DNA of 64,000 nucleotides, taken from Minisyncoccota bacterium (GTDB lineage Bacteria > Patescibacteriota > Minisyncoccia > Phycocordibacterales > JABAAK01). The first letter of the stretch is position 1; every line of letters starts with the position of its first letter. The position numbers and the translations under genes are program-made. The stretch covers positions 468,622 through 532,621 of the forward strand of contig OZ241963.1 of NCBI GenBank assembly GCA_965204115.1. The letters are read 5' to 3'. Below, piece after piece: positions 1 through 64,000 of the stretch. Below the pieces are notes generated by a model. It was not told where the DNA came from, did not search any database, and was given only the letters and a program-made list of their open reading frames with translations.

Positions 1-2
1 CC

Positions 3-992
3 GGTGGTAAGACAACCAAAGAGTCAGTGCTGCTGCAAATGGTTGACGATCATCCTGTTGTCCCTCTTGTTCTTGAGTATCGGCATTATGAGAAATTGCG
101 GTCCACCTATGTTGATGCATTACCTGATTTTGTCGCTGATGACGGGCGAATACACACCACTCTGCAGCAAAACGGCACGGTGACCGGGCGGTTTTCTTCG
201 CGTGATCCGAATTTGCAGAATATACCGATTGGTGGGGAAGACGGTACCGCCATTCGTGATTTGTTTGTTGCCGCTGACGGGTGGGAGTTGGTGGCGATTG
301 ACTATTCGCAGGTTGAGCTGCGGTTGGCGGCCATTTTGTCGCAGGATAAGGCGCTGTTGGAGGTGTTTCGGCAGGGGGTTGATGTGCACCAAGCAGTTGC
401 GGCGCGGATGTTTTCCGTTTCGCGGGATGCTGTCACATCAGATCAGCGAAACAGCGCGAAGGCGATCAATTTTGGAGTGCTGTACGGTATGGGTTCGCAG
501 TCATTGAGCCGCTCGCTCAAGGTTTCGCTGACAGAAGCGGATGCATTCCTTGCTGATTATAAAAAAGCGTTTCCCGAGCTGTTTGACTACCTTGCCGCTA
601 TTAAGAAAGAAGTGTCGGAGACCGGGTTTGTGACGACAGCGTTCGGGCGTGTTCGCCCGATTGCCGGCATTCACTCCTCACTTGCGTATGTGAAGGCGCA
701 GGCGGAGCGGACTGCTGCAAACACTGTGATACAAGGAACCGCCGCTGACATTATTAAACTGGCGATGGTTGCTGTTGATGAGATGCTCACAAAAGAGGGG
801 TTGGAAAATGATGTGCGCATGCTCCTGCAGATACACGATGAATTGCTCTTTGAGGTTCGCCCTAAAGTTGCCGATGAGGCGGTCGCAAAGATTGTGGAAG
901 TTATGGAGTCGGTATACCCGAAAGACGGCAAGCCGATACGGCTGCTGGCAAGTGTGGGACGTGGGCAGAGTTGGGGGTCATTGGATAAGTGA
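3..992 (+). CDS. polA: DNA polymerase I, C-terminal polymerase domain; 5' end lies outside the window
   Basis: Family-A polymerase motifs are present: RDPNLQNIP (motif A region), DYSQVELRLAA, KAINFGVLYG and QIHDELLFE (motif C). The ORF runs off the 5' edge of the window. Confidence 0.9.
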   Translation, partial: GGKTTKESVLLQMVDDHPVVPLVLEYRHYEKLRSTYVDALPDFVADDGRIHTTLQQNGTVTGRFSSRDPNLQNIPIGGEDGTAIRDLFVAADGWELVAIDYSQVELRLAAILSQDKALLEVFRQGVDVHQAVAARMFSVSRDAVTSDQRNSAKAINFGVLYGMGSQSLSRSLKVSLTEADAFLADYKKAFPELFDYLAAIKKEVSETGFVTTAFGRVRPIAGIHSSLAYVKAQAERTAANTVIQGTAADIIKLAMVAVDEMLTKEGLENDVRMLLQIHDELLFEVRPKVADEAVAKIVEVMESVYPKDGKPIRLLASVGRGQSWGSLDK

Positions 993-1051
993 TTTTTTAT
1001 ACAATATCCTTATATTCAATGCTGTGCGAAGGGTTTTGGTATACTGTTGCT

Positions 1052-1753
1052 ATGCTATATGTGTTTTGCGGAGATCGGTTTGCGGCGCGGGAGTTGAGTA
1101 AGGAGTTTGTTGCTGCATGTCAGAAGAAGCGGGCAGGGGCGGAGTATATTTATCTGTCGCCTGCGGTTATACATCATTCACTGGAGGAGCTGCTGTTGGG
1201 ACAGGGGTTATTTGAACAGAAGTACATCGTGTTTTGTGATGAAATGATCAATGATTCTTCCGGGCAGCATTTGGTTGACAACCTTCCGCTCTATGCTGAG
1301 TCGCCCCACATGTTTGTGGTGTTTGAGCCATCGCTGGATGCGCGTGGTGAGAAGAAATTATCAAATGCCGGTGCGGTGGTTCAGCGCTGTCGGGAGCAGA
1401 AGGCGGCTTCGGAGGATGTGCGTCCGGTGTTTGCATTTATTGATGTGTTTTTGCGCAGAGATGCCGAGAAGTCATTTGTCGCGCTGCACTCCTTGTTGCA
1501 AAATGGCGGTTTGCCGTCTTCGGTGCTGAATATGCTGCTGTGGCAGTTGCGGATGCTCACCTTGGTTTCACAGTCGGCGAGTGCCACCGCTGCCGGCGTG
1601 AAGCCGTTTGTCTACACAAAAGCGCAGAAAGCGCTCGCGCGTATTGATGACCCGTTTGATTTGTTTGTGCGGGCTGAGGAGGTTGTTCGCACAGGGCGAT
1701 TGCGCGGCGCTACTGACGCGGAGATTGCGGAATATTTGGTTTTGAGCGTGTAG
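1052..1753 (+). CDS. holA: DNA polymerase III delta subunit-like (HolA-like)
   Basis: The N-terminus MLYVFCGDRFAARELSKEF...YIYLSP resembles HolA (iYllyGeD...). It is about 230 aa and sits beside polA and ruvA. The start was set at an internal Met of the 989..1753 ORF. Confidence 0.45.
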   Translation: MLYVFCGDRFAARELSKEFVAACQKKRAGAEYIYLSPAVIHHSLEELLLGQGLFEQKYIVFCDEMINDSSGQHLVDNLPLYAESPHMFVVFEPSLDARGEKKLSNAGAVVQRCREQKAASEDVRPVFAFIDVFLRRDAEKSFVALHSLLQNGGLPSSVLNMLLWQLRMLTLVSQSASATAAGVKPFVYTKAQKALARIDDPFDLFVRAEEVVRTGRLRGATDAEIAEYLVLSV

Positions 1754-1775
1754 GTTTCGGTGATATACTGAGGGC

Positions 1776-2348
1776 ATGATTGGAGCACTCACAGGCACAG
1801 TTCGGGATGCAGGGAAGGATATGGTTGTGGTGGAGACGGGTGGTGGAGTCGGGTATGCGGTGACGGTTTCAGCGGCGACGAAAAATAACATCCTTGCGCG
1901 GGAATCCTGCACCTTGTACACCCATACTGCGGTGCGGAAGGACACGATTGACCTGTTCGGTTTTCTTGAGCGGGAGGAGTACTCCGCTTTTTTGTTGCTC
2001 ATCTCTGTTTCCGGGGTCGGTCCGAAGAAAGCGTTTGCAGTGCTTGATATGATGCCGGTGCAGACACTGCTATCGGCCATTCAGAAAGAAGATGTTGCCA
2101 CACTGGTTTCGTTTGGGGTGGGGAAGAAGCAGGCGCAGCGTATGGTGCTTGATTTGCAAAAGAAAATTGAAGTTGATGGCGGCGACTTTGACTTGTCCGG
2201 TGATCTCATTGCGACACTAGTCGCGCTTGGGTATGAGAAGAAGGAGATTGCCGAGGTTCTGCGGGAGGTTTCCCTGCAGAGTGAGACAGTTGAGGATCAG
2301 GTGCAGGAATTTTTAAAGTTAATTCGAGAGGCGAAAGTCCGTAAATGA
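1776..2348 (+). CDS. ruvA: Holliday junction branch migration protein RuvA
   Basis: MIGALTGTV... N-terminal OB domain, helix-hairpin-helix region (VSGVGPKKA), and a C-terminal RuvB-binding domain. Length 190 aa. Confidence 0.85.
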   Translation: MIGALTGTVRDAGKDMVVVETGGGVGYAVTVSAATKNNILARESCTLYTHTAVRKDTIDLFGFLEREEYSAFLLLISVSGVGPKKAFAVLDMMPVQTLLSAIQKEDVATLVSFGVGKKQAQRMVLDLQKKIEVDGGDFDLSGDLIATLVALGYEKKEIAEVLREVSLQSETVEDQVQEFLKLIREAKVRK

Positions 2349-3358
2349 GTATGCAATTTTCTCGCTTGACCGTGTTATTTTTACTACTCTTCGTCAGTAG
2401 CGTTGCGTTGTTTTTTATCACCCTTTCTGACTCTCAACGACCTATTGTATCTTCCATGACGGAACAGTATCAACAGGAAGCAGTGCCGCAGGATTCGTAC
2501 ACGATATTTTTTGCCGGTGATGTAATGCTGGATCGAGGTGTTGCGTTTTATGTTGCGCGGTATGGTGATGATGACTGGCGGTTTCCGTGGCGGTTTGTGG
2601 TCGATCGCTTGCGTTTGTTTGACATTGTCTTTGTGAATCATGAGGGGGTGATGAGTTCTGTCGGGCAAGACGCCGGCGGTGTGCATTCTTTTAATTTTCC
2701 GATTGCCGCGCTTGATGGGCTACTGTTTGCCGGAGTTGATGTGGTGAGTTTGGCGAATAATCATATTTTTGACTGGGGTGCTGCCGCGCTGTGCGACACG
2801 GTGCGGCGTTTGCATGCACATGCTGTCGGCACTGTCGGTGCCGGGTGTTCGTACGATGAGGCGAACGCACCGCATATTCATTCATTTACTGACGGAACCA
2901 GTGTTGGGTTTCTCGGGTATACTCCGTTCTATCATCCGAACGGTGCTGCCGGACACAGATTCCCCGGCCTTTCTGAGTACACCCCGATTACTATGCGGCA
3001 GCGCGTTGCCGCTCTGCGCGAGCAGGTGGATGTTGTGGTGGTTTCTCTGCACTGGGGTGAGGAGTATCAGCCGAAATCAAATGCGGAGCAGCGGCGTGTT
3101 GGGCGTATACTTATTGATGCCGGTGCGGATATTGTTGTTGGACATCATCCGCATGTTGCCCAGGAGGTTGAGGAGTATAACGGGGGATGGATACTGTATA
3201 GTTTGGGTAATTTTATTTTTGATCAGTATTTTTCTCAAGAAACCATGGAAGGGCTTATTGCCATTGCTACCGTGCAGGGCAGGGCGGTTGTGTCTGTCGT
3301 CACCGAAAGGGTGTCCCTCAACCGGTATTATCAGCCAATGTTTGAGGATAAACAATGA
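2345..3358 (+). CDS. CapA/PgsA (PGA_cap) family metallophosphoesterase with an N-terminal signal anchor
   Basis: N-terminal TM segment followed by FFAGDVMLDRGV, NHEG, LANNH, GHHPHV and LGNFIFDQ, which are calcineurin-like metallophosphatase motifs of the CapA family. Confidence 0.7.
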   Translation: MSMQFSRLTVLFLLLFVSSVALFFITLSDSQRPIVSSMTEQYQQEAVPQDSYTIFFAGDVMLDRGVAFYVARYGDDDWRFPWRFVVDRLRLFDIVFVNHEGVMSSVGQDAGGVHSFNFPIAALDGLLFAGVDVVSLANNHIFDWGAAALCDTVRRLHAHAVGTVGAGCSYDEANAPHIHSFTDGTSVGFLGYTPFYHPNGAAGHRFPGLSEYTPITMRQRVAALREQVDVVVVSLHWGEEYQPKSNAEQRRVGRILIDAGADIVVGHHPHVAQEVEEYNGGWILYSLGNFIFDQYFSQETMEGLIAIATVQGRAVVSVVTERVSLNRYYQPMFEDKQ

Positions 3359-3392
3359 TTTTATACTGTTTGGCGTGGTATCTTGAAAGTAT

Positions 3393-4469
3393 ATGAAAGA
3401 CATGCAGCTCGGCACCCTCCTGCCGATATTCCTTTTCTTCATGCTGTTTGCAGGGATCCTCGTTATCTATCGGGAGGAGATAGAAAAAATGGAGTTGTTC
3501 GGGAAGTTGCATGTTACACCGGTCCCTGCGACATTTACCGGTCGTCCGGATATTCCTCCCCCTGTTCCTATTCCTACTGTTCCGGATTTGGGTCTGAATC
3601 CCAGTTCTCTGTCATCCTCTAATATCGGGAGTGCTCGCCTGCTGTCTTTTGGGAACGGGCGGGTTGTTGACACCACACTGCACAATATCCCGGTTGCGAA
3701 TCTCCGGGGTGGTGAGGGGTCGTTGCACACACTTCTACCTGATGTTGCTGATTACTATGCCCGAGCGTTTGTGGAAGAAGCATCCGATTTATACTCCCCG
3801 TCTCCTTATGTCGGCTCTGTTGTGTTTCTTGATCGAGCGTCTGGTGTTAAGGTGTCGGAACCTGATCGTGAGTATTTTGTTCTCCTTGTTTCCGATGTTC
3901 TGTCAACCCCTATTACCATTACAGACTGGAAGGTGTTTGATCGGGCGACAAAGAGGATACACCACATCCCCCGTGCTGTTAAGGTCTTCGGTTCCGGTGA
4001 TGTCTCTGCATCAGTTGTTGTACGTGCAGGGGATCGAATTTTTGTTTCCTCCGGATATTCCCCGGTGAAAACCTCGTTTCAGGTGAATAAGTGTTCCGGT
4101 TACCGTTCTCAATCTGTTGACTTTGTTCCGAGTATCAAAACATCCTGCACCGACCCTGTCCGCGAGTTTACGAGTCACGGAAAAGTCCCGTTCTCAGACG
4201 ATGTCTGTTACGACACCGTTTCCTCCCTCTCTCCCTGCACTACCGTCAAAACTGTTCCGCAGAGTGTTACCACCGCCTGTCGCGACTTTTTACAGCAAGT
4301 GCTCTCTGAGAAAGGTTGTGTCTCCCGACACCGCAATGATGTTGATTTTTTTACCGGTGAATGGCGCCTCTTTCTTAAATCAGACCGTGAGCTTTGGAAA
4401 AATCGTGACAATGTTCTCTACCTCCTGGACGAAAATGATCTCCTCGTCGCGACTATGGTGTATCGGTAG
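3393..4469 (+). CDS. Hypothetical membrane-anchored secreted protein
   Basis: Long ORF with an N-terminal TM helix (LLPIFLFFMLFAGILVIY) and a Pro-rich linker. No recognisable catalytic motif. Confidence 0.4.
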   Translation: MKDMQLGTLLPIFLFFMLFAGILVIYREEIEKMELFGKLHVTPVPATFTGRPDIPPPVPIPTVPDLGLNPSSLSSSNIGSARLLSFGNGRVVDTTLHNIPVANLRGGEGSLHTLLPDVADYYARAFVEEASDLYSPSPYVGSVVFLDRASGVKVSEPDREYFVLLVSDVLSTPITITDWKVFDRATKRIHHIPRAVKVFGSGDVSASVVVRAGDRIFVSSGYSPVKTSFQVNKCSGYRSQSVDFVPSIKTSCTDPVREFTSHGKVPFSDDVCYDTVSSLSPCTTVKTVPQSVTTACRDFLQQVLSEKGCVSRHRNDVDFFTGEWRLFLKSDRELWKNRDNVLYLLDENDLLVATMVYR

Positions 4470-4559
4470 TGTTTGCCTGTTGGTATATGAAAAAGGCGCA
4501 GCGGGATGGTATCCCTGCTGCGCCGATGTGTGTCATTAAGTGACACTGTTATTAGGCGA

Positions 4560-5261
4560 TTAAGCGGCTTGTGCGCGTGCTGCCATGCGTTCGGTTATTT
4601 CTATCACCTCTTTCGGGGTGGTGTTAGCGTCGATGTCCGTTTCTGCTTTGGAGACATAGTGAACCACCATCTCGATCTTTTCGAGTAATTTCTGCTCTGC
4701 TCCGCTCGCAGATATATCGAGGAGTTGTGTGTCCTCTATGTCTTCCAGAGACCGGACGACTTCTATCGGTGCTGATATTCCGTCGAGCCAGGTGCTTACC
4801 TTATCAAAATCCAGGTGTTCCTGGGAGCCTCGGAGTTCTTCAATCTTTTCTCGTGTACCCACCACTCCATTGCAGCAGCACATAAAAAGCAGGGCTACTC
4901 CGTGTCTGTCCAGAACTTCGTCAACAGCATCCATTGTCGGCCCGGCCATCCTGATTGTCGGGAACACTTTGTGGAGTAGTTCCATTATCCGTGTCCGATA
5001 CCTTTCGCCGCTTGTACTACCGACTGTGAATGGTATCTGTGCCGTATCGTCTCCAAAGAAGCTTGAGCGATCTCCTTTTTTAATCTCGTCCACTGCGGCC
5101 GCTAAGGCGCTGAAGAAGAGAATCGGTGCGAAGATGTGCTCTTTCACCGCTTTGAAGAGATCATCGGAAAACTCCGCGACGTCGGGCAGAATTTTCTTCA
5201 GTCGTTCAATGTGTGCTCCGGTTGTGTTAACCATGAGCGGGTTTTGTGTCGTTTGACACAT
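4560..5261 (-). CDS. Hypothetical protein containing a CCC motif, co-oriented with the downstream P-loop ATPase gene
   Basis: 233-aa ORF on the same strand as and adjacent to the ATPase at 5382..6299. Contains a Cys cluster (LFMCCCNGVVG). No family recognised. Confidence 0.35.
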   Translation of the reverse strand: MCQTTQNPLMVNTTGAHIERLKKILPDVAEFSDDLFKAVKEHIFAPILFFSALAAAVDEIKKGDRSSFFGDDTAQIPFTVGSTSGERYRTRIMELLHKVFPTIRMAGPTMDAVDEVLDRHGVALLFMCCCNGVVGTREKIEELRGSQEHLDFDKVSTWLDGISAPIEVVRSLEDIEDTQLLDISASGAEQKLLEKIEMVVHYVSKAETDIDANTTPKEVIEITERMAARAQAA

Positions 5262-5381
5262 AGTATTTTCCTCCTAAATAATAGTTGAAATGTACACGGT
5301 ACCAATGAACACAATTTCTATTGGCACCCCAATGGATAGACAAGGTCTACCAATTGGGATACGAACAGATTACACACCCTG

Positions 5382-6230
5382 TTATACACCCTGGAAAGAG
5401 TGGTTGCGTTTGTATTTCCGCTTTGTTCGTTCCAGCCGATTGCGTTGATTCAGCGGGACGATTGCTTCATACATACTCTCCAGTACAGTATGCCACACGG
5501 AAACCGGTTCAAAAGGGTTGCGCTTTATTGCGGTGTCTTCGGGGAGAAAGGCGGTCGGTGCGGTGCCGAGTTGCTCTGTGATAAATCTCCGATCCTCGTC
5601 ACTCGTCGCCTTGTTGCCTGCAAACACATACGGTGTTTCAAAAAACTCCATCAGGTCGGCAATTTGCTTTGCTGTTTTGACGCTGTGTAACGATGGTTCG
5701 CACACAACAACACCGACATCAATGCCGGTCACGATGCCGGTGGTCACGCCATCAGCACCCGCCTTTTCGTCCATCAGCACCACACTGTTTTCATCAACCT
5801 CAAGGAGCGGTAGGTAAATTTTCAACGGCGTCGTCAAAACATGGCTGCATGCCTTGCCGTACAGCACATCGTCGGTTTGCGATCCGGCCATCATGAGACG
5901 CATTCTATCTCCGATGGTGTGGGAATGTGATTGTGTATATGGGTCAACAGGATTCAGAGAAAACCCTTCGCCGTTTGATTTTTCTAAAAACACCTTACTG
6001 CAGGGATCCCCTTCGTCCAAATCAAACATGGACCGAATAGCATCAAGACCGTTCCCCAGGCATGGCGTGTCAGACGGCACAGCACCACCGGTGATATTGT
6101 AGGCGAAATCCATGTTGTGATCGGCATCAATAGCAAGCACTTCCTTACCTAATGCGTGCAAAAACAAGGCCATCTGTGTCGCAACCGATGACTTTCCACT
6201 CCCACCTTTTCCCAAAAACCCAATAATCAT
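5382..6230 (-). CDS. P-loop NTPase of the MinD/ParA/Mrp/CooC superfamily
   Basis: Deviant Walker A GKGGSGKSS close to the N-terminus, plus a DxD-like AIDADHN. The start was chosen at the internal Met MIIGFLG; the ORF as computed extends to 6299. Confidence 0.6.
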   Translation of the reverse strand: MIIGFLGKGGSGKSSVATQMALFLHALGKEVLAIDADHNMDFAYNITGGAVPSDTPCLGNGLDAIRSMFDLDEGDPCSKVFLEKSNGEGFSLNPVDPYTQSHSHTIGDRMRLMMAGSQTDDVLYGKACSHVLTTPLKIYLPLLEVDENSVVLMDEKAGADGVTTGIVTGIDVGVVVCEPSLHSVKTAKQIADLMEFFETPYVFAGNKATSDEDRRFITEQLGTAPTAFLPEDTAIKRNPFEPVSVWHTVLESMYEAIVPLNQRNRLERTKRKYKRNHSFQGV

Positions 6231-6455
6231 ACTACCTATAACGCACATACAGTATACACCACTCCGCTCTAATAATAGCGGTGGGTATGTTTGAAACACA
6301 CCCAGTGAAAGCAGGAAATGTGAAAAACTCTTATTTTATGGGATATTTTAAAAAAATCACTACGAACCTACTACGAAGAATGCCCTTATTCATGGGGCTT
6401 TTTCTAAAATTTTCTCTAAAATCAGCAAAAACCACTACGAATATTTGCAAAACTG

Positions 6456-6570
6456 TAATATAGATTTTTATATTGCAAGTTTGGTGCCTAAGTTGCAATA
6501 TAGATTTTTATATTGCAAGTTTGGTGCCTAAGTTGCAATATAGATTTTTATATTGCAACTTAAGTGCTAA
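6456..6570. repeat. Three tandem 40-bp units, each with a 26-bp perfect palindrome TTGCAATATA-N6-TATATTGCAA; likely an operator array upstream of fic
   Basis: Direct reading shows period 40 (tagattttta at 6461, 6501 and 6541). Copies 2 and 3 are exact. Copy 1 has one mismatch in its left arm. The array ends 22 bp before the fic start. Confidence 0.8.
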
Positions 6571-6591
6571 AATTGTACTATAATATATACT

Positions 6592-7767
6592 ATGTCAATA
6601 TCAAGCGCTAAAGGCGATAAAAAACCAGGAGGGTTTGTTGCAGGTTCATACACGAAGCATTTTTATGGAAAGGAATATGAATACGAAAGTTTCTATCCAA
6701 ATTCTGTGAATGTTCCGTATGCTCACAAGGATTTGCGCATACCCATTCTCCTTGAGGAGGCGGCGCAACATCTTGCTGAGTTGAATGCGTATTCTCACCT
6801 TGTTCCGGACATTGATTACTTTATTCAAATGCATGTACGAAATGAAGCGGTAAAATCCAGCAGAATTGAAGGGACGAATACTGGTATTGATGAGGCAGTA
6901 CTTGATGAGAAGGAGGTAAGTCCTGAACGAAGGGATGATTGGAAAGAGGTGCAAAATTATATTGAGGCGATGAACTACGGGGTGGACCGAATGGTCAAAC
7001 TCCCACTCTGCATGCGTCTTTTGTGTGGTATGCACAAGATACTTATGCAAGGCGTCCGAGGTGAGGGTAAGCAGCCGGGTGAAGTTAGATCAAAGCAAAA
7101 TTGGATTGGTGTCGATATTAAAACTGCTTCATTTATACCCCCGCACCAGGAAGTGGTTCCTGAACTATTGCAGGATTTGGAAATGTTTTGGAATGATAAA
7201 AATAATCTCACCATCCCAAACCTTATTAAGGTCGCCATATCACACTATCAATTCGAGACAATTCACCCTTTTAATGATGGGAATGGACGGATCGGTCGCA
7301 TACTTATTGTTATTCATCTTATGAGTATGGGGATTTTGGAAAAGCCGACGCTTTATCTGTCTGACTTTTTTGATCGTCATAAGGGTAAATACTATGATGC
7401 ACTCACATTTGTGCGTGAGCGAAATGATATTGATCAGTGGGTTTTATTTTTTCTCTCCGGCATCGTTGAAACTGCGAAAAAAGGGAAGGGTGTTTTGAGG
7501 GAGATCATTGATCTTCGCACAGGTTACGAAGAGAAACTTCTCACTTTTGGGCGGCGTGCAAAAACTGCAAAAGCGTTAATCTGGTTCGCTTTTTCCAGCC
7601 CTGTGTTTGATGTTGCTTCAGCGGCAGCATACCTTGATTTATCCCGCAGTACGGTAAATTCAATTGCCAAAGAAATGGTGGCGGCAGGTATTCTGAAAGA
7701 GTCAACCGGATTTTCGCGAAACAGGATATTCTCACTCCATGAATATGTAGATTTATTCAAGAAATGA
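6592..7767 (+). CDS. fic: Fic family protein (class II, with an N-terminal inhibitory motif)
   Basis: Canonical Fic motif HPFNDGNGRIGR. An N-terminal SSRIEG matches the (S/T)xxxE(G/N) alpha-inh motif. Length 391 aa. Confidence 0.85.
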   Translation: MSISSAKGDKKPGGFVAGSYTKHFYGKEYEYESFYPNSVNVPYAHKDLRIPILLEEAAQHLAELNAYSHLVPDIDYFIQMHVRNEAVKSSRIEGTNTGIDEAVLDEKEVSPERRDDWKEVQNYIEAMNYGVDRMVKLPLCMRLLCGMHKILMQGVRGEGKQPGEVRSKQNWIGVDIKTASFIPPHQEVVPELLQDLEMFWNDKNNLTIPNLIKVAISHYQFETIHPFNDGNGRIGRILIVIHLMSMGILEKPTLYLSDFFDRHKGKYYDALTFVRERNDIDQWVLFFLSGIVETAKKGKGVLREIIDLRTGYEEKLLTFGRRAKTAKALIWFAFSSPVFDVASAAAYLDLSRSTVNSIAKEMVAAGILKESTGFSRNRIFSLHEYVDLFKK

Positions 7768-7814
7768 ACTTTGCTCACCGGAGAGTGGGGCGTGTTTCAG
7801 GTTGTATTGGGAAG

Positions 7815-7887
7815 TCCGCCCACTAGGATTCGAACCTAGGACCACCGGCTTAAAAGGCCGTTGCTCTACCAACTGAGCTATGGGCGG
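7815..7887 (-). tRNA. tRNA-Lys (anticodon UUU)
   Basis: Reverse complement folds as a cloverleaf: acceptor CCGCCCA/TGGGCGG, D-arm GCTC-AGTTGGTA-GAGC, anticodon loop CTTTTAA, T-arm CTAGG-TTCGAAT-CCTAG, discriminator A. CCA is not encoded. Confidence 0.8.
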
Positions 7888-7979
7888 AATGAGCGGTATT
7901 TTGGAATACCACCTTTTGATTATAACATTACGACTGTTGGGTATTGCGTTGTTGCGCAGGGTGGGGTATAGTATTGGTA

Positions 7980-8255
7980 ATGGCTAATACAACAGCAGCA
8001 AAAAAGGCAATGCGGGTTTCTGCGAGGAAGCGGGTGTTTAACCTGCGTCGTTTGCGTGCGGTGCGATCGCTGATGAAAGAGGTAGTTACGAAGCATCGGC
8101 AAGGAGATGCCGCAGGTGCGCGTGAGCAGTATCAGGAGGCGCAGAAGGCGATTGACAAGGCGGCGAAGCGGGGAGTGATAAAGAAGCAGACAGCGTCGCG
8201 GCGGAAGGCGATGTTGGCGCGGATGATAAAGCCGGCAGCGGCAGAAAGTAAGTAA
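7980..8255 (+). CDS. rpsT: 30S ribosomal protein S20
   Basis: MANTTAAKKAMRVSARKRVFNLRRLRA... matches S20 (MANIKSAKKRA...). Basic, about 90 aa. Start set at the internal Met of the 7944 ORF. Confidence 0.8.
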   Translation: MANTTAAKKAMRVSARKRVFNLRRLRAVRSLMKEVVTKHRQGDAAGAREQYQEAQKAIDKAAKRGVIKKQTASRRKAMLARMIKPAAAESK

Positions 8256-8262
8256 CAGCACT

Positions 8263-8607
8263 ATGGAGATGATCACCATTGAACAATTCGCTGCGGTGAG
8301 GATGGTTGTCGGGCGGATTGTGTCTGCTGAGCAGATGCAGGGTTCCGATAAGATGTTGAAACTGTTGATTGATACCGGCGGTCCGCACAGTCGGACTGTT
8401 TTGTCCGGCATTGCGCAGCACTACACCCCTGAGGCACTTGTTGACCGAAAGTGCATTGTTGTGGTGAACCTGCAGCCGAAAGAGATGCTGGGTGCGGAGA
8501 GTAATGGTATGCTGTTGTGTGCCACCTACACTGATGGGCTTGGTGCTGAGAGTGTTCGTATTGTAGAGCCGGCACTCGGTATTCCGACCGGATCACCGCT
8601 CTCTTGA
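8263..8607 (+). CDS. Stand-alone tRNA-binding protein (CsaA/Trbp111/Myf-like OB domain)
   Basis: About 110 aa with VGRIVSAEQ...KLLIDTGG...VVVNLQPKEMLGAESNGMLL, typical of the EMAP/MetRS C-terminal tRNA-binding domain. Lies immediately upstream of metG. Confidence 0.7.
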   Translation: MEMITIEQFAAVRMVVGRIVSAEQMQGSDKMLKLLIDTGGPHSRTVLSGIAQHYTPEALVDRKCIVVVNLQPKEMLGAESNGMLLCATYTDGLGAESVRIVEPALGIPTGSPLS

Positions 8608-8655
8608 TGGTAGGCGGGTGTGGGGCATCTCAGGTTTGTGCGGTATTATGGGTAT

Positions 8656-10377
8656 ATGACAAATGCTGACAAACCGAGAAATGTGCTTGTTGCAATGGCG
8701 TGGCCGTATGCCAATGGCTCCTTGCACTTGGGGCATATCGCTTCGTTTGCGGGGGCGGATGTGTTGGCGCGGTACCACCGACTGAAAGGGGACAGGGTGT
8801 TGTTTGTTTCGGGGAGTGATTGCTACGGCACCCCTATCGCACTTGAGGCACTTGCGCAGGGTGTTACGCCTGAATCCATTGCTGAAAAATACCATACGGA
8901 GTTTTGCAGCACTTTCGGTGATGTTTCTTTTTCATTTGATTTATATACGAAAACCACCACGCCGGAGCATCAGAAGGTGGTGCAGGATATTTTTTTAACC
9001 CTCCATAAGGCAGGGGACATCTATACCAAAACTGAGAAAGCGTTGTACTCCCCGGCGCTGCAGCGATTTTTACCGGATCGGTTTGTGGAGGGAGCTTGCC
9101 CGTATTGCGGGTTTGATGGTGCGCGTGGGGATCAGTGTGATGGATGCGGGAAACTCCTTGATCCGCTCTTACTGAAAAATCCTCGGGCGAATCCGAAAAT
9201 ACTCAAAGAGAAGGATGTCTCTGATCACTCTCTGGAAGTGCGGGAATCAGAGCAGTTCTATTTAAAACTCACTGCGTTTCAGCAGCAGCTTGAGCAGTGG
9301 GTTGGTTCCGTGAGTGATGCATGGCGCGTGCAGGCGGCGCAGTTCACGAAAGGGTTTTTGAAACAAGGGCTGCACGACCGCGCAATTACCCGCGATACCG
9401 ACTGGGGAGTGCCGATACCACTTGACGGGTATGGAGGGAAGCGGATTTATGTTTGGTTTGAGGCGGTGTTGGGGTATCTTTCCGCGGCGCAGCACTGCAC
9501 GCAGAGTCGAGATGGTGCAGATGAGTGGAAGCAGTGGTTCCTCTCTGATGATGCGGTGCATTACTATGTGCATGGCAAGGACAATGTGCCGTTTCACAGC
9601 ATTATTCTGCCGGCGATACTCATGGGTGCAGGGGAATACCATTTGCCGGACAGGTTATTTTCTTCCGAATACCTGACCCTTGAAGGTGAGCAGTTTTCAA
9701 CCAGCCGTGGGCATGCGGTGTGGGTCCCTGATTTTTTGAAAGATTTTGACTCTGAGCTGCTGCGATACTATATGCTTGCGCAAGGTCCTGAGACCGCTGA
9801 TGCCGATTTTCGCTGGACGGAGTTCGGGCAGATGGTGAACGGGGAACTCATCGGCACTTTCGGCAATTTGGTGAACAGAATCTGCGCCTTTACGCAGAAA
9901 AATTTTCCTGACGGGGTTTCGTGCGACGGCACACTTAATGATTCCGCGAAACAGCTGCTTGCGTCTGTTGAAAAAGGGTTTTCGGTTGTCGGTGCGCATA
10001 TAGAAGCGGGGCAGTTTCGTCAAGGGTTTCGTGAGATTCTGAAAATTGCTGAATCGGCAAACCGTTTTGCGCATGATAGAGAGCCGTGGAAGCATTTGGA
10101 TGACACGCAGCGTGTACATACGGATGTGTCTGTATTACTGCACACCATCCACAATCTCGCGCTTTTGGCGCAGCCGTTCCTGCCGAAGACCTCTATGGTG
10201 ATACAGGGCTTTTTTGGCGTTGACCCTGTCGGGAGTGAATCCGGTATGTTGCACACCACTCCCGCATGGCGATACCGCACCCTGCTGCAAACCTTTGTGC
10301 TGCAGGGTGTTAAGCCGCTCTTTGCCAAGATTGAAGATGCGGCTATACAGGCGCAGGCGGAAAAGCTTACAAAATAA
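8656..10377 (+). CDS. metG: Methionyl-tRNA synthetase (catalytic core, with no fused C-terminal tRNA-binding domain)
   Basis: Class I HLGH motif (WPYANGSLHLGHIAS) and a zinc knuckle CPYCGFDGARGDQCDGCG. The track's KMSKS-region context was not checked residue by residue. About 570 aa. Confidence 0.9.
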   Translation: MTNADKPRNVLVAMAWPYANGSLHLGHIASFAGADVLARYHRLKGDRVLFVSGSDCYGTPIALEALAQGVTPESIAEKYHTEFCSTFGDVSFSFDLYTKTTTPEHQKVVQDIFLTLHKAGDIYTKTEKALYSPALQRFLPDRFVEGACPYCGFDGARGDQCDGCGKLLDPLLLKNPRANPKILKEKDVSDHSLEVRESEQFYLKLTAFQQQLEQWVGSVSDAWRVQAAQFTKGFLKQGLHDRAITRDTDWGVPIPLDGYGGKRIYVWFEAVLGYLSAAQHCTQSRDGADEWKQWFLSDDAVHYYVHGKDNVPFHSIILPAILMGAGEYHLPDRLFSSEYLTLEGEQFSTSRGHAVWVPDFLKDFDSELLRYYMLAQGPETADADFRWTEFGQMVNGELIGTFGNLVNRICAFTQKNFPDGVSCDGTLNDSAKQLLASVEKGFSVVGAHIEAGQFRQGFREILKIAESANRFAHDREPWKHLDDTQRVHTDVSVLLHTIHNLALLAQPFLPKTSMVIQGFFGVDPVGSESGMLHTTPAWRYRTLLQTFVLQGVKPLFAKIEDAAIQAQAEKLTK

Positions 10378-10457
10378 CCTATATTTACGGTATATATTGA
10401 TTTTTTCTCTATTTTTTGTATAATATACTCACCAATGTAAGTGTAAGGAGGCTTCTT

Positions 10458-10889
10458 ATGGTTTTACGAGCTGGTTTGCTGTTTCTGGTTCTGCTGGTTC
10501 TATCCGGGGTTTCAGGGTGTGCATTCTTCGGAGTTGGGGAAAGCGATGTCGCTATTACTCCATCCTCCTCTCCCGCCCCGCTCCCTTTGATTCCGTTGGC
10601 AGCACAGCCGGAAATTCGCATCACTCTTGTTAAGCAAGATGACTTCGGCGCGAATCTCCTGCTCGCGTCTGATTGGGCATTGAGGGAGGATGTGTGGGTA
10701 TACCTGCGTATATCCTCGGCAGACACGGACGGAGATATTTTTAAGGTGTTTGTTCCGGCTGGGGGGCGTGGTAGGCCTATCGCCTTCCCTCGAGAGCTAT
10801 TCTTATCAACGCCCACCTCGGTGCAGGTTTTCCCCTGCCAAGACGAGTGTTATAAGCCGGTGGGGGAGCCGGTGTCTTTGTTTAATTAA
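10458..10889 (+). CDS. Hypothetical lipoprotein
   Basis: Signal peptide with lipobox LLVLSGVSGC, then a 120-aa mature domain. Confidence 0.4.
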   Translation: MVLRAGLLFLVLLVLSGVSGCAFFGVGESDVAITPSSSPAPLPLIPLAAQPEIRITLVKQDDFGANLLLASDWALREDVWVYLRISSADTDGDIFKVFVPAGGRGRPIAFPRELFLSTPTSVQVFPCQDECYKPVGEPVSLFN

Positions 10890-10979
10890 CTTCAACCTTT
10901 TAGAGGATGTCCTTGTGACATCCTCTTTTTGTTTTTATACCGATTTTTTATCACCCTGCTTTCGTGGTATACTATCCCT

Positions 10980-11561
10980 ATGAAGAATTTAGTTATCCCA
11001 ACCGTTATAGAGCAGACAAGTACCGGGACGCGGGCGTATGATATTTACTCCCGATTGCTGAATGACCGGATTATTTTTCTCGGCGGTCCGATTGATGATC
11101 AGGTCGCCAACCTCATCGTGGCACAAATGCTTTTGCTGGACTCACAGAGCAAAGATAAGCCGATATATCTGTATATCAATTCGCCGGGTGGCTCAGTAAC
11201 GGCGGCTATGGCCATCCTTGATACGATGAATCATGTGAAGGCAGGTGTTTCAACGGTGTGTGTTGGATTGGCGGCTTCTGCAGGAGCGGTGATTCTTTCG
11301 GCAGGAGAACCGGGGCGTCGGTCGGCGCTGCGTAATGCTGAGGTTATGATACACCAGCCGCATGGCGGTGTTGAGGGGCAGGTGTCTGATATTACCATTG
11401 CGGCGAAGCGAATGCACGATGTTCGGGCGCGGTTAAACAAGATACTGGCAAAGAATACCGGTAAAACTGTGCAGCAGGTAGCGGAGGATGTGGAGCGGGA
11501 TAAATATATGATTGCCGACGAAGCTAAGAAATATGGGATAATAGACAAAATCCACGCTTGA
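10980..11561 (+). CDS. clpP: ATP-dependent Clp protease proteolytic subunit
   Basis: [23 protein letters not shown] (catalytic Ser), MIHQPHGG (His). Start at MKNLVIP. Confidence 0.9.
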
Positions 11562-11658
11562 TGGCATTGTACCGGACGGCAGTTTGCCCCCTTTTTTCTT
11601 TGGTATACTGTTTGTGGGCGAGAGCCCTCTTTATTTAATCAGAAAATAAAACATAGCT

Positions 11659-11934
11659 ATGAATAAGGCAAGTTTAGTAGAAAATTTGCAGACGGAACAT
11701 GATTTGACGAAGGCGCAAGCAGAGCAAGTTGCTGAGGGTCTTTTTGATTCCATCGTGAAAGAGGTTGCGAAAGGTGGAACTGTCTCAATTGCCGGTTTTG
11801 GAATCTTTGAGGCGAAGAAGCGAGCGGCACGAATGGGGCGAAATCCGAAGACCGGAGAAGCGATTCAGATCAAGGCATCAACCAATCCGAAATTCCGACC
11901 TGCGAAGGCATTTAAAGATGCTGTTAATTCGTAA
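11659..11934 (+). CDS. hup: DNA-binding protein HU
   Basis: 91 aa with the signature GFGIFEAKKRAARMGRNPKTGEAIQIKAS..PKFRPAKAFK. Confidence 0.85.
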   Translation: MNKASLVENLQTEHDLTKAQAEQVAEGLFDSIVKEVAKGGTVSIAGFGIFEAKKRAARMGRNPKTGEAIQIKASTNPKFRPAKAFKDAVNS

Positions 11935-11957
11935 AAGAAGGAGCATATATGCAAAAT

Positions 11958-11992
11958 AAACGGCAGTCGCACAGCGACTGCCGTTTATTTAT
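11958..11992 (+). terminator. Rho-independent terminator downstream of hup
   Basis: Perfect 13-bp inverted repeat AAACGGCAGTCGC-ACA-GCGACTGCCGTTT followed by a T-rich tract. Confidence 0.6.
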
Positions 11993-12008
11993 GCTGTATA
12001 CTATACCT

Positions 12009-12602
12009 ATGCAAGAGTATCAGCCGAAAGATTTTTCTCTGCCGACCATAGCAGGTATTTCTGACAAAACGATTGAGACCCACCTCGGGCTGTATACGGG
12101 GTATGTTACGAATCTCAACACCCAGTATCAAAAAATCAAGGAGCTTTGTCAGCAGGATGGGGACACTATGGCGGCTGTGTCGGCGATTACTCGAAGGATT
12201 CCGTTTGAGCTCGCCGGCGTTGTTAATCACGAGCAGTATTTCGGCGCACTCGAAAATGGGCCGGCACCGCTCAGCACCTCAAGCACATTCGGCGCACTGG
12301 TGCAGGAACAGTTCGGCTCGCTCGACGGGTTGAAGCAGGGAATACAGCAGACCGCCGCCGCGATGCGCGGAATCGGCTGGGTGATGGTTGTCTATGACAG
12401 CACCCGTAAAGCACTGCATATCTATTGGGTCGTTGACCATGAGTTAGGTAATGTCAATCTGCCGGCTGTGGTTGCGCTTGATATGTGGGAGCACTCGTAT
12501 ATGCTTGATTACCTGCCATCTGACAAAGGGAAGTATGTTGAGGCGTATCTGGAGGCAATCAACTGGCAGTATGTTGAGCGGCGGTTTGACATGCTTCAGT
12601 AG
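12009..12602 (+). CDS. sodA: Fe/Mn superoxide dismutase family protein (divergent)
   Basis: SOD motifs retained: ETH..YTGYVTNLN (His26 equivalent), VVNHEQYF (His81 equivalent), DMWEHSYMLDY (Asp/His ligands). The gateway His30 and His31 are replaced (HLGLYT versus HHxKHH). Start follows the hup terminator. Confidence 0.65.
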   Translation: MQEYQPKDFSLPTIAGISDKTIETHLGLYTGYVTNLNTQYQKIKELCQQDGDTMAAVSAITRRIPFELAGVVNHEQYFGALENGPAPLSTSSTFGALVQEQFGSLDGLKQGIQQTAAAMRGIGWVMVVYDSTRKALHIYWVVDHELGNVNLPAVVALDMWEHSYMLDYLPSDKGKYVEAYLEAINWQYVERRFDMLQ

Positions 12603-13294
12603 TGCTGCTGCTGATCCACTATTCTTTTTGCTGATATGGTGAGCGCATCGGTGCTTTTTTGTTGTGTCTCTTTGAGGTAAGCGTTTGTTATGGCAAAGCC
12701 GACAATGAACGCGGCGGAAGGGGGTATGTTTTCCTCCTTATTACCCCAAAACCACTTCTCAATGTCCTGTGCGGATTCGGTGCACTCTCCCTTCATTTTC
12801 TCCCAAAGCCGTCTTATTTCTCGGTCGGCCATTTGTGTCAGGTGTCGTTTCGTGCTCAGTATCATTTTTTCAACAACAAACCTTTCTGATAGCCCCTCAT
12901 TGACAACCTCTTCGAGCAGCCCGCAGTCCGCATCTAGCCCCCTGTGATGTGCGCGGGCAGTTGCATATATGCTGCGATAGAGGTGTTCGGTGATGGCATG
13001 CACTGCCGCATCGTCTGTGATGGCTATTTTTTCGTGCAGTTTTTCGGCATTTACAAAGAGGTATACCGTGTTTTGGTCGTATGGAAACCCGAGTATACTC
13101 TCGTCGGCTCGTGTTTTGTGCTGATTGACAGAAATCAGCACCTCGCATTCCGGCAGGTTGAGTTCGCGGTGCACCTCTCGGTAGACCTGTTCAACTGCCT
13201 GTGAAACAGCGTCCTGTGCCTCATTGCTGAGCGCTGCTGTTTCGCTTTTTAGAAAGCGCACTTCGTACATTATCTCCATGATACCAAATATCAC
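12596..13294 (-). CDS. Hypothetical protein
   Basis: 232-aa ORF with protein-like composition. No confident family assignment. Confidence 0.4.
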   Translation of the reverse strand: MIFGIMEIMYEVRFLKSETAALSNEAQDAVSQAVEQVYREVHRELNLPECEVLISVNQHKTRADESILGFPYDQNTVYLFVNAEKLHEKIAITDDAAVHAITEHLYRSIYATARAHHRGLDADCGLLEEVVNEGLSERFVVEKMILSTKRHLTQMADREIRRLWEKMKGECTESAQDIEKWFWGNKEENIPPSAAFIVGFAITNAYLKETQQKSTDALTISAKRIVDQQQHY

Positions 13295-13376
13295 GAAAGA
13301 TGTCCGCTGACAAGACGCTTGTCGAAATCGTTTCTGTGTGTCGTAGGAGGTGTAGGAACAATGTTATAGTATCACT

Positions 13377-16300
13377 ATGGATAAGTATGCTCGTTCTTTT
13401 CGGCAGGGGTTACGGCGTCCGATTTTGCTACTACTACTGCTTATTATGTCTTTTGTTTTTTATGCGACGACGCATGACACTTCTCGGGAAGGAGGTTCTA
13501 CTGTGTCGTATGCACAGTCGTCGACTTCTCGTGCCGCGTGGTTGGTAAAATCGTTTATTTGGAGTCGGGATGTGAATGCCTGGGCGCGGACGAACTGCAC
13601 TATGACAATCGGTGGGTTGGGTGCCACGGTGCTTGCTGCTTCAAGTCAGTCATATTGCAGCAACACCAGTTATGCAAACTTGAGTTTTCTGCAGTACTAC
13701 CATGACATTGATCCGGATGACACAACGCCGAACAATCGTTCTGATGATGTGTACGGCAAGATCAAAGGGCGTGCGTGGTCGCCGTTCTATGGAGTTATAT
13801 ACTTTGACCCCTCTGATTTTCCTTCCGCCGGTGCCGGTGCGTCCTGCTACGGGCTGACCGGGAATGATCGGCAGCCGCGGATAGAGCGACCCGAAGGCGG
13901 TAATGTGCGGATAGTCGGTTGTGCGTATGTGCCGCTTTTGCGTGATTATATTCTTTTCAACAGGTCCGGCGCGACGCATTCCGCTATGCCTTCTTCTTCC
14001 GAGTGGGGCGGGGTGCATGTTCTCACGGTGGAGAATGTTGCCAGTGCGTACCTCGTGCTGCGTGGTTGCGCGTGGTCAGCGTCAAATGGTTTTTGGGCAT
14101 TCGGATCGAACCAATCTTCTACCTCAGATGGCAAACAGAATTGTCTGCCGTCGGGACATAACACCAAGCTTAAAGCAGTGCTCCCTGAATCACGCATCGG
14201 CAGCCGCGGTGGTGTTTCGATTACAGTGAGTCCGACTCGCACCACCCTAAAAATCGGGCAGGAGGTTAGGTATCAGTACTTATGTCCTTCCGGGTATAAT
14301 ACCCCTACGCTTCGTATCGGCTCTCGGATTATTTCTACCGCCCTCGCACTTTTTCGTGGCTATCATAGTGAGATTTTCACTGACTCCGTGAGCGACCTCC
14401 TCCTTACCTGCACCGATGGCACTAATGTTTTCACCTCAGACCGCTCCTCTTCCGGTGCGATTGCTCCCTCGACTCAGAATTCTTTCTTTATTTCCTCATT
14501 TGCGGTTACTCCGTCTGTGCTCACTGAAGGCGGCTTTGTTTCATTCGGCGGCTTTGTGAGTAATCAGGGCAGTTTTGCGGATAGGGTTCCTGTTGACACT
14601 GCTACCGGGCACTGCGATAATACTCAGCGATATGGGTGTATTTACGGCGTTGCGAATGAAACGGTGATTGACGATAGTGATTCGTTGTATTATCAGTGGC
14701 GATGTGATGGGGTGGGCAATGCGGCACATTCAGGAATTTGTCAGATTCCGAAGGATTCTTCTCCTGCCGGTCTTTGTGATAATACTGTTCGCAATGGCTG
14801 CATGGTCGGCACTCCTAACGACGCTGCGGTTGTTGATATCCCTGCCTATTACCGTTGGCAGTGTGATGGTGTTAATGGTGGCAAGAACTCCGGTGCCTGT
14901 CAGTTTTCTACAAAGGCTGTTCTTGGTAATGAGGGCTACTGCACTATTACGAACAAGATTACCAAGCAGGAGATAAAGCGATTTGATGTTGACGGTATCA
15001 ATGTGGGTATCCCCGGTACTGATGTGGCAGTGCGGGATGCCGTGTATGATTTGCAGTGTCGGTATAAGAGGTTTAAGAGTGACGGAACTTTTGAAAAATG
15101 GCAGTCAGTTTCTGCCCCCCCTGTTACGGTGAAGGTTTTGCCGAGAAGTGTTTCTGAACGGAATGTTTCCGGTGCCGTTGACCCGCCGGTTTTTTCTGTT
15201 TCTAATGATACTGTTTCGGTGACCATCCCTCCCGGCGCTGCTATGGTGTATGTGTACCGTCTTAACCCTGCTTCTTCGAGCCAGGTTTCCCCAAGATCGT
15301 TGTACAAAATTTTTGTTGATCGTGATGCTGTTGAGCTGAGCAACAGTGAAACTGTTGATGAGCTGAAAGTGCGACTGTTTGAGTCTGCTGTGCGGAGTAG
15401 GGTAGTGGTGGTCGGTTCCCGCTCCGGAGGTATCACCAAATCTGCGGCCATCGGCAAGTCGCTGGTTGCTGCTGCACGAACCGTGAGCGGTGTATGGAGT
15501 CAGCAGACCGCATATACTTTCTCAGCTGATGGTTCCTGCGATGAATCGCTGCGCAATGGTTGCATTGTCGGTGCTGCCAATGATGAGGCGCTTGATGACT
15601 CCTCTACACACTATAGATGGCGATGTGATGGAATTGGTGGTGGGCGAGATTCTGTTGCTTGTGAAATACACAAGCCAATTGACGGCGGTTGGAGTGACTG
15701 GGCGTTATCTCCGGATGCTGTTCCTTGCGCAAATCCATTTACCCAGACAAGGGCTTGCAACAATCCGACACCGGCACACGGTGGTGTCGGATGTTCCGGC
15801 TCTTCAAGTCGTCCGAGTGTTGGGACGCAGTGTCGGTATAATGAGGTTTGCAGATATGGCTCTTGCGAGTTGTTGCCGTTCCTGTGTCCGGCAGGTTCTG
15901 TAGGTCCGAGTCCTGAGGTTACATATTGGGAGGTCGGAAGTCACAGATGTCTTTGGCGTGCGCCGAATAGGCAACCCACTCTCCCTGGTGCTTGGAGAGG
16001 GGATCGTTATACACTTCGTGCAAACACTGTTGTTAAAGGTGGCTATGAGGGATTTGGTTCGTTGGTGTTTGAGTGTCGAGGCTCCTATGATGATGTCAAG
16101 CGTTCTAATTGGAAGACGGTAGCCACCAATTGTGGTCCGGTTAGTACTGCTTGTGATACAGCGATACGCAACGGCTGCTTTGCCGGTACCGCTGTGGAAC
16201 TTGCCAGTTCTTCTACGCATTATAAATGGCGATGTGATGGGGTTGTTGGTGAGGTGTCTGTTGCCTGTGAGAAGCACTTGCCAGTTGACGGTGATTGGGG

Positions 16301-16676
16301 TGATTGGACACCGTCTGCGGATACCGTTGCTTGTGGAACTTCATTTGCTCAGACGAGGTCTTGTGATAGTCCGGCGCCGGCATATGGTGGTGTGGCGTGT
16401 TCCGGTTCTCCAAATCGCCGGGGTGTTGGGGAGCAGTGTTCGTCCGGTCGGGTTTGTGAGAACAATGTGTGTGTTTTGCAGTGTAGTAAAAAACGGATTG
16501 ATAGAACTTTAACCGGAGGTGGGGGTGCGATATGTCCATTCCAGGCCGAAGAGGTCCCTGTCGGACGAGGCACTTATACACTCAGGTCAAAAATTACTAA
16601 GTGGGGAACTGGTTCTATCGTGTTTGAGTGTAGAGATTCGGGGTGGGTTGAGGTGAGTAATGAATGTACCAGATAA
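13377..16676 (+). CDS. Large secreted Cys-rich repeat protein with two thrombospondin type-1 (TSP1) repeats
   Basis: N-terminal signal anchor. Six or more copies of a C-x5-(R/Q)(N/Y)GC-x-G...Y(Y/R)W(R/Q)CDG-x-G-x5-C module. Two segments match the TSP1 consensus: GGWSDW...C...TQTRAC.NPTPAHGGVGCSG and GDWGDW...C...AQTRSCDSPAPAYGGVACSG. Confidence 0.75.
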   Translation: MDKYARSFRQGLRRPILLLLLLIMSFVFYATTHDTSREGGSTVSYAQSSTSRAAWLVKSFIWSRDVNAWARTNCTMTIGGLGATVLAASSQSYCSNTSYANLSFLQYYHDIDPDDTTPNNRSDDVYGKIKGRAWSPFYGVIYFDPSDFPSAGAGASCYGLTGNDRQPRIERPEGGNVRIVGCAYVPLLRDYILFNRSGATHSAMPSSSEWGGVHVLTVENVASAYLVLRGCAWSASNGFWAFGSNQSSTSDGKQNCLPSGHNTKLKAVLPESRIGSRGGVSITVSPTRTTLKIGQEVRYQYLCPSGYNTPTLRIGSRIISTALALFRGYHSEIFTDSVSDLLLTCTDGTNVFTSDRSSSGAIAPSTQNSFFISSFAVTPSVLTEGGFVSFGGFVSNQGSFADRVPVDTATGHCDNTQRYGCIYGVANETVIDDSDSLYYQWRCDGVGNAAHSGICQIPKDSSPAGLCDNTVRNGCMVGTPNDAAVVDIPAYYRWQCDGVNGGKNSGACQFSTKAVLGNEGYCTITNKITKQEIKRFDVDGINVGIPGTDVAVRDAVYDLQCRYKRFKSDGTFEKWQSVSAPPVTVKVLPRSVSERNVSGAVDPPVFSVSNDTVSVTIPPGAAMVYVYRLNPASSSQVSPRSLYKIFVDRDAVELSNSETVDELKVRLFESAVRSRVVVVGSRSGGITKSAAIGKSLVAAARTVSGVWSQQTAYTFSADGSCDESLRNGCIVGAANDEALDDSSTHYRWRCDGIGGGRDSVACEIHKPIDGGWSDWALSPDAVPCANPFTQTRACNNPTPAHGGVGCSGSSSRPSVGTQCRYNEVCRYGSCELLPFLCPAGSVGPSPEVTYWEVGSHRCLWRAPNRQPTLPGAWRGDRYTLRANTVVKGGYEGFGSLVFECRGSYDDVKRSNWKTVATNCGPVSTACDTAIRNGCFAGTAVELASSSTHYKWRCDGVVGEVSVACEKHLPVDGDWGDWTPSADTVACGTSFAQTRSCDSPAPAYGGVACSGSPNRRGVGEQCSSGRVCENNVCVLQCSKKRIDRTLTGGGGAICPFQAEEVPVGRGTYTLRSKITKWGTGSIVFECRDSGWVEVSNECTR

Positions 16677-16714
16677 TGAATGTTTCCATTGACGCCTCGC
16701 AACCTTACTGCAGA

Positions 16715-16798
16715 GTAGTGTGCATTACTACGCACGCCACTCCCTCTCCTCGTAACAAAAATCTAAACATTTTTAAATTGCGGAGAGGGAGGGATTCG
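16715..16798. repeat. Direct repeat copy 1: tRNA-Ser 3' end (18 nt) plus about 65 bp of downstream flank; att-like
   Basis: Matches 16917..17000 over about 84 bp with 2 mismatches. Copy 1 is not attached to a tRNA body. Confidence 0.8.
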
Positions 16799-16916
16799 GC
16801 GTCAAGTTTCTAAACTCGCTATCGCTTGTTAAGAACTCCCTGCCCGGGCTCGGCGACAATTTCGTTTCGCTTCGCTCCACGAAATCGTAGACCGCCTGCG
16901 CCTTTCGAATCCCTCC

Positions 16917-17069
<153 letters not shown>

Positions 17070-17101
17070 AAAGTATATGATACCGCATCCTCCGTCTCGG
17101 G

Positions 17102-17674
17102 CTATATAATCATTGCAGTCAGGTAATCCATAGGAGTCGGTCCCAGATCCTCCTCTTTCGGAACCTCAAGTTTTGTGAGTGCGTGTTCTATATCCTGTAT
17201 GTTGACATCATAGATAGGGATTATTTCGTTGATGTTGACCACCCTTTCTATCTTAAGGATGAGGCGCGCGCGATTGCCCGGGTCGTCTATGATGTTAAAT
17301 CCTTTGATGCGGTCTGTTTCCACGAAGTCGTCGTCCATAAATAAGCCGATAGGGGTTATATTGAAGAGCATGTGTCTCGGCTCTTTCCGTATGGTGCCTA
17401 CGATGGTCACCGTCGCAAGGGCGAGCAGTGCGCCGAATATATAGTTTTTTATGATGATTGCCAGCAGTATTGCTCCTATACCGACGATAATGATGAGCAA
17501 CTCCTTGTCTTTCGTGTATGTTTTCTTTTCCTCAGTGAATTGCCACTTAACGAGAGATTCCATGTTTTCCGTTACGGAAGGTTTTTGATCGGGGGATTCT
17601 TGATTCTTTGTTTTTTCTGTTACTGTTTCTTGTTTCATACGCATATGTAGGCAGTATACACCGTTCATACACAC
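17102..17674 (-). CDS. Hypothetical membrane protein
   Basis: ORF with two predicted TM helices (LLIIIVGIGAILLAIIIKNYIFGALLALATVTIVG). No recognised domain. Confidence 0.4.
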   Translation of the reverse strand: MCMNGVYCLHMRMKQETVTEKTKNQESPDQKPSVTENMESLVKWQFTEEKKTYTKDKELLIIIVGIGAILLAIIIKNYIFGALLALATVTIVGTIRKEPRHMLFNITPIGLFMDDDFVETDRIKGFNIIDDPGNRARLILKIERVVNINEIIPIYDVNIQDIEHALTKLEVPKEEDLGPTPMDYLTAMII

Positions 17675-17715
17675 CAGCCGCTCGTTTTGTAATTGGTGGT
17701 ATACTGCTGTTATAT

Positions 17716-20700
17716 ATGTCGTTCTCTCGCTCTCTCTTTATCCTTTCCCTCATCCTTGGCGGGATGGTTTTCCTCCTCTTCGGCACTGCGCATGCGCGGG
17801 AGCGGCCCTCCTGGGATTCGTTCTCCTCGGAATATGCCGGTGTCGGTGTTGGGTATCGGGCAGGCGTGCGATTCTTTCGGGATGTCTCTGCTGATTTAGA
17901 GGGAGGAGACCCCACGCCGTCATTTTCTGTGAAAGTGGGGACCTCGCTTCCTGCGGGGCTGCAGCTCACCGGCACCGGCTATCTTGTTGGTGTGCCGACT
18001 GCCGCCGGAGTGTCGAAATTTACCATCGTGGCAAGCAATGCCTCCGGTATTGCGGAAAAACGGGTCACCTTACACATTCGTGAGCCATTCGGTGATACCA
18101 CCTATGGGCAGGGAGAGGTGCACAGCAGTATCCTTGATGCTCAAGTGTTTCTCAACAGCACCGATTGCCCGGTCGCGGCGTCAGGAGTAGGGTCACCAGG
18201 CAAGGAGGTTCTCTCATTCACTCCCGCCCTCAAGCAAGCCACCACCTGCTATCAACAGCTGCACTCTCTTCCCGCCACCGCCACCCTCACCCCGGCTCTC
18301 CTCCAACATTTCATCCAAACCTACACCGGTCGCTTTATTCCCGGAGATTTCACCCTGCCACCCGGTACCGTTCCGCTTTCTTCACCGCTCTGGAGTGATG
18401 ATCGTGTCACCTACACCACCTTTTCCAATGCACCCGTTACCCGCGACCTCTCTGATTCCCTTGTGCGCGGTTACCCCTCACCATCCTTTTCTGTGCAGGC
18501 AGGAACTGCTCTCCCGATTGGGCTTTCCCTCAGCGACTTCGGCATCATCTCCGGTACCCCCACCACTCCCACCACCGCTGATACCACCATTGTCGCCACC
18601 AATTCCTCCGGCAGCGCATCGTTTCGTATCGCCTGGACTGTGCGGGAAGGCGGGTACTCCCTCGGCTCCACCCACCCTGATGTTCGTCAGGCGCAGGTGT
18701 ACCTGAACGGCACTCCGTGTCCCATCGCCAGCACTGGCTCCGGTTCCCCCGGACAGGAGACCTCCTACTTCGGCACCAAGACCCGGCAGGCACTCAACTG
18801 CTACCAGCGGTTGCACAGCCTTCCTGTCACGAACACCATCACCCCAACGCTCCTCACACACCTGTCAAGACATTACACCCCTCCCGCTCTAAACAGACCT
18901 CAGGAGGTCTCCACACCTCTACAATCACCACTCGATCCGCCTCCTGCCCCTGCTGTTGTGCCCCAGGATGGTGTCTGCGATATCACTGTTTCGCAGGGAT
19001 GTGCCGTCGGCACCCCCGTTCAGCATGAACCCTCCTATATCTCCTTAGGAGAGCGCTGGCGCTGTCGTGGTGTCAACAACGGCTTCAGCTCTGACTGGTG
19101 TGTCCGCTGTGACGACGGCTATTCCTTTGACGGAAGAAACTGTTCCCGCAGCACCGCACAGGGTTCTCCCGGACTCCGCTGCTCCGGCACCACTGTCTCT
19201 TTCTGCCGCCTCCCTCGCTCTGCGCACGGCAATACCGTTGCCGGCGCCTGCTCCACAGGTCGCATTGGCTCTTGCGAATATGCCTGTCGTGACGGCATCT
19301 GGACTGCTGTGGCGAACAGCTGCACAAAACCAAGCCCGTGTGTCGGAAGCACTGTTGCCGGCTGTGTTCTGCAAGATACCCGACACGACACTCTCACCGA
19401 CGGCTCCTGTGCCGACGGCTCCACCGGCGCCTGCCGTTACCGCTGCACAAACAGTGTCTGGAAAGCTGTTTCTAACACTTGTGCTCGCGCCTGTGTTGAC
19501 GGTACTTTCTCCGGCTGCGCGGTGGACGCTGCTTCACACGATGCTGTCGGCGGCTCCTGTACTGCCGGCTATACCGGCTCGTGTGCGTACCGCTGCACTG
19601 ACGGCATCTGGAGCAGAGTTTCAAATACCTGCTCGGTGATACCTGTCGTGGAGAGTCAGAGGCGATCGTGTATCGAGGGCATTTTCTCCGGCTGTGCGCT
19701 GGACACCACCTCGCATAGTGCTGTTGACGGCTCCTGTGCCGTGGGCTATGTCGGCTCGTGCGCGTACCGCTGCGCTGACGGCTCTTGGAGTCAGGTTTCA
19801 AATACCTGTTCGGCAATATCTCCTGTGATGACTCAGGAGCAATTGCCCGGACCGTCTTTGGGCTGCTCGGCCAATGTTTTTTCTCACTGCGCTTTAGATG
19901 CTGTTTCTCACAGGGCGGTTGCCGGTTCGTGTGAGAGAGGGTACACCGGGTCCTGTCAGTATGCGTGTGGTAACGGGGAGTGGAATTTTGTTTCAAACAC
20001 CTGCACGCGACAGGCCTCCTTGGCCCAAAGAGTCATTACCCCGATAGTTTCCACCGTGTCGCGACTGGTCGGTGGCGGTGGCTCTACCAATGGCGAGGGA
20101 GGTGTTAGTAATGACGGGGGATATGTTAGGAAAAATACCGCATGCTTAGGCCAACAAAGTGTGGACGGTGTTTGCGACGGTCAGGGCGGGTGTTCTTCGG
20201 GGAAGAGGCGCGATCCGGGAGGGTCATACTGGACGCACGGCTCCTGTTCCGACGGCAATATTGAACGGTCGTACAGCTGTATAGGGCAGTGTGGCGGTTC
20301 AGACGCTTCATGCTCAGGCACTACGGTTTGTGATTTGGGGTGTAGTTATGGTTATGCACTTGATGGGGAAACCAGCAGCCCGCGGTGTAATAACTGCGCT
20401 TCGGACAGCGACTGTAGAACGGGAACTTTTTGCGAAAGGGGTCGGTGCATTATCGGTGTGGGAGCACGGGGGATTCCAACCTTCAGAATCGATCGTCTGG
20501 ATGAACTTCGTCAATGCGGGTGTGATACCTATGATGCGTTCTGTAGTAACAATCGCTGTACTTTCTGTTCTTGCAGCATCTTTGATGTCACGAAGAAGGA
20601 GTACAAATCAACCGGGAAATTGTGCAGTGTTACCTCTGATTGTTCAGGCGCTTCGGAAGTGGCGGGAGTTACCTGGGACAGCGAAGGGTGTCATTGTCAG

Positions 20701-22224
20701 CATTCACATGCGGACGGTTCTTTTCATGGAAATAACACACAGCATGGCACAGATGCTCAGGGTAACCGTGTTGACTCGGAGTGTACGGGTTGGTGCAGTC
20801 CCGGACCCTGCTATGAATCGGGCGGGATGTATGGCTGTCAAGTGGAGTGTGAGGACGGCATTGTAACGAAATCGAGCGGGTGCAAGAGCAGAGACGGTGC
20901 TTGGTGCGGCGGCGGCGGACTGGTGGGCACTCGCTGTTCTCGGGCCGCCGGCTCAGAAACACTCACGGCAAAAACACCTCCTAAGGTGGTTGACCGGACT
21001 AAAACTACCACAACAGGAACAGACACAGGAGGCGGCGCCGGCACAACGGGTGATGAGAGACGGCCTGATACGGGTAATGGCGGCACGATAGGCGGCACAG
21101 GCGGTGAAACAACCCTTGACTGCAGCAGCAGATCTTCCTGTCCGTGTCCGCAGAACGATTGGTGCTCCAGTGGTCAGGTGGGTACCTGTTCCTGTGTCCC
21201 CAACTCAGATGGAAGTCGCTGCATCCAAAGTCGTTCTTTGACCCCGTGTCCGCAAGGCCAAAACTGCAGCAACGGTTCATGTACAGGAGGAGGCGGCACA
21301 GGCGGTGAAACAACCCTTGACTGCAGCAGCAGATCTTCCTGTCCGTGTCCGCAGAACGATTGGTGCTCCAGTGGTCAGGTGGGTACCTGTTCCTGTGTCC
21401 CCAACTCAGATGGAAGTCGCTGCATCCAAAGTCGTTCTTTGACCCCATGTCCGCAAGGCCAAAACTGCAGTAATGGTTCATGCACCTCTTCCGGTGGCGG
21501 GAATGCCGATTGCCCGACGACGATAGAATCCTGCAGGTGCCATGGCATCAGTCTTTTCGGGGGATGTATCGGTACCTACTGGGAAAGAGTCAGGCTGTGT
21601 AATGGTGACGCACTCTCCAGAAAGTGTGGTAGTAGTACAACCAAAAAGAAAAAGGCCACTACTAAGGTTCGCGCTCCGGACAATCCCCCTAAAGGTCCGG
21701 AACCTATTCAAAACGTTCCCGCTCCAGAGAGGGCTGCCCAGAAAGCCCCTGTTCAAACGACTACCCAAAGGGCTCCTGTCCCTGTAGATGATACTCCTCC
21801 CTGCAGCTCTAATGAGTGTGGTTGTTCTAACACCGGGACATGGTGTCATGGGGGTTCATCAGAGAGGTCATGTTACTGCGCAGTGAGCAATGGGTCGTGT
21901 GTAAAGAAATATTCTACATCATCTTGCGCTAGTGGGGTCTGTAGCGGCGGGTCATGTACCTCAGCTGGCGATACTCCGAATAGTTATCCTCCAAAAAGTT
22001 ACTCGCCAAAAAGTTACTCTCCAAGAAGCTACAGTCCAAGAAGTTACTCTCCAAGAAGCTACAGTCCAAGAAGTTACTCTCCAAGAAGCTACAGTCCAAG
22101 AAGTTACTCTCCGAGAAGTTATCCCTCAGCGGATTACGGCGAGTGTTGCCACAGAGGGCACTGTCACACTAGGAGCAGGTCTTATGCAGACGGGGACCGG
22201 AGTTGCGAACACAAGAATGACTGA
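17716..22224 (+). CDS. Giant secreted Cys-rich surface protein with PG-binding-like and Ig-like domains, Cys modules and a SYSPR-repeat tail
   Basis: Signal peptide MSFSRSLFILSLILGGMVFLLFGTAHA. Two PG_binding_1-like segments (V..Q.YLN...GSPG.ET..FG..T..A..CYQ..H.LP.T..ITP). Six tandem C-x-DG-x-FSGCA-x-D...SH.AV.GSC..GY.GSC.YRC.DG.W modules. A duplicated 65-aa Cys unit. A C-terminal (SYSP[RK])n tail and a Cys/His tail. Confidence 0.75.
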   Translation: MSFSRSLFILSLILGGMVFLLFGTAHARERPSWDSFSSEYAGVGVGYRAGVRFFRDVSADLEGGDPTPSFSVKVGTSLPAGLQLTGTGYLVGVPTAAGVSKFTIVASNASGIAEKRVTLHIREPFGDTTYGQGEVHSSILDAQVFLNSTDCPVAASGVGSPGKEVLSFTPALKQATTCYQQLHSLPATATLTPALLQHFIQTYTGRFIPGDFTLPPGTVPLSSPLWSDDRVTYTTFSNAPVTRDLSDSLVRGYPSPSFSVQAGTALPIGLSLSDFGIISGTPTTPTTADTTIVATNSSGSASFRIAWTVREGGYSLGSTHPDVRQAQVYLNGTPCPIASTGSGSPGQETSYFGTKTRQALNCYQRLHSLPVTNTITPTLLTHLSRHYTPPALNRPQEVSTPLQSPLDPPPAPAVVPQDGVCDITVSQGCAVGTPVQHEPSYISLGERWRCRGVNNGFSSDWCVRCDDGYSFDGRNCSRSTAQGSPGLRCSGTTVSFCRLPRSAHGNTVAGACSTGRIGSCEYACRDGIWTAVANSCTKPSPCVGSTVAGCVLQDTRHDTLTDGSCADGSTGACRYRCTNSVWKAVSNTCARACVDGTFSGCAVDAASHDAVGGSCTAGYTGSCAYRCTDGIWSRVSNTCSVIPVVESQRRSCIEGIFSGCALDTTSHSAVDGSCAVGYVGSCAYRCADGSWSQVSNTCSAISPVMTQEQLPGPSLGCSANVFSHCALDAVSHRAVAGSCERGYTGSCQYACGNGEWNFVSNTCTRQASLAQRVITPIVSTVSRLVGGGGSTNGEGGVSNDGGYVRKNTACLGQQSVDGVCDGQGGCSSGKRRDPGGSYWTHGSCSDGNIERSYSCIGQCGGSDASCSGTTVCDLGCSYGYALDGETSSPRCNNCASDSDCRTGTFCERGRCIIGVGARGIPTFRIDRLDELRQCGCDTYDAFCSNNRCTFCSCSIFDVTKKEYKSTGKLCSVTSDCSGASEVAGVTWDSEGCHCQHSHADGSFHGNNTQHGTDAQGNRVDSECTGWCSPGPCYESGGMYGCQVECEDGIVTKSSGCKSRDGAWCGGGGLVGTRCSRAAGSETLTAKTPPKVVDRTKTTTTGTDTGGGAGTTGDERRPDTGNGGTIGGTGGETTLDCSSRSSCPCPQNDWCSSGQVGTCSCVPNSDGSRCIQSRSLTPCPQGQNCSNGSCTGGGGTGGETTLDCSSRSSCPCPQNDWCSSGQVGTCSCVPNSDGSRCIQSRSLTPCPQGQNCSNGSCTSSGGGNADCPTTIESCRCHGISLFGGCIGTYWERVRLCNGDALSRKCGSSTTKKKKATTKVRAPDNPPKGPEPIQNVPAPERAAQKAPVQTTTQRAPVPVDDTPPCSSNECGCSNTGTWCHGGSSERSCYCAVSNGSCVKKYSTSSCASGVCSGGSCTSAGDTPNSYPPKSYSPKSYSPRSYSPRSYSPRSYSPRSYSPRSYSPRSYSPRSYPSADYGECCHRGHCHTRSRSYADGDRSCEHKND
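21091..21482 (+). repeat. Near-exact tandem duplication (2 x about 196 bp) inside the giant gene
   Basis: ggcggtgaaacaacccttgactgcagcagcagatcttcctgtccgtgtccgcagaacgattgg... occurs twice back to back. It encodes TLDCSSRSSCPCPQNDWCSSGQVGTCSCVPNSDGSRCIQSRSLTPCPQGQNCSNGSC. Confidence 0.85.
22000..22125 (+). repeat. 15/30-bp in-frame microrepeat encoding (SYSPR)n
   Basis: agttactctccaagaagctacagtccaaga iterated, encoding SYSPRSYSPR about 8 times. Confidence 0.85.
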
Positions 22225-22520
22225 TCGCCTGGTGAGAACAACCCGCATACTGTGGGTTGTTTTGCCACAACACCGCTTCAGGGTTTGTGCGTCGGTCTGG
22301 CAGTGTGGGTATTGTTCATACACAGCGGCACATCCGTTCTATTTTCTGTATGGCAGCATGGTGATATATGAGACGGAGCATCTTTTCATATATCAACCTT
22401 TTCGTGACTTCTTTCCTGTTCACCTATAGTATTGTAAATTTGCTGGCGCACTTTTTTTCGCGGTATCTGTAGCAGGGTAGGATAGTTTTGTTTTTTGTTG
22501 TACTATATATGCTGTGGGCG

Positions 22521-22594
22521 GGGCGATTAGCTCAGTTGGCTAGAGCGTCTGGTTTACACCCAGAAGGTCGCAGGTTCGAGCCCTGCATCGCCCA
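22521..22594 (+). tRNA. tRNA-Val (anticodon UAC)
   Basis: GGGCGAT acceptor, D-arm GCTC-AGTTGGCTA-GAGC, anticodon stem-loop TCTGG-TTTACAC-CCAGA, T-arm GCAGG-TTCGAGC-CCTGC, 3' ATCGCCC-A. Confidence 0.85.
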
Positions 22595-22706
22595 CTAAAA
22601 AGCATTAGAAGTGTATGCTTGACATACACCTTTCGGCGGGTTGTCTTTGCGGCTGTATGGGGTGGGGTGGTGGGGCAGTGTTGTTCGTGCTGTATGATGG
22701 TGGTAT

Positions 22707-23438
22707 ATGGAGCCGGAGGTGCTGCATGAAGACGAGTATATCGTGGCTATTGATAAGCCGCACGGGTTGGTGGTGCATCGGGGCGTGGGCACGGATGAGA
22801 CGCTGGTTGATTGGATTCTTGATCGGTATCCGGAAATGCGGAGAGTGGGGGAGTCGGATTGTCAGTTGTTGCGGCCGGGGATCGTGCATCGGCTCGACAA
22901 GGATACCTCGGGGGTGATGGTGCTGGCGAGGCGGCAGGAGGCCTTTGCCGCCCTGAAGAAGCATTTTCAGAAAGGGAAAGTCGAGAAGGAGTACCATGCG
23001 TTTGTCTATGGAGAGCCGCGGGTCGCGCGCGGAACGGTCTCATTACCTATCGGGAAGAGCCGGTCTGATTTTCGGCGGTTTTCTGTGCGTCATACACGGG
23101 GGGAGCTGCGGCAGGCGCGGACGGAGTATGTGGTGGTCGGGTCGTGCACCGTGGGCGCTTCGTTTGTGCGTTTCTATCCGAAAACCGGGCGAACGCACCA
23201 GATACGGGTGCATGCTGAGTCAATGCACACGCCGATTGTATGCGATTCGTTGTATGCCGCTTCGCGGTCGCCGATGTTGGGGTTTTCCCGCCTGGCGCTG
23301 CACGCACGGCGGATATCGTTGCAAACACACTGGTACGATGAGACACTACACCTCGTCGCGCCGCATCCTGTTGATTTTTCAGAAGCGTTCTCTCTTTGTG
23401 ATGATGCGGTGCAGCAATCGGTTGCGTTTTTGGGGTAG
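22707..23438 (+). CDS. RluA-family pseudouridine synthase
   Basis: Catalytic motif HRLDKDTSGVMVLA plus HQIRVH, characteristic of the RluA/RluD family. Length 243 aa. Confidence 0.85.
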   Translation: MEPEVLHEDEYIVAIDKPHGLVVHRGVGTDETLVDWILDRYPEMRRVGESDCQLLRPGIVHRLDKDTSGVMVLARRQEAFAALKKHFQKGKVEKEYHAFVYGEPRVARGTVSLPIGKSRSDFRRFSVRHTRGELRQARTEYVVVGSCTVGASFVRFYPKTGRTHQIRVHAESMHTPIVCDSLYAASRSPMLGFSRLALHARRISLQTHWYDETLHLVAPHPVDFSEAFSLCDDAVQQSVAFLG

Positions 23439-23503
23439 TGGCGTTTTTGGTTCTCCACAATACGCATAATACTTGTTATGGTGAGGTGCTATAGTGCTTA
23501 TGT

Positions 23504-26062
23504 ATGTCTCCATTCTCGGCAGTGTGGCGTGTTTTCCTGCTTACCCTCGGTTTGACAGTGCTTATCAGCGTGGGTTTTCTCGGGGTGGCGGACGCGCAAG
23601 AGTCTACAACCCGCCGAAGCCCCTTGGATTTGGTAACAACCTGTGCCGCTGATGAATATGCCACCAGAACCAAAGAGGGCATCGTCTGCAAGGCGCCCAC
23701 AGACAACTGGGATAGTGAGGCCACCGCAGGCAGTCACTGCAGAACAGGACAGTTTCTGAAAGTTACCCCAACCGGCCTGCAGTGTTTTCCCTTCAGCGAC
23801 AAGACCAGCACCTACACCACCTACTGCTCCGACTGCTGCGGAGTTGAAGAATTTGCCGTCATCACTACCCTGGGGTTGCGTTGCGCGGGTGCCAGTTGTT
23901 CCAGTGACAGTGAGTGTGCTGGTAATGCCCACTGTGACCCCATCATCAACCGCTGTGTGCAGTGTGTCGGTGACAACTGCGGGGAGTGTGTCTGGGACAC
24001 TAACTACTCCTGTGATTCTGCGCAGCCGACAAAACGGGTCAAGCATTGTCGATTCTCCGGGGTTATACGGAATACGCAGTTCCTGACCTGTCCGCATAAC
24101 GGGACCTGTTCGGGTGGGGCGTGTGTGTGTGTGCCGAAAACTTCCGGGGGCTGGACTGCCGCGCCGTCGTGTGCCGCGCCGTCCTCCGTGCGGTGTGACA
24201 CAGCCATTCCCGATAAGTATGGCACCTGTCGGTACGGCACCACTGCGGCTTGTGAGACGATACAGTGTACCGGCACGCGACCGACGCGAACCTGCACCGG
24301 CAGGGGTACCTATTGCCCGACCGGTCAACAGTGTGGCGTGTATGGCTGCTATTCTCCGACAGGCACCTCCCCTTCTTCATACAGTCCTGCTTCGTATAGT
24401 AGTGCCCCTTCTTCATACACTCCTTCCTCCTACCCCCCCTCCTCCTATGTTGACTCCCCTCCTTCCTATCCTATTGTTGACCCCCCTCCTTCTATTGACT
24501 GCAGCAGCAAATCCTCTTGTGGGTGTTTACAAGACCAGTGTGTGGGTAATCAGGCGTACAGTTGCTCCTGTGTCGCTCGTTCGGGTCGCTGCGTTCTGAG
24601 TCGTACGCTGACCCCGTGTTCGCATGGTTGTAGTAACGGTTCATGTGATGATGACAGCCGAGGGAAGGGGGGAGGTGTAGGTGTTCGTGATCAAGGAGGC
24701 AGTTGTCCTTCGCCGAGCTACACCTGCGGTAATTGGAGCGGAGGATGTCTTACGGCGGGCAGTTTTGGCGGGTTGGTTACCGGGAACAGCAAGATACGGA
24801 GGTGTACCTGTGAATCTGAAGGCTGCTGTGATCAGGGGTCAGAGTGGTTAGAGCACGGGAATTGTAGTCAAGGCACATCAACGAATACGAAGAAGACATA
24901 CACCGGCACATGGTCAAGAGGGAGTTGTAGTTCCTCGAAAAAGATCTGTGGTATAGGAAACTTTGAGACTGAAACTTTCACCTGCTCTGTGACCTGTTCC
25001 GGAGGCGCCTGCGATCCGACTACAAAACCGAGCGGATCATACAGTGTTGAAGGAGGGTGTTGTAATGGTGGGGTAGGTATAGCATGTACTACTGATGTGC
25101 AAAGAAAACAATATGAAGACACAAGGAAGGGCGCAGAACTTGTCGTAGACACCCTCACAAGTAACCATTGTCATACGGGTGGTCGGTGTGTAACATGCTC
25201 TTCAATAGTCGGTGGACATGAGGACACCGGTCATGGTTGCGGCCCTCATAATAGTGACAGCTCTGCTACCCCCCCGTCCTACCCGCCGAATAGTTACCCT
25301 TCAGATAGTGAAGATAGTGATACTCCTCCCTGCAGCCCTAATGAGTGTGGTTGTTCTAACACCGGGACATGGTGTCATGGGGGTTCATCAGAGAGGTCAT
25401 GTTATTGCGCAGTGAGCAACGGGTCGTGTGTAAGGAAATATTCTACATCATCTTGCGCTAGTGGGGTCTGTAGCGGCGGGTCATGTACCTCAGCCGGTAA
25501 TACTCCGAATAGTTATCCTCCAAAAAGTTACTCGCCAAAAAGCTACAGTCCAAAAAGTTACTCTCCGAGAAGTTACAGTCCAAGAAGTTACTCTCCGAGA
25601 AGTTACCCTTCAGATAGTGATACTCCTCCCTGCAGCCCTAATGAGTGTGGTTGTTCTAACACCGGGACATGGTGTCATGGGGGTTCATCAGAGAGGTCAT
25701 GTTATTGCGCAGTGAGCAACGGGTCGTGTGTAAGGAAATATTCTACATCATCTTGCGCTAGTGGGGTCTGTAGCGGCGGGTCATGTACCTCAGCCGGTAA
25801 TACTCCGAATAGTTATCCTCCAAAAAGTTACTCGCCAAAAAGCTACAGTCCAAAAAGTTACTCTCCGAGAAGTTACAGTCCAAGAAGTTACTCTCCGAGA
25901 AGTTACTCCAAGAAGCCGAGAAGTTACAGTCCAAGAAGTTACTCTCCGAGAAGTTATTCCTCATCATCAGCGAGCCTCCATTGTCATTGGGGTGGTAAGT
26001 GCAGAACCTGCGGAGAAGGTCAAGGACACGAGGATACTGGTCACAGTGGTTGCAGTCATTAG
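23504..26062 (+). CDS. Giant secreted Cys-rich protein, paralogous to the C-terminal half of 17716..22224
   Basis: Signal peptide. Many Cys-rich modules. Two tandem copies of TPPCSPNECGCSNTGTWCHGGSSERSCYCAVSNGSCVRKYSTSSCASGVCSGGSCTSAG followed by SY(S/P)P(K/R) repeats. His/Cys tails HCH.GG.C.TC...GHEDTGH.GC. Confidence 0.75.
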   Translation: MSPFSAVWRVFLLTLGLTVLISVGFLGVADAQESTTRRSPLDLVTTCAADEYATRTKEGIVCKAPTDNWDSEATAGSHCRTGQFLKVTPTGLQCFPFSDKTSTYTTYCSDCCGVEEFAVITTLGLRCAGASCSSDSECAGNAHCDPIINRCVQCVGDNCGECVWDTNYSCDSAQPTKRVKHCRFSGVIRNTQFLTCPHNGTCSGGACVCVPKTSGGWTAAPSCAAPSSVRCDTAIPDKYGTCRYGTTAACETIQCTGTRPTRTCTGRGTYCPTGQQCGVYGCYSPTGTSPSSYSPASYSSAPSSYTPSSYPPSSYVDSPPSYPIVDPPPSIDCSSKSSCGCLQDQCVGNQAYSCSCVARSGRCVLSRTLTPCSHGCSNGSCDDDSRGKGGGVGVRDQGGSCPSPSYTCGNWSGGCLTAGSFGGLVTGNSKIRRCTCESEGCCDQGSEWLEHGNCSQGTSTNTKKTYTGTWSRGSCSSSKKICGIGNFETETFTCSVTCSGGACDPTTKPSGSYSVEGGCCNGGVGIACTTDVQRKQYEDTRKGAELVVDTLTSNHCHTGGRCVTCSSIVGGHEDTGHGCGPHNSDSSATPPSYPPNSYPSDSEDSDTPPCSPNECGCSNTGTWCHGGSSERSCYCAVSNGSCVRKYSTSSCASGVCSGGSCTSAGNTPNSYPPKSYSPKSYSPKSYSPRSYSPRSYSPRSYPSDSDTPPCSPNECGCSNTGTWCHGGSSERSCYCAVSNGSCVRKYSTSSCASGVCSGGSCTSAGNTPNSYPPKSYSPKSYSPKSYSPRSYSPRSYSPRSYSKKPRSYSPRSYSPRSYSSSSASLHCHWGGKCRTCGEGQGHEDTGHSGCSH
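25307..25915 (+). repeat. Tandem duplication of an about 300-bp cassette (2 copies, above 95% identical); a third about 90%-identical copy lies in the neighbouring gene at about 21791..22100
   Basis: The stretch gatactcctccctgcagccctaatgagtgtggttgttctaacaccgggacatggtgtcatggggg...agttactctccgagaagttac is repeated with a period of about 300-309 bp. The homologous stretch in gene 17716..22224 differs at a few positions. Confidence 0.85.
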
Positions 26063-26161
26063 CGTCGTTATGGACATAGCGTACTCGGAAGGCACGATTG
26101 TTTCTGTGACTAATATGGGTTTTTGCGATAAGGCATCAGACCGATTACAGTGCAAAAATAA

Positions 26162-26190
26162 AAACAACCCGCGATATTGCGGGTTGTTTG
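26162..26190. terminator. Bidirectional terminator hairpin between convergent genes
   Basis: ACAACCCGC-GATATT-GCGGGTTGT with A/T-rich flanks. Lies between the stop of 23504..26062 (+) and the stop of 26198..28063 (-). Confidence 0.6.
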
Positions 26191-26197
26191 TGTAATG

Positions 26198-28063
26198 CTA
26201 CTTCGGGAGCCAGGTGTCGACCCACTTGAAGCGGTTGGGGGCCTGCTCCCTGGTTAACTCACGAGTTATTGATAGCCAGTAAAGAGCATAGAATTCGGCG
26301 GCATTTTCAGACATGTCGTTTCTGTAGTATGGGTCTTGATCAAGGATCAGATGTTCTCCGACTTCTGCCCGATCTTTCCTTGTTGCCTCTATAAATGCCT
26401 TGCCTTCTGCTGTCTCTTCCCAGTCAAACACACTGCCGCTGCCGTCTATGGAAACCACGGCGTGCTGATGTGCGTGGGTGATTTCATGCACAAGTATTAC
26501 TCGAAAAGTGAGTTCGTTAAAATCCTTAAGTGCCCAAAGCGTCCAAACTATTCCATCGCCGTACCATCCGCCGGATCTCATCGGAGTTGACAGTTCTCTG
26601 GCATCAACATACAGCAGGTCGTGCACCACCGTGACTTTGCTTAACACCTTTCGCGCTGTATCCGGCCATCGGTGTCCCACCAGTATGTTTCCCGGGGTGT
26701 TTTGCACATCTTTGGGGAAATTCATCTTTACCCCATTTGCCAGTGTTGTCGGGCGGGAGCGGTGCACCAGCACCTCTTTGGGCTCAAAGCCCTCCTTCTC
26801 CACACGCAAGTGTAGTGCCTCTCCTCCGACATTGCGGAAGATGTATCGTCCGTCTCGATCGGTGATGATTCGTTTCCCGGATACCGGTCCTGACAGTGCG
26901 GTGACGGTTGCTCCCGGTACCGGATATACGCGGGAGCGGTAAAAATGTTTGGCACTTATCGGCTGTTGGGGAATATACACAAATCCGGCGAGGTCTTGCG
27001 CACCGGGGCGGGCGGTGTCTCTCGTGATTATCTCCGGCGGTGGTTCCAGTATGTGCAGTGTTTCTGCATGCACATACTGCTTGGCCATTTTCACTCCGTT
27101 CTTGCTTGCGCTTTCCCTGCCGACAATAAGGGTGAATTTGCCGCGGTCGTTGGGCTGTATCCGATATTTGCCGATATAGGTTGCGGGAGTTTTGCCGGGT
27201 TTGGTGTCACCAGGGGCATAATACTTCCCTGTGGCATCAAGCGGCACGATGTTGTGCCGAATATCCCTGCCGTCAATACGGTAATACAGTTTCGGACGAG
27301 CGTTGATGCCATCTGAAACTGCCTGCTCCATTTCCTCAGAGAACATTATCTTGGTGTAGACAAGTGTCCCTGGTGGTATGGCGTCAGTTATTGGTTTCGT
27401 TAATCGTCCGTCGCTGTAATAGCCGACCGATTTAACCGTTGGAGCTGAAGGTTTCCCGAGCCGCAGCTTCTCCTTGTGCGTGTAAAACGCCGGGAGTGCG
27501 TTGCCCTCAAGGTCAACACTCAATTTGCCGATAGCAAACACAAATTCGCCAGTATCTTTCGGTTGTACGGTATATTTACAGATAAAGGATGTCGTTGTCT
27601 TTCTCGGTTTCGCATCGCCGGAAGAAAAATCTTCACCCTTCGCGCCGAAATCCGCGATATTGAAACGGGTGGTTTTCCCGTTTATCCTGCGATACAGGAT
27701 GGGACGGGATTGCTTGCCATCAGCAACAACCAGCTTCATGCTCTCAGAGAACTCCACCTTGATATAGATGGTTTTCCCTGCAGGTACCGCTCCGGTCAAT
27801 GGTTTTGTTAACTTCCAGTCGCTGTAATAGTTGACTGATTTGACTGTCGGAGCGCCTTTCACTTTTTGCAACATCGGCGCGCCGGGTGCGGTGTCTGGCA
27901 TTTTCAAGCTGCCGACTGTCTCCGCAGCGTCTTCTTTTATTCCGACCGGGTTTTCTATCTCTTCGTCGCCGCAGCCGGTGATATGTATAGCAAATACAAT
28001 AATTGCGCACATCACTGCCACAATATGGATCAGGGATACCTGATCCAACCTTTTCCTTCTCAT
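26198..28063 (-). CDS. Secreted lipoprotein zinc metallopeptidase (HExxH) with two duplicated N-terminal beta domains and a CarboxypepD_reg-like domain
   Basis: Lipobox HITGC. Internal duplication VKSV(N/G)YYSD..LTKP...(about 120 aa, two copies). Segment TVTALSGPVSGKRIITDRDGRYIFRNV. C-terminal VILVHEITHAHQH (HExxH) followed by EFYALYW. Confidence 0.6.
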   Translation of the reverse strand: MRRKRLDQVSLIHIVAVMCAIIVFAIHITGCGDEEIENPVGIKEDAAETVGSLKMPDTAPGAPMLQKVKGAPTVKSVNYYSDWKLTKPLTGAVPAGKTIYIKVEFSESMKLVVADGKQSRPILYRRINGKTTRFNIADFGAKGEDFSSGDAKPRKTTTSFICKYTVQPKDTGEFVFAIGKLSVDLEGNALPAFYTHKEKLRLGKPSAPTVKSVGYYSDGRLTKPITDAIPPGTLVYTKIMFSEEMEQAVSDGINARPKLYYRIDGRDIRHNIVPLDATGKYYAPGDTKPGKTPATYIGKYRIQPNDRGKFTLIVGRESASKNGVKMAKQYVHAETLHILEPPPEIITRDTARPGAQDLAGFVYIPQQPISAKHFYRSRVYPVPGATVTALSGPVSGKRIITDRDGRYIFRNVGGEALHLRVEKEGFEPKEVLVHRSRPTTLANGVKMNFPKDVQNTPGNILVGHRWPDTARKVLSKVTVVHDLLYVDARELSTPMRSGGWYGDGIVWTLWALKDFNELTFRVILVHEITHAHQHAVVSIDGSGSVFDWEETAEGKAFIEATRKDRAEVGEHLILDQDPYYRNDMSENAAEFYALYWLSITRELTREQAPNRFKWVDTWLPK

Positions 28064-28378
28064 TCTGGTTTCCTCCTCAAAATAGCGTTACAAGACCTTT
28101 TTAGGGTCTTTTTTGTTAAGGCTCAAACTACAGTTATTATACAATACTGTAGCAAATATGCAAGTTACCGTAGGCACTTGCTGAGCGATATTATCTGACT
28201 TTACCCCGCTCTTCTGGCACCAGTATACCGCACCCCTTTCTCGCTGCCAATACCGATTTCTTGTTTTTGCAGTAGTCGGTTTGGTGCGGAAGGGGGTGGG
28301 ATAGGTTGGGGTGAGGGGCTCTTTGATTATTGTGTTGCATTTTCCGCCGTGTATTTTTTCAGGGTTGTATACTGGGAA

Positions 28379-31300
28379 TATGGTTGTGCGTTGTTTTTTC
28401 TATCTCTTTCTTTTTTTTGGACTATTCTTATCACCGGTTGCCATCGCGGAAGGTGCTGTTGTTTCCGGTGCCGCTCCGGGGGAGATGAAAGATGTGTTGG
28501 TGGATTGCCTGTCACTGGCGGATGAGCGGGATGCCTGCTATGCGACTGCTTGCGAGTATGAGCCCGGGTACTTGTGTGCGGAAGATGTGCTTGATGTGGT
28601 GGTAGAGATTGCCGGTCCGGAGCGAGCGATGGGGGTGCTGCACGAGATAATGGCGAGCCCTGTGTTTGCTATTACCTCTGACGGGCATCTGTTATCGCAT
28701 ATTGTCGGTCGAGCGACATCGCGCGTGTTCGGCTCTTCAGGGAACAATTTCTTGCGCTGTCCTTCTGACTTTAACAACGGTTGTTTTCACGGTTTTTTTG
28801 AGGACACCCTTCCGAAATCGGATTCGCCGGTGGATGTGGTTGTTTCTATTTGCGAGAATATGCCTCCTGACACACCGTTGAAAGAAAAATCCTATTGCTA
28901 TCACGGTGCGGGGCATGTGTTTATGATGCAGGTGAGCCATGATCTTGATGCTGCAATTGATCTTTGCCTGCAGGTGCCTGAGAATTGGTCGGAGAGTTGT
29001 TGGCAGGGGGTTTTTATGGAGAATGCCGGTGAGCGGGAGTGGGAATTGAAGCGGAAGAATTTTCGGGAAGATGAGCCATTGTATCCGTGTACCGCTGTTG
29101 AAGATCGTTTTAAGACCGAGTGCTATGTCAATCACCACGGATATCTTATCCGGCACTATAGCGAGTCATGGGATGAACTTGTTGCTGTATGTCTCGGTGC
29201 GGAGGATTTCACGCATGCCTGTCTCGGTGGCTTGGGGCTCATGCTCGGCAGTGATTTTTGGACTACCATCGTCGCTCAAGGGACACCTGTTGAAGGTAGG
29301 CCCCACACGGAGCAGGTGGTTTTTCTCTGTAATCAGTTTCCCTATGATTACATAGATGTTTGTTACTCCAATCTTATCCCTTCGTTTCTTAATTTTGACG
29401 GCACGGATATTCGAAATGCCTCAGGGGTGTGTGCTCTTGCCGATGCAGAGCATCGGCATGCTTGCTTCGAGCGCATCGGCTCTTACCTGAGTAATTTAGT
29501 TTCCGATGAGTCGGAAAAGATTGCTGTATGCCATAGTGTTCCGAGAGAATATCGTGATGCGTGTTTGGGTGTGCGTTCGGAAGAGTTTGATGGATATGTA
29601 GATAGGGAGGTGTCCGAGGGCACTGCGGCTAATGGTTCCGGTTCATTTTTCTCTAGAGCAGTTCAGTTTCTTTCCGCGTTATTTGGCCGTTTAGCAACGG
29701 CTTTTACGCGACCGGTGCATGCACATTCTGGTGGTAGTGATGAGCAGGATCTGTCTCGGTATGCGCACCCTGAATTGCATCAAGGTCTTGAGGTGTGTTT
29801 ATCGTTGCAGGAGGGGAGGGATATGTGTTATTTGTCTCTGTGTGATGGTGCTGTTGGGTTTCTTTGTGCGGAGGATGTACTGCATACCGCCACGGTCGGT
29901 TTTGGTCCCGAGGTGGCGATGCAGGTGTTGGAGGAGATGATAGCAAGCCCCCTTTTTTCATTCAATGCGGCGAACGAAGGGCACAGCTTGGCGCATGCTA
30001 TTGGGAGAATAACTGCACAGCACTTCGGTGGCACCGGCGATGCCTTTTTGCGATGTCCCACTGCACTTGATTATGGCTGCCAGCATGGGTTTCTTGAGGA
30101 TGCGTTGATTAGAGTTGACTCTCCCGCGGAGGCGGTGACGAATATTTGTGAAAGTTTGCCGGCAGTGCCGACGATAGGTCGACCGAATTGCTACCATGGT
30201 TCGGGGCATGGAGTGATGATGAATGCGAGCTATGACCTTGCTGAGGCACTTGCTGTGTGTGATCAGGTTCCCGATCCTTTGAGTTGTTTTACCGGAGTTG
30301 CTATGGAGAATGTGAGTGGGAAGACCTCCGGTAGAATACAGGAACTATATGCAGAGCATGACAGTTTTGAAAAAGATAACCCGCTGGCGCCCTGTGACAC
30401 ACTGACTGACACACTTCATCGCAGGGCGTGTTATCGACAGCACATGCCGTATTTGGCATCTTATTTCAGCCATGACCTGCAGGATGTGGTGGATGCCTGT
30501 CTTGGTGCGGGTGATCCTGTTGATATTCGTGATTGTGTGTTTGGCTTCGGTGCGTATGGTATCTATGACGGCATTCAGGAGAGTTTTCTTCACGGTTTTG
30601 AGGGTGATTTTATGGACAAAATAATTATTATGTGCAATCAGTTTCCTGAGGAATACCGCATGCATTGCTACACACCGGCGATTGATCAGTCGACTGTTTT
30701 TTATCGGGTGAAAAGGGCTTCTGATTTTTGTTATAAGATTGACGCGCGATACATGCGGGAGTGTTTCAATGTCATCGGCGATCGTTTGAGGAGTTTAGTT
30801 GTTGATCGTGACGAGACAGAAGCAGAGTGCTCTTCAGTTCCTGAGGAGTATCGGATTGAGTGTACTGATCCGCATCGGCATCAAGGGGAAGATGTCTCTG
30901 TTGATACGCCTTTTGGCGTGATAGCGGTTGAGCAGGCATCCGATTCTTTATTTGCGTGGGTTAAGCAGCTTCTTTCTGACATTGTTGCGGATGTATTCAG
31001 TGTGCTTGGTATGTTTGCTCGCCCTGTTTCCGCGCAAAGTGTTGCTGTGCCTTTAGCTGAAGGGGTGGAAAAATGTTTGGAGCAAGGGGGTGAGGTGGCG
31101 TGTTATGCTTCGCTGTGTGCATATGAGTCAGGGTATTTGTGCGCGGAGAGTATTTTGGAGGTGGTGACGAAAGGGTGGGGTCCTGAGGTTGCTATGGAAA
31201 TACTGATGAATATGATACAGAGCCCACTTTTCTCTTTTAGTCCGTCATCAGAGGGGCATAACTTAGCTCATACCGTTGGTCGGGTTACAGCGCAATGGTT

Positions 31301-33419
31301 TGGATCTGATGGAGTGTCATTTATCAGATGCCCGACTGATCTTGCGTATGGCTGTCACCATGGGTTTTTTGAGGTTGCACTTGTCGCATCGGAAGGCGAC
31401 CCTGCCGCCGCGGTTCACAGCATCTGTGAGCATATGCCGGATAAGCCGGAGTTGGGGAAGGTGAGTTGCTATCATGGTGCCGGTCACGGGATAATGATGC
31501 ATGAGAGCCATGACTTAGATAGAGCACTTGCGGTGTGCGATCAGTTGTCTCACGGGCGGAATATTTGCTATGATGGTGTTTTTATGGAGCATATTAACGC
31601 AAGGCATGGTCTCGGATCGGAGAATAATCAGTTTGATGTTCATAATCCCCTTGCGCCGTGTAATGTTGTTGCAGAGAAGTATCGGCATGATTGCTTCTAT
31701 CGGCATGGGAACTATCTGTTCCCCTATTTCGGGTATTTATTGGAGGATGTTATTGAGGCGTGTCTCGGTGCCGGTGAGCACATTGAGGTGTGCTTGACTG
31801 CTGTTAGCGGCTCTTTGTTTCTTCCCAGTTTTCAGGAGCGGGTGTTTCCCGGTATGCGAGGTTCATTAGCGGATAAGGCGACGACGATATGCGGTGTGTT
31901 TCCTGATGGGTACAAGCGTGTCTGTTATGTTGTTTTTGCCGGAGAGGCGACTATTTTTCATGGAGCGAAAGAGGCATCAACTCTTTGCTCTGATGTTGAT
32001 AAGGTATATCAATCGTTATGCCTGAGAGAGGTTAATAGGAGAGTTAATGATTTGGCGGCAACTGATTACGAGCGAATTGCGATGTGTGCTGCTGTTTCTG
32101 AAGAGTACCAGCATGTATGCTTGTCTGAAGGTGATTTTGATCGTCGTTCTGATCAGGCTGAGGAGACAGCAAGTTCCACCCCCCCCTCTTTTTTACACGA
32201 CTTATTTGCTTATGTGGATAGTGTTGTGCGCTCATTTTTTTCCGCGGTTGTCGCTATAAAGCGTCCTATCAAGAATGTATCTCATGCTGATTGTGATGCC
32301 TCTCCTGTATGGCGATATGTGGGTGATTTTGTGTATGGAGGTGTTGGGGATCGTGACTATTTCGGGGATGCCGTCTCTTTATTCGGCACTACGCTTGCGG
32401 TTGGTGCGTTTGGAGATGATGCTGGTGATATTGACACTGGGGCGGTGTATTTGTTTGAGTTGGGGGGTGGCGCCCTCGGAGATCCGTTACTTAAAATTTC
32501 CGGCGAGCAAGCAGGAGAGGGATTGCTTAATGTCGGTTTGGAGGCGAGAGATCGTCTTGGCAGAGGTTTGTCACTTCAGGGCAATACTCTTGCGGTGGGC
32601 GCGTATTATGATTCAGAAAAGAAGGGGGCAGTATATCTGTTTGAGTCGGATGCTGAAGGTGTTTGGAGTCAGTCGCTCAAGATATCTGACAATGAAGGTG
32701 GTAAAGGATTACTTCCGATTTCTCTGAGTCGTGCCGCTCATTTTGGCGCATCTGTGTCGTTGCACGGTAACAGATTGGCAGTCGGCGCATATTTGTCTGA
32801 TGACGGTATGGGTGCGGTGTATCTGTTTGAGAGGGATGCTGACGGTATTTGGTCATACCTGTTGAAGTTGTCCGGGACAGTTGTTCCGCATGAGCGGGAT
32901 GCTGCGTTTGGGCGATCTGTTTCCCTGTATGGTGATTTTTTGGCAGTCGGCGCACCTCGGAGTGGCCCTGGAGATACCGGGGCGGTATATCTTTTTAATC
33001 GCGATGCATCTGGCACATGGGATCTTGTGTTAGAATTTTCTGTCACTGGTGCGGGAGTTGACTTGTCAGAGGGTCTGGATGAGAATGATCATTTCGGAAC
33101 CTCAGTTTTTCTTCGTGATACTGTTCTTGCGGTCGGTGCGTATGGAGATGATAGTGAAATTGCTGATACCGGAGCAGTGTACTTATTTGAGAAGAGTGTC
33201 GGCAGTAACTGGGAGCAATCGTTGAAGATATCTAATGCCAGTGAGTTATTCATCGTGCCTCTTGAGGAGGGCGGGATGTTCGGGAGTGCTGTCTCGTTTT
33301 CCGATGAGGTGTTAGTTGTCGGTGGATACCTGTATGATAGCGGGGGCACTGAAAGAGGTGTGGTTTATTTATTTGAAAATGAGTTGCAAAATACTTGTTC
33401 TGCTCAATATCGCCTATGA
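28379..33419 (+). CDS. Giant secreted protein: three copies of a novel Cys/His-rich module of about 400 aa, followed by a C-terminal FG-GAP beta-propeller
   Basis: Signal peptide. Module hallmarks recur three times: (E/G)RDACY..LC.YE.GYLCAE.VL, GH.L.H.VGR, FLRCP.D...GCFHGFFE, CYHG.GHG.MM, C..GVFMEN, DNPLAPC, ACLGAG. The C-terminal roughly 370 aa carry seven FG-GAP-like blades (FG.SVSL.G..LAVGA...D.GAVYLFE). Confidence 0.7.
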
Positions 33420-34651
33420 TTATGTTAAGCCGTGTAAAAAGAAAAAGTGTGCCATTTGTTATTGCGGTCATTTTTTTGATTATTCTTTTCACACTTGCTT
33501 TTTTGTTTGTGGGGGCAACAGAGGATCAAAGGGGTGGTCATTCAGCAATGATGCGTTCTGTAAGTCGGTGTTTAGAGCGGGATGGTGAGCGAGATGCGTG
33601 CCTTGCATCTTTGTGTGAACATGAAGTTGGCTATTTGTGTGCTGAACATGTTGTTGATATGGCGACTAAGGTTGGTGGACCTGAGGCGGGAATGGATGCT
33701 TTGCGGCAGATATTGGAGGGTCCTGTTTTCGGAATTGACTCAAACGGGCATCAGTTGGCACATATTGTGGGCAGGGCATCTTCGTTGCACTGGGGATTCT
33801 CCGGTGATGTTTTTAATCGGTGTCCTATTGATTTTGACTATGGTTGTTTGCATGGTTTTTTTGAGATTGCCATGACCAAAGTTGACTCCCCGACGGATGT
33901 ACTTGTTAGTATTTGTGAAAATGCATCTAACGGTCCGAAGTTTGATAAAGTGAATTGCTATCACGGCGGCGGACATGGTGTCATGATGAATGAGAGTTAC
34001 AACCTTGATAAGGCGCTCTCAGTATGTGATTCTTTGCCGGCTGATTTCATGCGTCGGGATTGTTGGGGAGGTGTCTTTATGGAGAATAATAATAGGTTTC
34101 GAAATGGTTTGGTGGCGGATGAACAGAGCACATTCCGCTCGGACAATCCGCGCGCGCCTTGTGACTCTGTGGCAGATAAGTATCGGCATTCGTGCTGGAT
34201 ACTTCATGCTGATTATCTGATTAACGCCTACAGCACTTCATTGGATGATTTGATTGATGTTTGTCTTGGGGCCGGTGATTATGTTGAGGGATGTTTGCAT
34301 GGTGTCGCCAGGATATTTTCCGCTGAACGGCAGGATGTTATACTCCGCGGATCTGATATTGAGATAGAGGGAGACTTTGTCGATCGCACTTTCCAGTTAT
34401 GCGATAAGTTTCCCGATGATTATGTGCAGTCATGCCATTTTTTTGTTGTTGAGCATTTTATATTTCCGTATAAACTTCGCACTGGCTTTGATCAGGCACA
34501 TAAATATTGCATGCTCGTTGATTCTGATCGGGGTGAATGTTTTGAAAGAATAGGAATTCGTCTCAGCGATTTGATGGATGATGACGCGCGAGTGGCTATG
34601 TGTGAGGCTGTTCCACCTGAATGGCGCGATAGGTGTTCCGATGCTCGGTAA
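33416..34651 (+). CDS. Secreted protein with a single Cys/His-rich module; paralog of the 28379 modules
   Basis: N-terminal TM or signal segment. Same motif set: ERDACLASLCEHEVGYLCAEHV, GHQLAHIVGR, FNRCPIDFDYGCLHGFFE, CYHGGGHGVMM, GVFMEN. Overlaps the upstream stop by 4 bp. Confidence 0.6.
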   Translation: MIMLSRVKRKSVPFVIAVIFLIILFTLAFLFVGATEDQRGGHSAMMRSVSRCLERDGERDACLASLCEHEVGYLCAEHVVDMATKVGGPEAGMDALRQILEGPVFGIDSNGHQLAHIVGRASSLHWGFSGDVFNRCPIDFDYGCLHGFFEIAMTKVDSPTDVLVSICENASNGPKFDKVNCYHGGGHGVMMNESYNLDKALSVCDSLPADFMRRDCWGGVFMENNNRFRNGLVADEQSTFRSDNPRAPCDSVADKYRHSCWILHADYLINAYSTSLDDLIDVCLGAGDYVEGCLHGVARIFSAERQDVILRGSDIEIEGDFVDRTFQLCDKFPDDYVQSCHFFVVEHFIFPYKLRTGFDQAHKYCMLVDSDRGECFERIGIRLSDLMDDDARVAMCEAVPPEWRDRCSDAR

Positions 34652-34707
34652 TAGGTTGCAGTGTTTTACTGAAATTGATGTTGTGTCATACTGTTACTAT
34701 TGTGCTT

Positions 34708-36216
34708 ATGAGAAAAGAGTTGTTGGCAGTTATTTTTTTGCTTTTCCTGTGTGTGGCGTTGAGTGTATTTTTTGTGCTTGATTTCGGTTTTGATGGCGCT
34801 GATCGCGCTTCACCGGATGTGGCTTTGACGCCTGCTATGGATTCAGAGAAGTTGTTGTATGACGATGCGTTTATGGATGAGATGCTGCAGTTGTATTCAC
34901 TGCGGTCGTTGACCGCTTCGCTGAGCCGTCTTGGGTCTGTGAAAGGGATTGATTGTCATGATCGCGCGCATGAGCTGGGGCGGCGGGCGTATGAGACGGT
35001 CGGTTCTGAGGCGTTTAAGAGTTGTGGCATTGAGTGTCATTCCGGCTGTCGGCATGGTGCTACCGAGGCGTTTTTTGCTGATAAGGGGACCTCCGATTTA
35101 ATCAGTGGCATGGGGGTTCTCTGCGGAGATGAGATGGGCAATAAGTTTCATATGCACCAATGTATTCATGGTATTGGGCACGGACTGATGGCGTGGTATG
35201 ATTATGATTTGCATAAGGCGTTGCAGGCGTGTGATTTGATAGAGCACCCGTTTCATCAGGGCTCTTGTTATTCTGGTGTGTTTATGGAGAATATCGTGGG
35301 CAGTATTGTTCGTGACAAATCGGTTCCTGATGGGGAGGTGTACCATCATACAGATTTTTTGAGTGATGATCCGCACTACCCATGTAATGCGATTGCTGAT
35401 CGGTACAAGTGGCAGTGTTACTGGGGTCAGACGGATCGCATGCTTCAGCTTTCTGGAAATATTAACTTATTAGGGGATTTTTGCGCCGAGTCACCGGAGT
35501 TTGTTCATGGTGCTTGTTTTCATAGTATGGGGCGAACCACCTCCGGTTTTTTTTCTCGTGACATAGGGCAGAGCTTTGCAGTGTGTGACGCGGTTCCTGA
35601 TGCTGCAAACAGAAATATCTGTATGGGGGGTGTGTTGTCTGATCTTTTTTGGGATCAAACACATGCCGATCGAGCGGTGGCTTTTTGTGAGATGTCATTA
35701 AACACTTCGTTTGAAGAGCGATGTTATGAAAACCTGATTATCAGGGCTTCTGAGACTGTTTCCGATGTGGATATGCGGTGGTTCTGTGAGAAGTTGCCTG
35801 ATGCCTACTATGAACAATGTGCGCATCAGGAGACACCGCGGGCATTTCCTATTTCTACACAGGGCGATATCTCGCCTGTCGCCGTGGAGAAAACCGATAC
35901 CGCGGTTATTCGGTATGTGGATGGCAGGTATGTTCCTGATGCGGTTCATATCTCAGTCGGGCAGGAGGTGGTGTGGGTGAATGAGGATGGTAAACGGTTG
36001 TTTTGGCCTGCGTCTAATATCCACCCGACGCATACTGCGTACCCGGGGTCTGCTATTCAGAAGTGTGGTACTGATGAGCAGGGGGGTATTTTTGATGCAT
36101 GTGAAGGGTTGCCGCGTGGCGCGGAGTATTCATTTGTGTTTACCGAGGTGGGGCAGTGGCGGTTTCACGATCATATCAATCCGCGGGCAGCGGGTACGGT
36201 GATTGTTTCTGAGTGA
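34708..36216 (+). CDS. Secreted protein: Cys/His-rich module (divergent) plus a C-terminal His-cluster beta domain
   Basis: Signal peptide. Module variant CHDRAHELGRRAYE...CHSGCRHGATEAFF...CIHGIGHGLMA...GVFMEN. C-terminal 110 aa: WPASNIHPTHTAYPGS...CGTDE...FHDHINPRAAGTVIVSE. Confidence 0.65.
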   Translation: MRKELLAVIFLLFLCVALSVFFVLDFGFDGADRASPDVALTPAMDSEKLLYDDAFMDEMLQLYSLRSLTASLSRLGSVKGIDCHDRAHELGRRAYETVGSEAFKSCGIECHSGCRHGATEAFFADKGTSDLISGMGVLCGDEMGNKFHMHQCIHGIGHGLMAWYDYDLHKALQACDLIEHPFHQGSCYSGVFMENIVGSIVRDKSVPDGEVYHHTDFLSDDPHYPCNAIADRYKWQCYWGQTDRMLQLSGNINLLGDFCAESPEFVHGACFHSMGRTTSGFFSRDIGQSFAVCDAVPDAANRNICMGGVLSDLFWDQTHADRAVAFCEMSLNTSFEERCYENLIIRASETVSDVDMRWFCEKLPDAYYEQCAHQETPRAFPISTQGDISPVAVEKTDTAVIRYVDGRYVPDAVHISVGQEVVWVNEDGKRLFWPASNIHPTHTAYPGSAIQKCGTDEQGGIFDACEGLPRGAEYSFVFTEVGQWRFHDHINPRAAGTVIVSE

Positions 36217-36293
36217 TTTTCACCGTTCTGTTGCATGTGGTACAGTGTGGTCAGAAATTGACGCTGTGTCAGTTGTGTATTTTGGTGTAAAAA

Positions 36294-38495
36294 GTGATTT
36301 CCCGAGATGTTTTCGGGAAGGAGGAATGCAGAGTGAGTAGATTGACGGAGATTATAACGGTGATGATTGTGTTTATTGTTTCAGTGGTGCTATTTTCGCC
36401 ATACACCCACGGCGATATTCGATTTGAGGAAGTTTCACACCACGCAGGGATTGTGCGAGTTGGTGAGAGTTGGGGGAATGCTTGGGGTGACTTTAACGGA
36501 GATGGATACCTTGACTTGTGGGCAACGAATCATCGGCATAAGCCGTGTCTCTATCAGAATAACGGTGACGGTACTTTCACGAATGTCATTGACGAGGTTT
36601 GGAACGCGAATCCATCTGCGGACACCCATGGTGTCGCGTGGGCGGATTTTGACAACGATGGTGACCAAGACCTCATTGTTCTGTCAGGCGGTACTGGTGG
36701 TCTTAATAACAGGGCTCGTGATAACAATGCTAATCATTTGTATGTAAATACTGACGGGCAGTTGGTGGAGCGAGCTGCTCATCTCGGCGTGGATTATCCG
36801 CTTTTGCGGGGGAGGACGCCGCTGTGGCTTGATTGGAATGGGGACGGTTTGCTTGATGTTCTATTAACCGGTGTTGCCCGAAAGGATGCATCCGGAGCGC
36901 TTGTCAGATCAACCCTCTTCAGTCAGGTGGATGGACGGTTTAAAGATGTGAACAGTATTTCAGGATTCTCTCTGGAGGAGAGTGTGGAATTTGCGCAACT
37001 AACGCACCTGACCGGTGAAGAGGGATTACACCTCATTTGCGGTTCTCATTCCCATATATATCCCGCTGCTGTGTACGACTTGTCGGGTGCGCTCTTGCAT
37101 AACATAACAGGTGCTTTGAATTTGCAGGGTGGCTTTGTTGTTCAGGATGCCGCAATTGCGGATATGAACGGCGATCTGCTGCCGGACATATTTCTTGCAC
37201 GGGGTATTTATCCGTCCAGTGTTCGTCAGCCGAGTGCGCGTAGGTTGGAACTTAATATTCAGAGCACCTTAGGGGTGCTTCCCCAATCTATCCTTGAGGA
37301 GAAGGGTGTCAGTTTCAGATCTGACGGCGCGGTGTTTTTTGAGGTTTATTCGGAATGGAAGCCGCGTCGTGATTTGGTTAAGATCGGCTCGGGTGGGCAT
37401 CCGGTAACATCTTTTGACAGTGGCATCTTTGCCGGTGTTATGCCGGACCTTAAGGCAGCGTCTTTTAAAGTTCGGCTGTCGCCGAGTAATCCGAGAGCCC
37501 AGGGGTTGCAGGCGCGTCGGGAAAATGAAAAGTTTGGGATTTACATAGGGTACAATGCCCGCACAAAAAAGTGGGAAATCCTTTATCGCAATCTGCCCGC
37601 GACAACATTGGTTGAGGCGGGCAATCCCATAACAGATGTGGAACCATTCAATTTCTTCCCTTCGGTTAATATGCATGGTGATTTGCTGATGCACAAGGGG
37701 AATGATTTTGAGGTGCTGTCTCCGTTGGGTGAAGCAGGGTTTCCGGATTGTCATTCTGTTGCGGCGGGGGACTTTGATAACGATATGGATGTTGATCTGT
37801 ATCTTGTCCGCTCAAGTACGGGTGAAAACCTCCCGAACTGTCTGTATGAGAATAATGGTGTCGGATATTTTATCCGAGTCAGGAATGCTGGCGGAGCGGC
37901 GGCGAATGTGGATGGCAGAGGTCAAAGTGTTACTGTTGCTGATTATGACCGGGACGGCTTCCTTGATCTTTTTGTGACCAACGGGAGAGGGGCGTACCCT
38001 TTCAGTGAAGGCCCCGACCAACTTTTCCGTAACCGTGGTAACAGCAACAACTGGCTTCAGATTGATTTAGAGGGATCTGTTTCCAACAGAGACGGTATCG
38101 GCGCGAAGGTTCTCGTCGTGACACCTGACGGAAAAACACAAGCGCGAGAAAACGGCGGCGGCATCCACTGGGCGCAGCAAGATCAGAAGCGTATTCATTT
38201 CGGGCTTGCGCAGAATGACAGCATTGTTGAGCTGACCGTTTTTTGGCCGAGCGGTATTGTGCAGAGGTTGCGGAATGTGGCGGTAAACCAGGTGCTGCGT
38301 ATTATTGAGACCGATGTTCAGGAGTCCCTCCACGGTGATGTTAATCAAGATGGGGTCGTCAATGTTTTGGATCTTGTTATTGTGGCGAAGCACTTCGGTG
38401 AAAGTCCTCTCGCTGATGTGTCGGCTGATGTGAACAAAGACGGGGCAGTGAATATTCTGGACCTCGTTGCCATCGCAAATGTAATGAGCAAATAA
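36294..38495 (+). CDS. FG-GAP repeat / ASPIC-UnbV (CRTAC1-like) protein with a C-terminal type-I dockerin
   Basis: Multiple FG-GAP Ca-binding loops (FNGDGYLDL, ADFDNDGDQDLIV, LDWNGDGLLDV, GDFDNDMDVDLYLV, ADYDRDGFLDLFVTNG). ASPIC/UnbV signature NRGN..NWLQIDLEG..SNRDGIGAKV...HFGL....ELTVFWPSG. C-terminal DVNQDGVVNVLDLVIVAKHFG and DVNKDGAVNILDLVAIANVM form a dockerin duplicate. Confidence 0.7.
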   Translation: MISRDVFGKEECRVSRLTEIITVMIVFIVSVVLFSPYTHGDIRFEEVSHHAGIVRVGESWGNAWGDFNGDGYLDLWATNHRHKPCLYQNNGDGTFTNVIDEVWNANPSADTHGVAWADFDNDGDQDLIVLSGGTGGLNNRARDNNANHLYVNTDGQLVERAAHLGVDYPLLRGRTPLWLDWNGDGLLDVLLTGVARKDASGALVRSTLFSQVDGRFKDVNSISGFSLEESVEFAQLTHLTGEEGLHLICGSHSHIYPAAVYDLSGALLHNITGALNLQGGFVVQDAAIADMNGDLLPDIFLARGIYPSSVRQPSARRLELNIQSTLGVLPQSILEEKGVSFRSDGAVFFEVYSEWKPRRDLVKIGSGGHPVTSFDSGIFAGVMPDLKAASFKVRLSPSNPRAQGLQARRENEKFGIYIGYNARTKKWEILYRNLPATTLVEAGNPITDVEPFNFFPSVNMHGDLLMHKGNDFEVLSPLGEAGFPDCHSVAAGDFDNDMDVDLYLVRSSTGENLPNCLYENNGVGYFIRVRNAGGAAANVDGRGQSVTVADYDRDGFLDLFVTNGRGAYPFSEGPDQLFRNRGNSNNWLQIDLEGSVSNRDGIGAKVLVVTPDGKTQARENGGGIHWAQQDQKRIHFGLAQNDSIVELTVFWPSGIVQRLRNVAVNQVLRIIETDVQESLHGDVNQDGVVNVLDLVIVAKHFGESPLADVSADVNKDGAVNILDLVAIANVMSK

Positions 38496-38504
38496 CAGTG
38501 TTTA

Positions 38505-38537
38505 CCCGCAGGCAATGTCTGCGGGTCTACTTTTTTG
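38505..38537 (+). terminator. Rho-independent terminator after 36294..38495
   Basis: CCCGCAGGCAATGTCTGCGGG hairpin followed by CTACTTTTTT. Confidence 0.65.
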
Positions 38538-38612
38538 TGGTGTGGCGATTGTTTCTGAGTGATTTCCACACAGTTTATTGCTCTTGCCCGTTGCGGTGTA
38601 TACTTGGTGTGT

Positions 38613-40019
38613 ATGGTTACTGAGAGGGTTTTTATTTTGTCTTTCTTGCTTGCATCTTTTTTTGCTGTTTCTTTGCTTTCTGCTGGTGTTGTGTATGCGC
38701 ATGGGGGTGAGGAGCATGCTGGGTTGGCGTCTGAGGTGAATGTGTGTCATTCGTTGTCGGAGGCGGAGCGAAGAGCATGTTATTCGGCGACCTGTGAAGG
38801 TGGTGTGACGGATGAGTGTCTGGAGGATATTGTTGATGCGGCGGTGGATGGTTCCGGTTTGAGGTTTGCTAATGCTGTGATGGCTGACTTGGAGAGTGCT
38901 GGGCTGTTAGATGATGCTGGCGTGTCTTTGTACGGACTTGCGCAACGAATAGGGGAGGTGATGGCACAGCAATATGTTGATGGCTTAGGGCCTATGACTT
39001 TTATGGATTGTGAGGTTGACCATCATTACGGGTGTCATTATGGGTATTTTGAGAAAGTGCTCTCTGCAGATGGTGTTTCGCTGGACATCATTTCAGCTGT
39101 TATTTGTGATGTGGATACTTCTCAGCAGGATGTGTGTTATCATCGGATGGGGCATATGTTTTTGAAACACCATAACTACTCGCTCTCTCCTGCGCTCTCT
39201 CAGTGCGATGCGTTGCCGAGCGCATTTCGAGCATACTGTTGGGATGGGGTGTTTATGGAGAATGTGAATGAATTTTTCTTCTCCAGGCGTGAGGGAGGTG
39301 ATGGGTTTATCAGTGATGAGCGGCCATTTGCCCCGTGTGATGCTATTGATGAGCGGTATCGTGAGCAGTGTTTTAAGAATCATGGTAGGTATCTGATTTA
39401 TTGGTTTGAGGATGCCCCTTTTGATGTGTTGGATGTTTGTGGTGACATTGAGGTCGGTGAATACGACGAGGTGTGTCGGCACTCAATTCGGGATGCCTCT
39501 TCCGGTGTGGATAGTCACCATACGCATGACGATATGGATACTATGCGTGGTGATGGGGTGGCGGATTCACGGTCATGGTTTCAGAAGCTGATTGACTTTG
39601 TTGTTGGGTTGTTTTCTGGTGGAGGTTCATCGGATCGGGTTGGTTCAGATGGTGAGGCATTTTCACGCATGTTTCCTGATGGTGTTGCACCGAGTGAGGT
39701 GGACCATAGTGTTATGATTTCCTATGAGAATGGGCAGTTTGTGCCGAATGAGGTGCGTATCGCGCCCGGGCAGGCGGTGCTGTGGATGAATAATGATCAG
39801 GTGTTTTGGCCTGCGGGGGATTTGCACCCGACGCACCGTGAATATCCCGGATCAAATATTACGAAGTGTCATACTGATGAGCGGTCAATGATTTTTGACG
39901 CATGTGAGGCGATGGGTCCCGGCGCGGCGTATGCTTTTCGGTTTAATGAAGTCGGTGAGTGGAAATTCCACGACCATATTAATCCAAAAGCGACGGGTAC
40001 GGTGATTGTGTCTCGCTGA
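38613..40019 (+). CDS. Secreted protein: Cys/His-rich module plus a C-terminal His-cluster beta domain; paralog of 34708..36216
   Basis: Signal peptide FILSFLLASFFAVSLLSAGVVYA. Motifs ERRACYSATCEGG, DCEVDHHYGCHYGYFE, CYHRMGHMFL, GVFMEN, FAPCD. C-terminus WPAGDLHPTHREYPGSNITKCHTDE...FHDHINPKATGTVIVSR. Confidence 0.65.
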   Translation: MVTERVFILSFLLASFFAVSLLSAGVVYAHGGEEHAGLASEVNVCHSLSEAERRACYSATCEGGVTDECLEDIVDAAVDGSGLRFANAVMADLESAGLLDDAGVSLYGLAQRIGEVMAQQYVDGLGPMTFMDCEVDHHYGCHYGYFEKVLSADGVSLDIISAVICDVDTSQQDVCYHRMGHMFLKHHNYSLSPALSQCDALPSAFRAYCWDGVFMENVNEFFFSRREGGDGFISDERPFAPCDAIDERYREQCFKNHGRYLIYWFEDAPFDVLDVCGDIEVGEYDEVCRHSIRDASSGVDSHHTHDDMDTMRGDGVADSRSWFQKLIDFVVGLFSGGGSSDRVGSDGEAFSRMFPDGVAPSEVDHSVMISYENGQFVPNEVRIAPGQAVLWMNNDQVFWPAGDLHPTHREYPGSNITKCHTDERSMIFDACEAMGPGAAYAFRFNEVGEWKFHDHINPKATGTVIVSR

Positions 40020-40135
40020 TGGTTGGTGTTTGTGTCTTGTTGCTTTTCTTGCGGTTATTTTTTGTATTTTTTCTGGGGCTGTGTGTTTTAGCGTGTTATA
40101 CTGACATTAGATTTTTTGAAAGGAGGGTTCTACCA

Positions 40136-40237
40136 ATGGCTGAAATTTTTGTTGGTGCTGTTGTTGCCGTGTCACTCATTGTGTTGACGGTGGTTGTTGC
40201 GCAACAGTTGGTTTCTTCCGGCGGCAGGGTGCAGTAG
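40136..40237 (+). CDS. Small hydrophobic peptide, 33 aa; possible
   Basis: A GGAGGG Shine-Dalgarno sits 8 nt upstream of ATG. The product MAEIFVGAVVAVSLIVLTVVVAQQLVSSGGRVQ is a single TM helix. A terminator follows. Confidence 0.3.
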   Translation: MAEIFVGAVVAVSLIVLTVVVAQQLVSSGGRVQ

Positions 40238-40261
40238 AAAGGTGGTGATCCCACATCTTAA

Positions 40262-40300
40262 AGAGCGGCTCTTTTGAGCCGCCTTTTATTTATTTTGTTG
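40262..40300 (+). terminator. Terminator hairpin GCGGCTC-TTTT-GAGCCGC plus T-tract (copy 1 of a duplicated sequence)
   Basis: Seen directly. Follows the plus-strand operon. The identical 18-bp hairpin recurs at 41934..41953. Confidence 0.6.
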
Positions 40301-40313
40301 ACAAAATGGCTTT

Positions 40314-40432
40314 TGCAAATAAAATGCAAAAATATCCTTATTTTAAGGGATATTTTTTTTATTTGCAAACCGCTGTGCAAATAAAATGTGAAAATATCCT
40401 TATTTTAAGGGATATTTTTTTTATTTGTAAAT
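40314..40432. repeat. Two tandem 56-bp nested palindromes with a 63-bp period
   Basis: TTTGCAAATAAAATG(C/T)(A/G)AAAATATCCTTATTTTAAGGGATATTTTTTTTATTTG(C/T)AAA occurs twice. Outer arms TTTGCAAATAAAA / TTTTATTTGCAAA. Inner arms ATATCCTTA / TAAGGGATAT. Confidence 0.8.
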
Positions 40433-40440
40433 ACAGGGTT

Positions 40441-41874
40441 TTATATCAAACGCTTGGATGGAAGGGTGTATAGTGTGCTCTTTTTGCTTCCGTCAGGGCT
40501 GATTCTTTTTAATAGGCCCTTTGCAACCCAGTTCGCGAGTGTGCGTGACATTTCATCTGTCTGAGTGATGCCGGTAATTTCTCGTGCTTTTGCGTTGTCA
40601 ATATGCATTGCATGAGCAAGGTGATTGCGTATCTTTTTCCATTCGCTTGAACACTTTTCATTTTTCAGCACTAGTTTTACGCAGTAGTGCAGGTCTGGGT
40701 ATGTTATGAAAAGAGGCGGGTAGAGATTGTTTTTCTCCATCTCTCCTCGCATTGCTTTGACACTCTCGTTGCGGTCAAGGTTGGGTGGTTCCGGAAAATC
40801 TCTGAGCGTTTTGATTATAAGATCATTTCGGAACCCCATCGCTCGCTCGTTGCCGATGTTGTGTTTTGTTATGTTAAATGGAAATAATCCTGGGTTGGTA
40901 ATTTCGATTCTGTTGGGGAATATGTTAATTTCTATGTCTTGTTTTATGTGGTAGTCGCGGTGTATGATTGCATTGGTTATGCCTTCCTTGACTGCGCGCT
41001 CAGGTAAGGCGAATGATGTCTTGAACCCTGCGCGGATTTCAATTCCTGTGTTTAGAATCTGTAATACCTGCCTCTGTGTTTCTTGTATTACCTGTGTAAT
41101 TGCCCCTTGAATAATTTGTGGCACTCCAGTAAAGTTTGGCGTTTCCCCGAGCACTTCTTCATTTGTTGTGTACACTGCGATTTTTACGGCACATTTTGTT
41201 TCCATAAGGTTGGTTGGGTGTTCGGCGAACAGTAGCACAGCAGCTCGTGTTGGTTTTAGTGTTCCTGTGCGCTCACCCTTTCTCGCCAGTCCTTTTGATT
41301 CCAGAACATGACCGATGCCTTCACCCTTTTCCCTTAGTTTATTCTTTTTTGCCCATTGTTGGTAGTGTGTGGTTTCAAGTAAATCAATGGATACTCGGTC
41401 AACCAATTCTGCTTCTGCCCGCTTAAATCCTTTCGCATAACTGAGCTGTAGGGCTTCATGCGGTGCCAACTCTTTGTTACCTTTGTTGAGACGGATGAAC
41501 ATCCTTTTGTTTACACTGTGAAGTGATTCTTGCGCTTTTGGTATGCGTAGCAGAGCAATGGTTTTATCGTTTGGCGCATGAACTTTTTCACATCGGGTAG
41601 GTATTTGCGGTATGACTTTGCCTAAGCAGCGAATTATTTCGTCAAAATTTTCTTTATTCTCCTCAATGCCAAATATTCGGCCGTGTCCTTTTAGTGTTGT
41701 TTTTTCAGGGTCACTGACCCCTAAGATAATGGTGCCGCCGTCGGCGTTGGCCATTGCCACCGATGCCTGTAAAACAGATTTGACGGTCTTGGAGTCATTG
41801 CCGAGTCGCTTGAATTCAATTTCGTTGCTCTCTTCGGGGATTTCTAATATTTGTTTTATCGATATCGGTTTCAT
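40441..41874 (-). CDS. AlbA_2 (Schlafen-like 'divergent AAA') domain protein with a C-terminal HATPase_c_4/wHTH region; putative nucleic-acid-binding regulator or defence factor
   Basis: N-terminus EIEFKRLGNDSKTVKSVLQASVAMANADGGTIILGVSD matches the AlbA_2 signature. Length 477 aa. The C-terminal region has a helix-turn-helix character (AKAREITGITQTDEMSRTLANWVAKGLLKR). Confidence 0.7.
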   Translation of the reverse strand: MKPISIKQILEIPEESNEIEFKRLGNDSKTVKSVLQASVAMANADGGTIILGVSDPEKTTLKGHGRIFGIEENKENFDEIIRCLGKVIPQIPTRCEKVHAPNDKTIALLRIPKAQESLHSVNKRMFIRLNKGNKELAPHEALQLSYAKGFKRAEAELVDRVSIDLLETTHYQQWAKKNKLREKGEGIGHVLESKGLARKGERTGTLKPTRAAVLLFAEHPTNLMETKCAVKIAVYTTNEEVLGETPNFTGVPQIIQGAITQVIQETQRQVLQILNTGIEIRAGFKTSFALPERAVKEGITNAIIHRDYHIKQDIEINIFPNRIEITNPGLFPFNITKHNIGNERAMGFRNDLIIKTLRDFPEPPNLDRNESVKAMRGEMEKNNLYPPLFITYPDLHYCVKLVLKNEKCSSEWKKIRNHLAHAMHIDNAKAREITGITQTDEMSRTLANWVAKGLLKRISPDGSKKSTLYTLPSKRLI

Positions 41875-41931
41875 AGCAGTACTATATCATTAAATGAAAT
41901 GGTTTGTGTGGAGGGGGTGTCCTGCATTTTA

Positions 41932-41968
41932 GGGGCGGCTCTTTTGAGCCGCTTTTTATTTTTGTTTG
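41932..41968 (+). repeat. Second copy of the terminator-hairpin sequence GGGGCGGCTCTTTTGAGCCGCTTTTTATTTTTG, with no plus-strand gene to terminate
   Basis: Same 18-bp hairpin core and T-tract as 40262..40300. Together they flank the AlbA_2 gene and the tandem palindromes. Confidence 0.6.
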
Positions 41969-42501
41969 TGGTTGCGGTTGAAGGCGGCGATGTAGTTGTC
42001 TATGAGGGTGCGGGTGGATTGTTGGACGGTCATGCCGAGGTTGTAGCAGGTGAGTTGGCGTTCTTTGTCCCCGGTGTCTTGCTGGCTGAGGATGTTGTTT
42101 AGCTTTCCGGATGAGTCCTGTAGGTTGGAGAACATTTTGTTTATAAATTCGGTGAATCGCTCTTTCTCTTCGTGTAGTTCTTCGTGCTGTTCTATATGGT
42201 TCTCTATCTTTGCTGTCAGGAGTGTTGTCCTCTCCATTATGTTGTTGCAGCGCTGGCGGCAACTGTTGCCGTAGGTGGTGGCCTCAAAGTCGCGTATCCT
42301 CGGGTCAATGAGAAGCTCGTTTGCAAAGATGTTTTTCAGTTCGTCAAGGAGGGTGCTCATTGCATCGGCTGCTGTTACTTGTTCTTGTTCGGGCGGTTCC
42401 TGTTCGGTTTTTACCCTTCTCAGTTTTGCTAATAGTTTTTTGATCATACGATTGCAGTATACTCTGTTTTTGTGTGGGTAGTGTGCTTCGGTGTATGGCA
42501 C
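41956..42501 (-). CDS. Hypothetical coiled-coil protein
   Basis: 181-aa ORF. The true start may be the internal MIKKLLAKL. Charged and helical. Confidence 0.35.
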   Translation of the reverse strand: MPYTEAHYPHKNRVYCNRMIKKLLAKLRRVKTEQEPPEQEQVTAADAMSTLLDELKNIFANELLIDPRIRDFEATTYGNSCRQRCNNIMERTTLLTAKIENHIEQHEELHEEKERFTEFINKMFSNLQDSSGKLNNILSQQDTGDKERQLTCYNLGMTVQQSTRTLIDNYIAAFNRNHKQK

Positions 42502-42513
42502 AATGAGGAGTGT

Positions 42514-44451
42514 ATGAGGTTGCGCGATGTTTCACGATTATTGTATTTTGATACTAAGAGGAAGGTGGTTGACAAGAAAGCCGAGCTTACCGAGCATCAG
42601 GCAGATGCCGGTTCGCAGTGGTCCGGTGAGGTTGTGCGACCGCCGCAGTCACGGTATCTCGTGTATTTGGCGGTGGGTACTTTCTTGTTTTTTATTACTG
42701 CTATTGTGACCACATATTTTATTCGGTATGCGGGTATTGATAGGACGGTTTCTCCGGAGAAGATTACGATCGCGACGCAGGGCGCGGCTGTGGCGGATGG
42801 CGGCGCGGCGGTGCCGCTGACGATACGGATTGCGAATCGGAATTCGGTTCCGATAGAAGGGGCGTTGTTGTACATTACGTATCCTTCGGGGACTTACAAG
42901 CAGGGAGATGATGGTGTTGTGTTATTGGAGAATGCGGATAAAGAGTTGCTTTTGGGGGAAGTGGAGCGGGGCGGGATAGTGAATCGGCATATCACACCGG
43001 TTTTTTATGGGGAAAGTGGTGCTACTAAGGAAATCTCCTACTTGTTGGAGTATACCATTCCGGGGGTTGCGAAGCGGCAGACACGACGAGGGTCGCATGA
43101 GGTGTTGCTTCGTACCGCTCCGGTTTTGGTGAGCAAGCCGGAGTATACCGGTGTCGTTGCAGGGAAAGAGGTAACTTTTTCGTTTACTGTGCAGTCAAAT
43201 GCGTCTGCTGTATTGCCGATGGTGTATGTGGACTTGCGGTATCCTGTTGGCTTTACCCCTCGGCGCTATTCGCCGAATCCGGCGAATGTGAGTGCTACCG
43301 AGTGGCGGTTTCCCGGTTTGCAGCCGGGTGCTAAGGAGACCATTACCGTAACCGGGACAATTCGCGGCGGAAGTCAGGCGCTGCAGGCGATTTCTGCGCG
43401 GGCTCGTGTTGCGCCGTATGCGGGTGATCTTACTGATGCGGTTGTTGTTGATGCCGAGGAGGATGAGGTTGCTGTCGCTGATTCGTTTTTTGCTGTGCAG
43501 TTGCGGCTGAACGGGAAGCAGGCGGATCGGATTGTGGTGTCTCCCGGTGATATCGTGCGGGGGAGTATTCGCTGGGTTAATCAGGACTCGTCGCAGCTGC
43601 GTAATGTTGTGCTCACGGCAACCCTTGCCGGAACCGGGCTCGATGAGAGCAGTATCACTCCCGAGGACGGTGGCTTCTTTGATGAGGTTCGGCGGTCGAT
43701 TGTGTGGGATAGGGAGAGTGATTCGTCGTTCTCTTCGGTGCGTGTCGGGGGAAGCGGCACTGCTTCCTTCAGTTTTCGTGTCCTGCCGGATTTAGTTGAG
43801 TTTGCGCAATCGCAGAAGTATATCCAGGTATCTGTTTCTGCAGAGGCGCACCGAACGCATGTCGGGGCAGTGGAGCGTGTTGAGGATATTGTGGTCGGTC
43901 GGGCGGATGTGCGCGGTGTGCTGCGGGTTGTGGGGAGTACCTTGTATTCAACCAGCTCCGTTCGGAACTCCGGCCCGTTGCCACCGCAGGTCGGCAAGGA
44001 GACTACCTATGTCTTGAAGTACTTTTTGAAAAATAGCGGCAATGATCTTTCTCAGGTTGAGCTCATGGTGCCGTTGGGTCGGGGTGTTGTATTGACGGAT
44101 ATTACCTCCGGCGTCGCGTTGAGCGAATGGGAGTATGACGAGTATCAGCATGCTGTGATGGTGCGGTTGCCGTCACTGACGGCGAGCGGTTCCCGATCCA
44201 GCCGCTCTGTTGAGTTTCAGGTTGCGGTTACGCCGCAACGGCAGGATGTCGATCGGCATATTGTTTTGGCGAAGCGGGCGACCTATCGTGCGTCAGATGT
44301 GTATGTGGGGGAGCCGCTTGAGGGGAGTGTTGGGCAGCTGACGACAGAAATTTTTGCTGAGTATGTGAAAGACACGGAGACCGTTGACTATCAGCAGGAG
44401 GTTGAGGGAGACAGGCGGGGGCGGGTGGATATGATTGATATTGTGCAGTAG
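42514..44451 (+). CDS. Hypothetical membrane-anchored protein with beta-sandwich repeats
   Basis: TM helix YLVYLAVGTFLFFITAIVTTYFI, then about 580 aa of repetitive beta-rich sequence (CARDB/DUF11-like in character). No motifs recognised. Confidence 0.5.
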   Translation: MRLRDVSRLLYFDTKRKVVDKKAELTEHQADAGSQWSGEVVRPPQSRYLVYLAVGTFLFFITAIVTTYFIRYAGIDRTVSPEKITIATQGAAVADGGAAVPLTIRIANRNSVPIEGALLYITYPSGTYKQGDDGVVLLENADKELLLGEVERGGIVNRHITPVFYGESGATKEISYLLEYTIPGVAKRQTRRGSHEVLLRTAPVLVSKPEYTGVVAGKEVTFSFTVQSNASAVLPMVYVDLRYPVGFTPRRYSPNPANVSATEWRFPGLQPGAKETITVTGTIRGGSQALQAISARARVAPYAGDLTDAVVVDAEEDEVAVADSFFAVQLRLNGKQADRIVVSPGDIVRGSIRWVNQDSSQLRNVVLTATLAGTGLDESSITPEDGGFFDEVRRSIVWDRESDSSFSSVRVGGSGTASFSFRVLPDLVEFAQSQKYIQVSVSAEAHRTHVGAVERVEDIVVGRADVRGVLRVVGSTLYSTSSVRNSGPLPPQVGKETTYVLKYFLKNSGNDLSQVELMVPLGRGVVLTDITSGVALSEWEYDEYQHAVMVRLPSLTASGSRSSRSVEFQVAVTPQRQDVDRHIVLAKRATYRASDVYVGEPLEGSVGQLTTEIFAEYVKDTETVDYQQEVEGDRRGRVDMIDIVQ

Positions 44452-44752
44452 GGTGTGAGTTACTATAAACATTTTTTTGTCCTGTAAATGCAGGATATTT
44501 TAATTAAAGTCCTTGTTTTATAGGGTTTTATTTTGTTTATAGTAAGTTTTTACTGTATGGTTTGTTTTGTCCTTTGTTTGTGGTATTTTTTGACGACTGT
44601 TGATTTTTATATTGATTTTGCTTGTTATTTTTTGTGATAGTGTTTCGGCGTTACTATGAGTATAATTTTGTCTTTTGTTTATAGGGTATTTTTTCTATCG
44701 TATGTTTTTGTCTTATTTTTCCTTGCTATTTTTTACCTTATAGTATATACTG

Positions 44753-45751
44753 TTGCTGATGAAGAAAATAGGAAGCACAAAACAAAAGATGTTGGATCTC
44801 TTGCGTGATCAATGTCTTTCTCCACTTGATTTACAACAGGCACTTGGTATCAGTGCTTCTGTGGTGCATGGACATCTGCGGTTCTTGTTGCGCGAAGGTT
44901 TTGTTGAGAAAGTTGGAAGTGCGCCGCGAGTTTGTTATATAGTGCGTAAAGAAAGTGCGGCTGATGCTGTTAATGAGCATTTTGTGTTTCAGGATTCATT
45001 GGGGAAATTGCATCATGGTATGGATGGGTTTCGTCTGTGGTCTCAGCAAGGTTTGAAGAAGATGTCTTTTGAAGAGAAGATCGCTTTGTATGCTGACCGG
45101 ATTTCAGTGATGCAGTCGAACAGAAAGGGTTTTTTCTTTGATTTGACTGGCAAGTTACAGAAAGTCAAAGATGTCGGGGAAGATGTATACCTCAAAGAGT
45201 TGGCATCTCTTTCCCTGCGTACCTTGCAGGACTTTGGTAGAACCAAAATGGGGGTGTATATGGATGTTGTAAAGGGTATTGGCACTAGTACTGCAGCAGT
45301 TATGGATATTATGGATATGATTTTGGATTTTTCTGTTCCGCTTATTATTGCATACGCTAAAAAACATCAAGTAAATGCTGTTGGCTTTATCTCTCCCACA
45401 CGCAAACGACAGAATCAAATTATGACTTTTTTGGAAAAACGGTTTCGTAAAGGACCACTTCGTGTAGCTGCTGTGGATATAAAAAAAATTCGTGGTCCTA
45501 TTTTTCGTGAGCAGAAAACTATTCGTGATTTGCGGGATAGGATTCATAATGCAAATCGTACTTTTCAGATCTCTCCGTATTCACATGTTCATAACTATAA
45601 AAGGATATTACTCGTTGATGACTTTGTTGGGTCTGGCACAACGCTCAATCAGGTTGCGAAGATGTTACGACAGTCGGGTTTTGCCGGAGAGGTTTTTGGG
45701 CTTGGCGTTGTCGGTGAAGAGCGCGGCTATAGCATTGAGAAAGTTTCTTGA
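44753..45751 (+). CDS. Winged-HTH plus phosphoribosyltransferase (PRTase, ComF-like) fusion protein
   Basis: N-terminal wHTH (LDLQQALGISASVVHGHLRFLLREGFVEK). C-terminal PRPP-binding motif ILLVDDFVGSGTTL. Confidence 0.6.
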   Translation: MLMKKIGSTKQKMLDLLRDQCLSPLDLQQALGISASVVHGHLRFLLREGFVEKVGSAPRVCYIVRKESAADAVNEHFVFQDSLGKLHHGMDGFRLWSQQGLKKMSFEEKIALYADRISVMQSNRKGFFFDLTGKLQKVKDVGEDVYLKELASLSLRTLQDFGRTKMGVYMDVVKGIGTSTAAVMDIMDMILDFSVPLIIAYAKKHQVNAVGFISPTRKRQNQIMTFLEKRFRKGPLRVAAVDIKKIRGPIFREQKTIRDLRDRIHNANRTFQISPYSHVHNYKRILLVDDFVGSGTTLNQVAKMLRQSGFAGEVFGLGVVGEERGYSIEKVS

Positions 45752-45824
45752 TTTTTCTCATTGGCAAAAAAGGGTGTGTTTGGGGTGTTTGTGTCTGTAG
45801 AAAAGGTGGTACAATAAGGACAGT

Positions 45825-46871
45825 ATGAAGCATAAGGGCGTTACTGTACAAATCACTTCCGGTACCATTGTGCTGGTGCTGTTCTATCTGCTGGTCGCGT
45901 GGTTTTTGTATGAAATACGGGATGTCCTACTGATTGTTATCTCGGCGATTATTTTTTCTATGGCGTTGGCACCCGGGAAGCGGTTTTTTGCGCGGTTTAA
46001 GGTGCCGGAGCCGATTGCAGTGGTGCTGTTGTATGCAATTGTCTTTTTGGTGTTCTCCTACTTTTTATATTCACTGTTGCCGGTTGTGCTGCAGCAGTAT
46101 CAGGTGTTTGTGGAGACCCTGCCGAGCACTATTGATTTAATTAAAAACGCGACTGAGGGAACTATTTTTGACGGCGTTATTGCCACGCAGTCTATTCAGG
46201 CGTTGGTGAGTTCGCCGCAGCAGATAACTGAGACCGTTCAGCGACTGTTGCAGGTCGGCGGTGTCGGCATTTTTTCTCTGTTCGGTGGCTTAGTGAATCT
46301 CACGCTCTTTTTTCTCCTCACCTTTTTGTTCGCGGTTAATCCGAAGTCGTTGGACACCTTTCTCTTTGTTATGACGCCGCCGAAATATCGGGAGTATGTG
46401 AAGGACTTGTGGGGCAGGGTGCAGGTGAAGATAGGGCACTGGTTTCAGGGGCAGGCGCTGTTGATGGTCATCATTGGGGTGCTTACCTACCTTGCGCTGG
46501 TTATTCTCGGTGTGCCGAACGCGCTCTTTTTGTCGGTGTTCGCGGGGCTGATGGAGATTATCCCTATCTTCGGTCCCATATTCGGTGCCGTGCCGGCGGT
46601 GCTGATGGCGTGGACCTCCGGCAGTTTGACCACGGTGTTTTTTGTGGTGGCGCTGTTCATTATCATTCAGCAGCTTGAGAACAATCTGATTTATCCGCTG
46701 GTGGTGAGTAAGGTGGTCGGCATCTCTTCTATTCTTATCATTCTTGCTGCGGTGGTTGGCGGGGCAATTGCCGGATTTGTCGGTGTGGTGATAGCGGTGC
46801 CGTTGGCAGGTGTTTTGCAGGAGTTTTTTGCTGATGTGCGGGATGGGAAGCTGGAGAAGCTGCGTGGATAG
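45825..46871 (+). CDS. AI-2E family transporter (UPF0118/PerM)
   Basis: 348 aa with about eight TM segments. The layout is typical of AI-2E, including a conserved GL.E.IP-like segment (FAGLMEIIPIFGP). Confidence 0.7.
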   Translation: MKHKGVTVQITSGTIVLVLFYLLVAWFLYEIRDVLLIVISAIIFSMALAPGKRFFARFKVPEPIAVVLLYAIVFLVFSYFLYSLLPVVLQQYQVFVETLPSTIDLIKNATEGTIFDGVIATQSIQALVSSPQQITETVQRLLQVGGVGIFSLFGGLVNLTLFFLLTFLFAVNPKSLDTFLFVMTPPKYREYVKDLWGRVQVKIGHWFQGQALLMVIIGVLTYLALVILGVPNALFLSVFAGLMEIIPIFGPIFGAVPAVLMAWTSGSLTTVFFVVALFIIIQQLENNLIYPLVVSKVVGISSILIILAAVVGGAIAGFVGVVIAVPLAGVLQEFFADVRDGKLEKLRG

Positions 46872-46915
46872 GGGATAGGGTTGTGGTTTTCGTTTGCCCT
46901 GCTATACTGTTTACT

Positions 46916-47392
46916 ATGGCAAACAAAAATGAAGAAAAAGTATATGAGGTGAGTTTTCATCTTGTCCCGACCATTGATCCGGACAAGGTGTCGGCGGTGT
47001 TTGATCGGGTGAAGGGAGTTATCGCGGAGAAAGGGGAGGTGTTGAGTGAGGAGCAGCCGGAGAAGCGTGATCTCGCGTACACAGTTCGGCACACTGTGCG
47101 GCAGCGGGATGGTTCTTACAATCGATATGACGAGGCGTATTTCGGCTCAGTGAAGTTTCGGGCTTTGCGGGGCGATGCGGGGCGGATTGAACTGACACTC
47201 ACTCAGGATGAAGAGGTGCTGCGGTTTTTGCTGCTTGAGACCGCGGAGGAGGATACCCGCATCGGGGAAGTGCTGCCGGGTGATGAGCCGGAGGAGCAGC
47301 CGGAGGACGAAGCGGCGAATGAGCAGGAGGCCGGTGAAAGCGGTATTGCTGAGCAGCCGGCGGAGGATGACGGGGGTGGCGAAAAAGCTTAA
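46916..47392 (+). CDS. rpsF: 30S ribosomal protein S6 with a long acidic C-terminal tail
   Basis: YEVSFHLVP...RDLAYTV...AYFGSVKFRA matches S6. Start at MANKNEE. The tail is Glu/Asp-rich. Confidence 0.8.
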   Translation: MANKNEEKVYEVSFHLVPTIDPDKVSAVFDRVKGVIAEKGEVLSEEQPEKRDLAYTVRHTVRQRDGSYNRYDEAYFGSVKFRALRGDAGRIELTLTQDEEVLRFLLLETAEEDTRIGEVLPGDEPEEQPEDEAANEQEAGESGIAEQPAEDDGGGEKA

Positions 47393-47429
47393 TGAGTGTT
47401 ATACTGGCGGCACATAACCGGATAGGAGT

Positions 47430-47927
47430 ATGAATATCAACAAGGTAATGGTTTATGGCAATCTTACGCGCGACCCTGAGTTGCGTCAGTTGCCGAGCGG
47501 TACGAATATTGCTACTTTAGGCATTGCGACGAATCGGTATTACAACAATCAGCAGGGTGAGCGGCAGGAGGAGGTGGAGTTTCATAATGTGGTGCTGTTC
47601 GGGCGGTTGGCAGACCTTGCGCAGCAGTATCTCACCAGAGGCGGCGGTGTGTTCATTGAAGGGCGGCTGCGGACGAGCAGTTGGGATGATAAGGAGACGG
47701 GGCAGAAGCGGTATCGTACGGAGATTATCGGCGAGCAGATGCAGTTCGGTCCGCGGCGGGACGGTGGTGGTCAGCCGGGAGCGCCGGCTCCGCAGCGGTC
47801 AAGTGCACAGCCGGCGGCCCAAGGTGCAGCACAGGGTGCAGTGCAGAGTGCCGCTCCGGCAGCAGCGCCGGTGAAGACGCCAAACTATCCAGAGTCGACT
47901 ATCAACCCCGATGATATTCCATTTTAA
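47430..47927 (+). CDS. ssb: Single-stranded DNA-binding protein
   Basis: OB fold MNINKVMVYGNLTRDPELR...FHNVVLFGRLA...RTEII, Gly/Gln-rich linker, and the canonical C-terminal DDIPF. Confidence 0.9.
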   Translation: MNINKVMVYGNLTRDPELRQLPSGTNIATLGIATNRYYNNQQGERQEEVEFHNVVLFGRLADLAQQYLTRGGGVFIEGRLRTSSWDDKETGQKRYRTEIIGEQMQFGPRRDGGGQPGAPAPQRSSAQPAAQGAAQGAVQSAAPAAAPVKTPNYPESTINPDDIPF

Positions 47928-47944
47928 ATACTAAAAGTAATTAT

Positions 47945-48163
47945 ATGAAAAAGAAAGAAGACAATCAGCAGTGCTATTTTACCAAGCATAACATTTCCCA
48001 TGTTGACTATCGTGATGTACATCTGTTAGAGCGGTTTATTAACCCGCACGGGAAAGTGATGCCCCGTCGGCGAAGCGGACTGTGTGCGAAGTACCAGCGA
48101 AAAGTAAAGAAGGCAATCAAGAATGCTCGCTATATGGCACTGATGCCGTATATTAAGAAGTAA
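47945..48163 (+). CDS. rpsR: 30S ribosomal protein S18
   Basis: CYFTKHNISHVDYRDVHLLERFI...GKVMPRRRSGLCAKYQRKVKKAIKNARYMALMPY. Confidence 0.9.
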   Translation: MKKKEDNQQCYFTKHNISHVDYRDVHLLERFINPHGKVMPRRRSGLCAKYQRKVKKAIKNARYMALMPYIKK

Positions 48164-48235
48164 CTCTGAGTTCTTCAGTTGGAAATTCACAGGATAGGGT
48201 TGTGCTTTTTTGGTGCTGATGTTAGGATGTAGGTA

Positions 48236-48445
48236 ATGAGTAGTACTGCCACCACAGAAAAAAAAGTTGTTGAGAAGTCCGGTGATGAGTACACTATTAC
48301 CTATTGCAAGGAGGCCCTTCGACTTTTGGAGGACTTGACCAAGTCGTATAATCTTTCACGAAAGGAAACTCTCGGGTTTGCGTTATCTGTTTTGAGGCGG
48401 TTGAAGGAGGATGGGAGTGTTAGCTTAAGGCAGGAGCGGTTATGA
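48236..48445 (+). CDS. Hypothetical small protein
   Basis: 69-aa ORF. Its stop overlaps the start of the next ORF (ATGA). Confidence 0.3.
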   Translation: MSSTATTEKKVVEKSGDEYTITYCKEALRLLEDLTKSYNLSRKETLGFALSVLRRLKEDGSVSLRQERL

Positions 48446-48696
48446 AGGGGCAGAATAAAAATCAGGAGCGGTTGGAATATCCGTTGGCTGACATAGAGAA
48501 TGTTCTTCTCTCTGAGGGGACTCGTCAGAGGATTATCAAAGTTGTTACAACTTCAACTGAGGTTGAAGAGAAGTTTAAAGAATTGTGTGAGCGGGAGGTT
48601 GAGTATCAGACACTGAAGGCGACTGTGAAAAATTGGCGGTATTGGATACCGATTATTGCCACCGCTGTTCTTGCACTTGTCGGGATAGCAACCTAA
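48442..48696 (+). CDS. Hypothetical small protein with a C-terminal TM helix
   Basis: 84 aa, coiled-coil then WIPIIATAVLALVGIAT. Confidence 0.3.
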   Translation: MKGQNKNQERLEYPLADIENVLLSEGTRQRIIKVVTTSTEVEEKFKELCEREVEYQTLKATVKNWRYWIPIIATAVLALVGIAT

Positions 48697-48699
48697 ACA

Positions 48700-49272
48700 T
48701 CACTTCTTCGACACACGCTCCACATATTCGCCGGTGGTGGTGTTGATGCGGATGCGGTCGCCGGTTTCTATGAAGAGGGGAGTGTCGATGATTGCGCCGG
48801 TTTCTACGGTTACCTTTTTGTTTCCGCCCTGGGCGGTGTTGCCGCGGATGGATGGGGGTGCTTCGGTGACAGTGAGGTCAACCTTGATGGGGAGTTGCAG
48901 GGTGATGATGTCGTTGCTTTCCTTGAGGGCGGTGACTTTTGTGCCGGAAGGGATGAGATGTATATTGTCCGTAGGTGTGGCAGGGATGGTTATTCGCTCT
49001 GATGGCTTGTCTTCCGGATGTATGACCACCTCCTCATTGCGGAGGTAGACAAAGATATAGTTTTCCTTGGTGAGGAATACCGCTTCAAACTTGTCTGATG
49101 CATGGAGTGTTTTTGCCGTTACCGCTCCGGTTTGGAGGTTTTTTATACGCACCTGATTCGCACCTTTTTGCCGGCTTTTCTTAGAAAAAGTGGACTCAAC
49201 GGCTTCGTATATCGTGCCGTTCATCTTGAAGTATGTGCCGGGTTGTATGTCTGTGTAGTCAAGAGTTGCCAT
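48700..49272 (-). CDS. efp: Elongation factor P
   Basis: MATLDYTDIQPGTYFKMNGTIYEAVESTFSKKSRQKGANQVRIKNLQTG... Three-domain EF-P, 190 aa. Confidence 0.9.
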   Translation of the reverse strand: MATLDYTDIQPGTYFKMNGTIYEAVESTFSKKSRQKGANQVRIKNLQTGAVTAKTLHASDKFEAVFLTKENYIFVYLRNEEVVIHPEDKPSERITIPATPTDNIHLIPSGTKVTALKESNDIITLQLPIKVDLTVTEAPPSIRGNTAQGGNKKVTVETGAIIDTPLFIETGDRIRINTTTGEYVERVSKK

Positions 49273-49340
49273 AGAAACAGTGTATAGTATTGAAGGAAGT
49301 GTTTCCCTAATTTTTGTCTATCTAAGCAGGAGGTTTTTGT

Positions 49341-49728
49341 AGTGCAACAACAAGATATGATATTGTTTCGCGGTGTTGTGGAGTGGCGCAGGATTAATGA
49401 GTCCCTTGACAGTGATCCGTGTACTCACATAATGCTGCGTGTTTCCGGTGCGGACTGTGATGTCGTTTCGATGCTGAATAATATCACTTTTATTCACCCT
49501 ACCATTCTGATTTCTATCAGCTTGATCGGAGAGGGGAGTGCTGATACTTGTGAGCGGGTTGCTTGTGTGGTTACAAATTTTTTCAGAGAAAGTAAGTATT
49601 ATCGCCACTCTTCTGTTTTTCTTCTGGAAGGTGATCAGTTCAAGCGGGTGATTCCTGAGTGTGCGGAAGGCGAAGAGGAAGATCCAAAGACCTGTATTCC
49701 TTCTCATATTTTCGTTTCGAATAGATGA
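49341..49728 (+). CDS. Hypothetical protein
   Basis: GTG start 8 nt after AGGAGG. 128 aa. The overlapping minus-strand ORF is less protein-like. Confidence 0.35.
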
Positions 49729-49759
49729 TTCTTTTTTATTGCCTGTGAGGTGTTATGCT

Positions 49760-50842
49760 TCACAGGTAATTTTCATCTTTTGTGCTTAATCCATCAAGCA
49801 TTGCACGGACTTTCTTCTCTAGATCCCTGTTTACTTCCTTGTTTTCACGCAGGAAGGTGCGTGCCGCGTCGTACCCCCTGCCGAGTTTGTGGTCGCCGTA
49901 GCTGTATGAGGCGGCCCTCTTTTCCACCAGGTCGTATTTTTCGCCGAGCGCGAGTAGTTCGCCCTCGCGCGTGATGCCCTCGTTGTACATTAGGTCAAAT
50001 TCGGCGGTACGGTACGGTGCCCCCACCTTATTCTTCACCACCTTCACCCGCACGCGGCCGCCCATCACCTCGTCCCCCTTCTTGATTTGCTGAATGCGGC
50101 GGACATCAAGCCGCAGTGAGCTATAAAACTTCAGTGCTTTCCCGCCGGAGGTCGTCTCAGGACTGCCGAACATCACCCCGATCTTCATGCGGATTTGGTT
50201 GATAAAAATAACGACTGCGGACGATCGGGCGGTGATCGCGGTCAACTTTCGGAGCGCTTGTGACATCAATCGTGCCTGTCGTCCGACATGCTGATCGCCC
50301 ATATCGCCCTCTATCTCCGCGCGCGGTGTGAGTGCTGCTACTGAATCAACGACGATGACATCCACCGTATTTGTGCGGACGAGCGAGTCAACGATGTCCA
50401 GTGCCTGTTCTCCGGTGTCCGGCTGGGATACCAGTAAGTCGTCAAGTTGCACGCCGATTTTCTTCGCGTAGCTCGGGTCGAGGGCGTGTTCCGCGTCTAC
50501 AAATGCGCAGATACCGTTCTGTTTCTGTGCTTCGGCGATGTTGTGCAGGGCGAGCGTGGTTTTTCCGGACGATTCCGGTCCGAATATCTCAATAACCCGT
50601 CCCCGCGGCACACCGCCGATGCCGATAGCGGCATCAAGTCCGAGCGAGCCGGTCGGAATTGCCTCTATTTTTTCACCCGGCTGCTCTCCCATGCGCATAA
50701 TGGACTCCTCACCGAATTTTGTTTTAATATCCGCAAGTGCGTTGTGCAGCGAGTCCGTGTTTTTCGCGTTGCCGGCTTTTGTCTTCTTCGCGGCTGTCTT
50801 CTTCGCTTTCTTGGTCGCTGTTGTTTTCTTAGTTTTTGTCAT
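49760..50842 (-). CDS. recA: Recombinase RecA with a Lys-rich N-terminal extension
   Basis: [12 protein letters not shown] Walker [18 protein letters not shown] and the L2 loop. N-terminal approximately 50 aa [27 protein letters not shown].... Confidence 0.95.
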
Positions 50843-51170
50843 AAGGTTGTATGGAAAGAGGGAGGTGAATAATGCGTTTATGTTTTTGTCGATTGTGCGC
50901 GTATAGCTTCACTATAGTATACCCTGCCGGTAAAACCAAATCCTTCTCAAAGAACCCCTTCTCATCCGGGTATATTCGTTGGTCGTTGATGCTGAGGTAA
51001 ATGCTGTTTTCGGTGAAGCCGCGCAGGGTGAAGGCGTGGGGGAGATGCTGGTGCGGCTCCGGGAAGAGCACCTCCAGTGTCGGACCGAACAAGAACGGCT
51101 GCGCCCGGAAAAAAGCATAGGTGCTGACGATGATGACGAGGGCGATGGCGGTTATAGTGCTTACACGCAT
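50829..51170 (-). CDS. Hypothetical signal-anchored protein
   Basis: 113 aa with N-terminal [18 protein letters not shown]. Overlaps the recA start by 14 bp, which suggests an operon. Confidence 0.4.
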
Positions 51171-51173
51171 AGG

Positions 51174-53393
51174 CTAGTGGTCGGTACTGTCAAATGAGTC
51201 AACCCCGCCGCCGGTGTCCTCCATGCCTTCCGGATCTTCTTCTACCAGTATCTCGCGGGGCTTGGAGCCGATTTGCGGCCCGACGATGCCGTTTTCCTCC
51301 AGCATGTCAATCAGGCGGGCTGCGCGGGAGTAGCCGATTTTGAGTTTCCTCTGGAGGAGGGAAGTGGACGCCTTCCTTGCCTCGGCGACGATCTGCAATG
51401 CTTCGGGGTAGAGTTCATCCTCCTCATCACCCCCGCCGAAATCAGTGCTTCCGGTGCTCCCCTTACTCTCGTTGATGTCAATAATGTCTTCCGCGACTCC
51501 GTTGTGCTTGAGGAGGTGCTGCACCACCTTCTTCACCTCCTTGTCGGTAACAAACGCTGATTGCGCGCGGGTTGGCTTTTTGCTCTCAGACGAGGAGAAG
51601 AGGAGGTCGCCCGCGCCGATGAGGTTTTCCGCGCCTGTCGCGTCGAGGATGGTGCGGGAATCAATACTTGAGGCCACCTGCAGCGCCACCCGCACCGGAA
51701 TGTTCGCCTTTACGACGCCGGTAATGATGTTGACGGACGGCCGCTGTGTCGAGATGATGAGGTGAATGCCGACCGCGCGGCTCTTCTGAGCGATACGCAC
51801 GATGTTTGCCTCTATCTCCCGCGGAAAGCTTTGCATTAAGTCGGCCAGCTCGTCAATAACGACGACCAGGTGTGGCATGCGCTCTTCTTCGCTCCTAATG
51901 GTTTCGTTGTAGGAGTTGATGTCCCGCGCGCGGCGTGCCTCCAGCACCTCATAGCGGCGTTCCATCTCTGAGGTGATCCACACGAGTGCCTGCAGCGCCT
52001 TTTTCGGATCGGTGATCGGATCGGTGTACAGGTGGGGTATTCCTTTGTAGAGCGTGAGCTCCACCCGCTTCGGGTCGATGAATATAAAGCGGAGGTCATG
52101 CGGGCCGTAGTTGAATAGGAGCGAGAGGATGAAGTTGTGAATGAGGACGCTCTTGCCGGATCCCGTCGTGCCGGCGACCAGAATGTGCGGCATTTTCTCC
52201 AAACTCTTGGCGAATATTGCGCCGTTGATGGTTTTCCCGATGACGAGCCCCAGCGTGTTCTTTACTTTTGCGAATTCTTTTGATTTCAGGAGTGTTTGCA
52301 GCCCGACCACTGCCCGTGCTGAGTTTGGCACCTCAATACCCACGAGCGATTGCCCCGGTATCGGCACCTCAATGCGGATGGGGTGTGCGGCGAGTGCTAA
52401 TTCAAGGTTTTGCTGCAGCCCGGTTATTTTAGAGAGGCGGACCCCTTCCGCAGGGCGGACAGCGTAGCGGGTGAAGGACGGTCCGACCGTCACCTCCTCA
52501 ACCTCCACGCGGATTTTGAAGTTTTGGAGTGTGCGCTGTATGGCAAGTGCCTGTGCTTTCGTGTTGCTCGCTGCCTGCCCCTTGCCTTTTTCTGCGTTCA
52601 GGAGTGCCAATGGGGGAGGGATGTAGGGTGGGATATCCTCATCTGTTTCGTCGTCTACCCGCAACGCGACATCCGTGTCGCGTTGCTCCTCCTCGTCGTA
52701 TTCTTCGTCTTCATCCTCCTCCTCATCATATTCTTCTTCCTCGTCTTCGTCGTAGTCATCGTCATCGTCATCTTTATCATCCTCCTCGTCTTCGTCGTCA
52801 TCATCATCGTCTCCCTCTTCACCTTCCTCATCATCGTCCTCCTCATCATCGTCTTCCATAAAGTCCAGGTCATTGAGCCACTCCCAGATAGCGAGCGGAG
52901 AGAATATCTTGAGGATATACAGTGCACCGAGGAGTATTAGCGGCATCAGCACATACGAGAAAACCCCCAGTACATCCTGCAGGGTGCTGAAGAGTGTTGA
53001 GCCGAGCGTTCCGCCCGCGGTTTCGTCTGCTCCCGCCGCGAAAAGCGCTCCCATACTGACGATAGTGATTGCACTCCCGATAATGATCCGTATATACGAC
53101 AGCGGCTCTTTCGCAATGCAGAGATAGAGCCCGATGGTGGTGAGGAGTATGATGAGGATAACGAAGTTCCAGCCAAGTAGTGCGGGAGTGCCGTCAGCGG
53201 CGATGAGCAGAAGGTCGCGCACCCAAGTACCGAACGAGCCGGCGCTGTTGGCTATAACCAGTATGCAGAACAGTGCCGCAAGGAGGCAGAACACCCCGAT
53301 GCCGATAGCCCGAACCCGCGGTGAAGTATCAGCGTACCACTCCGTAGACCGCTGTAGCAGGGAATCCTCATTCTTTTTTTTCTTTTGTGCCAT
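51174..53393 (-). CDS. ftsK: DNA translocase FtsK/SpoIIIE with an about 60-residue poly-Asp/Glu linker
   Basis: N-terminal TM helices. Motor domain with GTTGSGKS Walker A, IVVIDELADLM and a gamma (winged-helix) C-terminus. The linker reads DDDEEDDDEEGEEGDDDDDDEDEEDDKDDDDDDYDEDEEEEYDEEEDEDEEYDEEE. Confidence 0.9.
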   Translation of the reverse strand: MAQKKKKNEDSLLQRSTEWYADTSPRVRAIGIGVFCLLAALFCILVIANSAGSFGTWVRDLLLIAADGTPALLGWNFVILIILLTTIGLYLCIAKEPLSYIRIIIGSAITIVSMGALFAAGADETAGGTLGSTLFSTLQDVLGVFSYVLMPLILLGALYILKIFSPLAIWEWLNDLDFMEDDDEEDDDEEGEEGDDDDDDEDEEDDKDDDDDDYDEDEEEEYDEEEDEDEEYDEEEQRDTDVALRVDDETDEDIPPYIPPPLALLNAEKGKGQAASNTKAQALAIQRTLQNFKIRVEVEEVTVGPSFTRYAVRPAEGVRLSKITGLQQNLELALAAHPIRIEVPIPGQSLVGIEVPNSARAVVGLQTLLKSKEFAKVKNTLGLVIGKTINGAIFAKSLEKMPHILVAGTTGSGKSVLIHNFILSLLFNYGPHDLRFIFIDPKRVELTLYKGIPHLYTDPITDPKKALQALVWITSEMERRYEVLEARRARDINSYNETIRSEEERMPHLVVVIDELADLMQSFPREIEANIVRIAQKSRAVGIHLIISTQRPSVNIITGVVKANIPVRVALQVASSIDSRTILDATGAENLIGAGDLLFSSSESKKPTRAQSAFVTDKEVKKVVQHLLKHNGVAEDIIDINESKGSTGSTDFGGGDEEDELYPEALQIVAEARKASTSLLQRKLKIGYSRAARLIDMLEENGIVGPQIGSKPREILVEEDPEGMEDTGGGVDSFDSTDH

Positions 53394-53590
53394 ATATACG
53401 GTTGGCAGGGTTAAACCCACGCTTACATCATTTAGTATTACATAGTTTTTACCTCCTCTGTTTTCCTCGATTTTCTCGGGCGGTGCAGTATTTGCTCGAA
53501 CGCAGTTTCAGGGTCGTTCTCAGGGGATTGGAGGTGTCGTTCAGTATCATTTTGTGTGGGGCAAGACTGGGTATTGCGTTTTCTGTTCTA

Positions 53591-54193
53591 TTATGATATG
53601 CTATTAGTATCATTATGGAGAGAACCCTTGCGGTGTTTTGTCGCCGCTGGGGGTCTTTCTTTTTTAAACTCCAAGAGATTTCTTTGAGATCCTAAGTAGA
53701 GTATTGGTATGTTCAATTCACGCAGGAGGTAAGAGAGACCGCATTCATTTCTGGTTTTCTTCACCTCGTTGCAGGGAGTGAGTAATATGCGGAATACTCC
53801 CTTGTCCCGATAGTATCTCACCATTCGTGCATAGTCTCCATCAGCAGTCACCACAATAAACTGATCAAACTCATTATCCATGAAGTCCTCATTGACTTTT
53901 TGCACTAAATCAGCATCAACATTTCCTTTTGGCTCCCCGCCGTCGCCGTATGAAACATTTTTAAACACGAGTGAATAGCCGATATCACGCAGGAATTTGT
54001 AGAGTGTGTCTTCATTCTCTTTCACATACCCGAGGAATATGAAACATCTTTTTGCACCGTATTTATCCTGCAGCCATTTAAAAAATCGGGCGTAGTCCAA
54101 ATCCCATCCAAGTGATTTGATTCCTTTATACAAATTGTTCCCGTCTATGTAGACTGAAACCCCCCTTTCCTTCTTTTTCTCACCCTCTTTCAT
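53591..54193 (-). CDS. NYN (LabA-like) domain protein
   Basis: VYIDGNNLY...FIVVTADGDYA..., a PIN-like NYN domain. Start set at MKEGEKKK within the longer ORF. Confidence 0.65.
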   Translation of the reverse strand: MKEGEKKKERGVSVYIDGNNLYKGIKSLGWDLDYARFFKWLQDKYGAKRCFIFLGYVKENEDTLYKFLRDIGYSLVFKNVSYGDGGEPKGNVDADLVQKVNEDFMDNEFDQFIVVTADGDYARMVRYYRDKGVFRILLTPCNEVKKTRNECGLSYLLRELNIPILYLGSQRNLLEFKKERPPAATKHRKGSLHNDTNSIS

Positions 54194-54447
54194 TTCCCGC
54201 TTATTATACCACTGACCCCCCCACACAACACCACAATGCCGCCTGTTTCGCGTGGCGGAGGGTAGGGGACTGGACAAAACGTTTAATCCATTATCCACAA
54301 CCCCTTTTGACAGAGGGAATAAGTCCTATACAATACAGTCATCGTGCAGTGTTACACAGTGTTATATGCTCGTGTATCGTTTGTACGACACAGAAAATTA
54401 TTAATTTTTTGTTAATTTTGTTAATTTAGTAAAATTCTTAATCGATT

Positions 54448-57400
54448 ATGAGTATTACAAATAAAGTAACCATAGGGTTAGTTTCTCTTGCTTTCATCGT
54501 TTCTCTTATCGCTGTCGGTTCTGCAACCGCGGCGGAGGAATGTGATGATGCCTGTTATCAGGCAAAGATTGCGGATCTTCTTGAACAAATCAAGAACCTG
54601 CAGTCTTCGAGTAGTAGTAGTTCACGGACTGCATACTCCTCGTCCACGACGAGTACCGGAAGCAATGCAGCATGTTCATACACATGGACACGAAACCTCT
54701 CCATAGGATCTACTGGTGATGACGTCCGCCAGTTACAACGATTCCTCAATGGTAACCCTCAAACTCAAGTAGCCGCGTCGGGTGTTGGTTCTCCCGGCAA
54801 TGAAACCAGCTACTATGGACCTGCAACCGCTCGAGCGGTAAGCAAGTTCCAAGAGATGTATGCTGCACAAATCTTGACCCCGCTCGGTCTGACAAAGGGT
54901 ACTGGAGGTTTTTACACCTCAACACGAACACAGGCGAACAAAGTATGCCAGTCAGGCACGGGTAGCAGTTCTGTTTCGGTCAATAGGGCCGGAACACGAT
55001 CAGCGACCACAGCTGCGGTTGTGCGGGTAACGGGTGACGCCCTTGCAGTAACGCCTGGAAATCCAATTAGTGACTCGTATGTTGTGCTTGGCGCGCAACG
55101 AGCACCGTTCACCTCGGTCGTATTGACCGCGGGAACTGATGATGTTCGCATACAAGGCATTCGCATCAAGCGATTCGGCCTTTCTTCATCTGACAACTTC
55201 GACAGCATTGCGTTAGTTGATGCGAACGGTGTGCAAGTTGGCTCCTCTCGATCATTGAACAGTCGGGATGAAGTCAGTTTGGGCAGCAACTTTGTTGTGC
55301 CGGCAAACCGATCAGTAACCCTGGCGATTGTCGCCAATATGATTACTGACGACGCGGACTTCAACTCAGGATCCATTGCGGGTCTTGAAGTTGCTGAAGT
55401 ATCTGCCAACACCCGAGTACAGGGCACCTTCCCGATTCGCGGAGCGGCCCATGTTCTCTCAAGCAGTGTTGACCTGCAGAAAGTTGAAGTTGAAGTGGGT
55501 GGCGGTGGCGGTAGCGTTGAGTTCAATGAGAGCACAGAAGTTGCCTCGATTGACATTGATCTGAGTACCGTAACTGCTGGTGGTGATGATGCCGACAAGG
55601 AAGATGCGTACCTTCGCTCTATCATTCTTGAGCAGGTTGGTAGCGCGGATATTCGAGAAATCGGCGATCTTGAAGTGTTTGTGGATGATGAGACCGTCAA
55701 CCATGTCATCACGGTTGATCGTGACCACTTTATCATCAACTTTGGTGGTAAAGGTGTGTTGATTGAAGAGGGTGATGATGTGGAGATAGTCGTTGAGACG
55801 ACCACCGACCGTGGGTACGAAGAGACCATTCAGTTTGCTGTTGGTAGTCCTTCCGACATCTACATTCTTGGCGCGAGCTACGGCTACGGTCTACCGGTTT
55901 GTTTTGCAGGTGATGATGGTAGCAACACTGGTGGTGACACTGGCGGTGTTGCGTGTGATGGCAGACAGAATGGTAGTGAGACTTGGAAAACCAAGACGAA
56001 CCCCACAAACAAGACGCTCTCGGCAGAGATTTCTTCCGGAGTGGTTGGGAGCGGGAGTCGTCTGAAGCGATTTGAGGATGAGGTTCGATACGGTAACGAC
56101 ATCATCCTCGGTGCATTGTCTGTTGAATTTGAGGGTGAGGATGTGCTGATGGAAGACCTCGTCTTCAAGGTTGAGCTTGATAACTATGACTGGACAAGTG
56201 CTGAAGACAACGCATGGGAAAGTGCTGAAGAAGACACCGTGCGCTTTGACAGCGTGCGTCTGCGAGTAGACGGCGAAGATGTGGCCTACGCTAATGACAG
56301 CGTTGACTTCGACGAGCCGGCTTGTGCTGGTCGTTACAGCAACGATAAGGCCTGTGATGACACTACCACTCCTCCTGCCAGTGATGACGGTCGCCTGACC
56401 GTTGAGTTTGACGGCAGTTTCACGGTTGATGTCCGTGAGGATCGCGAGGTTATCTTTGAGATTGTTGCCGACCTTGACGAGGCGTGGAGTCACTTTGAAG
56501 GTACTAATGTTGAATTCACCCTTACCGATGTGGGTACCGCTGAAGGGTTGAATTCTGAGCGTGACTACACCGCAACCGGTGAGTTCTTCGCGTCTGACCG
56601 TGACTTTGAGGATGTGAGCATTGAAGGTAATGAAGTCACCTTCACGATCAGTGACGACGGCGTGGACGGCGAAAGCTTCGTCAAAGGTGCTAATAGCGTT
56701 GTCTTTGGTACGCTGGAGATTGACGCGAAAGGCGCGATTGACGACATAGAGATGCGTAATCTTTATGTGAGCTTCACAGTTCCTGCTGACACTGGCGACA
56801 CTGCGGATACCCAGAAGACAGGTAATCTGGAACACCTTGATCACTGTCGTATTCTTGACGCTGGTGGTGATGAGATTGCGGACAGCCGTGGCGTGAGTGG
56901 GAAGAATGAGAGCGTAATTCCTGATCCAGCAAGTGCGCCTACTACGTATACACAGGATGCCTTGGTAACCGATCGAGCGCGATTCCGATTTAACAGCTAT
57001 GTTGTTGAGGCGGGTGAGCGCGAGCGCGTTGATATCGTCTGTGATATTAATGACAGGGCGACGCCTGCCGATGAGTATCAGATTATTGTGAATTCAAGCG
57101 CGACTGAATTGAGAGACCAAGACCGCGTAGAGTACCGAATTGGTCGCAGTGACGAAGAGAAAAAGCTTACCAATGCGGATAACTCTTCGCTCATTACCGT
57201 TGACAGTCATGGTATCCTCAAGATCGCGACAGCCAACCCTGATGATAATATAGCCCTGATGGCAGTGGCAACCGGTAGAAGTGGTGCTGATAACATCGCG
57301 GTGCTTGAGATTGAGCTTGAAGCAGACAAGGAGGATATAGAGATTGTTGATGTCTACCTTGGACTTCCGGGAACCCTTGGCGGAGGAACTTCTCTCGGTT

Positions 57401-58398
57401 CTTCTCACGATGCTGCGGGTACGACTGAAGGTAGGGAAGCGTTAGAGAAGGTGTTTGACCGCTTCACCCTGAAGCTCGGCAACACTACTGCTGATGCGGA
57501 TGACTATACTGCAGAAAAGACCTTTACCAGTACTGAATATGTCAACCGAGCCACTGCCGGTAGTGGTGGTGTTGCTCTGGCTGACATTTCAAGTCTGCGC
57601 CTTGTCAAGTTTGATGGTGTGAATGAGACGGTGCAGGACGGTGATGATAATGCCAGGAAGTTTGACCTGACGGTTGACTTTAACGGTATTGACAAGAACG
57701 ACGGTGTTGCCGGTGAGTTCCTCACAGCTGCCAAGTTGTATGTTGTGTGGGAAGGTGATGATAGTGGAACCACCAACCTCACCGTATACCCGGTGGCGAG
57801 TGGTGGTACTATAGATGGTGATGTTACCAAAGCGCTGGCGTTCCCGACGGTGCCTATTGTCTCCTCAACCTCCGGAACCGGTGATGAAGGTAGCGGAAAG
57901 CTTTATGAGTTTACCGTTGCCGCTGATGACGAAGGTGATGTGTACCTCGGTCAAGTCGCACTTAAGGTGGATCTTGATAATGGTGTGACGGTGGCTCACA
58001 CTGGTGCTGACAATGACATTGAGGTTCGCCGAGGCACCTCGAAGAGTGGAAAGTTGGTTGCAAGTGTTGAGATAGGATCTGTTGATGAGATTGTGTTTGA
58101 TGCAGTTGAAGAAATTGGTGCTGGCGAGAGTCAGGTTTACTCTGTGTGGGCTAACACTATCACGCCACACGCAACCAATAATAATCAAAGCATCAAGGTT
58201 CAATTGCTTGTTGATAATACGAATCCAGGAGGCGCATCAATTGGTCGAACGTTTGATAGTCTTAGTATCGCCAACTTTATTTGGTCGCCGAACACCTTGG
58301 ACAAAGATGGATCTAAAGCTTCCGACAACACTGATTGGTTCTCCGGATGGGGCATCTTTGAATCGTTTGATGTTAGCAGGTGGACAACTGACGTATAG
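54448..58398 (+). CDS. Giant secreted acidic protein with an N-terminal coiled-coil and a PG_binding_1-like domain
   Basis: Signal peptide. DDVRQLQRFLNGNPQTQVAASGVGSPGNETSYYGPATARAVSKFQEMY is a peptidoglycan-binding-like fold. The following roughly 1100 aa are D/E/T/V-rich beta repeats. Confidence 0.7.
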   Translation: MSITNKVTIGLVSLAFIVSLIAVGSATAAEECDDACYQAKIADLLEQIKNLQSSSSSSSRTAYSSSTTSTGSNAACSYTWTRNLSIGSTGDDVRQLQRFLNGNPQTQVAASGVGSPGNETSYYGPATARAVSKFQEMYAAQILTPLGLTKGTGGFYTSTRTQANKVCQSGTGSSSVSVNRAGTRSATTAAVVRVTGDALAVTPGNPISDSYVVLGAQRAPFTSVVLTAGTDDVRIQGIRIKRFGLSSSDNFDSIALVDANGVQVGSSRSLNSRDEVSLGSNFVVPANRSVTLAIVANMITDDADFNSGSIAGLEVAEVSANTRVQGTFPIRGAAHVLSSSVDLQKVEVEVGGGGGSVEFNESTEVASIDIDLSTVTAGGDDADKEDAYLRSIILEQVGSADIREIGDLEVFVDDETVNHVITVDRDHFIINFGGKGVLIEEGDDVEIVVETTTDRGYEETIQFAVGSPSDIYILGASYGYGLPVCFAGDDGSNTGGDTGGVACDGRQNGSETWKTKTNPTNKTLSAEISSGVVGSGSRLKRFEDEVRYGNDIILGALSVEFEGEDVLMEDLVFKVELDNYDWTSAEDNAWESAEEDTVRFDSVRLRVDGEDVAYANDSVDFDEPACAGRYSNDKACDDTTTPPASDDGRLTVEFDGSFTVDVREDREVIFEIVADLDEAWSHFEGTNVEFTLTDVGTAEGLNSERDYTATGEFFASDRDFEDVSIEGNEVTFTISDDGVDGESFVKGANSVVFGTLEIDAKGAIDDIEMRNLYVSFTVPADTGDTADTQKTGNLEHLDHCRILDAGGDEIADSRGVSGKNESVIPDPASAPTTYTQDALVTDRARFRFNSYVVEAGERERVDIVCDINDRATPADEYQIIVNSSATELRDQDRVEYRIGRSDEEKKLTNADNSSLITVDSHGILKIATANPDDNIALMAVATGRSGADNIAVLEIELEADKEDIEIVDVYLGLPGTLGGGTSLGSSHDAAGTTEGREALEKVFDRFTLKLGNTTADADDYTAEKTFTSTEYVNRATAGSGGVALADISSLRLVKFDGVNETVQDGDDNARKFDLTVDFNGIDKNDGVAGEFLTAAKLYVVWEGDDSGTTNLTVYPVASGGTIDGDVTKALAFPTVPIVSSTSGTGDEGSGKLYEFTVAADDEGDVYLGQVALKVDLDNGVTVAHTGADNDIEVRRGTSKSGKLVASVEIGSVDEIVFDAVEEIGAGESQVYSVWANTITPHATNNNQSIKVQLLVDNTNPGGASIGRTFDSLSIANFIWSPNTLDKDGSKASDNTDWFSGWGIFESFDVSRWTTDV

Positions 58399-58472
58399 TA
58401 ACAGAGAGCTGACATAGCAACGACAACACAAAATTTGTTCTTACCTAAAAAATAAGAACAAAGAACCCAAAA

Positions 58473-58512
58473 CCCCCCACCCCCTTCATTGCGGGTGGGG
58501 GCTTTGGTTTTG
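58473..58512 (+). terminator. Rho-independent terminator after the giant gene
   Basis: CCCCCACCCC-CTTCATTGC-GGGTGGGGG hairpin plus CTTTGGTTTTG. Confidence 0.6.
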
Positions 58513-58597
58513 TATATTATAGCCGTAGTATTTACTTGAATTCGTGCTTGATTATTTGGCGTTTGTGTTATTCCTCCGCTTTGTGTATAGTGATTGT

Positions 58598-59287
58598 ATG
58601 AGTAAACAGAGAAGAAATATGAAGTACTGGAAGGGGATTGTGGCAGCTAAGGATGCAAAAAATGAAAAATTGGAGGAAAGGGTTCAATCTCTTTCAGAGG
58701 ATAATGAGTCACTTTACAAGGAGTGTTCGGATAAAGATGGTGAGATAAATTCCCTCAGAGATAGTGTTGCGTCAAAAGATACTAAGATTGAGGAACTGGT
58801 TGCTGAAAATAATTTTTTGAAAGAGGAGGCAGACAGTTTTCAGACGAAAAGATTAGCCGATGCTTTCGAAAAGGCTGGTGTTGAGTATGAGGGGGACTCT
58901 AAGAGGTGGCTTCATGTCACTGCGTTTATGTTGCTGCTTGCTTTTGCTGTTGCCTTACTTTGTTTTCATTATTCTATTGTGTATAGCATTAATTGGGAGG
59001 GTAGGCTGTACTTACTGCCTGTTTCTGGTGTGGTGGTTTACGCCCTCTATTTTTGTGCCAGGCAGTATTCTTTATACAGAAACTTGTGTATTGACATGAA
59101 GCATAGGCAGGTTTTGGCGCAGAGTTATTACAATATACTCAGAAGTACGGAGGATGAGGAGATCCGACCTATACTTGCCAGCAAAGTCGTTGAGTTTATA
59201 ACAACACCCCCGCACACAAAAGAAGACAAGATGGGAACCCCACTTGAAATCATTACGGACATCGCGAGCAAAGGTATGAGTAAATAA
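58598..59287 (+). CDS. Hypothetical coiled-coil membrane protein
   Basis: N-terminal coiled-coil of about 100 aa, then two TM helices. Confidence 0.4.
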   Translation: MSKQRRNMKYWKGIVAAKDAKNEKLEERVQSLSEDNESLYKECSDKDGEINSLRDSVASKDTKIEELVAENNFLKEEADSFQTKRLADAFEKAGVEYEGDSKRWLHVTAFMLLLAFAVALLCFHYSIVYSINWEGRLYLLPVSGVVVYALYFCARQYSLYRNLCIDMKHRQVLAQSYYNILRSTEDEEIRPILASKVVEFITTPPHTKEDKMGTPLEIITDIASKGMSK

Positions 59288-59321
59288 TGCGGCTTCGTGG
59301 AGTGTGTTATACTTCCTGCAC

Positions 59322-59633
59322 ATGAGTAACAGGCTGAAAAGTGCATTGCTTTTTATTGGGGCTGCGTTTCTCTTGTTTGCGCTTGTCGATGGTTTGCCGT
59401 ATGGGTACTTTACGCTGTTGCGGTTTGTTGTGTGTGCTGTGTCGGTCGGCGTTGCGGCGTTTTCGTATAAGATGGAGAAGATGTGGGTGGTTTGGCTGTT
59501 TGGTTTTGTCGCTGTGCTGTTCAATCCGTTGATACCGATACACCTCACTCGTGAGATATGGGTTGTTATAGATGTCGCCATTGCAGCACTCTTTGTCGCC
59601 TCGGCATTCTTACTGCGATCAAAAGATAAGTAG
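59322..59633 (+). CDS. Hypothetical small membrane protein
   Basis: Three predicted TM helices. 104 aa. Confidence 0.4.
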   Translation: MSNRLKSALLFIGAAFLLFALVDGLPYGYFTLLRFVVCAVSVGVAAFSYKMEKMWVVWLFGFVAVLFNPLIPIHLTREIWVVIDVAIAALFVASAFLLRSKDK

Positions 59634-59750
59634 CGTCTAAGGTGTGTTGGCGGGGTTTCAAGCGTGGTTTTATTAGGCAGATATCCTCTTTTGGGGTGCT
59701 TGGGGTTGAGGTGAAATAAAGGGATTATACTGTTTATAGAAACACATTAT

Positions 59751-60941
59751 ATGAGCAAAATAGAATTTATAAATAAAGAAAACTTGCAGTGGGCACGTCA
59801 GCGATCTGGGTTTGATTTTCCTCACATATACAAGAAAGCTGCTTGGAGTCCTGATACAGAGAAAATACAAAAGTGGGAGAGTGGAGAGGGTTTTCCGACT
59901 ATAAGTGAGTTGCGAAAACTTGGAGAGGTATACAAGCGTCCGTGGGTGCTTTTTATACTCAAGGAGAATGTGAATCGTCTCGGCTTTAAACCTCTGGAAT
60001 TCAGAAAGATATTTGGTGTGGGGCAGGCGATGACGCTTGCACCGCCAGCCCTGTTTGAGTTTTTGAATGAATTAAAAAACAGGCAGGATTTTTTAATAGA
60101 ATTTGCTGCAGATCTTGACCTGGAGGACAATTCGTTGGTCGGTTCGTGTCAAGGTGTGAATGATAAGAAAACCGTTGCAAGAAAAATTATTTCCCATACC
60201 GGAATTGATATGGCTACTTTTCGGGAAAAGCAGACACGGCGGGAGGGATTTAATTATCTGGTGGAATGCCTCGAAAGAAAAAATATTTTTGTTTCGCTGA
60301 CTGGCTTTCATCATCGCAAAGACATTCCTCTTGAGCAGATGCGAGGAGTTTTATTGAATTCTGATGTGGCGCCGATTATTGGGATTAACGCAAAGAATGA
60401 ATCCTATGGGGCGAAAATTTTTACCATCTTTCATGAGCTTGTGCATTTATTCAGAGGAGATTCGTTTAATGGAGGTGCGGAGATTACAAAAATTAATTTT
60501 CGCAACAAGGTAGACGCTAAGAATGATAAGGAGTCTTTTTGTGATAGTGTTGCTGCGTTTATTCTTGTGCCAGACGATGAGCTAAGGAATATTGATGGTC
60601 CTATTGGAAAGGAATTAATTGAGCAAGAGTGTAAGAGGTTAAAGGTTAACCATCAGCCGTTGTTGTATAGGATGCAAGATTTTGGGCTGTTGGATCGGAA
60701 GGAGGTTGGTGAACTGTTGCGTAAACTTAAAGAAGACAAGATAGATTCACTCAAGAAGTCCCAAGACGAAGGGAAGGAAGGTGGTCCTGACGGAGGGTTT
60801 CTCAAAATGCTGCAAAATGGTAGGGCATTTGTGCATGCTGTTAATGCGGTGTACTCTCAAGGAAGGATAACCTTTACGCAGGCGCTTAATGTTCTTGGCG
60901 TAAAAGCGAAAACCTATAAGAAGTTCGCCGCCAGCATATGA
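59751..60941 (+). CDS. XRE-type HTH plus ImmA/IrrE family metallopeptidase (DUF955)
   Basis: N-terminal HTH region. HEXXH motif IFHELVHLF with a downstream Asp/Glu. Confidence 0.75.
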   Translation: MSKIEFINKENLQWARQRSGFDFPHIYKKAAWSPDTEKIQKWESGEGFPTISELRKLGEVYKRPWVLFILKENVNRLGFKPLEFRKIFGVGQAMTLAPPALFEFLNELKNRQDFLIEFAADLDLEDNSLVGSCQGVNDKKTVARKIISHTGIDMATFREKQTRREGFNYLVECLERKNIFVSLTGFHHRKDIPLEQMRGVLLNSDVAPIIGINAKNESYGAKIFTIFHELVHLFRGDSFNGGAEITKINFRNKVDAKNDKESFCDSVAAFILVPDDELRNIDGPIGKELIEQECKRLKVNHQPLLYRMQDFGLLDRKEVGELLRKLKEDKIDSLKKSQDEGKEGGPDGGFLKMLQNGRAFVHAVNAVYSQGRITFTQALNVLGVKAKTYKKFAASI

Positions 60942-61459
60942 GTACTGGATTGGAAAAATATTGTCTTGACACAAACTGCTTTATTGAGCCGTGGAATAGT
61001 TTTTATTCTTACAAATCACATAAGTCGTACTGGGAAGATTTTGTACTGCCAGAGATCACGGCTGGTCGTCTTATTGTGCTGGACGAGGTTTACCAGGAGC
61101 TTTCGCGAAAGGGGGATGATTTGTTTAAGTGGTTGAAAGGGCATAAGATCAAGGACAGTGGTGTAGTTATAGAGACAGACGTGGATCTCGCTTTACAAGT
61201 GCAAGATCTTTTGGAGAAGTACCCGAGACTGGTTGATAGTAGGAGAGGTCGGTCAGCCGCTGATCCTTTTTTGGTAGAGTATGCGAAGGGAAACGCTGTT
61301 CCTCTCATTACTCTTGAGATGCCGAGTGGTAACCTGGATAAACCAAAGATTCCTGATGTTTGTAAAGCGGAATCAGCTGAGTGTATTAGTTTTTATGAGT
61401 ATATTGACAGGGTGGGTATCTCATTTAAGGTTGAGCAGAGTAAAAAGAAGGGAAGGTAG
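60938..61459 (+). CDS. DUF4411-like PIN-domain protein; partner of the ImmA/IrrE gene
   Basis: N-terminal CLDTNCFIEPW (the PIN Asp is first in a D-T-N motif) and acidic residues D/E downstream. Start overlaps the upstream stop (ATGA). Confidence 0.55.
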   Translation: MSTGLEKYCLDTNCFIEPWNSFYSYKSHKSYWEDFVLPEITAGRLIVLDEVYQELSRKGDDLFKWLKGHKIKDSGVVIETDVDLALQVQDLLEKYPRLVDSRRGRSAADPFLVEYAKGNAVPLITLEMPSGNLDKPKIPDVCKAESAECISFYEYIDRVGISFKVEQSKKKGR

Positions 61460-61552
61460 TAGACTTTAGAATATCCTTGAGTGTGGGTGGTGGGAAGTGT
61501 TGGTTTTCCACGGGGGTAGGGGGGTTTGTGGGGTGTGTTATACTTTTAGCAT

Positions 61553-62701
61553 ATGGAAGGAAAAAAGATTGGGGCAATTGTTATTATTTTAATTATTTTG
61601 GCGGTGGGATACTCTTTGTTGCGGGGAGGCGATCCGACGGGTGACGATGATGGTGTTATTACCATCGGGTTTATCGGTCCGTTGACGGGGGATGCGGTGA
61701 GTTATGGTGAGCCGATCAGTAATAGTGTGCGTATGGCGGTTGATGTTGTTAACGAGGCCGGTGGTGTGAATGGTCGGATGATTGAGGTTGTTTATGAGGA
61801 TGGTCGGTGTACGAGTGAGGATGCCCTGAACGCGGCGCAAAAATTGGTGAATATTGACGGTGTGAAAATGATTATTGGTGGTGTGTGTAGCGGAGAGACC
61901 TTTGCTCTGCTGCCGGTTGCTGAAGAGGCGGGGGTGGTTGTTATCTCGCCGTCGTCAACGAGTCCTGATTTGACCGGGATCAGTCCGTATTTCTTCCGAA
62001 ACGCTCCGTCTGATGATGAAGGCGGCAGACGGCTTGCGCAGCTTGCGACGAAGGACTATACAAAGATTGCGCTTATTTCTGAGGAGACCGATTATGCACA
62101 GGGATTTGCGCGGGTGTTTCGGGAATCCGTGTTTCTGAACGATGGGGAGGTTGTCGCTGACGAGAACTTTGCGCCGGAGACCTCTGACTTCAGGAGTATT
62201 TTGACAAAAATCAAGGCAGCAGCGCCGGAAGCGATATTTGTGAACCCGCAGACAGAGATAGCCGGGGGTACTATCGTCAAACAGGCGCGAGAGCTCGGCA
62301 TCACGGCATCACTCTTTGGGTCTAATGTGACCGGTGGTGCTCGGTCAGCGGAGATTGCCGGAGATCACACAGAAGGACTGGTGTTTGTTGATGCGCCGGG
62401 GCTCAGTCCGGATAACCCGAAGGCGGTCGCATTTCTTGATGGGTATCGCACGCGTTATGGCGGTGAGCCGGGTATAGAGTTCTATGCCGGTTCAGCGCAT
62501 GATATTGTTTCCATTTTCGCGCAGGCGATAGAGATGGCCGGCTCAGCAGACGACACTGAGGTACTTCGTGATTATATCAGCACTATGGGGAACTTTAACG
62601 GTGTTGTCGGCAGTTACCGCTTCCGACCTGACGGCGATCCTGAAGGTATTGAGTTTATTGTGAAGCGAATTGAAGGAGGAGAGGTTGTGGTGGTGGAATA
62701 G
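61553..62701 (+). CDS. ABC transporter substrate-binding protein, branched-chain amino acid (LivJ/K, Peripla_BP_6) family
   Basis: Signal anchor. ITIGFIGPLTGDAVSYGEP...VNEAGGVNGR..EVVYEDGRC... is a typical Leu/Ile/Val-binding protein N-terminus. Confidence 0.8.
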   Translation: MEGKKIGAIVIILIILAVGYSLLRGGDPTGDDDGVITIGFIGPLTGDAVSYGEPISNSVRMAVDVVNEAGGVNGRMIEVVYEDGRCTSEDALNAAQKLVNIDGVKMIIGGVCSGETFALLPVAEEAGVVVISPSSTSPDLTGISPYFFRNAPSDDEGGRRLAQLATKDYTKIALISEETDYAQGFARVFRESVFLNDGEVVADENFAPETSDFRSILTKIKAAAPEAIFVNPQTEIAGGTIVKQARELGITASLFGSNVTGGARSAEIAGDHTEGLVFVDAPGLSPDNPKAVAFLDGYRTRYGGEPGIEFYAGSAHDIVSIFAQAIEMAGSADDTEVLRDYISTMGNFNGVVGSYRFRPDGDPEGIEFIVKRIEGGEVVVVE

Positions 62702-62728
62702 GGCACTCTTTTTCTCGTGTTATAAAAA

Positions 62729-62762
62729 TCACCAAGCGCACAGCTTGGTGGTTTTTGTTTTA
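62729..62762 (+). terminator. Rho-independent terminator
   Basis: CACCAAGC-GCAC-AGCTTGGTG followed by GTTTTTGTTTT. Confidence 0.65.
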
Positions 62763-62867
62763 TGGGGACACCTCCTTGACTTTTGTCGGTACTCTCGGTA
62801 CTGTATAGGTAGTGCCTGGTGATATGTGTTTTTGGTTAGTTCATAACCATAAATGGAGGTTGACGAT

Positions 62868-63251
62868 ATGAGTCGGAGAAAAGCTGGACAGATGATCAGT
62901 GTGTTTACCATGTTGCTTGTTACCCTTCTCGCCGTGGCACTGCGCAGTGATAGTGTTGTGCATAGTCTTTTTGGTGTTTCGGCGATCGGAGTGCTTGCGT
63001 TTCTTTGCGGGTTTTTCTTGCTTAAGACGTTCTTCTCGTTTGGGGAGGTGTGTAAAAGATCACTCCATGGACTTTTAAAGGCGGGATATGTCCTTTGTTT
63101 TGCGCTCATCCTTATGATCCTTGCTGTTACTTGCGTCGGGGAATCTCCGGATCGCAATTCTGGTTTTTTGGTTGCGACGCTTTCTTTTGCCGGCGGCATG
63201 TTGATACATGAGGTGTCGCAGACTGATATTCATGGTGGTGGGTGGGTGTAG
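62868..63251 (+). CDS. Hypothetical membrane protein
   Basis: GGAGG 7 nt upstream of ATG. About four TM helices. 127 aa. Confidence 0.35.
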   Translation: MSRRKAGQMISVFTMLLVTLLAVALRSDSVVHSLFGVSAIGVLAFLCGFFLLKTFFSFGEVCKRSLHGLLKAGYVLCFALILMILAVTCVGESPDRNSGFLVATLSFAGGMLIHEVSQTDIHGGGWV

Positions 63252-63261
63252 CCACTTTTTT

Positions 63262-63296
63262 GCGGCAAGCGCTTTGCTTGCCGCTTCTTTTTTGTG
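63262..63296 (+). terminator. Rho-independent terminator
   Basis: GCGGCAAGC-GCTTT-GCTTGCCGC followed by TTCTTTTTTGTG. Confidence 0.65.
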
Positions 63297-63654
63297 CTTG
63301 ATGGTATAAGAAAAACCCGCACCTTAGTGCGGATTTTTATTTTTCTCTCTTATTTTTCTCATGACACCTTTTGTTATTCGTTTTTTTACCCAAAGGTGTC
63401 GTATTTCAAAGATTGCTCTGAAGCAGGTTCTCTTAATGATATATTTAATGCCCAAGTGCTCCACCTCAAAGCACACTTTGTCTATAGCTCTATACATTTT
63501 TTCTATCACTCTCATCTCTCACCTCCTGTCTATGTTATACCATATATATATTTTTTTGCAAGTAATTCTGGCGATGCCCTGCATATATACAGTAAAAAGG
63601 GCTTCCTCGAGAGAGGATAGCCCTTTTTGCTGAAAAACCTTTAGAATAAATGGT

Positions 63655-63996
63655 TTATTGGTTGCTTTTTGCAAGCAAGGCAGCAAGTTCTGCCTGCAAA
63701 CGAAGTAACTTCTGCTCAATTCGTTTTATCTTCTCAGCATTCCCTTGTTGATTAGAATTCCGTAAAGCAGCAATTTCTTTACCCAGCTGATCTACCTCAC
63801 CTCTAATTCGCTCTCTCTCAACTCCGTCATCCTGCTGCTCTATATGACGACCATGTTCCTCAACGGGACATCCACGAATCGGCGAGGTTTCTGCAACATC
63901 AGAACCATCCTCCTTCGTAAAGCCAATCTCGGTTTTCGGCATAATGTTGCGGGTGGTTTGTCCTTCGTTGCCGTCCTCCAGCGTAAACCATACCAA
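63655..63996 (-). CDS. Hypothetical coiled-coil protein; 5' end sits at the window edge
   Basis: 113-aa ORF, acidic N-terminus with a C-terminal coiled-coil. The start lies 4 bp from the window end, so the N-terminus is uncertain. Confidence 0.3.
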   Translation of the reverse strand: MVWFTLEDGNEGQTTRNIMPKTEIGFTKEDGSDVAETSPIRGCPVEEHGRHIEQQDDGVERERIRGEVDQLGKEIAALRNSNQQGNAEKIKRIEQKLLRLQAELAALLAKSNQ

Positions 63997-64000
63997 GCCG

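Follow-up and report, generated by a model that had tools for sequence, protein, structure and literature searches.

The 64,000-nt stretch of DNA that we analysed (the window; all positions refer to it, and features lie on its forward strand unless stated otherwise) probably carries a genuine tandem duplication, in frame and very recent, of a module of 100 codons, within a gene that encodes a modular extracellular protein, secreted and rich in disulfides, in a Kaiserbacteria/Paceibacterota-like (CPR) bacterium. Taking the sequence as a whole, the best reading of the locus is a recent tandem duplication together with sequence exchange between this gene (gene 2, 23504-26062) and a gene upstream of it (gene 1, 17716-22224), both of which appear to encode modular surface proteins.

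The repeat in gene 2 is exact. Positions 25312-25606 (copy 1) and 25612-25906 (copy 2) are 100% identical over 295 nt at a period of 300 nt, or 100 codons; TRF described 25312-25906 as 2.0 copies of period 300 with 100% matches and 0 indels, and a scripted comparison returned 295 nt as the longest exact run at an offset of 300. An exact repeat of 295 nt cannot be a product of chance, and the back-to-back, in-frame duplication of a Cys-rich domain with its SYSP(K/R) array, claimed in a preliminary description, was recovered by TRF, by repeat search and by script. That description had placed the copies above 95% identity, which is true but too low, as identity reaches 100% outside a 9-bp indel. 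Its claim of 9 extra bp in copy 1 agreed with our alignment: the in-frame extra GAAGATAGT (25311-25319, equivalently a second AGATAGTGA) lies in the linker preceding copy 1 and is the sole difference between the extended copies, and 5' of copy 1 identity picks up at an offset of 309, where 30 of 42 positions match and the last ~20 nt are exact.

Each module, or cassette, is composed of a short linker of acidic character, SDS(EDS)DTPP, a domain of ~55 aa containing ten Cys (the 10-Cys domain), and a basic array of six pentapeptides of the form Ser-Tyr-Ser/Pro-Pro-Lys/Arg, SY(S/P)P(K/R). The 10-Cys domain (CSPNECGCSNTGTWCHGGSSERSCYCAVSNGSCVRKYSTSSCASGVCSGGSC) occupies 25331-25486 in copy 1, as located by six-frame regex scan and domain alignment, and recurs unchanged in copy 2 at 25631-25786 (regex scan). 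Six 15-nt units make up the array of copy 1 (25511-25600; one SYPPK, two SYSPK, three SYSPR), and the array of copy 2 (25811-25966) repeats these six units and continues with a 21-nt irregular unit, SYSKKPR, two more SYSPR and a degenerate SYSSS. The cassettes are coding, lying in frame within the forward-strand ORF 23504-26062, which runs as a single intact ORF through both copies. On the minus strand, the ORF list contains no ORF of at least 80 aa across 25307-25915, and a minus-strand gene over the repeat was ruled out on that basis.

A third copy of the cassette lies close to the 3' end of gene 1 (21783-22128; BLASTN and regex scan); its 10-Cys domain spans 21802-21957, and its SYSP(K/R) array has nine units (21982-22116). 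The repeat search aligned 21783-22077 with the gene 2 cassettes at 91% identity without gaps, and BLASTN aligned gene 2 positions 2115-2460 with gene 1 positions 4182-4521 at 91% over 346 nt (window ~21789-22128). A third copy of about 90% identity had been said to end the upstream gene; the identity was well estimated, but the copy sits near rather than at the 3' end, being followed by 96 more nt that encode a His/Cys-rich tail (CCHRGHCHTRSRSYADGDRSCEHKND, 22144-22221; translation and motif scan) before the stop at 22224. Aligning the three cassettes and counting substitutions, as the preliminary description had suggested, gave 0/295 nt between copies 1 and 2 and 7/192 nt for the Cys-domain part of the third (96% identity), of which 4 are synonymous and 3 are replacement changes; in gene 2 these seven sites fall within 25337-25499. 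Elsewhere, gene 1 and gene 2 share at most 66% DNA identity, and this solely over one other domain, a divergent (type-B) form of the 10-Cys domain: the lone type-B domain of gene 2 (24500-24646) is ~66% identical to the gene 1 copies and serves as the measure of background divergence between genes 1 and 2. At 96% identity, the cassette stands out as an island in two genes whose identity is elsewhere no more than 66%.

Gene 1, which matches database protein P0013 from the ATG at 17716, encodes a 1502-aa secreted, Cys-rich protein (112 Cys, 7.5%) with a signal peptide, a PG_binding_1 domain (Pfam), four to five older Cys modules of ~59 aa each, a pair of type-B 10-Cys domains, the cassette and the His/Cys tail. 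Its internal repeats form families D4-D6 in the repeat search, and it holds a second, independent tandem duplication (21090-21485; 201 bp x 2, 98% identity), whose units encode the type-B 10-Cys domain and a Gly-rich linker. The product of gene 2 is an 852-aa secreted, Cys-rich, modular protein (ORF list and translation; 84 Cys, 9.9%), identical to database protein P0001, in which a signal peptide and a conserved ~280-aa N-terminal domain precede variable Cys modules, the two cassettes and a His/Cys tail. One His/Cys-rich motif, HCHTGGRCVTC...GHEDTGHGCGPH, lies directly upstream of the cassettes (25166-25249) and another (HCHWGGKCRTCGEGQGHEDTGHSGCSH) at the C-terminus (25979-26059), both identified by translation and motif scan, and in that scan His/Cys motifs co-occurred solely with Tyr arrays. 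An HExxH protease motif in GHEDTGH was considered and rejected, its spacing being wrong. The protein ends in ...GHSGCSH, with no LPXTG-like motif or other recognisable anchor at its C-terminus, so that its attachment to the cell surface is assumed.

The 852-aa protein had no Pfam match at E ≤ 0.01 and no NCBIfam match. Its N-terminal domain, with the signature PTIRQSPL...EYATxTYQGIVC...FLKITPTGLQC...EFAVITTLGLRC, has 11 homologues (E 6e-64 to 3e-23, 40-54% identity in the best local alignment), all aligning within the N-terminal third of the protein. A profile search added seven proteins and two JGI loci also matched, giving a family of ~20 proteins in all; gene 1 lacks this domain. No relative of the domain was found among GTDB representative genomes, and its AlphaFold model (pLDDT 72, pTM 0.33) had no Foldseek match.

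The 10-Cys domain is rarer still: in an exhaustive HMMER search, its profile retrieved 4 proteins among 1.84 billion representatives, half of them encoded in the window. Across these relatives the ten Cys are invariant and several other positions are conserved. Scans of both genes assigned the Cys modules and arrays to no Pfam or NCBIfam family; a Pfam scan of ten domain copies gave chance-level matches alone (E ≥ 0.05), and no Pfam model matched the SYSP(K/R) arrays of the window. A PDB sequence search with the domain profile returned evasins at E = 0.05, which we dismissed as chance. The AlphaFold model of the domain (pLDDT 82) had no PDB fold match by Foldseek (best E = 1.5), the best matches being lipocalin hairpins at E > 1. 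Cystine-knot domains, such as knottins and growth-factor cystine knots, contain six Cys that form three disulfides in a knotted topology. The label 'Cys-knot-like' given to the domain at first could not be upheld, as the domain has ten Cys, matches no Pfam or PDB sequence family and yields a model with no PDB fold match; no knottin or cystine-knot protein appeared among the 50 Foldseek matches listed. The 10-Cys domain is a small domain family outside any described one. Our literature search found nothing relevant on pentapeptide strings and nothing for Kaiserbacteria in combination with 'cysteine-rich'.

All four carrier genes hold the 10-Cys domain in in-frame tandem cassettes that are 98-100% identical. 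In the window these are the 300 bp x 2 and 201 bp x 2 arrangements described above; the carriers in relatives, which belong to different species from the window organism and differ in period and copy number, have 264/231 bp x 3-4 (locus L004) and 390 bp x 2.5 (locus L007), each at 99%. A paralogue encoded in the L004 genome has a cassette of another kind, 243 bp x 2.1 (99% identity), and two paralogues of this relative are mosaic, with 98.5% identity over 538 nt and ~84% beyond. The order of N-terminal domain, Tyr arrays and 10-Cys domain is repeated in P0014, and the L006 ORF adds a terminal His/Cys tail. In relatives the basic residue of the array is replaced by Ser (PSSYS), and charge is not conserved. 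An exact cassette 30-mer had no match in JGI metagenomes, and a second strain of the window organism was not encountered.

Between the two genes lie a tRNA-Val(tac) gene (22521-22595) and a gene for an RluA-type pseudouridine synthase (22707-23438; PF00849, E = 1e-28), and downstream of gene 2, between convergent genes, a GC-rich hairpin flanked on either side by T/A runs (26162-26189) looks like a bidirectional terminator. A mobile-element or phage origin was rejected on the housekeeping context (polA, metG, clpP, sodA, recA, ftsK, efp). MetRS is 75-76% identical to its counterparts in Ca. Kaiserbacteria and Ca. Paceibacterota MAGs, which places the likely host near Candidatus Kaiserbacteria/Paceibacterota (CPR). 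The window also contains recA (49760-50842, minus strand; Pfam RecA, E = 2e-134) and ruvA (1776-2348; Pfam RuvA_N, HHH_5, RuvA_C). On account of these two genes, of the 96% island and of the near-identical cassettes in relatives, it is plausible, with indirect support, that the repeats can recombine and can take part in conversion between genes 1 and 2.

The homology at the duplication junction is merely the 6-nt AGTTAC (Ser-Tyr codons), which means that the first duplication may have been RecA-independent. Every Cys domain has Tyr-rich arrays and linkers at its flanks, which would offer homology for misaligned replication or recombination, and the first event may have been slippage or illegitimate recombination without RecA. 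Once a 300-bp repeat was in place, RecA-dependent unequal exchange could add or remove cassettes and keep the copies identical, and RecA-dependent exchange without crossover could have copied a cassette between gene 2 and its paralogue 3.5 kb upstream. Crossing over between the copies in genes 1 and 2 would remove tRNA-Val and rluA. We infer both this recombination mechanism and variation in copy number between strains; the 100% identity of the copies could equally reflect one very recent duplication without ongoing turnover.

Tandem cassettes of this kind invite comparison with the Alp/Rib/alpha-C surface proteins of Gram-positive bacteria, whose DNA-identical repeats (~240 bp) change in copy number by recombination, altering length and antigenicity. 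Like these, the gene 2 product is secreted, with a signal peptide, and carries long DNA-identical tandem repeats (295 nt, 100%). Alp/Rib/alpha-C repeats, however, are Cys-free Ig-like/Rib domains in proteins that end in an LPXTG sortase signal, whereas the gene 2 repeat combines a disulfide-rich domain with a Tyr/Pro/Ser/basic array, and the protein lacks LPXTG. By analogy with Alp/Rib or with cassette-based antigenic variation, the locus might be a contingency locus in which cassette gain and loss and conversion between paralogues are selected as a fast switch, altering the attachment specificity or antigenicity of an episymbiont surface. Such programmed variation would fit the near-identical tandem cassettes of differing period and array length in all carriers, the mosaic paralogues in the window and in the relative, and the reported variability of CPR Cys-rich extracellular proteins between strains (PMC4736985). 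We nonetheless consider it unlikely, given that the copies number just two or three, that silent donor cassettes, an invertase and a DGR are absent, that neither a promoter nor the 5' end has a simple-sequence tract, and that neutral repeat turnover predicts an identical pattern.

The number of cassettes could also be an artefact of assembly, either because the true count differs or because genes 1 and 2 were mis-joined via their common cassette. An exact 295-nt repeat exceeds typical k-mers, a further copy of 91% identity is found 3.5 kb away, and short reads do not allow assemblers to count tandem repeats that are exact over 300 bp. The two copies nevertheless differ in the linker ahead of them, through the 9-bp in-frame indel, and in the sequence that trails them, and the junction is itself a distinct sequence. 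The reading frame is intact with all indels in frame, gene 2 ends in the type of His/Cys tail seen in relatives, and its domain order is reproduced in P0014, with the terminal tail in the L006 ORF. Independent assemblies contain 99%-identical tandem cassettes of like kind, and the contig names of the relatives (ctgN_covx_c/l style) suggest a long-read metagenome assembler. Overall, an artefact is a rather improbable account of the locus, though the true number of cassettes may exceed two. An old duplication in which nothing but purifying selection on the protein kept the copies identical, without recent recombination, would agree with the conservation of the ten Cys and several other positions across relatives, but purifying selection does not preserve synonymous sites, and with copies 1 and 2 differing at 0/295 nt and the third copy already bearing 4 synonymous changes in 192 nt, this highly improbable reading is effectively refuted.

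A recent tandem duplication with exchange between genes 1 and 2 remains our preferred reading, and the arrays and host of these genes suggest further parallels. Extensins (PF02095, Extensin_1) are likewise secreted structural proteins with short, periodically arranged repeats of Ser, Pro and Tyr, and the family member P0002, whose repeat is (YTPPA/S)n, has a precomputed match to PF02095, whereas the gene 2 protein has none; where extensins have Ser-Pro(3-5) blocks, the SYSP(K/R) arrays show a single Pro-Lys/Arg. Mussel foot protein-1 is a Tyr/Lys adhesive built from decapeptide repeats, AKPSYPPTYK. The gene 2 protein shares with it short tandem Tyr/Lys/Pro/Ser repeats in an extracellular protein, together with Cys- and His-rich segments as in byssal proteins, but the resemblance is compositional alone, with no homology found, and we know of no tyrosinase or DOPA chemistry in the window organism. 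CPR genomes, as described for Peribacteria, encode large Cys-rich extracellular proteins that vary between strains and for which a role in attachment has been proposed (PMC4736985). The products of genes 1 and 2 resemble these in being large, unannotated proteins with signal peptides and 7-10% Cys, from a candidate-phyla host with a small genome, and the genes sit among others for giant secreted proteins (FG-GAP, PG_binding). They differ in phylum, in the 10-Cys domain, SYSP(K/R) arrays and cassette structure, which are not described there, and in forming a very small family here (~20 N-terminal-domain proteins, 4 10-Cys-domain representatives). Genes 1 and 2 fit this class of large Cys-rich extracellular CPR proteins, which is a descriptive class and not a homology family.

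How long, how charged and how multivalent the C-terminal extracellular region of the gene 2 protein is would depend on cassette number and array length, and the most likely role of this region is that of a spacer or a stalk for attachment. CPR/Patescibacteria are believed to lead an attached life on other cells, and the leading candidates for mediating it are their giant, Cys-rich secreted proteins that lack annotation. A bolder and distinctly doubtful proposal is that the Tyr-Ser-Pro-Lys/Arg arrays, the 10-Cys knobs and the His/Cys motifs, perhaps metal-binding, act together as a bacterial bioadhesive or holdfast. Were this true, the adhesive would resemble mussel byssal or extensin chemistry, with cation-pi interactions, Tyr cross-linking and metal curing, and a CPR episymbiont would glue itself to its host with an adhesion strength tuned by cassette copy number.

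Tandem repeat turnover in surface-protein genes is already known as an ordinary route to length change, whereas the module itself is undescribed. We regard the finding as solid annotation rather than a surprise, and the function of the protein as putative. At this locus protein evolution appears at the level of single bases, in a module that seems to have been duplicated, homogenised and exchanged between neighbouring paralogues, and tandem cassette behaviour recurs wherever the rare 10-Cys domain is found. The locus may be useful as a marker of strain-level variation, and it defines a small, undescribed domain family.

The repeat lies in frame within gene 2 (23504-26062, + strand), and in the ORF listing the opposite strand carries no ORF of at least 80 aa across it. 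Tandem Repeats Finder reported 25312-25906 as 2.0 copies of period 300 with 100% matches, 0 indels and a score of 1190, a repeat search returned 25312-25606 and 25612-25906 (+) as 100% identical, and by script exact identity at offset 300 extends over 295 nt at most. Left of 25312 the copies match again at offset 309, and alignment places 9 additional bases in copy 1, GAAGATAGT at 25311-25319, equivalently a second AGATAGTGA. This in-frame indel, which the preliminary description had assigned to copy 1, is the sole difference between the copies. The tandem-repeat observation is confirmed, and the estimate of back-to-back copies above 95% identical was conservative. At the junction between copies, only AGTTAC (Ser-Tyr codons) is held in common with the left boundary.

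The gene 2 product (852 aa, identical to database protein P0001) begins with a signal peptide (...GVADA, followed by QE), contains 84 Cys (9.9%) and 17.5% Ser, and lacks LPXTG by motif scan. Each cassette consists of a linker, SDS(EDS)DTPP, a domain of ~55 aa with 10 Cys, and six 15-nt units encoding SYPPK, SYSPK, SYSPK, SYSPR, SYSPR and SYSPR (pI about 10). 3' of copy 2, the SYSPR array is broken by an irregular 21-nt unit, SYSKKPR (25901-25921, +), whose sequence reads like two canonical 15-nt units minus 2 nt and 7 nt, a net in-frame change; three further array units follow, the final one degenerate. The cassettes are flanked by two His/Cys motifs, HCHTGGRCVTC...GHEDTGHGCGPH upstream (25166-25249) and the terminal tail HCHWGGKCRTCGEGQGHEDTGHSGCSH (25979-26059), and 26162-26189 forms a hairpin that resembles a bidirectional terminator.

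The 10-Cys domain had no match in Pfam or NCBIfam and nothing significant among PDB sequences. AlphaFold, given 10 sequences, models it as a small beta-hairpin domain (pLDDT 82), for which Foldseek found no counterpart in the PDB (best E = 1.5). The initial label "Cys-knot-like" is therefore unsupported, and "undescribed 10-Cys module" is the better name for the unit. For the N-terminal domain the model was mediocre (pLDDT 72, pTM 0.33), likewise with no structural match by Foldseek.

The third copy lies at 21783-22077 (+) in gene 1, which from the ATG at 17716 equals P0013 (1502 aa) and encodes a signal peptide and a PG_binding_1 domain. The repeat search aligned this copy at 91% without gaps, and BLASTN gave 91% over about 346 nt, in agreement with the identity of about 90% first noted; the copy does not end the gene, since a His/Cys tail follows it (22144-22221). 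The cassette alignment and substitution count that had been proposed gave 7 differences in 192 nt of the Cys-domain part between gene 1 and gene 2 (96.4% identity; 4 synonymous, 3 replacement). Outside the cassette, BLASTN found similarity between the two genes in one place only, the type-B domain (66%), which is a diverged form of the 10-Cys domain. Because identity reaches 96.4% and 91% in the cassette and 66% at most elsewhere, the cassette is an island of recent shared ancestry, a pattern expected from gene conversion or from recent copying and pasting of the module. Gene 1 also holds a second tandem duplication (21090-21485; 201 bp x 2, 98%) encoding the type-B domain and a Gly-rich linker, along with four to five Cys modules of ~59 aa that form an older array (19398-20003; 61-74% DNA identity).

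Relatives are few. Among 5.8 billion clusters the whole gene 2 protein found only 11 homologues, each of them aligned to the query's N-terminal third; a profile search with the N-terminal domain (~280 aa) added 7, with none in GTDB representative genomes and two relatives in JGI metagenomes. The C-terminal parts of the family are mosaics of differing Cys modules, several with periodic arrays rich in Tyr: P0002 has (YTPPA/S)n and a precomputed match to Extensin_1, while P0010 and P0014 have (PSSYS)n. By regex scan, the His/Cys motif (C-x-H-K/R-H or HCHxGG(K/R)C ... GHEDTGH ... C-x-H), which may be a metal site, is confined to members that also have Tyr-rich arrays, occurring in P0002, P0010, P0014 and ORF 6180-7661 of the JGI metagenome locus L006. 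The visible order at that locus (N-terminal domain, Tyr/Pro arrays, one 10-Cys domain, His/Cys tail) is that of gene 2. An exhaustive search of 1.84 billion representatives with the 10-Cys profile yielded four matches, P0001, P0013, P0014 and P0015. A word-indexed protein search with the 100-aa cassette returned no candidate, though the indexed P0001 contains it exactly; that index can miss low-complexity or Cys-rich queries.

All four genes with the 10-Cys domain hold it in near-identical, in-frame tandem cassettes: 300 bp x 2 in gene 2 (100%), 201 bp x 2 in gene 1 (98%), 264/231 bp x 3-4 in the P0014 gene (99%, with differing numbers of 15-nt units) and 390 bp x 2.5 in the P0015 gene (99%). 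P0010 has cassettes of another type (243 bp x 2.1, 99%). P0010 and P0014 are paralogues from a related genome, where a single 647-kb contig carries both; between their loci (L003 10001-13645 and L004 10001-14560), the first 538 nt are 98.5% identical and the remainder about 84%, a mosaic that suggests conversion between paralogues there as well.

Since relatives repeat the pattern, we regard cassette architecture and rapid turnover as family properties rather than assembly accidents. An artefact in this contig is possible, and the real copy number may be above 2; against an artefact, the junction between copies is distinct, the reading frame is intact, the end of gene 2 is typical of the family, and assemblies made independently show the pattern again, on contigs whose naming (ctgN_covx_c/l) to our reading suggests a long-read assembler. 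A selected contingency switch is also possible and goes beyond the data. The tandem copies are fully identical at synonymous positions, which refutes an old duplication kept by selection.

The window is chromosomal (polA, ruvA, metG, clpP, sodA, efp, recA, ftsK and three tRNAs), with many large secreted proteins (FG-GAP, dockerin, DUF11, PG_binding) scattered among its housekeeping genes. Its MetRS shares 75-76% identity with those of a Candidatus Kaiserbacteria MAG and of a 697-kb Candidatus Paceibacterota chromosome, and the contig on which P0001 is recorded measures 661,662 bp; taken together, these findings point to a CPR/Patescibacteria genome. Other repeats occur nearby. Three internal ~1.29-kb repeats (64-78% identity) lie in a 1702-aa FG-GAP protein gene (28311-33419), and intergenic tandem repeats lie directly upstream of a Fic-domain gene (6592-7767; repeat 6457-6558, 40 nt x 2.5, 100%) and adjoining a Schlafen/AlbA_2 gene (40441-41874, -; repeat 40314-40431, 62 nt x 1.9, 94%). 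An 84-nt direct repeat (16715-16798 and 16917-17000; 98%, 202 bp apart) has its second copy across the last ~19 nt (3') of tRNA-Ser(tga) (16982-17069, -) and hairpin-containing sequence downstream; this duplicated partial 3' end looks like an att-type integration/excision scar or a local duplication. A 1099-aa secreted protein (13377-16676), with no match in Pfam, carries thrombospondin type-1-like modules (GGWSDW...C...C), also seen in relatives P0006 and P0010, and repeated C..RNGC..G....A..D....Y.W.C.G modules.

Duplication formation and amplification are distinct processes in bacteria, and we propose a two-stage mechanism on that basis. Arrays and linkers on both sides of each Cys domain would supply direct repeats, and short SY-codon homology could have allowed the first duplication, through slippage or illegitimate exchange. 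Thereafter, 300-bp identity would be an efficient substrate for RecA-dependent unequal exchange, with cassette gain or loss, and for conversion, with homogenisation and exchange with the paralogue. As recA (49760-50842, -) and ruvA (1776-2348, +) are both in the window, homologous recombination is available. Every period (300, 201, 264, 231, 243 and 390), like the 9-bp indel, is divisible by three, which keeps the repeat products in frame. A tRNA-Val(tac) and an RluA-type pseudouridine synthase gene separate genes 1 and 2; because a reciprocal crossover between their direct repeats would delete both, only conversion-type products would be expected to persist.

Both proteins match the description of the large, Cys-rich extracellular CPR proteins for which attachment has been proposed and variation between strains noted (PMC4736985). 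Judging from composition, the SYSP(K/R) arrays would be extended basic spacers holding disulfide-stabilised knobs, possibly binding walls or serving adhesion, and cassette number would determine length and valency. Apart from the cystine-knot label, and with its assembly caveat set aside, the earlier interpretation was largely right. Turnover of tandem repeats and conversion between paralogues are well known in genes for surface proteins, and this locus is a fresh example. The domain involved is rare and undescribed, and its host is a CPR bacterium.

Follow-up and report, generated by a model that had tools for sequence, protein, structure and literature searches.

Among very large secreted-looking proteins (852 to 1702 aa), the window (the whole stretch of DNA analysed here, 64,000 nucleotides) encodes a single protein that ends in a dockerin, which raises the question of what this module serves: whether it tags one component of a cellulosome-like assembly of its neighbours, as the preliminary description had proposed, or belongs to a different system. 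The module lies at the C-terminus of the ORF at 36294–38495 of the forward strand, whose translation agreed with that quoted earlier and ends in GDVNQDGVVNVLDLVIVAKHFGESPLADVSADVNKDGAVNILDLVAIANVMSK before the stop codon. The scan with PF00404 named in the preliminary description was run, and Pfam Dockerin_1 matched aa 680–729 (nt 38331–38480, forward strand) above the gathering threshold (E-value of 2.3e-10, 41.0 bits versus a gathering score of 22.9). Two F-hand repeats, each with a helix after its loop, were recognized there by Pfam, regular expression, AlphaFold2, and Foldseek. The calcium loops, of 12 residues each (DVNQDGVVNVLD and DVNKDGAVNILD), occupy positions 38337–38372 and 38427–38462, in one frame and 30 codons apart, and a search with the 12-residue pattern D-x-[NDS]-x-[DN]-G-x5-[DE] across the six frames of the 64 kb gave only three matches, two of them being these very loops. 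Acidic or amide ligands were found at loop positions 1, 3, 5, 9, and 12, followed by the helix, and the calcium ligands D682/N684/D686/D693 and D712/N714/D716/D723 were invariant or at least 90% conserved among 121 homologs, in whose alignment the helices were conserved too.

Structural comparisons gave the same picture. A phmmer search of the dockerin segment against PDB sequences matched dockerins alone (2y3n_B, E-value of 1e-9), and AlphaFold2 modelled the 58-residue module with a pLDDT of 94 and helices at module residues 16–24 and 46–57. The model adopts a dockerin fold: the top 27 Foldseek matches in the PDB were all dockerins, with a best TMq of 0.83 and an rmsd of 1.0 Å to 2y3n_B, the E-values being weak (8.5e-3 or higher) because of the small size of the domain. 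The C-terminal module is, thus, a genuine dockerin with duplicated F-hands, and calcium binding is predicted for it. In contrast, its description as a "textbook type I" dockerin had to be dropped. Type I dockerins of Clostridium thermocellum carry at loop positions 10 and 11 a Ser-Thr recognition pair and are specific for type I cohesins; here, these positions are V-L and I-L, without any such pair, and in the family they are I, L, or V followed by L, E, D, or Q. In addition, the structural neighbours of the module mix non-cellulosomal dockerins (2ozn_B, with the best TMq of 0.83), others labelled as type II, and type I ones. The "type I" in the Pfam name is generic, and the narrow label cannot be assigned to this module.

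The protein that carries it would most likely start at the GTG at 36333, as an AGGAGG sequence is found 8 nt upstream (36319–36324) and the resulting product of 720 aa is identical to a database protein (P0001), so that the coding sequence spans 36333–38495 on the forward strand. A putative Sec signal peptide, MSRLTEIITVMIVFIVSVVLFSPYTHG (36333–36413, forward strand), was read from the sequence, without a dedicated predictor, as a hydrophobic core of 15 residues follows a basic n-region and is itself followed by a T-H-G c-region; in the AlphaFold2 model, one N-terminal helix covers the peptide, and the homologs show an equivalent hydrophobic N-terminus. Then, an FG-GAP beta-propeller body follows (36420–38090, forward strand), matched by Pfam FG-GAP_3 in four stretches (3.2e-28) and by FG-GAP (3.3e-12), and after it a beta-sandwich UnbV_ASPIC domain (38094–38297, forward strand; PF07593, aa 601–668, E-value of 6.6e-17). 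The AlphaFold2 model of the body is all-beta (pLDDT of 83), and its top fold in the PDB according to Foldseek was murine CRTAC1 (9etn_A, E-value of 9e-25, TMt of 0.70), to which phmmer also aligned aa 482–676, around the UnbV_ASPIC domain, with an E-value of 3e-23. Pfam, phmmer, and Foldseek, thus, all point to the CRTAC1/ASPIC-UnbV family, with the propeller followed by UnbV_ASPIC. The murine protein (9ETN) shares both domains at an identity of 15% only, and vertebrate CRTAC1 ends in an EGF-like calcium-binding domain, whereas the window protein ends in the dockerin. The earlier assignment of a dockerin to the C-terminus of an FG-GAP/ASPIC-UnbV protein was, therefore, confirmed by the 41.0-bit match, the two intact calcium loops, and the confident fold, and we describe the product as a predicted Sec-secreted and predicted calcium-binding CRTAC1-like beta-propeller ending in a dockerin.

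A native cellulosome-like system, with a cohesin scaffold that brings together the giant paralogs of the window, would account for a genuine dockerin in a region rich in large secreted-looking proteins, and the window represents only about 10% of the genome. However, no other window ORF was matched by a dockerin HMM, this dockerin being the only one in the six frames of the 64 kb, and the 55 kb compared from three CPR relatives contained none, so that several dockerin-bearing proteins were not seen in the sequence covered. As already noted by eye in the preliminary description, the window lacks a recognizable cohesin: Pfam detected none in ORFs of at least 150 aa, the large unannotated ORFs were also negative at E-values up to 10, and an HMM of poribacterial-type cohesins (see below) gave no match either. 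Another HMM, built from three PDB-checked CipA cohesins and 11 homolog matches, was nearly blind to genuine non-cellulosomal cohesins, and its negatives were discarded. The dockerin protein is also unlike its neighbours. It does lie inside a paralog array, as described earlier, but it is not a member of it, as no other window protein is its paralog and the interrupted array is made of Cys/His-rich CPR proteins unrelated to it.

The limits of this interruption could be located precisely. A 23-bp direct repeat, GATTGTTTCTGAGTGATTTTCAC, is found at 36201–36223 of the forward strand, where it comprises the last codons and the stop of the upstream CPR gene (34633–36216) plus 7 nt, and a second copy, GATTGTTTCTGAGTGATTTCCAC, 22/23 identical to the first, lies at 38547–38569 of the same strand in non-coding sequence directly before the next CPR paralog. 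DNA alignment showed that strain L083 lacks exactly the segment 36224–38546 of the window, with homology ending at 36223 and restarting at 38547, and keeps one copy of the repeat at the empty site. Strain L085 also lacks the gene, as judged by gene order alone. Both contigs encode a RecA 96% identical to that of the window genome, and these sister strains without the dockerin gene still carry the same giant proteins. The gene is a foreign 2.3-kb single-gene insert within a CPR paralog array, bracketed by a 23-bp direct repeat and missing at the corresponding position in L083 and L085. With a single dockerin and no cohesin in the 64 kb, and a foreign insert that the sister strains do without while retaining the giant proteins, the proposal that the latter are assembled onto a scaffold found no support, and we regard a native system of this kind as very unlikely. 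The presence of a dockerin in the window does not place its neighbours in the same system.

Apart from the coding sequence, the insert includes a 5' leader (36224–36332, forward strand) defined by sequence and pattern scan, which showed no similarity to any other compared locus and contains a small inverted repeat at 36299–36319. No sigma-70-like promoter was found upstream on the forward strand by pattern scan. On the other side, and within the insert, a terminator-like hairpin, with seven G-C pairs in its 10-bp stem and a T run behind it, was detected by pattern scan at 38504–38536 of the forward strand, starting 9 nt past the stop codon.

The identity of the host was addressed through its RecA, which is 82–88% identical to proteins named Candidatus Kaiserbacteria, the other named matches being Paceibacterota, Parcubacteria, and Patescibacteria, with relatives encoded on contigs of 0.6–0.85 Mb. 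The window genes tested all lie on one contig of 661,662 bp, and the tetranucleotide correlation between the window and its CPR relatives was 0.94. From these sequence comparisons, the host is a Kaiserbacteria-like member of the Patescibacteria (CPR). That the window itself could be poribacterial was considered and rejected from RecA and from synteny with CPR strains.

The gene itself, in contrast to its host, comes from the Poribacteria, a phylum of sponge symbionts. A scan of species-representative genomes recovered 274 relatives of the window protein, and among the matches listed, the dockerin-bearing ones (46–69% identity) were all titled Poribacteria save three MAGs named "uncultured bacterium". 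Homologs from cyanobacteria and proteobacteria are around 40% identical and stop near residue 660, ahead of the dockerin. In a neighbour-joining tree, rooted with an outgroup and with 100 bootstraps, all dockerin-bearing members grouped together in 100/100 replicates, and the window protein was nested with the core poribacterial short-form proteins in one clade in 99/100. The short form (about 715 aa) has the dockerin as its last domain and lacks a sorting domain, and its representatives (P0002 and P0004, 66–70% identical in amino acids to the window protein) share with it the signal peptide, the FG-GAP propeller, UnbV_ASPIC, and the dockerin followed by the stop; NCBI names for these poribacterial proteins include "CRTAC1 family protein" and "FG-GAP-like repeat-containing protein". 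As the gene groups with the short forms of a family that is otherwise restricted to Poribacteria, a transfer from Poribacteria to CPR can be deduced, with the former as the donor and the latter as the recipient according to the sequence data.

The window gene differs from these short forms in its CPR host, its longer branch, its CPR-like codons, and its location, since it does not occupy the rplL-orf280-gene-ADH site that was conserved in 9/9 short-form Poribacteria loci. Besides the CRTAC1-like protein, just 3 of 41 window proteins matched the Poribacteria loci (1.69 Mb), weakly (25–28% identity) and at one locus each; as only the CRTAC1-like protein matches throughout these loci, there is no shared synteny with the window. 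Composition did not mark the gene as atypical for its host. Its GC content (0.50), GC3 (0.50), and GC skew (+0.195) resemble those of the neighbours, and its RSCU correlated at 0.83 with CPR genes, at 0.29 with short-form orthologs, and at around zero with GC-rich Poribacteria genes. We read this host-like codon usage as convergence on the CPR host after an old transfer. A GC-rich poribacterial donor was also considered as the source of the host-like composition and discarded, the codon usage being unlike that of GC-rich Poribacteria too. The absence of the gene from the two strains with 96% identical RecA may reflect an old gain that was later undone through the repeat, or the passage of the gene between CPR strains.

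An assembly artefact, in which Poribacteria DNA was mis-joined into a CPR contig, had to be considered for a sequence of metagenomic origin whose nearest relatives all belong to another phylum. However, CPR sequence runs on both sides of the gene in one contig, 23 bp of host sequence are precisely duplicated at its boundaries, its codon usage and strand skews fit CPR genes and no Poribacteria ortholog, and its best nucleotide identity to Poribacteria is around 70%, all of which make a mis-join extremely improbable.

Around 50 dockerin ORFs other than CRTAC1-like ones were found in Poribacteria loci, and those scanned were sulfatases or LRR proteins with the dockerin between this cargo and a T9SS-type sorting domain, so that the poribacterial dockerin usually precedes such a domain, with sulfatases, LRR, and CRTAC1-like proteins as cargo. 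In the 5,011,778-bp Poribacteria contig CATQHZ020000001.1, six cohesin genes (locus L092) were found 16 kb from a CRTAC1-dockerin gene (locus L025), L092 being placed on the L025 chromosome through adjacent coordinates and a tetranucleotide correlation of 0.886. The six cohesins scored 38–45 bits versus a Pfam threshold of 24.1, four of them also carry a dockerin, and one, a 261-aa protein, is fused to a sorting domain. Cohesins and several dockerin-bearing proteins, the CRTAC1-dockerin one among them, thus, coexist in one poribacterial genome, and sulfatase or LRR dockerin proteins are present in many other loci. Cohesins were detected in this chromosome and in contig L091, of unconfirmed taxonomy, and none was found within 10 kb of roughly 80 other loci. 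ORFs of around 860 aa near dockerin arrays were examined as candidate scaffoldins and turned out to be a conserved Pnkp RNA-repair gene. The earlier statement that a dockerin implies a cohesin is, therefore, plausible for the donor system, where both coexist in one chromosome, but unproven for the CPR genome, with none in its 64-kb window. In the searchable literature, we found no discussion of a poribacterial cohesin-dockerin repertoire, nothing relevant on dockerins in sponge symbionts or type IX secretion in Poribacteria, and no paper on dockerins in CPR.

The dockerin could also be partnerless, acting in CPR and Poribacteria alike as a calcium-stabilised spacer or folding module, a role that has been widely considered for non-cellulosomal dockerin-like repeats. 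Most family members carry the module internally, linker-like between the cargo and the T9SS-type sorting domain, and a global profile search recovered 40,333 representative proteins, the top matches being poly-dockerin arrays of up to 16 stretches, with a cohesin in only 3/67 of the proteins scanned; the lack of cohesins near the roughly 80 loci fits as well. Nevertheless, cohesin genes are present in Poribacteria, several of their products also carrying a dockerin of this kind in cis and one a sorting domain, the short-form proteins terminate in the dockerin like cellulosomal enzymes, without any other retention signal, and conservation extends from the calcium loops to the helices. On balance, a mere spacer appears doubtful to us.

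The gene could also be a decaying passenger, acquired by chance and functionless in its CPR host. Two close strains live without it, no promoter-like site was found, its branch is longer than those of the Poribacteria members, and it keeps 93.7% of the family-conserved positions, whereas these members keep 95–99%. In contrast, the ORF of 720 codons is intact in a genome of around 0.66 Mb and is accompanied by a ribosome-binding site and the terminator-like hairpin, all calcium ligands and 267 of the 285 positions conserved in at least 90% of the family are retained, and the substitutions are mostly conservative. Full convergence in codon usage further implies long residence without disruption. 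Such a passenger is, in our opinion, quite unlikely.

Taken as a whole, the data are probably best explained by a poribacterial gene that was transferred to CPR, converged on the codon usage of its new host, and still encodes a putative two-part adhesin with both halves intact. In Poribacteria, surface or secreted proteins of several kinds (sulfatases, LRR, CRTAC1-like, and FGE-sulfatase proteins) would routinely carry the dockerin as a tag to be read by the cohesins, with the small protein combining a cohesin and a T9SS-type sorting domain as a possible surface anchor. The short form lacks a sorting domain, and calcium-dependent docking between dockerin and cohesin would, therefore, be what retains it on the surface of Poribacteria. 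In CPR, the exported protein, with both halves intact, would most likely remain a two-part adhesin, its propeller binding a matrix or surface ligand and its dockerin docking onto a cohesin, whose gene could lie in another part of the CPR genome or which Poribacteria living alongside could display. A further step, which we regard as unlikely, would have the CPR live as an episymbiont on Poribacteria, or close to them within sponge tissue, its host-derived dockerin plugging into cohesins displayed on their surface, for example the L092 protein with the sorting domain. If true, cross-species docking between cohesin and dockerin would be a mechanism of attachment or piracy, and the gene would point to the identity of the host of this CPR.

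Several known systems help to place the protein. Clostridial cellulosomal dockerins (1OHZ_B and 2CCL_B from Xyn10B, 1DAQ and 2MTE from Cel48S, and 2Y3N_B) share with it PF00404, two 12-residue calcium loops each with its helix, and the C-terminal location on a secreted protein, with identities to solved dockerins of 31–41% and TM of 0.6–0.8. They differ in that the window dockerin is carried by a CRTAC1-like protein in place of a glycoside hydrolase, has V-L and I-L at positions 10 and 11, and lies in a window without a scaffoldin, in an organism that is not cellulolytic. Closer in this respect is NagH-NagJ of Clostridium perfringens (2OZN), where a dockerin is also found on a non-cellulolytic secreted protein, and 2OZN_B was the best structural match (TMq of 0.83); in this case, binding was shown experimentally, whereas the window dockerin is known here from sequence and model, and the cargo families differ. 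In freshwater Planctomycetes, a "planctosome" has been proposed, in which cohesins and dockerins would assemble surface proteins that have nothing to do with cellulose (PMC6461901), again with dockerins on non-cellulolytic secreted proteins of other cargo families. With respect to both NagH-NagJ and the planctosome, the window gene lies in a region without a cohesin and was, as deduced above, imported from another phylum. Regarding such imports, a report on horizontal gene transfer into Patescibacteria deals, according to its abstract, with metabolic capacities in the terrestrial subsurface (PMC12455944); the shared element is a streamlined CPR genome that gains a single gene from another phylum, whereas what is transferred here encodes a surface protein with a dockerin tag, from a phylum of sponge symbionts.

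In conclusion, the dockerin itself is ordinary, and its cross-phylum setting is what is unusual. On the donor side, Poribacteria appear to possess a phylum-wide, non-cellulosomal cohesin-dockerin repertoire that includes sulfatases, LRR, CRTAC1-like, and FGE-sulfatase proteins, as well as a cohesin joined to a T9SS-type sorting domain, and that may organise the handling of sulfated host matrix by these sponge symbionts. On the recipient side, a genome of around 0.66 Mb has kept intact a whole poribacterial surface-protein gene, docking tag included. A lifestyle of attachment to other microbes is presumed for CPR bacteria, and, to our knowledge, the hosts of most of their lineages are unknown; a host-derived adhesin, if this is what the gene encodes, would be a concrete candidate for revealing the identity of a CPR host.

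Translation of the forward-strand ORF at 36294–38495 gave the C-terminal residues reported in the preliminary description, and Pfam placed in it a Dockerin_1 domain (aa 680–729; E 2.3e-10, 41 bits against a threshold of 22.9), together with FG-GAP_3, FG-GAP, and UnbV_ASPIC. A six-frame regular expression for the 12-residue calcium loop found three matches in 64 kb, two of them being the loops of this dockerin, which share a frame and lie 30 codons from each other. Among PDB sequences, the tail of the protein matched dockerins alone and its body matched murine CRTAC1. The AlphaFold2 model of the 58-residue module (pLDDT 94) presented a helix after each loop, and its 27 best Foldseek matches in the PDB were all dockerins; the full-length model (pLDDT 83) was closest to CRTAC1 9etn_A. 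The probable start is the GTG at 36333, with AGGAGG 8 nt 5′ of it, giving a 720 aa protein identical to the database protein P0001, and a strong terminator-like hairpin lies 3′ of the stop codon. These analyses confirmed the dockerin where the preliminary description had located it and showed it to be a genuine one on a secreted CRTAC1-like protein; this dockerin is a newly found member of a known family, and the label “type I” is unjustified for it.

Homologs of this protein number in the thousands, and those with a name in the best 120 all belong to Candidatus Poribacteria. In species-representative genomes, 274 relatives were detected. The dockerin-bearing relatives listed, of 46–69% identity, are titled Poribacteria except for three MAGs without a title (“uncultured bacterium”); homologs from Cyanobacteria and Proteobacteria (around 40% identity) end near residue 660, short of the dockerin. 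Two architectures were found: the short form, about 715 aa long, ends with the dockerin, as in the window protein, and in the long form (about 870 aa) the dockerin is followed by a helical linker and a FlgD_ig/Por_Secre_tail (T9SS-type) sorting domain. The calcium-ligand columns are essentially invariant among 121 sequences, and the window gene keeps 267 of the 285 family-conserved positions.

The genome carrying the window is not poribacterial. Housekeeping genes are present in it, and its RecA shows 82–88% identity to proteins named Candidatus Kaiserbacteria, the other named matches being Paceibacterota, Parcubacteria, and Patescibacteria; relatives lie on contigs of 0.6–0.85 Mb, and one contig of 661,662 bp carries all the window genes looked up. 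When 41 window proteins were compared with 1.69 Mb around the genes of the family, the dockerin protein alone matched throughout, so there is no shared synteny with the window; three other proteins gave weak matches (25–28% identity, one locus each). Along the + strand of the whole window, which carries the majority of the genes, GC skew is strongly and consistently positive and AT skew likewise negative.

The dockerin gene lies within an array of paralogs (28311–33419, 33395–34651, 34633–36216, and 38559–40019) whose common Cys/His-rich domain is unrelated to CRTAC1, and blastp detected no paralog of the dockerin protein in the window. The contig of a close strain, whose RecA is 96% identical to that of the window and whose neighbouring AlbA_2 gene clusters with the window copy at 90% identity, aligns up to 36223 and again from 38547, the missing 2.3 kb being exactly the gene, its leader, and its terminator. 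This segment is bracketed by a 23-bp direct repeat (36201–36223 and 38547–38569, 22/23 identical), present once in the related strain; in the window, the left copy forms the end of the upstream gene. In a second strain (203,763-bp contig), gene order indicates that one paralog directly adjoins the next. No integrase or transposase was found near the insert, and target duplications made by transposases are typically shorter than this repeat, which could also mediate the precise loss of the gene. Altogether, the data show a CPR genome with a foreign insert that consists of one gene of poribacterial ancestry between direct repeats.

The array, spanning 28311–40019 and kept in the related strains L083 and L085, comprises three proteins of 418–527 aa besides a 1702-aa FG-GAP_2 protein, and two of these members have a weak C-terminal cupredoxin-like domain (...HDHINPxAxGTVIVS; Cupredoxin_1, E about 0.007, below threshold). 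At 40441–41874 (−), within 40083–41963, a Schlafen/AlbA_2 plus HATPase_c_4 gene combines low GC content (0.44) with a codon usage that differs from that of adjacent genes (r −0.35). This may be a further mobile or defence-related gene; strain comparison also revealed short repeated segments around 40240–40470. Elsewhere, the giant proteins at 17608–22224 (aa 1360–1493) and 23504–26062 (aa 672–804) have in common a 134-aa segment of 75% identity, PG_binding_1 occurs in the proteins at 17608–22224 and 54448–58398, and the 1099-aa and 852-aa window proteins gave no Pfam match at all.

In an outgroup-rooted NJ tree, the dockerin-bearing members were monophyletic (100/100 bootstraps) and the window protein grouped with the core short-form Poribacteria clade (99/100). 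The order rplL-orf280-gene-ADH, common to nine of nine short-form Poribacteria loci, indicates vertical descent of the short form in this phylum, and both results together place the direction of transfer from Poribacteria to CPR. At the nucleotide level, the gene is only about 70% identical to its orthologs. In GC3, skews, and codon usage it matches CPR genes (RSCU r 0.83) and neither the short-form orthologs (r 0.29) nor GC-rich Poribacteria genes (r about 0). Therefore, a chimeric assembly, with Poribacteria DNA mis-joined into a CPR contig, is very improbable, and these data point instead to a long residence in the CPR host. Absence of such an old gene from strains with 96% identical RecA could possibly reflect repeat-mediated loss or exchange among CPR strains.

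The preliminary description had also proposed a cohesin scaffold onto which the neighbouring giant proteins would be assembled. No Pfam cohesin was detected in window ORFs of at least 150 aa (nor at E ≤ 10 in the big unannotated proteins), and no other dockerin was found in the 64 kb, so scaffold assembly of those neighbours has no support. Support for the expected cohesin partner came from the donor lineage only, where locus L092 carries six tandem cohesin genes (4873–16717), all above the Pfam gathering threshold: one of 261 aa with a T9SS-type sorting domain, one of 222 aa with the cohesin only, and four cohesin-dockerin-FGE-sulfatase fusions; the nearest of the six genes is about 16 kb from the CRTAC1-dockerin gene of that chromosome. 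The profile of the family's dockerin matched 40,333 representative proteins, and 3 of the 67 top matches scanned had a cohesin. One of these three, P0416 (cohesin, dockerin, FGE-sulfatase), is encoded at L092, on a 5,011,778-bp contig assigned, by adjacent coordinates and a tetranucleotide correlation of 0.886, to the Poribacteria chromosome CATQHZ020000001.1, which carries the CRTAC1-dockerin locus L025. P0372 (L091, 6346–8448), with an LRR region followed by a cohesin, a dockerin, and a sorting domain, is homologous along its whole length to the LRR-dockerin proteins of Poribacteria, in which the cohesin is absent; its gene adjoins a DDE_3 transposase gene on a 183,523-bp contig whose taxonomy is not confirmed. 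An HMM built from the six L092 cohesins and P0372 detected nothing in the window, its CPR relatives, or the other ~80 loci. Cohesins and many dockerin proteins are present in Poribacteria. The occurrence of FGE-type enzymes on cohesin-dockerin modules where dockerin-tagged sulfatases abound across the phylum hints at an organised surface assembly related to sulfatases.

With a dockerin HMM, about 50 additional dockerin ORFs were detected in the Poribacteria loci, usually as tandem genes immediately 5′ of the long-form gene, and the ten scanned were all sulfatases or LRR proteins in the order cargo, dockerin, sorting domain. Such proteins bear the same cassette (dockerin, helical linker, FlgD_ig/Por_Secre_tail/CHU_C sorting domain) at loci L002, L003, L005, L013, L027–L029, L031, L033, L042, L043, L057, and L061, where their genes often stand in tandem 5′ of the long-form CRTAC1-like gene, and a T9SS-type sorting domain in Poribacteria is notable in its own right. 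Long-form loci (e.g., L002, 886–12625) conserve the order Hen1, Pnkp (RNA repair), NosD-like, glycosyltransferase, LTD protein, LRR-dockerin gene(s), and CRTAC1-dockerin. Mammalian CRTAC1/LOTUS binds the LRR protein NgR1, and the adjacency of LRR and CRTAC1 genes in Poribacteria may or may not be a coincidence. The strongest dockerin-profile matches (P0277–P0425) bear 5–16 tandem dockerin stretches, as in an 827-aa protein with eight dockerins and a clostripain domain; dockerins were combined with FG-GAP_3 in 10 and with PG_binding_1 in 4 of the 67 scanned proteins.

We propose that the dockerin would be a docking tag read by cohesins, that short-form proteins, without a sorting domain, would be retained through this docking, and that the CPR-borne protein probably still acts as a two-part adhesin. 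Its cohesin could come from elsewhere in the CPR genome or from Poribacteria, or possibly none exists. Kaiserbacteriaceae have been reported from sponges (PMC7426153), and Planctomycetes have been proposed to possess a “planctosome” built on non-cellulosomal cohesin-dockerin pairing (PMC6461901), which makes the ecological and mechanistic readings plausible, not proven. What makes this gene interesting is its transfer across phyla into a CPR genome, together with the apparently undescribed cohesin-dockerin repertoire of Poribacteria that it exposes.

Follow-up and report, generated by a model that had tools for sequence, protein, structure and literature searches.

Prokaryotic Schlafen proteins (pSlfn) have recently been described as a family of anti-phage tRNases, for which the catalytic motif Ex4(E/D)xK has been defined (Perez Taboada et al., Nat Microbiol 2026, PMC13056530). 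The commonest architectures of the family are Slfn-HisKinase (34%) and Slfn-HisKinase-HTH (19%). The validated systems are DUF262-Slfn and Ig-like-Slfn, and HisKinase-type Schlafens did not protect against the coliphages with which they were tried; a defence role is therefore unproven for this architecture. A Schlafen and a GHKL module also occur together in SLFN-pAgo-GHKL fusions (preprint 10.64898/2026.05.29.728809).

The locus considered here differs from the published pSlfn systems in its host, a candidate-phyla (Kaiserbacteria-like) bacterium with a ~0.66-Mb genome. In the window, as we call the whole 64-kb stretch of DNA that was analysed, a minus-strand AlbA_2 gene and two tandem 56-nt palindromes lie between two hairpins, all as listed in an earlier note on this DNA (Table 1). 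The gene is the only ORF between the hairpins. Its product matches the Pfam families SLFN_AlbA_2 (PF04326; 64.7 bits against a cutoff of 25.3, residues 15-136) and HATPase_c_4 (42 bits, cutoff 26). The catalytic motif is intact (E15-SNEI-E20-F-K22), with E15, E20, and K22 invariant in 34 homologs. In Foldseek searches with an AF2 model of the protein (pLDDT 83.4), the N-terminal domain matches the nuclease domains of SLFN13/14/5/11 and the last ~65 residues fit the structures of MarR winged helices to 2.5-3 Å. With this nuclease domain, the motif, a GHKL/histidine-kinase-type ATPase, and a C-terminal helix-turn-helix predicted from the model, all encoded by a single gene, the protein can be assigned to the pSlfn HisKinase-HTH type. 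The modelled three-part architecture is shared over the full length with DIP2311 of Corynebacterium diphtheriae (PDB 3lmm; E 4e-19), although identity is 13-16% and DIP2311 is a structural-genomics protein without assigned function. Unlike the SLFN-pAgo-GHKL fusions, the window protein has no Argonaute core and ends in a winged helix; the shared Schlafen and GHKL module accounts for a PADLOC "pAgo" match over model positions 52-439 of 1121. A PADLOC search, which the earlier note had suggested, returned no complete known system: matches were partial ones to Schlafen-Argonaute-type models (pAgo/Aga), and the neighbouring genes had none except for a PRTase-like gene 2.9 kb away. The connection of AlbA_2/Schlafen proteins with anti-phage defence, also drawn in that note, is documented for the family in PMC13056530, and the window protein may have such a role.

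Table 1. Features of the Schlafen locus, with positions counted from the first nucleotide of the window
Feature	Position	Strand	Remarks
Extended -10 promoter TGTTATACT of the small-ORF unit	40094..40102	+	Inferred from sequence
Small ORF, 33 aa, hydrophobic (MAEIFVGAVVAVSLIV...)	40136..40237	+	Final plus-strand coding unit ahead of hairpin 1
AGAAAGGTGGTGATCC box, then ACATCTTAA	40236..40251	+	Belongs to the ancestral terminator unit
Hairpin copy 1 with T-tail	40265..40296	+	Predicted terminator of the small-ORF/plus-strand unit; orthologous to hpA of L124 and the hairpin of L263
Junction filler, T-tail to cassette	40292..40311	.	Includes a 16-nt palindrome, ATTTTGTTGACAAAAT, as well as the -35 element belonging to a sigma-70-like site
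Double-palindrome trailer (PP)	40312..40433	-	Two 56-nt units: 40376-40431 gene-proximal, 40314-40369 distal
Prokaryotic Schlafen gene, 477 aa	40441..41874	-	Slfn/AlbA_2 nuclease domain, GHKL (HATPase_c_4), C-terminal MarR-like winged helix
Cassette promoter TGATATAGT	41880..41888	-	Extended -10, 6 nt from ATG; inferred
Remnant of a second small-ORF/terminator unit (ATGAAATGGTTTGTGTGGAGGGGGTGTCC...)	41893..41931	+	From alignment
Hairpin copy 2 with T-tail	41935..41966	+	Between 181-aa gene and Schlafen promoter; positional ortholog of the ancestral terminator
Conserved 181-aa core gene	41956..42501	-	Stop codon in T-tail of hairpin 2

The arrangement TATAGT-N6-ATG at the start of the Schlafen gene recurs in L001, L003, and L257, and the short distance between the -10 element and the ATG leads to the prediction that the Schlafen mRNA is leaderless. 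The closest homologs (60-66% identity) sit in five other genomic contexts, and Schlafen homologs adjoin GmrSD, Fic, SocA/Panacea, DUF3800, and ZorA-like genes. Homology to these other cassettes stops near 41890 and at 40312. A second strain encodes a protein at least 90% identical to the window protein on a 24,099-bp contig, which probably also carries this strain's DUF11-neighbour homolog, likewise found on a 24,099-bp contig. Searches of plasmids by tblastn detected relatives of 24-29% identity only. On viral contigs no Schlafen homolog was found, and the pattern of the PP central site (see below) gave chance or coding matches only.

Terminator copies and variable cargo

The 18-nt stem-loop GCGGCTCTTTTGAGCCGC occurs exactly at 40265-40282 and at 41935-41952, in the longer forms AGAGCGGCTCTTTTGAGCCGCCTTTTATTT (at 40262) and GGGGCGGCTCTTTTGAGCCGCTTTTTATTT (at 41932). 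These are its only copies in the window even with two mismatches allowed (0.01 expected), and none of 100 shuffled sequences contained two or more matches. The direct repeat around the hairpins reaches 39 nt at 85% identity with a spacing of 1670, and the similarity fades over ~70 nt with identity dropping outward; upstream of the stem, homology continues for ~45 nt at lower identity. No further copy exists in the window, which makes up 64 kb (~10%) of the ~661-kb (661,662-bp) genome, or in ~150 kb of related contigs beyond this locus. The REP-like spread that the earlier note had named as a counter-argument is thus not seen, and a REP/BIME or MITE-like dispersed element was rejected, with two hairpin copies in 64 kb, both at one locus, and one PP cluster per contig. 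The 18-mer itself is a generic terminator stem, which is found singly in at least 120 unrelated genomes, Acinetobacter and Oscillospiraceae among them; the 80 loci listed do not include the window's genome, and these matches carry no information on REP-like spread.

On the plus strand both copies are predicted intrinsic (Rho-independent) terminators: copy 1 folds at -16.9 kcal/mol (z -5.3), copy 2 at -17.2 kcal/mol (z -4.7), and each is followed by a T-run. For copy 1, and for the presence of the same hairpin at both sites, this bears out the earlier note. Copy 2, which was thought to terminate nothing on the plus strand, does not stand idle. The stop codon of the minus-strand 181-aa gene (41956-41958) falls inside its T-tail, and its position is that of the single terminator in the distant relatives L125 and L126; it is the positional ortholog of the ancestral convergent terminator beside the 181-aa gene. 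On the minus strand its stem folds at -13.9 kcal/mol without a U-tail. The 181-aa gene is conserved among the relatives, with tblastn identities of 87% to the close relative L124, 65% to L125, and 59% to L126. On the other side of the segment, the small ORF has a GAAAGGAGG ribosome-binding site and 35-aa orthologs in L124 and L263, a further close relative, where the promoter element TGnTATACT is found upstream as well. The AGAAAGGTGGTGATCC box, which we take to be a near-perfect complement to the usual 16S rRNA 3' end, is kept ahead of the hairpin in L124 (hpA), L263, L125, and L126. Both window copies align to this ancestral unit of small ORF, Shine-Dalgarno-like box, and hairpin, and the remnant ahead of copy 2 can be aligned with the 3' end of the small ORF and with the box that precede the L125 and L126 hairpins. 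Because of this alignment and the upstream homology, the two hairpins can be regarded as paralogous copies of a local terminator unit, and the repeat as a duplication of that unit rather than a transposon target-site duplication.

The comparison with relatives, also proposed earlier, revealed a variable segment. At the orthologous site, L125 and L126 are empty and have one hairpin. In L263 the identical hairpin is present, and behind it lies an unrelated pair of genes for 59 and 171 aa; this cargo is flanked by TTTTATTTTTG, an 11-nt T-tail repeat. In L124 the hairpin is followed by a scar, made up of a single PP arm plus the final two codons and the stop of the Schlafen gene, that is fused to the middle of an L263-type cargo; the promoter-small ORF-hairpin unit of L124 has also undergone an independent tandem duplication without an AlbA_2 gene. 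The Schlafen gene is thus missing from the orthologous site in all four relatives. The cargo of L124 and L263 matched no Pfam or PADLOC family, and the idea that it is a degraded Schlafen gene was rejected for lack of any protein or DNA similarity. The GC content of the window segment is 0.39-0.45 versus 0.48-0.55 in the flanks. Taken together, these comparisons support the view that the ~1.6-kb Schlafen segment is strain-variable accessory DNA at a terminator. The earlier proposal of a 1.67-kb cargo inserted at the hairpin therefore stands insofar as the segment is accessory and missing in L125 and L126, whereas the repeat is no clean insertion footprint. A transposon or IS element was rejected: the sole ORF is no transposase, PP is present at one end only, and the repeat of at least 39 nt at 85% identity fades over ~70 nt. 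Unrelated alternative cargo at one fixed position in sister strains is shared with the pangenome defence hotspots of Pseudomonas and E. coli. The slot described here differs from these in that it consists of just one intrinsic terminator, lies in a minimal genome, and has a one-gene cargo; no integrase or tRNA was found at the Schlafen site. Another variable slot lies 2.6 kb off.

The double-palindrome trailer

The two PP units are arranged in tandem with a period of 62 and are 95% identical. Together they contain four TTTGCAAATAAAA-type arms; the central site reads TTTTATTTGCA-N8-TGCAAATAAAA, and the inner hairpins have the form ATATCC..GGATAT. Each arm equals one half of the 18-bp perfect palindrome TTTTATTTG/CAAATAAAA (TTTTATTTGCAAATAAAA). 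The palindromes had been listed earlier as a separate feature. They belong instead with the gene: PP directly follows the Schlafen stop codon in L001, L003, L257, and L258, whose proteins are 60-66% identical and have different neighbours, and its polarity relative to the gene is always the same among the homologs that carry it. A search of 1.96 Mb with a profile of the PP unit gave strong matches only at these Schlafen loci, with far higher scores in the gene-sense orientation; a Nitrospiraceae homolog (L260) has no clear PP. Judging from this linkage, PP is the conserved 3' trailer of the Schlafen cassette and part of the cargo.

In metagenomes, the arms TTTTATTTGCA and TGCAAATAAAA also trail homologs of 24-49% identity. 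Behind homologs that are 24-66% identical, the arm sequence and the spacing of the half-sites (~45, 18-19, and ~45 nt between starts) are kept while the interior varies, and the spacer of the central site is lineage-specific. The repeats occur two or three in tandem at a constant period of 62-64 nt. A lox/FRT/dif-like geometry of the centre is seen in 18 metagenome loci and in all CPR copies; of the metagenome sequences that match the arm pattern, most are ordinary terminators with a perfect palindrome. Other neighbours of the tandem element are genes for ParE, AbiEi, an AAA_15/AAA_21 ATPase, and a DNA methylase, and in some cases a C-terminal piece of a Schlafen gene has been left behind there. 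Each PP unit forms a hairpin that is accompanied by T-runs on both strands, eight U being present on the plus strand. Folding predictions give stable structures (z -5.7 and -7.6). Strand folding energies disagree between genomes, covariation in the inner hairpin is weak (a double change in 5/19 pairs, covariation term -0.03), and the interior structure is not conserved in L153 or the L147 group. No Rfam family was found for PP, as a permissive search of the locus and a gathering-threshold search of 10 related loci gave tRNAs only.

The role of PP may be that of a terminator, of a site bound by a protein, or of a site for recombination. Its arms of 11-13 nt are kept across proteins of ~25% identity and a GC content of 0.28-0.48, which is not usual for terminators, and a pure terminator role for this reason under-explains the element. 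Integron attC cassettes and dif/pdif modules likewise combine a short ORF with an imperfect palindrome in varied contexts, sometimes with the palindrome on both sides, and the PP central site shares their inverted arms with a 6-8-nt spacer. PP differs from attC and dif/pdif in its tandem pairs and its fixed polarity after the ORF, and it is unlike dif in sequence. An integron cassette was rejected, since the window cassette has its own TGnTATAGT promoter, no GTTRRRY core exists at the PP boundaries, and neither IntI nor another integrase was found among the ORFs of at least 150 aa at 33-48 kb. PP was also rejected as a chromosomal dif or terminus; the GC skew is positive on both sides and no sequence likeness to dif is present. 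The parts of PMC13056530 that were searched describe no conserved 3' DNA element, and titles and abstracts of the literature on AlbA_2/HATPase_c_4 and COG2865 name no linked cis-element. The PP tail that travels with the Schlafen gene is possibly new, and it is the only part of the locus of which this might be said, the gene family being already known.

Proposed origin of the cassette and its possible meaning for the host

We think it fairly probable that 40312-41890 is a self-contained, horizontally moving Schlafen cassette, which resides in a strain-variable terminator slot and entered it by recombination in or near the terminator. The cassette would consist of the extended -10 promoter, the Schlafen ORF, and the polar PP trailer. 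The slot would be the convergent intrinsic terminator between the small plus-strand ORF unit and the minus-strand 181-aa gene, into which cargo may be received by recombination in or beside the terminator without classical transposition. The hairpins would then belong to two copies of a unit made up of the small-ORF 3' end, the Shine-Dalgarno-like box, the hairpin, and the T-tail. Copy 2 would hold the ancestral place at the stop of the 181-aa gene and copy 1 would close the plus-strand unit; both neighbours would therefore retain a terminator, and the cassette would be insulated on both sides. PP most likely serves first as a bidirectional terminator and insulator of the cassette. Its arms are probably also a site for protein recognition or recombination, which would keep PP linked to defence-type cargo. 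The order of events is a reconstruction, because L263 and L124 each carry other cargo and no clean before/after pair of high identity exists.

A different origin of the repeat, possible if rather unlikely, is integration of the cargo by recombination with the hairpin itself, as the earlier note had suggested, either of Campbell type with a cargo-borne terminator or by a hairpin-targeting recombinase, so that the event created both copies. The exact 18-nt core with diverged flanks resembles attL/attR, yet the similarity extends on both sides of the core, unlike in att sites. There is one hairpin in the outgroups as opposed to two in the window, and an unrelated cargo entered at the same terminator in L263, where the T-tail repeat surrounds it; against this, the L124 unit was duplicated without cargo, the cassettes in other genomes have no copy of this hairpin, and the segment encodes no recombinase. 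Both L124 hairpins have a T at a position occupied by C in the window pair and in the one hairpin of L263, which fits copying within a genome. On the preferred reading, that of a duplicated local unit, identical 18-nt stems between diverged flanks call for selection or gene conversion, and Campbell-type integration of a terminator-bearing circle could explain them alternatively. That the hairpins are independent terminators, alike by chance or convergence, with a Schlafen gene simply native between them, might be argued from the generic nature and wide single occurrence of the 18-mer. The 0.01 matches expected in the window, the homology reaching past the stem, and the missing gene in four relatives effectively refute this reading on the sequences compared, and we regard it as extremely improbable.

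For PP, an unlikely alternative is that it acts as a DNA site and not as a terminator, being either an operator array for the MarR-like winged helix of the Schlafen protein itself or a lox/FRT-like core for a host tyrosine recombinase. The operator version follows from the arms being halves of a perfect palindrome and from the predicted winged helix, but the Schlafen promoter has no PP-type site, and L260, the homolog without PP, shows no less conservation around the recognition helix. In the recombinase version the core would be the 11-nt inverted arms with an 8-nt spacer. A DNA site in general is favoured by the conservation of arms and spacing around a changing interior and a lineage-specific spacer, by the occurrence of the element beside other genes, and by the tRNA genes 90-110 nt beyond PP in L001 and L153. 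PP also forms direct repeats on either side of the gene in L003 and L257, although the repeat boundaries there lie outside PP, away from the central site. In L257 a gene for an Xer-like recombinase is found at a distance of ~100 nt from the upstream PP; this is the only such locus, no recombinase is near PP at the other loci examined, and the L257 protein has no homolog there. The constant sign of the GC skew, which argues against a chromosomal dif, and the many ordinary terminators among the metagenome arm matches also weigh against a DNA site. Much less likely still is a small structured RNA that controls or neutralises the Schlafen RNase, in the manner of a type III toxin-antitoxin system or as an antisense transcript. 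Tandem repeats of constant period beside an RNase-fold gene, their stable predicted structures, and a sigma-70-like site (TTGACA-16-TAAAAT, 40298-40325, 11/12 matches) directed into PP would fit such an RNA. In type III toxin-antitoxin systems, however, tandem RNA repeats are located upstream of the endoRNase toxin, with a terminator in between, whereas PP is downstream of the gene at every locus, and membership in this type was rejected on these grounds. Conservation of the plus-strand promoter does not extend to L001, L003, or L257, and the junction filler with its -35 has no homology to other cassettes; the weak covariation, the lack of interior conservation in L153 and the L147 group, and the absence of an Rfam family above threshold speak against an RNA as well.

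Returning to the cassette with its trailer, a more far-reaching and speculative suggestion, which we advance with considerable doubt, is that PP is an undescribed polar cis-element with a lox-like centre and a lineage-specific 8-nt spacer. Such an element might label cassettes of one defence or toxin gene (Schlafen-GHKL-HTH, AbiEi, ParE, methylase, AAA_15) and make them mobile across distant lineages including CPR, via host Xer-type recombinases or docking of the Schlafen winged helix. If PP is a recombination or binding site, it would explain how single genes move without an encoded recombinase and would provide a sequence tag for finding more cargo. If it is only a terminator, the locus would be an ordinary accessory-gene insertion. 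The window protein has the commonest bacterial Schlafen architecture, which is itself functionally unvalidated, and the locus presents the Schlafen gene as a minimal portable unit of promoter, predicted leaderless ORF, and conserved trailer. In a ~0.66-Mb genome, this cassette would compete with other cargo for one terminator-sized slot, which may make the locus a compact natural case of the turnover of defence genes in a bacterium that has hardly any other mobile machinery.

Hairpin pair and variable slot

The repeat that the earlier note had placed at 40262 and 41932 is an exact 18-nt plus-strand stem-loop, GCGGCTCTTTTGAGCCGC, present as copy 1 and copy 2. As also described, a single minus-strand ORF for an AlbA_2-type Schlafen protein and two tandem 56-nt palindromes lie between the copies. 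The possibility that the hairpin is a genome-wide REP-like element had been raised, but no further copy was found in the 64-kb window with up to two mismatches allowed, nor, outside this locus, in about 150 kb of related contigs. Only 0.01 matches would be expected in the window, and none of 100 shuffles contained two. Repeat searches extended the pair to a 39-nt direct repeat at 85% identity. In plus-strand folding, copy 1 reaches -16.9 and copy 2 -17.2 kcal/mol; a T-run follows both stems, which are predicted to be good intrinsic terminators. Copy 1 had been assigned as the terminator of the plus-strand unit; copy 2, which had been said to terminate nothing on the plus strand, would have a role as well. 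A scan of public genome contigs (L004-L123) characterized the 18-mer as a generic terminator stem, found as single copies in unrelated taxa. Its exact sequence occurs once each in more than 120 unrelated genomes, among them those of several Acinetobacter species and of many Oscillospiraceae, versus roughly 17 chance occurrences by our own estimate, so convergence seems to have favoured this terminator stem-loop.

Orthologous loci in relatives, found via a conserved neighbour (a 659-aa DUF11 protein), gave the presence/absence comparison that had been proposed. In L125 and L126, with flanks 71-73% identical to the window, the small plus-strand ORF is followed by a AAGGGGGTGATC..ACATCTTAA box, a single hairpin and, at once, the stop of the ortholog of a conserved minus-strand 181-aa gene; this site holds no cargo. 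The box resembles a Shine-Dalgarno sequence and is a near-perfect complement of the usual 16S rRNA 3' end, and no conserved start codon lies 3' of it in the window or the four relatives. In L263, whose flanks are about 90% identical, the small ORF and an unaltered copy of the hairpin are present, and immediately past the T-tail comes an unrelated gene pair whose start and stop overlap. The repeat TTTTATTTTTG stands on either side of this pair, which has no Pfam or PADLOC family, and the site has no second hairpin. In the 171-aa protein of the pair, RKQRNRMH (R-x6-H) is a possible HEPN-like motif, and on this basis the layout would resemble a toxin-antitoxin pair. In L124 (flanks about 89% identical), TTTTTTTTGCAAATACAGGGTTTTATATCAA lies 3' of the second hairpin. 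It consists of one palindrome arm and the Schlafen gene's final two codons with its stop, and is joined to the middle of an L263-type cargo. A further strain encodes a Schlafen homolog with an identity of 90% or more and a homolog of the DUF11 neighbour, each recorded on a contig of 24,099 bp, probably one and the same. The empty sites, the other cargo and the Schlafen scar together argue that a strain-variable hotspot separates the small-ORF terminator from the 181-aa gene. At least two cargos have occupied this slot, the Schlafen cassette among them.

The similarity between the hairpin copies extends past 39 nt when they are aligned with L125 and L126. About 45 nt 5' of copy 2 match the 3' end of the small ORF and the box of these relatives, and the box is nearly intact ahead of copy 1. 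Thus, both copies descend from one local unit. Copy 2 sits where the ancestral hairpin lay, its T-tail containing the stop codon of the 181-aa gene, and copy 1 is orthologous to the L263 hairpin and the first L124 hairpin. L124 carries a tandem duplication of promoter, small ORF and hairpin, which indicates that the terminator unit can duplicate in tandem on its own. A G·U change common to both L124 hairpins, absent from the window and L263, points to hairpin copying within a genome. Transposition is a poor fit, because the repeat fades over about 70 nt without a transposase or terminal inverted repeats; recombination at a duplication-prone terminator fits. A Campbell-type insertion of the cargo may itself have created the duplication, or a duplicated unit may have existed first and been split later by the cargo. 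The earlier proposal of cargo inserted at, or by recombination with, the hairpin thus holds as regards accessory cargo at a terminator, but the hairpin pair is best read as a duplicated local terminator unit and not as the mark left by any familiar type of insertion.

Other variable features lie nearby. A second slot that varies between strains lies 2.6 kb from the first; its GC content drops to 0.31-0.41, and it carries a gene with PADLOC matches to PsyrT/ShosT/PRTase models. Identity between this gene and the L124 allele is only 37.5%, versus about 90% for the flanks, and the gene is missing from L263, L125 and L126. A 733-aa FG-GAP/VCBS-type gene, dockerin-like at its C-terminus, is lacking in L124 and L263, where the Cys-rich paralog genes flanking its place are adjacent; it is a further indel in the same operon. 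The Cys-rich secreted paralogs share a repeated C/H-rich module without a Pfam family, two have a cupredoxin-like C-terminal domain, and the set varies between relatives.

Coordinates of features in the window (unless a locus is named)
Feature	Position	Strand	Remarks
Conserved box AGAAAGG(T/G)GGTGATC..ACATCTTAA	40236-40263; L124 8776-8800; L263 8684-8709; L125 9385-9412; L126 9386-9414		Small-ORF stop to hairpin
Hairpin copy 1	40265-40282	plus	18 nt
Palindrome ATTTTGTTGACAAAAT with overlapping sigma-70-like site	40292-40325		16 nt, perfect
Sigma-70-like site	40298-40325		TTGACA-16-TAAAAT
Palindrome units	40314-40369; 40376-40431		56 nt each
Schlafen ORF	40441-41874	minus	477 aa
Limits of inter-cassette homology	40312; near 41890		
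Segment 5' of copy 2	41893-41931		Aligns to L125/L126
Hairpin copy 2	41935-41952	plus	18 nt
Alternative cargo pair	L263 8733-9427; L124 9086-9420	minus (L263)	59 aa + 171 aa, no family match
Second slot	44460-45800		
AT-rich hairpins (two), second slot	44478-44535		Tandem homologs in L126
HTH + phosphoribosyltransferase gene	44753-45751		Second slot
FG-GAP/VCBS-type gene	36224-38543		733 aa
Cys-rich paralogs	28311-40019		1702, 418, 527, 486 aa
tRNA genes near the trailer	L001 11671-11741; L153 2014-2190		
Repeat-rich island	L003 8500-14000		Includes DUF3800 gene
Module X	L003 8525-8735; 11438-11714		210-280 nt, two AT-rich hairpins

The Schlafen protein and its cassette

Pfam assigns residues 15-136 to SLFN_AlbA_2 (64.7 bits) and 313-391 to HATPase_c_4 (42 bits). 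Residues E15, E20 and K22, invariant in an alignment of 34 homologs, make up the Schlafen-nuclease catalytic motif Ex4(E/D)xK in the definition of PMC13056530. The AlphaFold model (pLDDT 83.4), compared with solved structures, matches the uncharacterised entry PDB 3lmm over its full length, the SLFN13/14/5/11 nuclease domains at its N-terminus, and MarR-type winged helices in its last ~65 residues. Together, these matches give the protein a 'Slfn-HisKinase-HTH' architecture. According to PMC13056530, Slfn-HisKinase (34%) and Slfn-HisKinase-HTH (19%) are the two most frequent architectures in a set of 5,930 prokaryotic Schlafens, and 69.6% of the genes have a known defence gene no more than 10 kb away; the two systems shown there to be phage-protective carry fusion partners other than HisKinase, and the HisKinase fusions assayed for protection were negative. 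The defence-database search suggested earlier gave partial PADLOC matches to Schlafen-Argonaute-type models and nothing beyond these. They agree with the SLFN-pAgo-GHKL family of a 2026 preprint (10.64898/2026.05.29.728809). No NCBIfam model was found for the protein. After one 100% identical protein, encoded on a 661,662-bp contig, the next homologs are only 60-66% identical, and are labelled Kaiserbacteria or Parcubacteria where the source names them. The gene is a new member of a known family recognised as anti-phage, in line with the link drawn earlier.

When the window was compared by BLAST with the loci of the closest homologs, the double palindrome (PP) was found to accompany the gene. 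It begins 11 nt past the stop codon in L001, and L258 has three degenerate units 3' of the gene. In L003 and L257, PP follows the gene and recurs upstream in a direct repeat of roughly 120-165 nt, which in L003 takes in 38 nt of the gene's 3' end. The gene neighbours differ across these five genomes, the window's included (RelA/SpoT; DUF3800 and SocA/Panacea; a Xer-like recombinase; ZorA-like proteins). From the limits of homology, the cassette of promoter, gene and PP measures about 1.58 kb. TATAGT-N6-ATG occurs in four of five copies, preceded by TGn in the three checked, and this spacing predicts a leaderless mRNA. In 1.96 Mb searched, a profile of PP units matched strongly only at these cassette sites. 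It strongly favours the gene-sense orientation (for example, 46.7 versus 27.5 bits in the window), and thus PP polarity is fixed relative to the gene. The palindromes belong to the cassette as its conserved tail. In the repeat-rich L003 island, the final ~25-38 nt of the Schlafen gene recur three more times, module X is present twice, and a ~130-nt promoter-like module is repeated ahead of two SocA/Panacea genes. In the window, a strong sigma-70-like site faces into the Schlafen gene in the antisense direction, and ATTTTGTTGACAAAAT overlaps its -35; this palindrome sits in 20-nt junction filler and is not common to other cassettes.

The palindromic trailer

A PP unit leads from a 5' arm TTTGCAAATAAAA through an A-run with an inner hairpin (ATATCC..GGATAT in candidate-phyla copies) and a T-run with 4-6 extra bases to a 3' arm TTTTATTTGCA. 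The arms are halves of a perfect 18-bp palindrome, TTTTATTTG|CAAATAAAA, and the units meet in a central site, TTTTATTTGCA-N8-TGCAAATAAAA, whose spacer varies by lineage. A metagenome scan with the arms of one unit found at least 120 loci. Among the matches listed, most are ordinary perfect-palindrome terminators and at least 18 loci have the central site; about ten of the latter lie directly 3' of Schlafen-GHKL homologs (24-49% identity; contig GC 0.28-0.42), and others adjoin a ParE toxin, AbiEi antitoxins, a DNA methylase or an AAA_15/AAA_21 ATPase. A leftover Schlafen C-terminal fragment was found beside the AbiEi loci L216 and L187. Since many of these loci are closely related, the matches listed represent only about four independent lineages. 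No Rfam family matches PP, and no clear copy was found at the Nitrospiraceae homolog L260. tRNA genes lie 90-110 nt beyond PP in two unrelated Schlafen loci, L001 and L153; in the window none is near the locus, the nearest tRNA being at 22.5 kb.

On the minimal reading, PP would be a double bidirectional terminator. Each unit folds as a hairpin with T-runs on both strands (eight U on the plus strand), and PP would end the Schlafen mRNA and stop read-through from the plus-strand unit. However, this leaves the conservation of the 11-13-nt arms across distant hosts unexplained. Alternatively, PP may be a DNA binding site for the protein's own MarR-like winged helix, or a lox/FRT-like recombination site. 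The geometry of arms and spacer, the PP-gene-PP arrangements, the varied defence cargo and one adjoining Xer-like gene would be in line with such DNA-level roles. Apart from that gene, however, no recombinase was found near PP in the loci examined, the repeat boundaries fall outside the central site, the cassette promoter has no operator, and the winged helix of the PP-less homolog lacks a distinguishing difference. A role as RNA antitoxin is a weak candidate: the PP repeats lie downstream of the gene, its interior is not conserved in distant copies, covariation is slight, and the sigma-70-like site directed into the palindromes is not conserved in other cassettes. Whichever role applies, the polar, conserved trailer, linked to defence-type cargo, is the sole element of the locus that may be new.
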